Below, piece by piece: positions 1 through 24,650 of a stretch of 24,650 nucleotides of DNA. Position 1 is the first letter of the stretch; each line of letters opens with the position of its first letter. The DNA comes from a virus. Position numbers and translations under genes: made by a program. The stretch lies in IMG/VR virus record IMGVR_UViG_3300020202_000065. One strand, written 5' to 3'. Under the pieces are notes generated by a model. The model had not been told where the DNA came from and ran no database searches. It was given only the letters and a program-made list of their open reading frames with translations.

Positions 1-728
1 CGCTCCTGCATAATCATCAGCCTGTCGAATTCGTTCTGGCAGACGATGATGGTCTTCCAATCCTCACGGAAGATGTCTTCGACGCCGAAGAGCTTCGGTG
101 ACTGATCGGTCTTCGGCATCCGGTGCAGCCCGCGCGGTGCCCAGCGAGAGCTGATTTTTTCATCTATGAGCCTGGCTGATCGATAGATCCCGTCCCAGTC
201 AGCCACTGGAACGATGAATGCGCCGTGCTCAGTCTTCGTAAATCTGGGGGCGATCCATCCGATGTTGTATTGAGTCGCTGTCTTCACGTTCAGCCCGGTG
301 AGGCGTTCGAGGTTTTCCCTGTTTGCCGGCACCGCCAGTGCCTTACGCCAAAAGTCGATAACGTCACGGCTGATTGGTTCGACTGCTCCGGGGCCTGCTG
401 GATCTGGCGCATTGCAGGCAGCGAATTGTTTCTCAAGACCTGCGAAGGTGCAGAGAACCTGCAGCGCCTTCACCGTATCGTTGTTCTCGAGACCGTTACG
501 CCTAATGACAAAGTCGTAAATCGACCCTTCGTCGATTTGGAAGACTTCATCCGTCCAGGCCCCGTTCTTGACATTCACGCGCATCTTGCGACCGGGCGAA
601 AAGCAGCTCGCGCAGTCCACCCAGCCGTCGGACGCGACTTCTCCTGTGGCTTCAACTCCGGCCTGCGTAAAGTAGGCGGAGAAGTCCAGTTTCTTCATCA
701 AGATTTCGTGCAGGCCAGCAAAGTCCAT
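1..728 (-). CDS. DnaG-like primase, N-terminal part (runs off left edge); TOPRIM motif divergent
   Basis: Own translation from ATG 728, open to the edge: MDFAGLHEILMKKLDFSAYF...DCASCFSPGRKMRVNVKNGAWTD...GSIYDFV (Zn-binding-domain-like), YNIGW...FIVPVADWDG, PKLFG, TIIVCQNEFDRLM (aligns to TOPRIM hhhhEGxxD). Not in the ORF track because it has no stop in the window. Confidence 0.75.
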   Translation of the reverse strand, partial: MDFAGLHEILMKKLDFSAYFTQAGVEATGEVASDGWVDCASCFSPGRKMRVNVKNGAWTDEVFQIDEGSIYDFVIRRNGLENNDTVKALQVLCTFAGLEKQFAACNAPDPAGPGAVEPISRDVIDFWRKALAVPANRENLERLTGLNVKTATQYNIGWIAPRFTKTEHGAFIVPVADWDGIYRSARLIDEKISSRWAPRGLHRMPKTDQSPKLFGVEDIFREDWKTIIVCQNEFDRLMIMQE

Positions 729-734
729 CAGCGA

Positions 735-1475
735 TCATTTCCCTGGGTGTTTTGCGAAGAAACGCTTTTCGTCCTGCTGGCGCCATCCGTAACAGTCGAA
801 GCCGCCTGGCATGGACTTGATGGTGCGTGACTCGAAGTGGTGCAGCAGACAGGACCGGACTTCCCACGGCGTGATGCCGGCGGTTCGAAGCCTGTAGTGA
901 TAATCGGTATCCTGGTACCAGAGCGTGAACTGTTCGTCGAAGTAGCCGACCTTCTCGACAGTTTCTTTGGAAAGGAAGAAGCACCATCCCGCAAAGCCGC
1001 GCGTGTCCACCTTAGAGCAGTGCAACGGGTTATAGGCGGACTGTTCGAGTGCACGCTTCTCAAAGTCTGGCGGTAGTGGCCCACCCTGAATACTGAGCGG
1101 GAAACAGGCGCCCTCATCCTTCGCCACCAGTGCGCAGTGATCGAGAACGTTCGGGCCATACACCACATCGGAGTTGCTGATGCAGATCACGTCGGCGCCG
1201 ATCTCCATAGCGCGCTTGAGGCCGATATTCCATGGAGTGGTGACTCCGACGTTCTGAGTTAAGCGGATGTACTCGAAATTGATCCATGGATTCAGCCGCT
1301 TTTCAGCGTCGTGTATTACGCCAAAAATGGGATCGGTAGAGGCAGAATCAACAACGATCACCATAATGTGCTGGCGGTCGATACCTTTAAGTATGGCCGT
1401 TTTGCAGATCGATTCGATGCACTGCGTAAAAACATCGATCTGATTGAGAACTGGAATGACTATGGCAAGTTTCAC
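735..1475 (-). CDS. Glycosyltransferase family 2
   Basis: AIVIPVLN, VVDSASTD, NVG...WNIG, SNSD (DxD-like), GWCFFL, GYFDEQF...YQDTDY motifs; ATGA-type overlap with upstream gene. Confidence 0.9.
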   Translation of the reverse strand: MKLAIVIPVLNQIDVFTQCIESICKTAILKGIDRQHIMVIVVDSASTDPIFGVIHDAEKRLNPWINFEYIRLTQNVGVTTPWNIGLKRAMEIGADVICISNSDVVYGPNVLDHCALVAKDEGACFPLSIQGGPLPPDFEKRALEQSAYNPLHCSKVDTRGFAGWCFFLSKETVEKVGYFDEQFTLWYQDTDYHYRLRTAGITPWEVRSCLLHHFESRTIKSMPGGFDCYGWRQQDEKRFFAKHPGK

Positions 1476-2458
1476 GAGACTTTTTCCCTTTCTGTGATCA
1501 GATCCAGAGCCTTGTTTCCGGCTTCGCGCACAACATCGTTTTGAGTCCGCTTCAACACGAAACGGATAGGTTCCTTGTGGACGGAGCTGCCGATTTCACC
1601 CAGCCGCGTCACCCAGTCGCGCAGAAGCACATCGTTTGGATGCGCGGTATTCAGCTCAACGCCGATCGCGCGCGCGTAATCGTTGAGGTGGTCGCCGCTC
1701 CTGATCCACGTTTCCATGTCGGCGTTCGTCCAGCCGTAGTAACCGTAGCTGCGCTTCCACATGGGGTAATCAGGATGCCGCTCTGCGTTGTCCATATGGT
1801 GACAGAACACATCTGGAAAGTGGGCAATCAGCCGCTGTTCAGCACGCGCGGCCGTGGCGTAATAAACTTCTTCACCGCCGTAGAGTCTGTCCGTGGTAAT
1901 TGCTTTTCCACCAGCCGCGTGGTACGGGCCTGTCTTCATCGGTCCCCAGTGCTCGATATCGCGCCGGCGGAACATCACGAGCGAGAAGCCGACAACACCT
2001 GTTACTGCCACTTGAAGACGCACGCCGTGCTCAGTGCGGTGGGAGTAGACATTGTTCTGCTTGGCATCAATGTCCGCTGAGAGGTAGGCCAGCTCGGGGA
2101 CCATTTCCAGCGCGTGCGCCATCTTCGGCGCCCAGCCTGGCGTCTGAATTATGGTGTCGTCATCAAACTTACAGACATACTTTCCTGAAGAACGCTGGTA
2201 GCCATAGTTCCAGCCCTGGTGACAGCCCAGGTTGCGGCCTGGATCAAAGACATGCAGCTTGGGTTTGCCAGCCGGGGAAAGCGCGAAGTCATTGACCAGC
2301 ATGCTCAGGTATGCGCGCGAGCGCTCATCGGGGCTGTGATTGTCGACCAGTATGACCTCGCAGTCCTGATCTTTCGGACATGTCTCGAATAACGAGGTGA
2401 GAGACTTCATCACGACAGGCAGCCCATTGTAAATGCAACAGATCACACTGAAGACCAT
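1472..2458 (-). CDS. Glycosyltransferase family 2 with C-terminal helical (HEAT-like) extension
   Basis: Start moved to ATG 2458 (GGAG upstream); SVICCIYN, VILVDNHS, NLG...WNYG, KFDDD, YGGEE; tail RLGEIG...VREAGNKAL resembles a HEAT/PBS repeat. Confidence 0.85.
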   Translation of the reverse strand: MVFSVICCIYNGLPVVMKSLTSLFETCPKDQDCEVILVDNHSPDERSRAYLSMLVNDFALSPAGKPKLHVFDPGRNLGCHQGWNYGYQRSSGKYVCKFDDDTIIQTPGWAPKMAHALEMVPELAYLSADIDAKQNNVYSHRTEHGVRLQVAVTGVVGFSLVMFRRRDIEHWGPMKTGPYHAAGGKAITTDRLYGGEEVYYATAARAEQRLIAHFPDVFCHHMDNAERHPDYPMWKRSYGYYGWTNADMETWIRSGDHLNDYARAIGVELNTAHPNDVLLRDWVTRLGEIGSSVHKEPIRFVLKRTQNDVVREAGNKALDLITEREKVS

Positions 2459-2469
2459 GACAACTCCCT

Positions 2470-2961
2470 TCAGACCATCTCCGGTACAAGAGCGTTGGCC
2501 CATTTCAGACACAGCCGTGCGGTTTGTTGAGTTGAGACCAGCCACGTGACGCGGCAGGCGTTTGGATTGTCCAGTTCCCGAATCAGAACTTCCTGATCAA
2601 AGGCGACTGCCTTTTGCCGGCGCAAAAGTTCGAGAACACACCAGCACCTGACAACGTTGACGCAGGCCATCAGCGCCAGGTGCTGCTCTTTCAGCACCGG
2701 GACGAGTTCACCCTTGCTGTTTTTCAGGATTTCGGGAACAACCCAGGCAGCCGTTGACCGGCTCATCAGTTCAATCGAGTCGTCGGGGACGGCGAAATCT
2801 TTGGCACTCAGGACTACGGCACCCACGATGTTGTAGGCGAGCGGGCAGTGAATGGTCGCCTCAAGAAGCTGGTCCGGCACTTCATCGAGGCGTCCAAACG
2901 CTACATGATCGCAAAACCACTGATGCAGGATGCTGAATTCGTAGTCCTGAGTGTGAGTCAT
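2470..2961 (-). CDS. Hypothetical protein (163 aa)
   Basis: ATG 2961 directly after upstream stop at 2963; fills gap in operon; no motif recognised. Confidence 0.7.
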   Translation of the reverse strand: MTHTQDYEFSILHQWFCDHVAFGRLDEVPDQLLEATIHCPLAYNIVGAVVLSAKDFAVPDDSIELMSRSTAAWVVPEILKNSKGELVPVLKEQHLALMACVNVVRCWCVLELLRRQKAVAFDQEVLIRELDNPNACRVTWLVSTQQTARLCLKWANALVPEMV

Positions 2962-2962
2962 T

Positions 2963-3514
2963 TTATTTCCCGTCTTCGCCTTCGTCGTCTTCGCCGCCGT
3001 CGTCGCCTTCACCTTCAAGCGGGAGTTCCGGCTGAAGCGGCTTGACCTCGATGGTGAGTTCTTCGTCGCCGTAGACCTGTCCGCCCCAGGCCCACGTCTT
3101 CTCGTCGTGCCACATGCGGAGTTCGATCTCCATCATGGGGATCTCTTCGACGAGGAAGAATTTTTTGACTTTGAAGCGGACCTGTTCTTCGTTGGTGCCG
3201 CCCTTTTCGAGCTGGGGTTTGGCAAGCTTGTTGTACGTGCTCGCGCCGAAGAACTTGACCATGCAGATCATCTGCCAGTCGACTTCCATCTTGTGCGCGA
3301 TGATGTCTTCCTGATCGTTGTCCTCGCTCTTGGCGAAGAAGGCCTTCGCCTTCTGCGGCAAGTGCTCCATGATCGACTTGGAGACAGGCGCATACACGGT
3401 GACGATGCAGGCCTTCTTGCGGACAGACTCCTTGCCCTGCTTGAGCCGTTCCTTCTTGCCGATGAACTTCTTCACGTAGCCGTTGAAGCGACGTGGTTTT
3501 TCGAAGTACCTCAT
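2963..3514 (-). CDS. Hypothetical protein with basic N-terminus and acidic C-terminal tail (SSB-like architecture)
   Basis: ATG 3514 overlaps exonuclease stop (ATGA), AGGA upstream; ends EGEGDDGGEDDEGEDGK. Confidence 0.75.
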   Translation of the reverse strand: MRYFEKPRRFNGYVKKFIGKKERLKQGKESVRKKACIVTVYAPVSKSIMEHLPQKAKAFFAKSEDNDQEDIIAHKMEVDWQMICMVKFFGASTYNKLAKPQLEKGGTNEEQVRFKVKKFFLVEEIPMMEIELRMWHDEKTWAWGGQVYGDEELTIEVKPLQPELPLEGEGDDGGEDDEGEDGK

Positions 3515-4752
3515 TTTTCCTGTCCTTTCCGTTCCTGACTCTTCTTCCAACCGAACTGAGTTTCGGTCCGAGTCTCGATGTGTTTCTCCCCCTCGGCTTC
3601 CAATGCGGCTTTCTGGGTCCTGTAACCCAGCAGCGGAGCGGTCTTCTTGATCACGCGTTCCACCTGGGTGACTCCCGGTTCCAGAACCGCAAACAGTCCT
3701 TTCATGACGCTCTCCAGTTCGTCTGGCAGCGTCGCTCCATTCGCTTTGAGCCATAGTTCCAGGGCGGCAAGGTGGCTCTTAACCTCCCGCTTATCTTTGG
3801 GGTGATATCCGAGCGTCTGATTATTGATTTCGATAGGCTGGACCTGAACCGCTTCTTTCAGGAAGGCTTCGAGTTCCTTCTCGCGCGTCTTGATGACAGC
3901 GAAGTCCCGAGCGACCTCGGCCGGATCCCGCGCGATATCTGGTGTGGCGAGAACGTTCTTCGCGCGGTCCTGAAAGGCACTGCACTGGCTGGTGAAATTG
4001 CACCGCATACAGCCTGGGCCGACACGAGCCTTGCCGTCTGATGCATCACCGGCTTTCAACCAGAACTCCACGTTCGACTTGCGGACACGGAGTTCCTCTT
4101 CGTGATCTTCTTCGCCAAAGATATAGAGCTTCGAGTAGACACGGCTGAAGCGAGTGGCGATCACTTCAAGTTTGATACCGTCCACCTCCGGATACATCTT
4201 GCGCAGCGCCGTCGAATAGAGGTCCTGCTGAATACTGTTCAGTTCGTCCTCATTCACACCCCAGCCTGTCTTATAGTCCTGCGCGCGCGCGATCGTGATT
4301 TCACCGTAGACCTCGTCTTCGACGGTCTCGACACCACATGCATCGAAGATCAGGCGGACGCGCCGCGCGGGGCTGTCCCATTCCACCTGGCGCCACTGAG
4401 GATCGAAGGCCACGCCATGCTCGAAGTCCAGTACGGTCGGGAACTCCCACCATTTGGCGAATTCGATGGCCATGTTCTTTCCAATCAGAACGCGGCCGGG
4501 ATGCATCTTTGTGCTGAGCGCTACCGCGGTCGCCTCGATCGCGTTCCACGGTGGCTCGTCTTTCTTACGCGCGTGCGCCGCTGCATAGACGCAGGCATGG
4601 AAGACGATTCCGATCTCAGCCATCTCGGGGCCTTCGACCTCGTATTCCGTGTCGTTGAGAAGTGTTGATTGACGCTTCTGTAGGTAAAACTCGAGGGCGG
4701 CCGGACAGTTCTTATCCAGAATGCCGAGCGAGGTTGGGGAGTACTGCTTCAT
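3511..4752 (-). CDS. PD-(D/E)xK exonuclease, Cas4/RecB/AddB-like
   Basis: SPTSL...CP, G..FH, FD...DYKTG, QxxLY, CMRCNFTSQC (1+3 Cys Fe-S staple pattern). Confidence 0.85.
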   Translation of the reverse strand: MKQYSPTSLGILDKNCPAALEFYLQKRQSTLLNDTEYEVEGPEMAEIGIVFHACVYAAAHARKKDEPPWNAIEATAVALSTKMHPGRVLIGKNMAIEFAKWWEFPTVLDFEHGVAFDPQWRQVEWDSPARRVRLIFDACGVETVEDEVYGEITIARAQDYKTGWGVNEDELNSIQQDLYSTALRKMYPEVDGIKLEVIATRFSRVYSKLYIFGEEDHEEELRVRKSNVEFWLKAGDASDGKARVGPGCMRCNFTSQCSAFQDRAKNVLATPDIARDPAEVARDFAVIKTREKELEAFLKEAVQVQPIEINNQTLGYHPKDKREVKSHLAALELWLKANGATLPDELESVMKGLFAVLEPGVTQVERVIKKTAPLLGYRTQKAALEAEGEKHIETRTETQFGWKKSQERKGQEK

Positions 4753-5807
4753 TCGTGAGCGCTCCTGACATTCTTCGGCTCGTAGCGGGGATTGAGCGTG
4801 GCGTCGCTGGCCTCTCGCATCTGCTCAGCCGTGTAGCCTGGCGGGGGTAAAGCACCGAGCGGCGCCGGCGCTTCAAGCTGAACCTGCTGCATCTGGGCAG
4901 AGTTCTGCGCGAGCATCGCATTGCCCTGCATCCACTGCATGATGTCGCCGTCGACGGAGAAACTGACTTCGGGGAAGTTCTTTGCTTTTCGATTGCCGCC
5001 GCCGGCCTTGTGGCGTTCCTTCAGATTCATGGTGAATTGCAGATTGACCAGCGGGAACTTCCCGCGCGCGAAGCCGATCCGTGAAGCCAGATCGTTGATC
5101 TGCTGAAACATGCCTTCGATGTTGCTGACATTGTTCCAGCTCTGGCTGTCCCACTCGAAAAGCACTCTGGGAAGTTTGCTCTCTTCCGACCAGTTGAATT
5201 GAGCCACAAGTTCGATATGCGGCTTGCAGTGTGTTCCCTGGCCGCGCGGTCCGGATCCTTCCTGGCTGTAATCACAGAGGCGGTTGGGGCAGGGGATATC
5301 CTTGAATTCACCGTTTATGTAACGGCGCGCCCGGACCGCATCCCCCTGACACCAGAAACCGCCTTTCTCTGGCGCCTTGAATGCCGAACCCTCTGGCGGC
5401 TTGTAGGCCCCGAGATAATTCTTGTACGCATCTGTCTCAAGCCAGTTGACGATGCGCGCGCGCAGCGTACGCGCCTTCTCAGGATGACACGTATTGAACG
5501 CCTCAAACATCGGATGCGGTTCACGGATCGGCTGGCCGCGCTGGTTCTTGGCCGTGGGTACGCTCTGCATGATGTGGAAGGCAAACTGGCTGCCCTCCGG
5601 TATGCCTGTGAATGGCCGGACAAATCGCCACTTACCCGTGTATGCCCCGGTCTGCGGATCCTTCAGCGGCTCGCGGCGCAGGATCTCGACCACGGCCGCG
5701 ATCGGCTTGCGTTTGAATATCTCACCGACCCCACGGAATTCCTTCGACTCCGCCGGCGCGGTTGCCGCAAAGTTCTGTGGAGGTGAAAATTCTTCTTCGT
5801 CGTTCAT
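4749..5807 (-). CDS. Gp3-like phage recombination protein (putative strand-annealing/directionality factor)
   Basis: CQGD..A.R, CP...C, CKP...L, W.SQSWNN..NI pattern recalled from Gp3-like family; ATGA-coupled to exonuclease, the usual position of an annealing protein. Confidence 0.55.
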   Translation of the reverse strand: MNDEEEFSPPQNFAATAPAESKEFRGVGEIFKRKPIAAVVEILRREPLKDPQTGAYTGKWRFVRPFTGIPEGSQFAFHIMQSVPTAKNQRGQPIREPHPMFEAFNTCHPEKARTLRARIVNWLETDAYKNYLGAYKPPEGSAFKAPEKGGFWCQGDAVRARRYINGEFKDIPCPNRLCDYSQEGSGPRGQGTHCKPHIELVAQFNWSEESKLPRVLFEWDSQSWNNVSNIEGMFQQINDLASRIGFARGKFPLVNLQFTMNLKERHKAGGGNRKAKNFPEVSFSVDGDIMQWMQGNAMLAQNSAQMQQVQLEAPAPLGALPPPGYTAEQMREASDATLNPRYEPKNVRSAHE

Positions 5808-5830
5808 GGGCGAGCTCCGGGTGTGCGGGA

Positions 5831-6235
5831 TTATTCACGGCACTTCTTGCCGAGATCGAGGATGAGATTTTTTGCGCCCTTCTCGCCCAGGCCTTTGGCC
5901 ATGCGCAGGAAGCTTTCGTTCCCCATGCGGATGGCCTGCTTCAGATTGGGGATAGGTGCCAGGCCGAGAAGGCGGATGGCTGTCTTGGGGCCTACGCCGC
6001 TGGCGGTGCGCAGCAGCTTGAAGAACTCACGTTCCTCTTCATCTAGGAATCCATACATCGTGTCTGCGTCTTCAGTCTTGTGGACGTGCACAAGCAGGTT
6101 GAGGTCGGATCCTGCGTCCGGCAGCCGCGGCGTTGTCCGGATCGATACGAAAATCTCATAGACATGGCCGCTGACATCCAGATATACCGTTTCACTGCCT
6201 TTGCTGAAGACCTTACCGCGAAGCATGGTGAGCAT
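5831..6235 (-). CDS. ruvA: Holliday junction binding protein RuvA, domains I-II only (134 aa)
   Basis: MLTMLRGKV...LDVSGHVYEI, acidic pin TEDA, MYGF...ERE.F..L, HhH motifs SGVGPKTA and KGLGEKGA; stop right after domain II. Confidence 0.9.
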   Translation of the reverse strand: MLTMLRGKVFSKGSETVYLDVSGHVYEIFVSIRTTPRLPDAGSDLNLLVHVHKTEDADTMYGFLDEEEREFFKLLRTASGVGPKTAIRLLGLAPIPNLKQAIRMGNESFLRMAKGLGEKGAKNLILDLGKKCRE

Positions 6236-6260
6236 GGATGAACCCGTGATGTGAGTTGTT

Positions 6261-6292
6261 GGCAGAGCCGGCCGCACTCAACCGGCTCTGCC
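6261..6292. repeat. Perfect 11-bp inverted repeat (hairpin) upstream of ruvA
   Basis: GGCAGAGCCGG (6261-6271) / CCGGCTCTGCC (6282-6292); no U-tract follows on the minus strand. Confidence 0.8.
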
Positions 6293-6378
6293 GCAGCCCC
6301 GAGCGCGGCTCGAGGCAATCAACGCGCTGTCTCTCGTCGGACGCTTGGTACTCCTGTCCGACCGTCGCGCGTTGTAGT

Positions 6379-6789
6379 TCAGCTTCCCTGCTCAACAAGC
6401 AGGGCGCGGATCAGAAGCGCTGCACCGACGCCGCCGATCTTGATTGCCAGCGATTGGGCGTTGGACTTGAGCCGTTCGATGCGTGCCGAATTCTCACGCT
6501 GAGCCTTTGAGATCAGAGCGAAGCTCTCGTCTTTCTTGCGCATGATCGTTTCGACTTCGGTGAGTTGCTGCTGACTGAGGCCTAGACCGACCGGCGGCAG
6601 TTCAACCATGGTCAGCGCTTCAGTGAGCAGCACGGCTTTGACCAGATCAGGCCCGAGGATCTCCGCTTCTGCGCGGTTATTCAGCACGAAGTTCCGCGCT
6701 TCACTGGCGATCGTTTCGACCAGCTTGTCACCTGCGGCCTTGATGTTCTCGGTCAGGAGGTCTGGATTGAAAATCGGGATCTCTTCCAC
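6379..6789 (-). CDS. Helical protein with C-terminal hydrophobic segment (putative membrane anchored)
   Basis: GTG start with AAGGA upstream; C-terminal LAIKIGGVGAALLIRALLV. Confidence 0.75.
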   Translation of the reverse strand: MEEIPIFNPDLLTENIKAAGDKLVETIASEARNFVLNNRAEAEILGPDLVKAVLLTEALTMVELPPVGLGLSQQQLTEVETIMRKKDESFALISKAQRENSARIERLKSNAQSLAIKIGGVGAALLIRALLVEQGS

Positions 6790-6835
6790 GTGTTTTCCTT
6801 TTCAAAGGGTGAGGGTTAATGCGATCGTTGGTTGC

Positions 6836-7336
6836 CTATTTTTTCGGCGGACTGATCGCGTTGTTGATCCGCATGAAGAGTTCAGCCTGTTCGGCCAGCG
6901 CGACTCGATGCGATTCAATGAATTCCTTCACGCGCGCTTCGTCAGCCGCATTCTTTGCGGCAATTGCCGGGGCCTTCAATTCGAACACTTCCGCGCGGAG
7001 GCGCGCAGTTTCTGCGGCATTTGAAATTGCAGCTTTCGTCTGTGGCTCGAGCGAGCGCCTGATATCGAGGCTCTTGGATATATTCGCCAATGCGAGGGCT
7101 TGAGCCGAGAGTCCCTTGCTGTGCTCGGTTGACCATTTCGCGATGTCGGCATCTGCCGCGGCGGTCTTTTCGGCTGATCCGAGTGCTGGTTTAATAAGTT
7201 CGAATGCAGCGGCGCGTTCTTTCGCGACGGTCGCGCCCGTCTTGATCAACAGCAACGCTTCGTCAGATACCTTGCTGCACCCGGCCAATAGCACGAGCAT
7301 GAATGCCAGCATTGCGCTGGATAAGCGAGACATCAT
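6836..7336 (-). CDS. Lipoprotein, Ala-rich helical
   Basis: Start moved to ATG 7336 (GGAGG upstream, ATGA overlap); signal MMSRLSSAMLAFMLVLLAG-C with canonical LAGC lipobox. Confidence 0.85.
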   Translation of the reverse strand: MMSRLSSAMLAFMLVLLAGCSKVSDEALLLIKTGATVAKERAAAFELIKPALGSAEKTAAADADIAKWSTEHSKGLSAQALALANISKSLDIRRSLEPQTKAAISNAAETARLRAEVFELKAPAIAAKNAADEARVKEFIESHRVALAEQAELFMRINNAISPPKK

Positions 7337-8055
7337 GATTTCCCTCCGTTTTTTGCCTCTCGATGACGTTCTTCGGCGCGCCGTCGGGAGGCCTCGACGA
7401 GCACCACAATCATTGCGCACAGGCAGAGACAACTCAGGAAATTGAGCACGGACATAAATGCGACCACATAGACTGTCGTGCTGAATGAGCGTTCAAACAC
7501 AGCTTGCATTTGGCTGGTAAACTGGGTGATTGAACTGTCGCCGCCGGCCTTGACTGTGGTCTGATTCGACTCGGAGCGGTTGGCAAATCCGGCCTGTACC
7601 TGGGCCTGAACGCGTTGCTCTAGATTGGCCGTGATGCGAGCCTCGAGATTGGCGATCGCTGTGGCTCGCAGATCCGCTTCGGTCTGTACCTTCTGATTTA
7701 CCTCAGCCTTGATGTTCGCTGTGTTCTCGACGGCAACGTTTAGGCTGTTTTCAAGGCGAAGCAGGTCTCCACCGAAACCCTGAACCTTTTCGGCCACGCG
7801 TGTGATCTGGACGCCGAGGCCTTGAATTTCGTTCTTCGTGACATTGTTGGAAGATTGGAACTCGCTCCTGAGTTCTTCGATCTTAGCCGGCGTCACAGCT
7901 GGCACCGCTGGGACCGCTGGCACAGCCTCTGCGCGCGTTGGCGGAGGGGCCTGCAGTATCTGGTCGTTGTGTCTGGTTTGTTTCTCCTGTGTGCCTGCAC
8001 GGCAGCCGCAGAAGAGAACCAGCAGCAACAAGAGTGATGTCGTCGCTCGCGTCAT
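7333..8055 (-). CDS. Lipoprotein with coiled coil and C-terminal transmembrane helix
   Basis: MTRATTSLLLLLVLFCG-C lipobox-like; Pro/AVP-repeat linker; heptad-like middle; VYVVAFMSVLNFLSCLCLCAMIVVLV then basic RRR tail. Confidence 0.8.
   Translation of the reverse strand: MTRATTSLLLLLVLFCGCRAGTQEKQTRHNDQILQAPPPTRAEAVPAVPAVPAVTPAKIEELRSEFQSSNNVTKNEIQGLGVQITRVAEKVQGFGGDLLRLENSLNVAVENTANIKAEVNQKVQTEADLRATAIANLEARITANLEQRVQAQVQAGFANRSESNQTTVKAGGDSSITQFTSQMQAVFERSFSTTVYVVAFMSVLNFLSCLCLCAMIVVLVEASRRRAEERHREAKNGGKS
7894..7926. repeat. Imperfect 9-bp tandem repeat encoding (AVP)n linker
   Basis: cacagctgg caccgctgg gaccgctgg cacagc; protein AVPAVPAVPAV. Confidence 0.7.
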
Positions 8056-8092
8056 GGAGTGACGTATCGGGAAGGACTTTAGCTTTTCTCAC

Positions 8093-8131
8093 AAAAGAGC
8101 GGGGGTTGAAGGATGGCTCACAACCCCTGCT
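8093..8131 (-). terminator. Candidate intrinsic terminator
   Basis: Minus strand AGCAGGGGTTG-12 nt-CAACCCCCGCT (one mismatch) followed by CTTTT; intergenic. Confidence 0.5.
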
Positions 8132-8173
8132 TGTGTCTGGATATGTCTAAAGTTCCGCCCGATACGCCATTCC

Positions 8174-8458
8174 ATGGCGAAAGCATTAGTCGTGAACGAC
8201 CTGGTGGAGTGCCCCTATTGCGGCCGGAAGGGGCTCATCGTTGAAATCTACGGTGACAGAGAACTCTTTATACGGCACGCATTGGACGAGATGGATATCC
8301 CGTCGGCCGCTACAGGTAAGATGATCCGGGCATCGGTGTTTATGGATGGTTGTCGAAGAGGGATAAAGTGCGGTCTCGTTCACTCGGCTTCGCCAGCCAC
8401 GGCCACTCCCAAAAGCCCTGACGCCCCTTCTCTGGAACTGGAGTTTCAAGCCGGGTAA
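8174..8458 (+). CDS. Possible small Zn-ribbon protein on the opposite strand
   Basis: ATG start, CPYCG...H...C, covers a region non-coding on minus strand; but no clear RBS and 119-nt convergent overlap with ASCH gene. Confidence 0.3.
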   Translation: MAKALVVNDLVECPYCGRKGLIVEIYGDRELFIRHALDEMDIPSAATGKMIRASVFMDGCRRGIKCGLVHSASPATATPKSPDAPSLELEFQAG

Positions 8459-8810
8459 CTTTCACCAGCTCCGTACAGAATCGTCCGGCCGTGTAGTCTC
8501 CAAATGCCAGTTCCTGATCATTGATCAATCCTTGGCTTCGAGCGAATAAACATTCAAGTGATCGGTGCGCCTCTGCAGTGCAAACCACTGCGCCGAATGG
8601 CAGTTCTTCAAACGATCGGTAGCCGGCGGCCGCCAGGCAGGATTTGAATGGCTCCTGTCTGCAAAGATCACGCAGTTCCTGCGTTTTTTTCATCGCTGCG
8701 TGGATAGCGAGAGGTCCGCGGTGCTTCATGTACCACGATCGCGTTTCCCAGCGCTTGGCCTCGATCGCTACGAGCGTCGCCCATGGTTGCCACAGGCTGA
8801 TGCATTTCAT
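8340..8810 (-). CDS. ASCH domain protein (ASC-1-like)
   Basis: Start moved to ATG 8810; ISLWQPWA.L....KRWETRSW...RGPLAIHA, LPFGAVV, FGDY..GR, KGRQGFW. Confidence 0.9.
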   Translation of the reverse strand: MKCISLWQPWATLVAIEAKRWETRSWYMKHRGPLAIHAAMKKTQELRDLCRQEPFKSCLAAAGYRSFEELPFGAVVCTAEAHRSLECLFARSQGLINDQELAFGDYTAGRFCTELVKVTRLETPVPEKGRQGFWEWPWLAKPSERDRTLSLFDNHP

Positions 8811-8812
8811 GG

Positions 8813-9013
8813 CTATTCCCCGAAGAGTCCGTATGGCGTTAAAACAAGCCGGTCCACGCCTTTTGCCCAGCAATAGCGGCGCCAGCGTTTGTCTTGGCGC
8901 ATCTGAATAAAGCGCTCGATCGCCGCATCAAACTCCGGATCCGGCGCGTCCAGCATTCCTGGCTCTGGAATGCTGGACTCTGGAACGATTCGATTCTGTT
9001 CTTCGCGCGTCAT
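8813..9013 (-). CDS. Hypothetical protein (66 aa)
   Basis: GGAGG RBS, ATGA overlap with upstream gene. Confidence 0.7.
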   Translation of the reverse strand: MTREEQNRIVPESSIPEPGMLDAPDPEFDAAIERFIQMRQDKRWRRYCWAKGVDRLVLTPYGLFGE

Positions 9014-9306
9014 TTGCCCTCCGCCCGAAAAATGAGACGCTTAGATGAATCAATGAGATTAAGGACGTGGATTTCGTGATCAGCCTGGTGCGGTTTCTTC
9101 ATGATCGTGCACCATTCCTTCAACAGGTTCAGCATATCCCGGTGCTCTTGAGGTATGCGGCATTCCGATTTTCGGCAGCGTTCATCGCCGGAATCGTCTT
9201 GGTACTGGTCACCGCAGAACTCACACGTTTCGTAATCGTGTCCGTCATCGTCAGGCTCTGATTCATGCGGATGAATCGGATTTCCAAGTCGGTATCTGGG
9301 GTTCAT
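9010..9306 (-). CDS. Hypothetical protein with CxxC...C...C
   Basis: ATGA overlaps at both ends; CEFCG...CRKSEC. Confidence 0.7.
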   Translation of the reverse strand: MNPRYRLGNPIHPHESEPDDDGHDYETCEFCGDQYQDDSGDERCRKSECRIPQEHRDMLNLLKEWCTIMKKPHQADHEIHVLNLIDSSKRLIFRAEGK

Positions 9307-9467
9307 TTCTGCACGCTCGCCTTCCGAATGGTGGAAGTGATGCGCTTTCCATTCGCCGTCTTGCTTTTTTGTGGACAGTCGCGGAAATGAACGATGATGC
9401 TTTTACACTGAAGATATTCATCGCCACGCTTGATTGGCATTCCGCAATTCAGACAGATCTTTTTCAT
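9303..9467 (-). CDS. Small Zn-finger-like protein (54 aa), not in ORF track
   Basis: MKKICLNCGMPIKRGDEYLQCKSIIVHFRDCPQK...; ATGA overlaps at both ends; CxxC...HxxxC. Confidence 0.7.
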   Translation of the reverse strand: MKKICLNCGMPIKRGDEYLQCKSIIVHFRDCPQKSKTANGKRITSTIRKASVQK

Positions 9468-10891
9468 GCGGCACCGTTTCCTTTCGGTGCATCTGATCGA
9501 TCGGCGGCCTGTTCTATGCGATGTGCATACTGCACATCAACCATGAGGCTGGCGATCTTTTGGATATCGGAGACCTTCCACGGCTTGTCTGAACTGCGCA
9601 TCTTGTGCTGAGCGAAAGCCTGTTCCTTCGTATATGTCTGAGCGTTTTTCAGATGGCAGGTGTAGCCGTTATCGTTCTTGCCCCAGAACAGCATGCAGTT
9701 ACCCACGCATTGGCGGGTGTCCTGAAGGTAGTACATCTCCTCTGCGGTGGACGGCTGCGCCTGCGCGGAGAGGGCGCGGATGTTAGAGCCGATGGACTCG
9801 GCTGCGTAACTTGCTCTGATTGGAATCCCACTTCTTTGCTCTTTTTCCCTAAAAAATTCACGTGCTTTGTCCGCCACCATCGCGCACTCCTCAATCGTTT
9901 CGTTGCGAAGTTTTGCTATCTCGTCCGCCGTGTATATAACCATTGTGCCGCCGCACTTTTCGCATTTACCGATACCTGGTTCGAGCCCATCACTGATAAA
10001 CGGGAATGAATGCTCGCACTCCTCCGCCGTCTTCGAGCTCGGGGTGTCGCGCTCATCGCCTTCAAGAATCTGGAAGTCAATACTCGCTTCGGCTTTGTTG
10101 TAAGTTTCCTGAGCGGCATCCAGTGCTTTCGACGCCTCGTAAAACTCCCGCAGTTTCCGATTTTCAGATTCGAGAGTGGCGAGGCGTTCGTCTTTACCTT
10201 CGCAGCTTTCCTTCGCCGTTAACTCCGAATGTTTCGTCTCGCTGGGCTGGGAGAGTGCTGGCTCTTTGTTGTCGAGATGCGCAAATTCCATTGCCTCGTC
10301 GCGGCTTTTGGCTTGCCGCGTCCACTGCTCTACGCTGTCAATTTTGAGCGTGGTAAACCAGGTTCCGCTCCTTGAGTAGACTGTGTATTTCACGCCTGGG
10401 TCTACGATCATGTAATAGGTGAAACTCTCTCCTTCCGTTGAGTCGGTAATCCAACGGCGCTTGCGTTCTTCCTTCAACGCTTTCATCAGGCGCTCACATT
10501 CGTTTTCAGCTTTCGTTAAATCACGCAGGTATTCTTTGTTTCGTTTATAAAGGTCAGCGTTCACGCCGCTTGTGCTCAGTTGCTCGATTTCGCGTTTTAG
10601 TGCTGCGTTCTCTTCCAGGTTCTTGACGTATAGGTCGTGTGCGACCTTGCATCGCGCCAGCTGCGCTTCAAGACTGACAATCTGGCAATTCTTGACATGT
10701 TCGCTTGTCGCTGCGGTCGAGGCGGCGTGACGTTCGTTGTAATATTCGTCGACGAGTTTTCCCGCCTTGTCCATCAGGTTGCTGGCCTTCACAACAACGG
10801 CTGTGAGTTCCGGTGATGCGCCTAGACTTTCTATGGCCTGAGTGAGGTTGTAGATGTCCCACAGGATCGGGTGTTTATTGAGCTGAGCCAT
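9464..10891 (-). CDS. Mosaic phage protein (Ead/Ea22-style: coiled coils, Zn ribbon, small fused modules)
   Basis: AGGAG RBS; coiled-coil segments, CEH...CEKCG, RNETIEECA, C-terminal YYLQD.R..VGN...FW....GYT..L..A module typical of small phage proteins. Confidence 0.7.
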   Translation of the reverse strand: MAQLNKHPILWDIYNLTQAIESLGASPELTAVVVKASNLMDKAGKLVDEYYNERHAASTAATSEHVKNCQIVSLEAQLARCKVAHDLYVKNLEENAALKREIEQLSTSGVNADLYKRNKEYLRDLTKAENECERLMKALKEERKRRWITDSTEGESFTYYMIVDPGVKYTVYSRSGTWFTTLKIDSVEQWTRQAKSRDEAMEFAHLDNKEPALSQPSETKHSELTAKESCEGKDERLATLESENRKLREFYEASKALDAAQETYNKAEASIDFQILEGDERDTPSSKTAEECEHSFPFISDGLEPGIGKCEKCGGTMVIYTADEIAKLRNETIEECAMVADKAREFFREKEQRSGIPIRASYAAESIGSNIRALSAQAQPSTAEEMYYLQDTRQCVGNCMLFWGKNDNGYTCHLKNAQTYTKEQAFAQHKMRSSDKPWKVSDIQKIASLMVDVQYAHRIEQAADRSDAPKGNGAA

Positions 10892-10900
10892 TCAAAACTC

Positions 10901-11404
10901 CTATGCTTTCAATGAAATCGTGTTGTCCAGTCGCTGGTCGCGGCCGGTGACTTCGATCACCACGCCGGCGCAGAGCCGAGATACGACACGGCTGTCCAGA
11001 ACCTCGGCCAGGCTGGCCGGCGCAAGATTTCCGGTCACGATCAGCGGCCGTTCACCTCGCGTGTTCAGAAATGTGAGCAGCGCGTCTGTTTGCGGCTGCG
11101 TTGATTCGCGGACTCCTATGTCGTCGAGACAGATAAGATTCATGTCTTTGAATGAGTTCATAAATGCACCCACAGATCCCTCTCCGCGAGCGCGCGTGAA
11201 GTCCAAAATGAACTTCGATGCGTCCCACCAGGCGGGGCCGCAGGCGCTCTCTGCCCATCGCTCAAAGATCAGCGCCATAGCACATGTCTTCCCGCAGCCG
11301 GTAGGCCCCCACACGTACCAGGGCCAGCGGTTAGATTGGTACGCCTTGTCCATCGCCGCTCTCAAACTGGCCTTCAATTTCGCCATCGTCGGGCGGACAG
11401 TCAT
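10901..11404 (-). CDS. DnaC/IstB-like AAA+ ATPase (helicase loader)
   Basis: Walker A GPTGCGKT, Walker B LICLDDIG, sensor IVTGN, RVVSRL, GRDQR; start uncertain (11404, 11386 or 11497). Confidence 0.85.
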   Translation of the reverse strand: MTVRPTMAKLKASLRAAMDKAYQSNRWPWYVWGPTGCGKTCAMALIFERWAESACGPAWWDASKFILDFTRARGEGSVGAFMNSFKDMNLICLDDIGVRESTQPQTDALLTFLNTRGERPLIVTGNLAPASLAEVLDSRVVSRLCAGVVIEVTGRDQRLDNTISLKA

Positions 11405-12269
11405 TCCCGGCGTCCGCCTCAATGGCTCTGTCCCCCAACGAAGACAATTGGCTCTTGTGGTCGTTTGGGTTGTATTTTTTACTGGGTTCTGGTCCACCGC
11501 TGCTTCTCCGTGGAGCTCTGTTCTGTGCGTTGTTTAGCCAGTTGCTGAGGAATCGCGGCATGCCTACCGCTGTCTTGCGTTGCTTCACGTTGTCGACGCA
11601 CCACTGGCGCGCGGCTCGCATCTGCGCGAGAACGTCCAGTGACGGAAAAGACTGTTGATATTCTTCGAGTTTCGATTGAGTCAGTGGCCACTCGCCTGTG
11701 CCCTGTTTCTCCCCGTCAATCGGGAAGGTCAGAACCACAGGTGAGGTGTCGATTTTCTTTTTATCTGGCGGATCTGCTGTCAGAGAGAATTCTTGAGAAT
11801 CGGGCGGAGACTCTTCCTTCTTCTTCTTAGTTAAATCCGAAGATGAAACTGAAGATGAAGGGGTTGGCAAACGGTTGGCATCACCCTTGGACTGACCCTT
11901 GGACTGACCCTTAAGGGCCGGATTACCACCCTTATGACCGGCCTCGACACACTTCTTGCGCTTCTGTTCATCCTTCACCATTCGCCGGGAGTAAATAGCG
12001 CCAGATGAATTCCGGCTTACCACCCCCTTTTCGACCAGTGAACGGACGCATGATAGAGATCGGCTGAAGTCCCCGCCGACGGCACGTGCGATTTCATCGT
12101 CTTTCCATGCCGTTCCAGCAGTCGCTAACACGCCTCGCTCTTCACACTCCCACATCAGACAGAGCATGTCGATATACACACCCTTTTCCTCGTGCGTTGC
12201 ACGACGGACGTTAGGGTCTTTCCACCAATCGCCTACGTAGAACTGAAAGGCAGGTAACTTATCGGCCAT
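11331..12269 (-). CDS. Phage replication initiator (YdaU/DUF1376-like N-terminus)
   Basis: Start moved to ATG 12269; PAFQFYVGDW...KGVYIDMLC..W, SRRMVKD, KGGNP, low-complexity linker, C-terminal W.....RKT..GM.RFL.NWL; upstream of DnaC-like gene. Confidence 0.8.
   Translation of the reverse strand: MADKLPAFQFYVGDWWKDPNVRRATHEEKGVYIDMLCLMWECEERGVLATAGTAWKDDEIARAVGGDFSRSLSCVRSLVEKGVVSRNSSGAIYSRRMVKDEQKRKKCVEAGHKGGNPALKGQSKGQSKGDANRLPTPSSSVSSSDLTKKKKEESPPDSQEFSLTADPPDKKKIDTSPVVLTFPIDGEKQGTGEWPLTQSKLEEYQQSFPSLDVLAQMRAARQWCVDNVKQRKTAVGMPRFLSNWLNNAQNRAPRRSSGGPEPSKKYNPNDHKSQLSSLGDRAIEADAGNDCPPDDGEIEGQFESGDGQGVPI
11812..11933. repeat. Iteron-like repeats, candidate phage replication origin
   Basis: ACCCTTGGACTG x2 + ACCCTT (11883-11912) and ACCCTT 11928; GGTTGGCA x2 (11862, 11873); GAAGATGAA x2 (11839, 11851); palindrome CCCTTAAGGG; pyrimidine/AT tract 11812-11836. 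Confidence 0.6.
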
Positions 12270-12534
12270 CGAAGATTGGTTCCAAGATGCCAGCGTTCGG
12301 CCAGTACAACGTTCGGATCCCGCGCTCTCCGATGAGAACTTCAACCAGATAGGATTCGTGATTGCGCGCCGGCGCGGACTTCGGGTCGCCAATCGGTTTG
12401 GTGCTATAGTTGTCGAACTTGAAATCCTTCAGATCGATAAGCTTTGTGTTCGCCGGCACCACGGCCACGATCTGGCCATAGATGGATTTGCCGTGCTGAG
12501 TCCAGCGGACCTTTGAATTCAGAAGATCAGACAT
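12259..12534 (-). CDS. Hypothetical protein (91 aa)
   Basis: ATG 12534 with GGAG upstream; V.W......G.IVAVVP...RNHESYLV...LYWP pattern of small phage proteins. Confidence 0.75.
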   Translation of the reverse strand: MSDLLNSKVRWTQHGKSIYGQIVAVVPANTKLIDLKDFKFDNYSTKPIGDPKSAPARNHESYLVEVLIGERGIRTLYWPNAGILEPIFDGR

Positions 12535-12544
12535 GGGAACTCCC

Positions 12545-14182
12545 TTAACCCACAAGCGAATCGTCGAGCTTGATCGGGTCGCCGCGGTTGATCAGTTGCA
12601 GGGTTCGAAGTTTCGACAGGTAAGTGCCGAAAGTTCCACTGTTACTTGAGAATCCAGTCATCTCAGCCAGGGACTGCTTCGATAACCCAGTCGGATGATT
12701 GACCTGAAGAGCCCGGAGTATGCGCGCGTAGCCGCTGTCATCGCCGCCAAGTTCGCGCATCCAGTACTGCAGCAGCGCGTCACCGATCGGCAGCGGATCG
12801 AAGTCACCCAGGAGAGTTAGCCCAGAAGCAGTGATAACAATCCGATCGGGCTCATACCTGATGTGTCCCAAGCGCTTCAGATTGCTCAGGTAAGTTCCAA
12901 ATGTTCCGCTGTTGACGCTGAATCCGGAGACCAGAGCCAGACGCTTCTTGTCCATTTTTTCGTACTGCGCCAGTGCCTTGAGGATCTTCTTCTCGCCGGC
13001 ATTCACGGAGGTGTCATCGGAACTGTCGTCATTGAAGACAGGATTGACCGGGGACTTAACAGGCTGCGGCTGGCGCAGCGCAGTCGCAGCAACGCTAATT
13101 TCATGCACTTTTGTTTTGATTTGCGTCACAGCAGGCGACGCTTCGATACTCGCCAAGCGAGCGATATCACTGAGCCTTTTTCTCAGCCCGTCAACGATGG
13201 ATTCCTGCCGTCGTCGTTCAGCTTCAACGGCTCTTTCGATCGCTGCTTTGTCGGTCGCCGGCGCGCGCTGCGCACGTTCCAGCTCGCGGATCTTGACCTG
13301 TAGCTCAGCAACGGTCTTGGCTTCCTGCTCAGCCTCCCGCGGCAAATCAGCGAGTTGGGCCAGCACACCCAAAACCTTCCCGCGGGGCGGCGGCGGTGCG
13401 ATCGCACGCTGGCCAGCTTTCGGGTGGGACGTTTGAACAGTGCCGATCTGAAGCATGGTAATTCTGTTTGTGATGGCAGGACCGAAGGCGAAGAACTGCC
13501 CAGCTTCGAGATTGCGAAGCATTGCCTGGTCCGTCTTCTGGGTAAATCCGAGCTCATCCGCCGCGCGCTTCATGTCGACGTCCAGAGCGCTTCGTCCAAT
13601 CAGCTTGTTATTTGCTTCGGCAGCCGCGTCTTTGTGAAGCTTGCTGATGCGCTGCGTAGCGAGGATCCCACAGAACCCGCGCTTGCGGCCGCGCGTCTGC
13701 AGGTCAATCACAGCCGAGGCGCTTTCGGCATGACCATTCTGCGGCGCAAAGATATGGGCCTCGTCGATGACGATCATGGCAGGGTGCCACAGTGATTTGT
13801 CGACATTGACCAGTGCGTCTAGGAACCGTCGCACAAAGCTGATTCGCTCGTGCTGCTTCAACTCGTAAATCCCGATGATTGCCGAGACGTTGAGTTCGAG
13901 AAGCCGGCGGGCCAGCATTGCCGCGCAGCCAGGGTGAGCAGGACAGTCAGCCGCCTTGTTCCCGGCGAGGACGTAATCGTATTTCTCACGCAGCGTGGCG
14001 AATTCGTCTTCTACGTCGATGACGATCTGCTGTACTTTGCCGTGTGTCTGCTCGAGCACGCGGCGGATACACCACGATTTGCCGGCGCCGCTATTGGCTT
14101 GAATGAGCAGACGAGTCTCGATGAGCTTGTCGATGTTCATCAACACCGGCTCATGCGTTTCGTTCTCGTGTCCGAGTATCAT
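12545..14182 (-). CDS. HerA/FtsK-superfamily ATPase (DUF87-like) with coiled coil and two C-terminal winged-helix-like repeats
   Basis: ANSGAGKS, IDVEDEF, IVIDEAH, RGRKRG, LATQR; repeats GFSVNSGTFGTYLSNLKRLGHI and GFSSNSGTFGTYLSKLRTLQLI. Confidence 0.85.
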   Translation of the reverse strand: MILGHENETHEPVLMNIDKLIETRLLIQANSGAGKSWCIRRVLEQTHGKVQQIVIDVEDEFATLREKYDYVLAGNKAADCPAHPGCAAMLARRLLELNVSAIIGIYELKQHERISFVRRFLDALVNVDKSLWHPAMIVIDEAHIFAPQNGHAESASAVIDLQTRGRKRGFCGILATQRISKLHKDAAAEANNKLIGRSALDVDMKRAADELGFTQKTDQAMLRNLEAGQFFAFGPAITNRITMLQIGTVQTSHPKAGQRAIAPPPPRGKVLGVLAQLADLPREAEQEAKTVAELQVKIRELERAQRAPATDKAAIERAVEAERRRQESIVDGLRKRLSDIARLASIEASPAVTQIKTKVHEISVAATALRQPQPVKSPVNPVFNDDSSDDTSVNAGEKKILKALAQYEKMDKKRLALVSGFSVNSGTFGTYLSNLKRLGHIRYEPDRIVITASGLTLLGDFDPLPIGDALLQYWMRELGGDDSGYARILRALQVNHPTGLSKQSLAEMTGFSSNSGTFGTYLSKLRTLQLINRGDPIKLDDSLVG

Positions 14183-14826
14183 TTCCCCTCCAATTTCTTG
14201 AATTCAATGACCCACACCCACGGATTCAGGTCCCAACCGAAGCCACGATGCAGGTTGATGCTTTCCCAGCGTGTTCTGAATTGTTCGATCGGGTGCTCGC
14301 CAGGACGTTTCGAACGCTTCGCAGCGCGAGCAACGTCCACGATTCCTTCAGCGATGCAGTCGGCGTAACTGATCTCTTGAACGCGCTCGACACGAATATT
14401 TGTGACTTCAAGCCAGATACGGCAGGCCCACTTCGGCATGAAGATTGACGGTGTTTCCTTTACGCCGTAGTCGTTTGCGCAACGGACCGAATCGCCATCC
14501 ATGGCCTCGGAGTAACTGACGAGCCGCGGACGGCCCGCATTATCTCGATGAGTAGCCTCTGCAGGAGATGAGAAGCGGGGCGGCGCAATATAAAGGTTTT
14601 CTTTCACCCACAACCGATCGCCAGGTTGACCGTAGCGACATTTCGGTTCGCAAAAATGGCAATGTCCATCCGTCAAACACTCGCAGTCCTCGCCTTTGCC
14701 TGCATGAAACGGCTGGGGCATGATCACCCGCCGCGTCTGCGTCTTGCGGCCGACTAGAATTGAGCGCACAGACTCAGCTGTGCAGATTAGACCTGTCTCT
14801 TTAACTTTTTCGGCGACAGCGCTCAT
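14179..14826 (-). CDS. ASCH/PUA-like phage protein
   Basis: GRKTQTRR, YGQPGDRLWVKE, PSIFMPKWA.RI.LEVT.IRVERVQEIS..DCIAEG, NPWVWVIEF. Confidence 0.8.
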   Translation of the reverse strand: MSAVAEKVKETGLICTAESVRSILVGRKTQTRRVIMPQPFHAGKGEDCECLTDGHCHFCEPKCRYGQPGDRLWVKENLYIAPPRFSSPAEATHRDNAGRPRLVSYSEAMDGDSVRCANDYGVKETPSIFMPKWACRIWLEVTNIRVERVQEISYADCIAEGIVDVARAAKRSKRPGEHPIEQFRTRWESINLHRGFGWDLNPWVWVIEFKKLEGK

Positions 14827-16337
14827 GCGCCCTCCTTTGCAGCGAGCAGGGTGAACAGCGAAAGGCGCTCACGCTGCATTTCCAGATAGTCTTTGTTGAG
14901 TTCGGTGCCGATGTAGTAGCGCCCGAGCTTCGCGGCGACTTCAGCGGTCGTGCCGGATCCCATGAAGATGTCGCAGACCAGCGCCGGCACGCGATCTTCA
15001 ACGCCGCAGTTACAGGTCGGAGCCCAGCCCAGCGTGGTCTTGCCGGGGAAGGGGTTATCGTGCTCTCCGCCCTCCGCGCGCGCACGCGCGGTGTTCTCCA
15101 CCATCTTGCGGCCGCCGTTCTGTTCATGGAGTTCGGCGTGCTTATACCGTCCGGTCTGTTCCCGGTGAGAGCCAGGCCCAGTGTCCCAGCCAGATGGCGT
15201 TTTCGAACTTTTGACAGTGCCAACTAGGCGCTTGTACGGGGCCTCACACTTAGCACAGCAGCCATGCGCACTCGTGCCAGCTCGGATTGCCGTCTCGGCC
15301 AGTTTTGGCGGGAACGTTGCGAAGTGAGCGTCAGGGTACGGCGCCGTCGGAATGTTCCAGACCGTCGTGAGCAATCCCGCCATCAGGTGTGCTAGGGGAT
15401 TGCGTTTCCACGAACGTTCAGCAGCCACCTGCAGGATCGATGGGCTGACCCCAAGATTCTCGAATTCAATCAGCAGATCACCCAGGAGCTGGAAGCACGC
15501 TTGTTCGTCGTACTCTATGGGCCAGACAGAGCGCTTGTTGCGTGACGAGACGATCTCATTCACCGCCGAAGCAAAACTAGCGTTCTGTTTCGTGCCTTTC
15601 TCAGAAGTGAGCGACTTTGGATTGACACCCGAGCCGCGCTGATGCGTATTACCAGTGGTCGACTCATGGATGGCCAAGGCATCGTAAAAGTACTTCTGAG
15701 ACTTCGATAACAGGAAGACGTACTCGTGCGCCTTGGTGCAGCGATCGGTCACCGATTCGGGCATGGGATTGGGCTTGGCCCAGATATTGTCCTGCCGCAG
15801 ATACCAGCCGTCTGCCTGCAGTGCGAAGGCCAGGCGCCAAGGGATACCAACCATGTCCTTCAGCTTCAGCTTTGACACGCCCCGGTGTGGATTGTCTTCT
15901 CGTGGCATACGATCACGGCGGTAAGATTTTCCTTCCTTTGAAGCATCGCGCGGTTTAGTTGTGCTGTTCAGAGTCGAAGTGCCGGTGTCTCCACCGCAGC
16001 CGCTGCCAACATAGCAATCGCCGATGTTGATCCAGCAAGTGCCGTCCTGGCGCAGGACGCGTCGGACCTCACGGAACAGCAGGACCATGTGACCGATAAA
16101 GGCATCCGGAGATGGCTCCTGCCCGAGCGGACAGTTCATCGCCGGGATGGTCACCGGAGGAAGTCCAGGCAGCGGTTCGAATGAAACCTCTGGCCATTCC
16201 GTACCGGGAACCCCGTAGTTTCGGAGTTCCCAGTACGGCGGCGAGGTCACCACACAGTGGATGCTGTTTTCAGGCCACGTCGGCAGAATCTGCATGACGT
16301 CGCCGCCAACCACTGTGTTGTGAGGGAGAGAAGACAT
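14823..16337 (-). CDS. DNA methyltransferase, N4-C/N6-A beta class
   Basis: Catalytic VTSPPY near N-terminus, W.KPNPMPES..DR, HFATFP, SAM-binding DIFMGSGTT near C-terminus; no cognate endonuclease seen. Confidence 0.92.
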   Translation of the reverse strand: MSSLPHNTVVGGDVMQILPTWPENSIHCVVTSPPYWELRNYGVPGTEWPEVSFEPLPGLPPVTIPAMNCPLGQEPSPDAFIGHMVLLFREVRRVLRQDGTCWINIGDCYVGSGCGGDTGTSTLNSTTKPRDASKEGKSYRRDRMPREDNPHRGVSKLKLKDMVGIPWRLAFALQADGWYLRQDNIWAKPNPMPESVTDRCTKAHEYVFLLSKSQKYFYDALAIHESTTGNTHQRGSGVNPKSLTSEKGTKQNASFASAVNEIVSSRNKRSVWPIEYDEQACFQLLGDLLIEFENLGVSPSILQVAAERSWKRNPLAHLMAGLLTTVWNIPTAPYPDAHFATFPPKLAETAIRAGTSAHGCCAKCEAPYKRLVGTVKSSKTPSGWDTGPGSHREQTGRYKHAELHEQNGGRKMVENTARARAEGGEHDNPFPGKTTLGWAPTCNCGVEDRVPALVCDIFMGSGTTAEVAAKLGRYYIGTELNKDYLEMQRERLSLFTLLAAKEGA

Positions 16338-16355
16338 TATCGTTCTGCGCCTCGA

Positions 16356-17747
16356 TTAGAACAGACCCGCTGTCTTCTTCTTTTTGCCTCTGCCCTCAGG
16401 CAGTGCGCCCATGGGAGTCGGCGGCGGATCCTCACACTCATCTTTGCCGGCCGCGGGAGGCGCTTGTGCCGGTTCTTCGTCCTTGGCGCCGATGTTCGAA
16501 CCTTCGGTAATCTCGATCGCAGTCGGTGAAGAGTCGTCGACGCGCTCGATCCACACCTGCATGCCGTGCTCTACGGCGTTGTCGATGACCATCTTGAGCG
16601 ACTTGTTGTCAAGCAGACTGCCGTGCCGAATGAAGGCGACTTTCATCTTCGGATTGGCCGCAGCGGCCAGGGCGATTCCGACACGGATTTGCTCGGCGGA
16701 AGAACACTGCTTCAGCGGATTTCCGTTGAAGACGACATTGCCCTCAGCGTCGATGCCCAGGCCGGCGACCGGGAACTTGACGCTTTTCAGGGCAGCCTCG
16801 CGCGCCTCTACCAGCGCGGTAATCTGCTTTTCGAAATCGGTCGATTTCTCTTCGACCTTTTTCAAATCGTCTGCAACCTGCTTGCGCTGCTGAGCCTGGC
16901 GGATCTTCGCATTAGTGGCCTCGGCATTCTTGATCTGAGTGCGAATACCCTCGATCTTGCTCGCGTAATCCACTGGCTCTGAAGCCTTCTTGCGCAGGTC
17001 TGCGAGCTGAGCAGTCAGCGAGTCGCGGTCCTGAGTGAGTTTCTTGATCTGCTGCTCAATCTGTTCCAGTGTGCGCTCGGCAGTCGCGATCTGATTCGCT
17101 CGCAGTTCGGCCTTGCGGTTTTCCTCGAGCAGCTTTGTCATCTCTTCGCTGAGCGCGGTCACAGAAACCAGTTCAGTCGGCAGTTCCGGATCCGGCGCTG
17201 GGTACGACGACAGATTCGCCTGAAGGCGCTTCACGTCGCGATTCACAAACGTGCGCTGCTCACGCAGAGCCTTCTGCTCTGCTGCGTTCTTGTCCAGGTC
17301 GAGTTCTGTAGGGCAGACCGTCAGCAGACGCTTGGCCTGTTCCTTATGATCGAGTTCAGCAAACTCCATCGGATCGAAACCGATGGTATTGATCATGCTT
17401 TCAAGCAGTTGCTGCGGGCTCTTGTAGGTCAGCCCTTCGTGATTGGTGACTTCGAGGTATGATCCAGCCTGAGTAAATTTCCTGCGGACGATCAGTTCCT
17501 GGGTCTTTAAAACGACCTGTGCCTTGTCCTTCCCGTCCCTGATCGGCTTGTCGAGCATGGCGTCGCCGCCGCGCAGCGCCATGACGATCGCATCCAGCAC
17601 TGAGCTTTTGCCTGCGCCGTTCTCGCCTTTGATGATCACCGCGCCGGCTGGATTCTTCTCATCCAACTTTATGTCGACGGCGACGATCCGTTTTACGTTC
17701 TCCGCCTGCAGCGAGATGATGTGCTGCGGCCCCATTTCCTTTGCCAT
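16356..17747 (-). CDS. Rad50/SbcC/SMC-like ABC ATPase with central coiled coil
   Basis: ENVKRI, Walker A GENGAGKS, long heptad region, signature-like CSSAEQ, Walker B/D-loop-like VAFIRHGSLLD. Confidence 0.85.
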   Translation of the reverse strand: MAKEMGPQHIISLQAENVKRIVAVDIKLDEKNPAGAVIIKGENGAGKSSVLDAIVMALRGGDAMLDKPIRDGKDKAQVVLKTQELIVRRKFTQAGSYLEVTNHEGLTYKSPQQLLESMINTIGFDPMEFAELDHKEQAKRLLTVCPTELDLDKNAAEQKALREQRTFVNRDVKRLQANLSSYPAPDPELPTELVSVTALSEEMTKLLEENRKAELRANQIATAERTLEQIEQQIKKLTQDRDSLTAQLADLRKKASEPVDYASKIEGIRTQIKNAEATNAKIRQAQQRKQVADDLKKVEEKSTDFEKQITALVEAREAALKSVKFPVAGLGIDAEGNVVFNGNPLKQCSSAEQIRVGIALAAAANPKMKVAFIRHGSLLDNKSLKMVIDNAVEHGMQVWIERVDDSSPTAIEITEGSNIGAKDEEPAQAPPAAGKDECEDPPPTPMGALPEGRGKKKKTAGLF

Positions 17748-18012
17748 TGTCCTGTCCCTTTTCGCAGAGTTCCACGGCGGCAGCGAAGAAGAGAGGCATC
17801 TCCCCGATATCCTCGCCGCGCTTAGCCATTTCCTTTTCCAGTTTCATGAATGCTTCAATCGGACCGCAGTCGTTATTGCGGCTGATCGTGCTGATGATTT
17901 CGATGAACGGAGCGACGTTCGACTCGTAGTTGTCGCGCATCAAGGACTTAATTGTGTCGCGCACATTTATGAGCCGTTCAGAGGTTGATCTGATCGCCGC
18001 TATGTTCATCAT
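17659..18012 (-). CDS. Hypothetical protein
   Basis: ATG 18012 (GGAG upstream, ATGA overlap); tail overlaps next gene by 89 nt. Confidence 0.65.
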   Translation of the reverse strand: MMNIAAIRSTSERLINVRDTIKSLMRDNYESNVAPFIEIISTISRNNDCGPIEAFMKLEKEMAKRGEDIGEMPLFFAAAVELCEKGQDNGKGNGAAAHHLAAGGERKTDRRRRHKVG

Positions 18013-18428
18013 TTTTTCTCCGCCAGTTCCTTGAAGTACGTTGCGGCCTGGGCCGTGGTCTCGGGTGTCAGTTGACTGCGGAGACGCTCGGGTAGAGGGA
18101 CCTCGTTCTTGAAGAACCAGTCCAGCATGCGGCAAGCTTCAATCACGGTCTTCGCTTTGGCATTCCGGTAGTCGTTCAGTTCCTTGCGGTTGTCTGCGGC
18201 CCAGTCGTAGGCGATCAGTTGCGCCGCGCGCTCGTTATCCACGTTCGTGTCGGATGCGCGCTGGTTCACCTTTTCTTCGAACTGCTTGGCCCATTTTCGT
18301 TCCGTCTCAGGGTCGCTCTTCCGTTCGATATAGAGCGCGACAGCGTCACGAAGCTGCTGCAGCGACTCTGCGCCCTCGGTCAACGTCGACAGCATGATCA
18401 CCAGAAGTACGATCGCTCTGTTTTGCAC
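18009..18428 (-). CDS. Putative secreted helical protein
   Basis: GTG start, AAGGA upstream; signal-peptide-like MQNRAIVLLVIMLSTLTEGA. Confidence 0.7.
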   Translation of the reverse strand: MQNRAIVLLVIMLSTLTEGAESLQQLRDAVALYIERKSDPETERKWAKQFEEKVNQRASDTNVDNERAAQLIAYDWAADNRKELNDYRNAKAKTVIEACRMLDWFFKNEVPLPERLRSQLTPETTAQAATYFKELAEKK

Positions 18429-18774
18429 AGATGAGTTCCTTTCCTTCTTTGAAGGTTCCCGCTTTGAACTGGTCCGGGAATTCGCGTTTGAGAATGTGAA
18501 ACAGCTTCACCGGCTCGAGCCGATTGAAATCCTTGAGGACGAGATTGATCCAGCGTGGAGAGAGGTCTTTCACCGAAATGGATTCCATTCGGTAGAAGAG
18601 GTAGTAGCCGAAGTAATTCTTCTCGGCCGTGTCGAAGCTATTGAGCAGTTCCCATAGCTCGATTTCTTCCGTTGTGGCTGGGCGCCGGCCGTCCTTTCGC
18701 ACAACCTGGCCGTCCGTGATTCGGAACAGCATGCGCGTAGGTTCAACCGGTCTGTTGTTTGCGCTCGATCCCAT
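18346..18774 (-). CDS. Hypothetical protein
   Basis: GGAG upstream of ATG; tail overlaps next gene by 83 nt. Confidence 0.7.
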   Translation of the reverse strand: MGSSANNRPVEPTRMLFRITDGQVVRKDGRRPATTEEIELWELLNSFDTAEKNYFGYYLFYRMESISVKDLSPRWINLVLKDFNRLEPVKLFHILKREFPDQFKAGTFKEGKELICAKQSDRTSGDHAVDVDRGRRVAAAAS

Positions 18775-18808
18775 GTCCGTCTCTCCGAAAGCAGTTATTG
18801 AAAAACAG

Positions 18809-19075
18809 CTACCCGATCTTTTGAGCCTTCATGTATTCCTGCAGGTTCTGCCTGTGCGCCGGGATGAGATAGGCTTTGTGCTTGTTCAGTGCCTTCTCGA
18901 CCTGAAACCCGGCGATGCTCTTGTCTGTTTCCTTCAACTTGTCGGCTGCGGCCTGGATGCGCTGTGCCGCTGCTTCAAGGTCGAGCCAACCCTGCTCAAC
19001 TTCCTTGAACAGCGGCGTCAGATCCTGGCCGTTGTCCTGCATCACTTGCTCCTGCGTCTGTGCTTCCTGGTCCAT
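18809..19075 (-). CDS. Hypothetical helical protein (88 aa)
   Basis: Start moved to ATG 19075 with AGGAG upstream. Confidence 0.7.
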   Translation of the reverse strand: MDQEAQTQEQVMQDNGQDLTPLFKEVEQGWLDLEAAAQRIQAAADKLKETDKSIAGFQVEKALNKHKAYLIPAHRQNLQEYMKAQKIG

Positions 19076-19304
19076 TTGCCTCTCCTGTGGGAACGGGCAG
19101 CGGCTTGGTAATGAGCTGCACCGTTCGGTGCTCGTGCGTTCCGTTGTCAGCAACAACGGCCGTCTGAACGTCAAGGTCGATGTAGTCGAGTCCGTTCGTC
19201 ACACGGATCTTCGAGAGGGGAATGGCGAGGTGAACCTTGCGACCAGCCTTGATGTCGTCGAACTCAGCCTGGGACGCGCCTATGGTGACAATCTGTTCGC
19301 TCAT
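18996..19304 (-). CDS. Hypothetical protein
   Basis: ATG 19304 with GGAG upstream; tail overlaps next gene by 80 nt. Confidence 0.65.
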   Translation of the reverse strand: MSEQIVTIGASQAEFDDIKAGRKVHLAIPLSKIRVTNGLDYIDLDVQTAVVADNGTHEHRTVQLITKPLPVPTGEANGPGSTDAGASDAGQRPGSDAAVQGS

Positions 19305-19364
19305 AAATCTCTCCAAAATCCGGGTGAAACTCGCTCAAACTGCTGCAAATCAGGCCGAAACCGC

Positions 19365-19520
19365 TCAGCCTCCCAACGAATCGTTCTCGAACAGCACAGC
19401 CAGCTCGGGATCAATCTCAGGCTGCTCTGCCTGCTGAACAGCTGGCTCACGGCGCTCTGCGATTCCCTCTTCCGGCGCCGGCGCGAAGTGAAAAAGCTTC
19501 TGTTCTTCCGGGTCTGTCAT
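19365..19520 (-). CDS. Small very acidic protein (51 aa), not in ORF track
   Basis: GGAGG RBS; MTDPEEQKLFHFAPAPEEGIAERREPAVQQAEQPEIDPELAVLFENDSLGG. Confidence 0.6.
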   Translation of the reverse strand: MTDPEEQKLFHFAPAPEEGIAERREPAVQQAEQPEIDPELAVLFENDSLGG

Positions 19521-19545
19521 TGCCCCTCCGTTCAAAACCTGCGCG

Positions 19546-20199
19546 CTACTGCGCAGGCTCGTCTTTCGGCAGTCCGTCCATAGAAATCTGTCCGGCCGCG
19601 GTCGAGACCACAGTCGGCAACGCTTCGCGCGCTCGCGGCGGATCCACGGTGACCGACTCGAACTTCTTTTCTTTGAAAACGAACGCGTCAGTGATCGGAA
19701 TGAACTGGTCTGCGGCCTTGATCATCTCGCCGGCTGTTGAACGCTCGAAGCTGACCAGTTCAACTCGGCAGCCCAGGCTCTTCAGCGATTCGACCAGCGG
19801 CGTAAAGGCGCTGTCGCCCGAGACCAGAACGATGGTGTCAACGCGCAGGGCCAGAGCCATGGCATCGATCGTCAATTCGACCGCGGCATTGCTGCGCTGA
19901 ACCTCAGGCGCACCGTCCGTGCCGATGCGAACCTTCAGTTCCTTGACCTTGGTCTCAAAGCCAACACGGCGCAGCGCTTCGTGGAAACCGGACTGGTTTA
20001 CATCCGGCTTCTGCACAATATAGGCAATGGCCCGGATCAGATGCCGGGATCCGACTATTTCGCGCAGAAGCTTGAAATAGTCGACCTTCCCCTGATGCCC
20101 GAGCTTCGCCGAGTAGTACATGTTCATCACGTCCACCAGCACAGCGATGCGCTGCGGAAACGTGCGTGCGACCGATACGGCTTGTGCTTCGTCAGACAT
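19546..20199 (-). CDS. NYN domain protein (LabA/DUF88, PIN-like fold)
   Basis: IAVLVDVMNMY, LIRAIAY, VELTIDAM, VLVSGDSAFTPLV..L...G.RVE, ADQFI. Confidence 0.9.
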   Translation of the reverse strand: MSDEAQAVSVARTFPQRIAVLVDVMNMYYSAKLGHQGKVDYFKLLREIVGSRHLIRAIAYIVQKPDVNQSGFHEALRRVGFETKVKELKVRIGTDGAPEVQRSNAAVELTIDAMALALRVDTIVLVSGDSAFTPLVESLKSLGCRVELVSFERSTAGEMIKAADQFIPITDAFVFKEKKFESVTVDPPRAREALPTVVSTAAGQISMDGLPKDEPAQ

Positions 20200-20229
20200 A
20201 GATAGAACCCTTTCAATCGTGTGGGCATC

Positions 20230-20922
20230 TCAGCCCACGTAATCCGCTGCGATCATCAGGCAGGCACGCACCTTCCCGAGATTCAGCGCTTTGTCGTCTG
20301 CTGAGCGCACACGAGTCTCCATGTCGATGCAGATGGTCTGATCGCCCACGACGTCCTCGATGCGCTTGAGCTGGTCTTTCAGGTTTTCAGGCCCCAGACC
20401 GCCGGCGTAGGTACAGAGCACGCCTGGAACGGGCTTCGGCCAGGCTGCCGGGAGAATTCCGGCGCCGTGCGAAAGGTCGAAGATTGGAACAGCGTTGACA
20501 CCCAGGCGCAGCGCTTCCTGGAACACGGCATTGTTCACGTCATCGATCTGGAAGATGATCTGCTGTGTGAGCCGCTTCATCTTCACGTAGAACTCGGGGG
20601 AAAACTCGTGCGTCTGCCCGTGGAAGTTCAGCTGCACCCGCGGGAAGCGGAAGGCATGGCGCCAGAAGTTCTCCGGCATGCCGCCGCGGGCAATGGCGCG
20701 AACCCATTGGCCACAGACATGCGCAGAAAGGTTCAGCCCCTTTCCTTCGCGCGCGAGTTCGCCCTGCCACGCGTCCGAGGGGAAGCGCGGGATCCCGTCG
20801 CGCGCATTGGCGGACATCAGGATTCCCCATTCGACAAACGGGAAGTCCTTAGAGATCTCGTTGAGTTCCTTGACCGAGACCGAATCGTCGGCGCCGGTGA
20901 TTGTGCAGAAGTGAAGCTTCAT
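20230..20922 (-). CDS. TrpF (PRA isomerase)-like TIM-barrel phage protein
   Basis: Start moved to ATG 20922; TITGAD, VEWGIL, SAHVCG, RVQLN, FDLSHGAG, YAGGLGPENL, IDMETRVRS. Confidence 0.7.
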   Translation of the reverse strand: MKLHFCTITGADDSVSVKELNEISKDFPFVEWGILMSANARDGIPRFPSDAWQGELAREGKGLNLSAHVCGQWVRAIARGGMPENFWRHAFRFPRVQLNFHGQTHEFSPEFYVKMKRLTQQIIFQIDDVNNAVFQEALRLGVNAVPIFDLSHGAGILPAAWPKPVPGVLCTYAGGLGPENLKDQLKRIEDVVGDQTICIDMETRVRSADDKALNLGKVRACLMIAADYVG

Positions 20923-20926
20923 GGTC

Positions 20927-21391
20927 TCAAACCTCTGTCCAGTTGCCGGCGCCGAATTTGATGTCCAGATAGCGCACCCAATGCAGCCATCCGGATGGCG
21001 TGTGAAAGCCCCACTCGCGACGCTTCGGGCCGGTAAACACAAGCGTCCATGTGGTTGTGTTGGGTTCGAGAATGAGCCGATGCGCGTCTTCGGCGCGATG
21101 GCGGATGATGTCGCCCTGCTCCCACCAGCATTCGAGGTTTGCGGTCGTGCCGTCTTCGAAAACGACACGATTCACCTCGGTGTAGCCGCCTTTGAGAATG
21201 ATCGAGGTGAAGTCCCAGGGATGGTCATGCAGGTCACGGTCACCGTCGCTGCGCAGGATCTGATGCAGATACACGTTGCCCCAGCGACACTCGAAAATGT
21301 AAAAGCGGCGCAGGTACGGCTGGCCGGCCTCATCGCAGATGGTCTTTGAGAACTTCAATCGAGAGAGCAGCTTGCGGAAAATTTGAAACAT
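20927..21391 (-). CDS. Cupin-fold phage protein
   Basis: YLH.I.RSD.DRDLHDHPW.F.S.IL.GGY.E...HR...WTLVFTGP..REWGF; HxH...E...H metal ligands. Confidence 0.8.
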   Translation of the reverse strand: MFQIFRKLLSRLKFSKTICDEAGQPYLRRFYIFECRWGNVYLHQILRSDGDRDLHDHPWDFTSIILKGGYTEVNRVVFEDGTTANLECWWEQGDIIRHRAEDAHRLILEPNTTTWTLVFTGPKRREWGFHTPSGWLHWVRYLDIKFGAGNWTEV

Positions 21392-21465
21392 GACACTTCT
21401 CCATCACGGCGGTGGACGCCGGATCCAGTTGGGTCAGATCATTCAGTGCGCAGAGGGTTACAGCG

Positions 21466-21687
21466 TTAGGACACGGCGACGGACACTTCGCCCGTCGTAC
21501 GGCTTTGCTTCACACGCAGCAGCGACTGCATGTAAGGCGAGAGTTCAACCTGCATGTCGCGATGCCGCTCATTGAAGCCAGTGGCGCGGTCACTCAACTC
21601 GCCGACGTAGCGATCGAGCGCCGGCGGCGGATTGTCCGTTCCCTGCTTCGTTAAGTGTTCCTTCACGATGTCGAATGTTGAAAGCAC
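21466..21687 (-). CDS. Hypothetical protein (73 aa)
   Basis: GGAGG RBS before GTG. Confidence 0.65.
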   Translation of the reverse strand: MLSTFDIVKEHLTKQGTDNPPPALDRYVGELSDRATGFNERHRDMQVELSPYMQSLLRVKQSRTTGEVSVAVS

Positions 21688-21713
21688 GATACCTCCCCTT
21701 GAAAAAGTTTTGG

Positions 21714-22433
21714 TTAAGAAGCTTCAAACAAAATTTTTGGAGCGTTGGGATGCTCTCTCCAACAGTACGAGCGCTCTGCCTCGGCCATGTCGATGCACAC
21801 CCAGCCGCGGCTTGGAATCCACAGCCAGTCGATCGACCAGGCGCCGTAAAAGACACGGCCGGCCTTTTCCGAAAGCGCGGTCAGTTCAGCGACCTCATCT
21901 GGGCGCTCAACGTTGATCCACGCCAAATGTTTGTCCCAGTTGGGATCCGACGGCCGCTGAATCGACTCGGGTGGCCAGTACGGATGGTGGCCTACGACCT
22001 TCCCGTCCTTGATCCAGTAGCGCCGTTCCTTGCAGATCGGTGTGTCATTGAAGGCGCGGAACGCTGGCTCGATCGGCAGGAACTCACGCACGACCCAGAT
22101 ATTCGATGGCAGGCCCAGCAGATCACAGCACTCGCAGTACTCGGAAATTTCGCGGACGTTGCGATCGATCTGCGACTCTGAAGCCAGGAAGCAGGTTCGG
22201 CTCCAACTGTGCTTATTGCTGGTGTGGCCCGATCGGAGGAAAGCCGGGTATCCGCCAACTTCCTTGGCGGCCTTGGCGATCGCATTGAGCAGCTTTTGCG
22301 GAATGGGCTGGTCTGAGAACACGTACCCAGACACATGATCGCCGGCGTCGATGATCACCGTCTTGGGAACCGGTACCCCCGTCTTCTGAAGCAGGGGAAA
22401 CCAGTAAGAGATGCAGCAGCGAGGGTCACGCAT
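21714..22433 (-). CDS. ATP-grasp fold protein (R2K/Cdc123-like)
   Basis: VPVPKT, PAFLRS...S.KH.W, WVVREFL, ERRYWI.DG, WSIDW......W..ID; 8-nt overlap with integrase stop. Confidence 0.65.
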   Translation of the reverse strand: MRDPRCCISYWFPLLQKTGVPVPKTVIIDAGDHVSGYVFSDQPIPQKLLNAIAKAAKEVGGYPAFLRSGHTSNKHSWSRTCFLASESQIDRNVREISEYCECCDLLGLPSNIWVVREFLPIEPAFRAFNDTPICKERRYWIKDGKVVGHHPYWPPESIQRPSDPNWDKHLAWINVERPDEVAELTALSEKAGRVFYGAWSIDWLWIPSRGWVCIDMAEAERSYCWREHPNAPKILFEAS

Positions 22434-24018
22434 TGGACGCGTCCCTCCGTGCCACCGCGGCGGCGAGCTCGCGCAGTTCAGCGACGAGTTCCGCCTCGCG
22501 AGAATTTTGTCCCGATCCCTCCCCAGTCATTGGATTCCCAAGGGGGAGAACAGAGAACCCGGCAGAGTCCGGTTTGGGATCGGGGACGTTCGGGCGCGGC
22601 GCGTCGACACCGCGCCGTCCCGTTGCGGACCGCATTGCGGCCGCATTCTTCATTTGTCGATTTGTGATCGGATTGTGATCAGAACTGTTGCACGGGTGCT
22701 GCACTTCATTGTTTGCACAGTTTTGTGCAACACCCTGACACTGACAGGATTTAGAGTGAGTTGTGTCGACTTCTGTCTGAGAAGTGACTGGGTTCAGAAA
22801 TGGTCGGGGCGGCGGGATTTGAACCCGCGACCTCTGCGAAGTCGGGGTCATGTCTAACTCTCTGGGGCTCTGGGACCTACGTTGAAGAAAACTCGCGATC
22901 TTTTTCGGGGGCCGCATTGTGGCCGCATTCCCCGTCAAAGAGGTTCGCACCATGGATCCCACGCTCTCGGCCAGATTCTTCAGCCGTGCGTCTCGGGCCT
23001 TGGCGTACGTGTTCATCGTCAGCTTCGGATCGGAGTGGCGGGCAAGGGCCTGGGCCTCTTTCACCGACGCACCGCTCTCAACCACAAACGTCGTATAGGC
23101 AACGCGGCACGCGTGGAAGTCAACCTTCCCATCGGGATGGTCCGTTTCCCGATGCTTGATGCCGCAGCGATCGAGGTCTTTCTTGAGGTAGCGGGCGGGG
23201 TGGGCAGGAACCCAGAGCAGGCGTTCACCCGGTTCCTTTTCTTTCACTGACTTCGCCAGATCTTCAACCAGATGCTGGGGCAGGGGCTGGAAATCGTCCT
23301 GCCGGTTCTTCGTCCAGCTCGACCGAAGAACAAGTCCGCCGCGGTCGACGTCGAGATCCGAAACGATCAGCGATCGGAGTTCATTGGCGCGCAGTCCTGA
23401 GCAGAACGCTACCTCGTAACAGAGACGGCGGTGGGGAGCGCAGGTGTTCAGCAGCAACTGTATCTCCCCCTTTGTCAATGCCCGGCGCTTGATCTTCGGC
23501 GACGTGTCGAAGCGGCCTAGTTGCTTCAGTGGATCGGCTTCGAGATAATTTCTCTTTACGAGAAAATCGCAAAAAGCAGAAATTCCTTCGGAATAATTTG
23601 CGAGGGTCTTCCCAGCCGCGCCCCCATCCGAAAGTTTTTTCAGCGTCGCTTCCACTCGAGATAGACACCCGTTCAACTCGGCAACCTTCTCAACACTCAG
23701 TTCCGAGATCCAAAATTCCAGGTGAGCCTTTCTCATCCGGAAATGCGTCTTGCCCCAAGGTTTTCCGTTCCGGCCGCCGTTCAGGGCACCCCACGCCAGA
23801 TACTGCTTCACCACTTCTCTGCAGCTGGCACCGCTTTCGACGCCAGCCGCCAATCCAAGCCGCACCGGCAAGAATTTTTTCTCTAGCGCAATCGCCAGAT
23901 TTCGAGTCTCTGTCTTATTGTCGCTTCCGGTGAAGTGTCTCTGAATTCCAGCACCATCGAGATAATAACCACGATACTTACCGTTCGGTTCCTTCCTGTT
24001 CCGTACCCCTGCCATCAT
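22426..24018 (-). CDS. int: Tyrosine integrase with long C-terminal extension spanning attP
   Basis: GLRANEL (R), TKN (K), FHACR (HxxR), ARHS...TMNTY (H, Y); about 190 further codons after the catalytic Tyr; start 24018 or 24015. Confidence 0.93.
   Translation of the reverse strand: MMAGVRNRKEPNGKYRGYYLDGAGIQRHFTGSDNKTETRNLAIALEKKFLPVRLGLAAGVESGASCREVVKQYLAWGALNGGRNGKPWGKTHFRMRKAHLEFWISELSVEKVAELNGCLSRVEATLKKLSDGGAAGKTLANYSEGISAFCDFLVKRNYLEADPLKQLGRFDTSPKIKRRALTKGEIQLLLNTCAPHRRLCYEVAFCSGLRANELRSLIVSDLDVDRGGLVLRSSWTKNRQDDFQPLPQHLVEDLAKSVKEKEPGERLLWVPAHPARYLKKDLDRCGIKHRETDHPDGKVDFHACRVAYTTFVVESGASVKEAQALARHSDPKLTMNTYAKARDARLKNLAESVGSMVRTSLTGNAATMRPPKKIASFLQRRSQSPRELDMTPTSQRSRVQIPPPRPFLNPVTSQTEVDTTHSKSCQCQGVAQNCANNEVQHPCNSSDHNPITNRQMKNAAAMRSATGRRGVDAPRPNVPDPKPDSAGFSVLPLGNPMTGEGSGQNSREAELVAELRELAAAVARRDASNA
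22628..22930. repeat. Arm-type direct repeats flanking the att core
   Basis: CCGCATTGCGGCCGCATTC (22630-22648) and CCGCATTGTGGCCGCATTC (22912-22930), 18/19 identical, each a tandem of G(G/A)CCGCATT with 11-bp period. Confidence 0.8.
22801..22838 (-). other. att core: 3' portion of a tRNA-Pro gene
   Basis: Minus strand CGCAG AGGTC GCGGG TTCAAAT CCCGC CGCCCCG A CCA = variable loop, T arm, acceptor 3' strand, G72/A73, CCA; no 5' half upstream. Confidence 0.88.
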
Positions 24019-24039
24019 TCCCCCCAACAAAAATAACCA

Positions 24040-24486
24040 TCATTTCACCATGAAGAAAAAGAACGCCTTGACGTACGCCTGTGTTTTCGAGTCGAGATTC
24101 ATGTACTCGGCCTTCGACATCTGCTTCATCTCGCCACTCGCAATCTTCCCAGCCATGATCCGGACCTGAATCTTTTCAATGTCCGAGAGCACGGTCCACG
24201 CCGGATGATTGATTAAGTGCTCGTTCAACTTCTCCGCGCGCGCGTCAATTTCTGCCTGGCGTTCAGCCTCGAGTTCCTTCTTCGACTTCTTCTTCTCGGG
24301 CGGCGGCGCAACCTTCACTTTCTTCCTCGGCTTCTCAGCAGGCTCAGCCGCGGCAACACCCTTATCCTCTCCCTTATCCGCACCCTTAACCGTCGCGTCT
24401 TCGGGCGGCGCCGGCGGTTTGACCGGCTTTTCCTCCCCGTAAACCCCGCCAACGGCGAGCGCGCACAGCAGAATCACCCATCGCAT
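24040..24486 (-). CDS. Putative secreted protein with Lys/Pro-rich linker
   Basis: Start moved to ATG 24486; signal-like MRWVILLCALAVGGVYG-EE. Confidence 0.75.
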   Translation of the reverse strand: MRWVILLCALAVGGVYGEEKPVKPPAPPEDATVKGADKGEDKGVAAAEPAEKPRKKVKVAPPPEKKKSKKELEAERQAEIDARAEKLNEHLINHPAWTVLSDIEKIQVRIMAGKIASGEMKQMSKAEYMNLDSKTQAYVKAFFFFMVK

Positions 24487-24650
24487 ACTTTGCCCCCTTT
24501 CCGATAAACCTTTGATCCTGCCTGCTCTAATCGATTCTCCATGAACTTCAATATGAACCCGGCCGTCCACGTAGGTTTTCCCATCAATTTCACCGGCGGC
24601 GGCAACTCCCCACGCCTCACCGCCCGCTTCACACTGATCTCAGACTTCTC
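24474..24650 (-). CDS. AlpA/excisionase-like HTH protein, C-terminal part (starts beyond right edge)
   Basis: Own translation: EKSEISVKRAVRRGELPPPVKLMGKPTWTAGFILKFMENRLEQAGSKVYRKGGKVCDG*; G.LP.P.KL....W wing motif; two genes upstream of integrase. Confidence 0.7.
   Translation of the reverse strand, partial: EKSEISVKRAVRRGELPPPVKLMGKPTWTAGFILKFMENRLEQAGSKVYRKGGKVCDG

Follow-up and report, generated by a model that had tools for sequence, protein, structure and literature searches.

In phage lambda the attachment site lies outside int. A different layout was described in phage Mx8, in which attP lies within int and integration creates a new 3' end of the gene without inactivating the enzyme, according to the available parts of PMC6070905 and PMC4383910; the first of these also states, in the part available, that the swap alters integrase specificity. 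The archaeal "suicidal" integrases of SSV, pTN3 and pT26-2 likewise have their att site inside the integrase gene and target a tRNA gene (PMC8371274, sections available), and in mycobacteriophage BPs, where attP is located in the repressor gene, integration rewrites a C-terminus (PMC3694055, sections available). The precedents of attP within int to which an earlier note on this DNA had appealed, Mx8 and archaeal SSV, are both borne out by these sources. More generally, an integrase accompanied by arm repeats and a core taken from the 3' end of a tDNA is given as a standard integration signature in the available part of PMC4383910.

The window analyzed here, a 24,650-nt stretch of DNA from a soil phage (IMG/VR record IMGVR_UViG_3300020202_000065), carries an Mx8-type attP-in-int module and is a new, well-documented example of it. 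As in Mx8, attP falls in the int coding sequence, the proteins are of similar length (529 aa here, 533 aa in Mx8) and the core is reached near codon 395–405 (near codon 420 in Mx8). The Mx8 record holds, in one direction, an excisionase, int with attP, a phrog_874 gene, a replication initiator and a DnaC-like loader, and the order is the same here; the "split operon" is therefore not new, as the Mx8 layout already has it. On the other hand, Mx8 also encodes a primary repressor (Imm), its core runs antisense to the tRNA whereas the core of the window is in tRNA sense, and the host phylum differs. The Mx8 target is reportedly tRNA-Asp instead of tRNA-Pro, and its integration is said to replace 112 residues by 13, compared with 124 by one in the window. 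The two integrases are barely alike (30% over 56 aa in the best segment), Mx8 is absent among the 15 phage records listed out of 17, and the comparison does not suggest a clear sequence relationship between the two proteins.

The archaeal integrases differ in that the split separates off their C-terminal catalytic part and leaves the gene inactive, whereas all six catalytic residues are kept here in a 406-aa product. In BPs the repressor loses a short degradation tag, whereas attP lies here in int; no known degron was found and no repressor was found at attP in a scan that covered ORFs other than those on the opposite strand over the core. With the lambda-type three-domain integrases the locus shares the fold, and direct repeats lie on both sides of its core.

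The integrase gene and its embedded attP core

The window encodes a tyrosine integrase (PF00589) with the R-K-H-R-H-Y set and a lambda-like fold. The int ORF runs from 24030 to 22426 on the minus strand (534 open codons; translation from the ATG at 24015 gives 529 aa), PF00589 was matched at residues 184–347 of this ORF, and the catalytic residues R209, K236, H301, R304, H327 and Y337 were all found. The structure model resembles full-length lambda Int (E 7e-9) and other tyrosine recombinases, and the N-terminus was modelled by AlphaFold as a three-strand-plus-helix domain. The features of the gene are the following:

22426..24015, minus strand: tyrosine integrase gene as it stands in the attP (excised) state, encoding 529 aa
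23005..23007, minus strand: codon of the catalytic Tyr337; the core follows every catalytic residue, and integration leaves them all in place
22909..22930, minus strand: tandem 11-nt repeat pair in the P arm, likely Int arm-type sites
22801..22835, minus strand: att core of 35 nt, identical to the 3' end of the host tRNA-Pro(GGG) including CCA and read in the int frame
22689..22740, minus strand: imperfect inverted repeat in the P' arm (z -2.4, without a U tract), a protein-binding site or an RNA hairpin
22627..22648, minus strand: second tandem 11-nt repeat pair, in the P' arm, probably also arm-type sites
22429..22800, minus strand: post-core Int tail, residues 406–529 (124 aa), lost on integration with one Ile in its place
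22432..22506, minus strand: predicted C-terminal helix, residues 504–528, the sole part of the tail modelled with confidence by AlphaFold

The earlier note held that int stays open for about 190 codons past the catalytic tyrosine, crosses a tRNA-Pro 3' fragment as RSRVQIPPPRP, continues for some 125 codons and ends overlapping the next start. The count gives 192 residues beyond Y337 and 124 beyond the core, the frame across the tRNA fragment encodes that same peptide, and 8 nt (ATGCGTGA) are common to the int stop and the start of the following gene. Its description of the attP as complete is also upheld, as 22-nt tandem repeats flank the core on both sides, at 74 nt on one and 153 nt on the other, and the whole window contains no further copy of this repeat at up to 5 mismatches. 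The core itself had to be shortened from the proposed 38 nt (22801–22838), since identity with the host tRNA spans the 35 nt of 22801–22835; the 38-nt version had no match in species genomes, which is consistent with a 35-nt core and an uncultured host. The scans of viral contigs revealed no near-identical copy of the phage and one distant locus with a different neighbourhood. A tmRNA target, suggested by an Rfam match, was excluded by a junction contig that carries the full tRNA-Pro(GGG). The inverted repeat at 22689–22740 could be an operator or a Xis site.

Junction contigs and the shortened integrase

The 90% cluster of Int comprises four members. One of them (P0123, 406 aa) is identical through residue 405 and then ends with Ile and a stop codon, and another (75 aa) is an orphan C-terminal ORF that equals Int residues 455–529; for both, the longest contig listed is 133,175 nt. 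This bears on gene callers, as an orphan tail is annotated as a small hypothetical gene. In the assembly of run X1, a 35-nt contig covering 22801–22835 sits at the centre of a four-arm cross; two of the arms are phage, and of the remaining two one reads as a tRNA-Pro anticodon arm while the other opens with Ile and stop codons (contig depths of ~30 for the phage and 13–15 for the host arms, which are not a copy-number measure). Runs X2 and X3 each gave one contig across an intact attP; the window itself possibly originates from X1 and X2. A metagenome scan with the 35-nt core returned 41 stretches, 36 of them with a full tRNA-Pro, and in just two of the 41 did similarity to the window extend beyond the core. 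The first, L119, is attL and consists of host DNA, the full tRNA-Pro(GGG), the core and 64 phage bases; the second, L107, is attR and consists of 91 phage bases, the core and host DNA, its translation ending in Pro-Ile-stop. The phage sides of both are identical to the window.

The tRNA-Pro proposed as target and the attL and attR junctions sought have thus both been located, and the predicted swap of the C-terminus to host sequence is what the translated attR contains. Integration exchanges 124 Int residues for one Ile (529 to 406 aa), the new C-terminus is encoded by host DNA, and the catalytic domain stays whole in the 406-aa prophage form. This evidence consists of contigs without raw reads that may derive from one sample, and it could be objected that the junctions are assembly chimeras over the 35-nt repeat and that the phage does not integrate there, the more so as L107 and L119 share an assembly prefix, the remaining records could share their sample, and the four-arm graph fits attP plus attB as well as attL plus attR. 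However, the 91 and 64 phage-only bases past the core in L107 and L119 correspond to reciprocal products, a separately filed assembly yields the same 406-aa and 75-aa products, and the combination of integrase, arm repeats and tDNA 3' core is the standard signature mentioned above (PMC4383910, part available); a chimeric origin is judged highly improbable. With genuine integration, attP, attL, attR and both protein forms stand side by side for an uncultured phage.

The host is likely a member of the Planctomycetota, a likely assignment and not a firmer one because it is based on the relatives of one gene beside attL, whose best named relatives belong to that phylum (76%, 67% and 65%). Behind attR, the host DNA carries a terminator-like hairpin (z -3.8), recognized by inspection and folding, which would terminate the int transcript; its stem runs into the U tract and it was missed by a consensus terminator scan. 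Another hairpin followed by a T run is found just 5' of the host tRNA-Pro (L119:2905–2935) and could limit upstream transcription into the tRNA. In an unrelated 42.7-kb phage contig (L007/L008), both ends carry this tRNA-Pro core and int is directed away from it; this is the ordinary layout and serves well as a control.

Read-through in the integrase clade and the attP-only tail

Among the best 120 of 225 relatives, most integrase tails end in peptides of tRNA or tmRNA ends, in various frames, as judged by eye. At the DNA level, the best 80 of 247 confirmed stretches represent 79 loci, 78 of which allowed the catalytic tyrosine to be located. In 43 of the 78 the tyrosine is followed, at a median of 163 nt, by an intact tRNA or tmRNA gene in convergent orientation, and int stays open as far as this tDNA in 39 of these 43 against 9.1 expected, although the 43 include near-copies and do not amount to 43 independent events. 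At the same loci the other sense frames are open in 8 and 2, and the antisense frames in 16.7 on average. A stop before the core in relatives, an objection that the earlier note had raised against itself, is therefore the exception. The other 35 loci comprise 26 with a T-arm motif, past which int reads in 24, and nine with none. Read-through of the att core by int is a rule of this clade, to which the window conforms, so that the Mx8 layout becomes the rule in a large and distant group of integrases with interchangeable C-terminal modules. Int enters the tDNA in each of the three frames (5, 20 and 14 loci), and the junction peptide is not conserved because this entry frame varies. The orientation of the core changes 13 times on a tree of 66 rows, at least eight of these changes being forced by well-supported branches. 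A 40%-identical relative (L120:1687–3165) enters the same tRNA-Pro(GGG) core antisense; one target is thus used in both orientations within the clade. The literature searched, with few subscription journals, contained no work on this Planctomycetota-type clade.

Seven loci with a second upstream copy of a repeat were excised in silico. Three clean excisions with tDNA-type cores (L013, L023 and L082) joined Int in frame to a conserved helical module with a WxxLP motif, and in L023 the post-core residues number 1 in the integrated form and 131 in the excised form, near the 1 and 124 of the window. The remaining four were not counted, as L030 gave 6 aa, L056 had a 15-nt core and an unrelated 71 aa, and the repeats of L081 and L052 are of arm type instead of cores. 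The module, about 35 aa long, ends the attP form of many members, and in integrated elements it is left as an orphan at their far end; it was seen in L013, L023, L082, L014, L033, L039, L060 and L021. It has no Pfam family, its only atlas matches are unnamed Planctomycetota clusters, and outside its 13 seeds it matched one cluster mate and three further loci. Additionally, two related phage integrases with 78% identity share a 571-aa frame that continues across both core and linker.

The tail of the window Int is less easily classified. Residues 380–503 are predicted by AlphaFold to be disordered, ahead of the terminal helix. In simulated sequences the frame stays open over the 174 codons after the conserved domain in 3.7% of cases and over the 124 post-core codons in 9.9%; the openness of the tail by itself is modestly beyond chance, and the clade is the stronger evidence. 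A search of 1.84 billion representatives returned no homologue of the tail beyond repetitive matches, the atlas searches gave no usable match to it, and a profile built from 13 seed tails did not detect the WxxLP module in the window with significance. A homology of the terminal helix to that module, plausible by eye, failed this profile test, and a similarity to the tail helix of Mx8 was not significant (E 5.9).

Strain differences were considered for the 40 listed out of 50, on which the figures for the tail rest. Those listed alter six tail codons and create no stop; both of the two in the terminal helix are synonymous, and four of the six altered codons change the residue, all within one linker cluster. 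Among the differences listed for the genes neighbouring int, 15 of 17 and 15 of 15 are synonymous. Runs X3 and X4, which are other soil runs, contain over 20239–22731 related phage strains that are ~95% identical, with near-int differences almost all synonymous. The case that this particular tail works as a protein is a modest one.

We consider it moderately probable that the attP-only tail tunes the activity or stability of Int, the cut in the operon being a secondary lock. According to this explanation, integration of this temperate phage into tRNA-Pro(GGG) would turn the 529-aa Int into a 406-aa form with all its catalytic residues, and the lost tail, which in the free phage only may act as a long flexible linker carrying one helix to the enzyme, would likely tune Int so that integration is favoured over excision. 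The operon cut, together with the host tRNA terminator behind int, could then provide a second lock on the replication genes, and would probably not be the primary lysis/lysogeny decision. It is likely that the shortened Int and the separation of the replication genes from int help to keep the prophage in place. The explanation is strengthened by the exact match of the junctions, the read-through in the clade, the WxxLP excisions, the 571-aa frame, the AlphaFold helix and the Mx8 precedent, and it is weakened by a tail that has neither homologue nor WxxLP motif, by the 9.9% chance rate, by the changes in the linker and by the variable entry frame. It bears on how integrases set their direction and, since the recombination sites are known, a comparison of the long and short integrase with synthetic sites is feasible.

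Alternatively, the tail might be useless to the enzyme, the open frame serving to carry ribosomes over the 370-nt P' arm to the next start codon (translational coupling or a shield against premature termination) or simply riding along as a passenger. The overlap of the int stop with the next start by 8 nt would suit this alternative, although the downstream gene has a Shine-Dalgarno-like site of its own. The disorder predicted for residues 380–503 and tails that are wholly different between phages would suit it as well, as would the tail of the sister phage L025, whose last part is an in-frame fusion to an ordinary phage gene family that has a ribosome-binding site of its own; yet a conserved WxxLP module ends the small elements of the clade, and the terminal helix of the window is modelled with confidence, its two listed strain differences being synonymous. 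We regard a tail without use to the enzyme as rather unlikely and retain the tuning of Int as the preferred reading.

The early block, the sister phage and a proposed control of lysogeny

The genes on either side of int are as follows:

24474..24650, minus strand: excisionase-like ORF whose 5' end lies beyond the window, with 48% identity across 46 aa to the gene that precedes int in L025
24040..24486, minus strand: small ORF whose product has a hydrophobic N-terminus; it separates the xis-like gene from int, and L025 has a small ORF at the same place
21714..22433, minus strand: first downstream gene, an ATP-grasp protein (R2K clade), whose start shares 8 nt with the int stop and which has its own Shine-Dalgarno-like site
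3..21687, minus strand: co-oriented early block with PHROG and Pfam families, moved to the attL end on integration

The ORF at 24474..24650, which we take to be Xis from its position and motif, has no Pfam or PHROG match. From this gene down to position 3 the long ORFs are all on the minus strand, with gaps of 260–470 nt between long ORFs of the block, and the products of 3..21687 include a phrog_1499 ATPase, a DNA methyltransferase, a replisome organizer, a DnaC-like loader, a RuvA-like protein and an exonuclease. Virion genes are absent from the window, and its phage status follows from the PHROG families and from the sister genome. Besides the RuvA-like gene and the R2K ATP-grasp gene, the early block encodes two family-2 glycosyltransferases and a NYN-domain protein (together at 5831–6277, 735–2545, 19546–20199 and 21714–22433).

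That sister genome, L025, stands closest to the window on a quick tree (SH-aLRT 99). It is a circular 91,340-nt contig with a terminal repeat that carries terminase, tape measure and tail fibre genes, and its order is xis-like gene, small ORF, int with the core, phrog_1499 ATPase, initiator and primase. The 326 nt upstream of its xis contain a cluster of five sigma70-like sites where 2.6 would be expected, whereas the stretch from the core to the ATPase gene has none, with 1.9 expected; gene order and promoter sites support one early unit. In the window, likewise, no sigma70-like site follows the core (0.4 expected). The same scan found none upstream of the host tRNA either, and so it is insensitive in this host.

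The earlier note proposed that integration cuts the downstream genes off from the xis-int transcript and places them behind the host tRNA. The physical separation is observed, the early block standing behind the host tRNA in L119, apart from xis and int. The placement behind a host tRNA does not hold more widely: the core of L025 is antisense to a tmRNA, opposite in orientation to the core of the window, and drive from a host tRNA promoter is not a conserved feature because core orientation flips across the clade.

A further proposal, that recombination itself is the lysis/lysogeny switch, with xis, int, attP and the replication genes on one transcript whose only promoter is severed by integration, would find in the circular 91.3-kb L025 the same gene order, with sigma70-like sites clustered upstream of xis and none after the core in either L025 or the window, and would be helped by the host hairpin that lands behind int. 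If it held, it would mean control of lysogeny without a repressor at attP. No repressor family was matched among the L025 ORFs scanned (19, 58 and 84 ORFs, part of the ORF set), a negative that weighs little because even the xis-like gene has no Pfam match, and Mx8, with the same layout, has its primary repressor Imm. The promoter scan is the insensitive one described above, and internal promoters might sit in the 260–470-nt gaps of the block. Besides the flips of the core, the phage side of attL offers a hairpin without a U tract and one weak terminator-like site (22570–22555), so that the block would stand downstream of a terminator-less tRNA with that weak site in between, which would favour expression rather than silencing. 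The literature searched, with few subscription journals, contained no case of an att-split early operon acting as a switch. We find it unlikely that recombination is the switch. Equally doubtful is the broader notion that, in Planctomycetota phages of ~90 kb, integration alone stops lytic growth and no classical repressor decision is needed; in such a repressor-free scheme the only early promoter would be cut off from the replication genes, a host tRNA terminator would be placed onto int and a swappable C-terminal module would be stripped from Int. The tuning of Int by its tail, with the operon cut as second lock, remains the preferred explanation.

In L025 (4506–4787) and in P0016 the last part of the Int tail belongs to a phage gene family (phrog_18209/17352) that is joined in frame and has a ribosome-binding site of its own. 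The attP form of L025 thus fuses Int to the first downstream gene, and the fusion is retained in a second phage at 78% identity. A second integrase-like gene is present on the L025 contig (L132:10740–11669). This contig was binned in an Actinomycetota MAG, yet its Int groups with Planctomycetota-type relatives.
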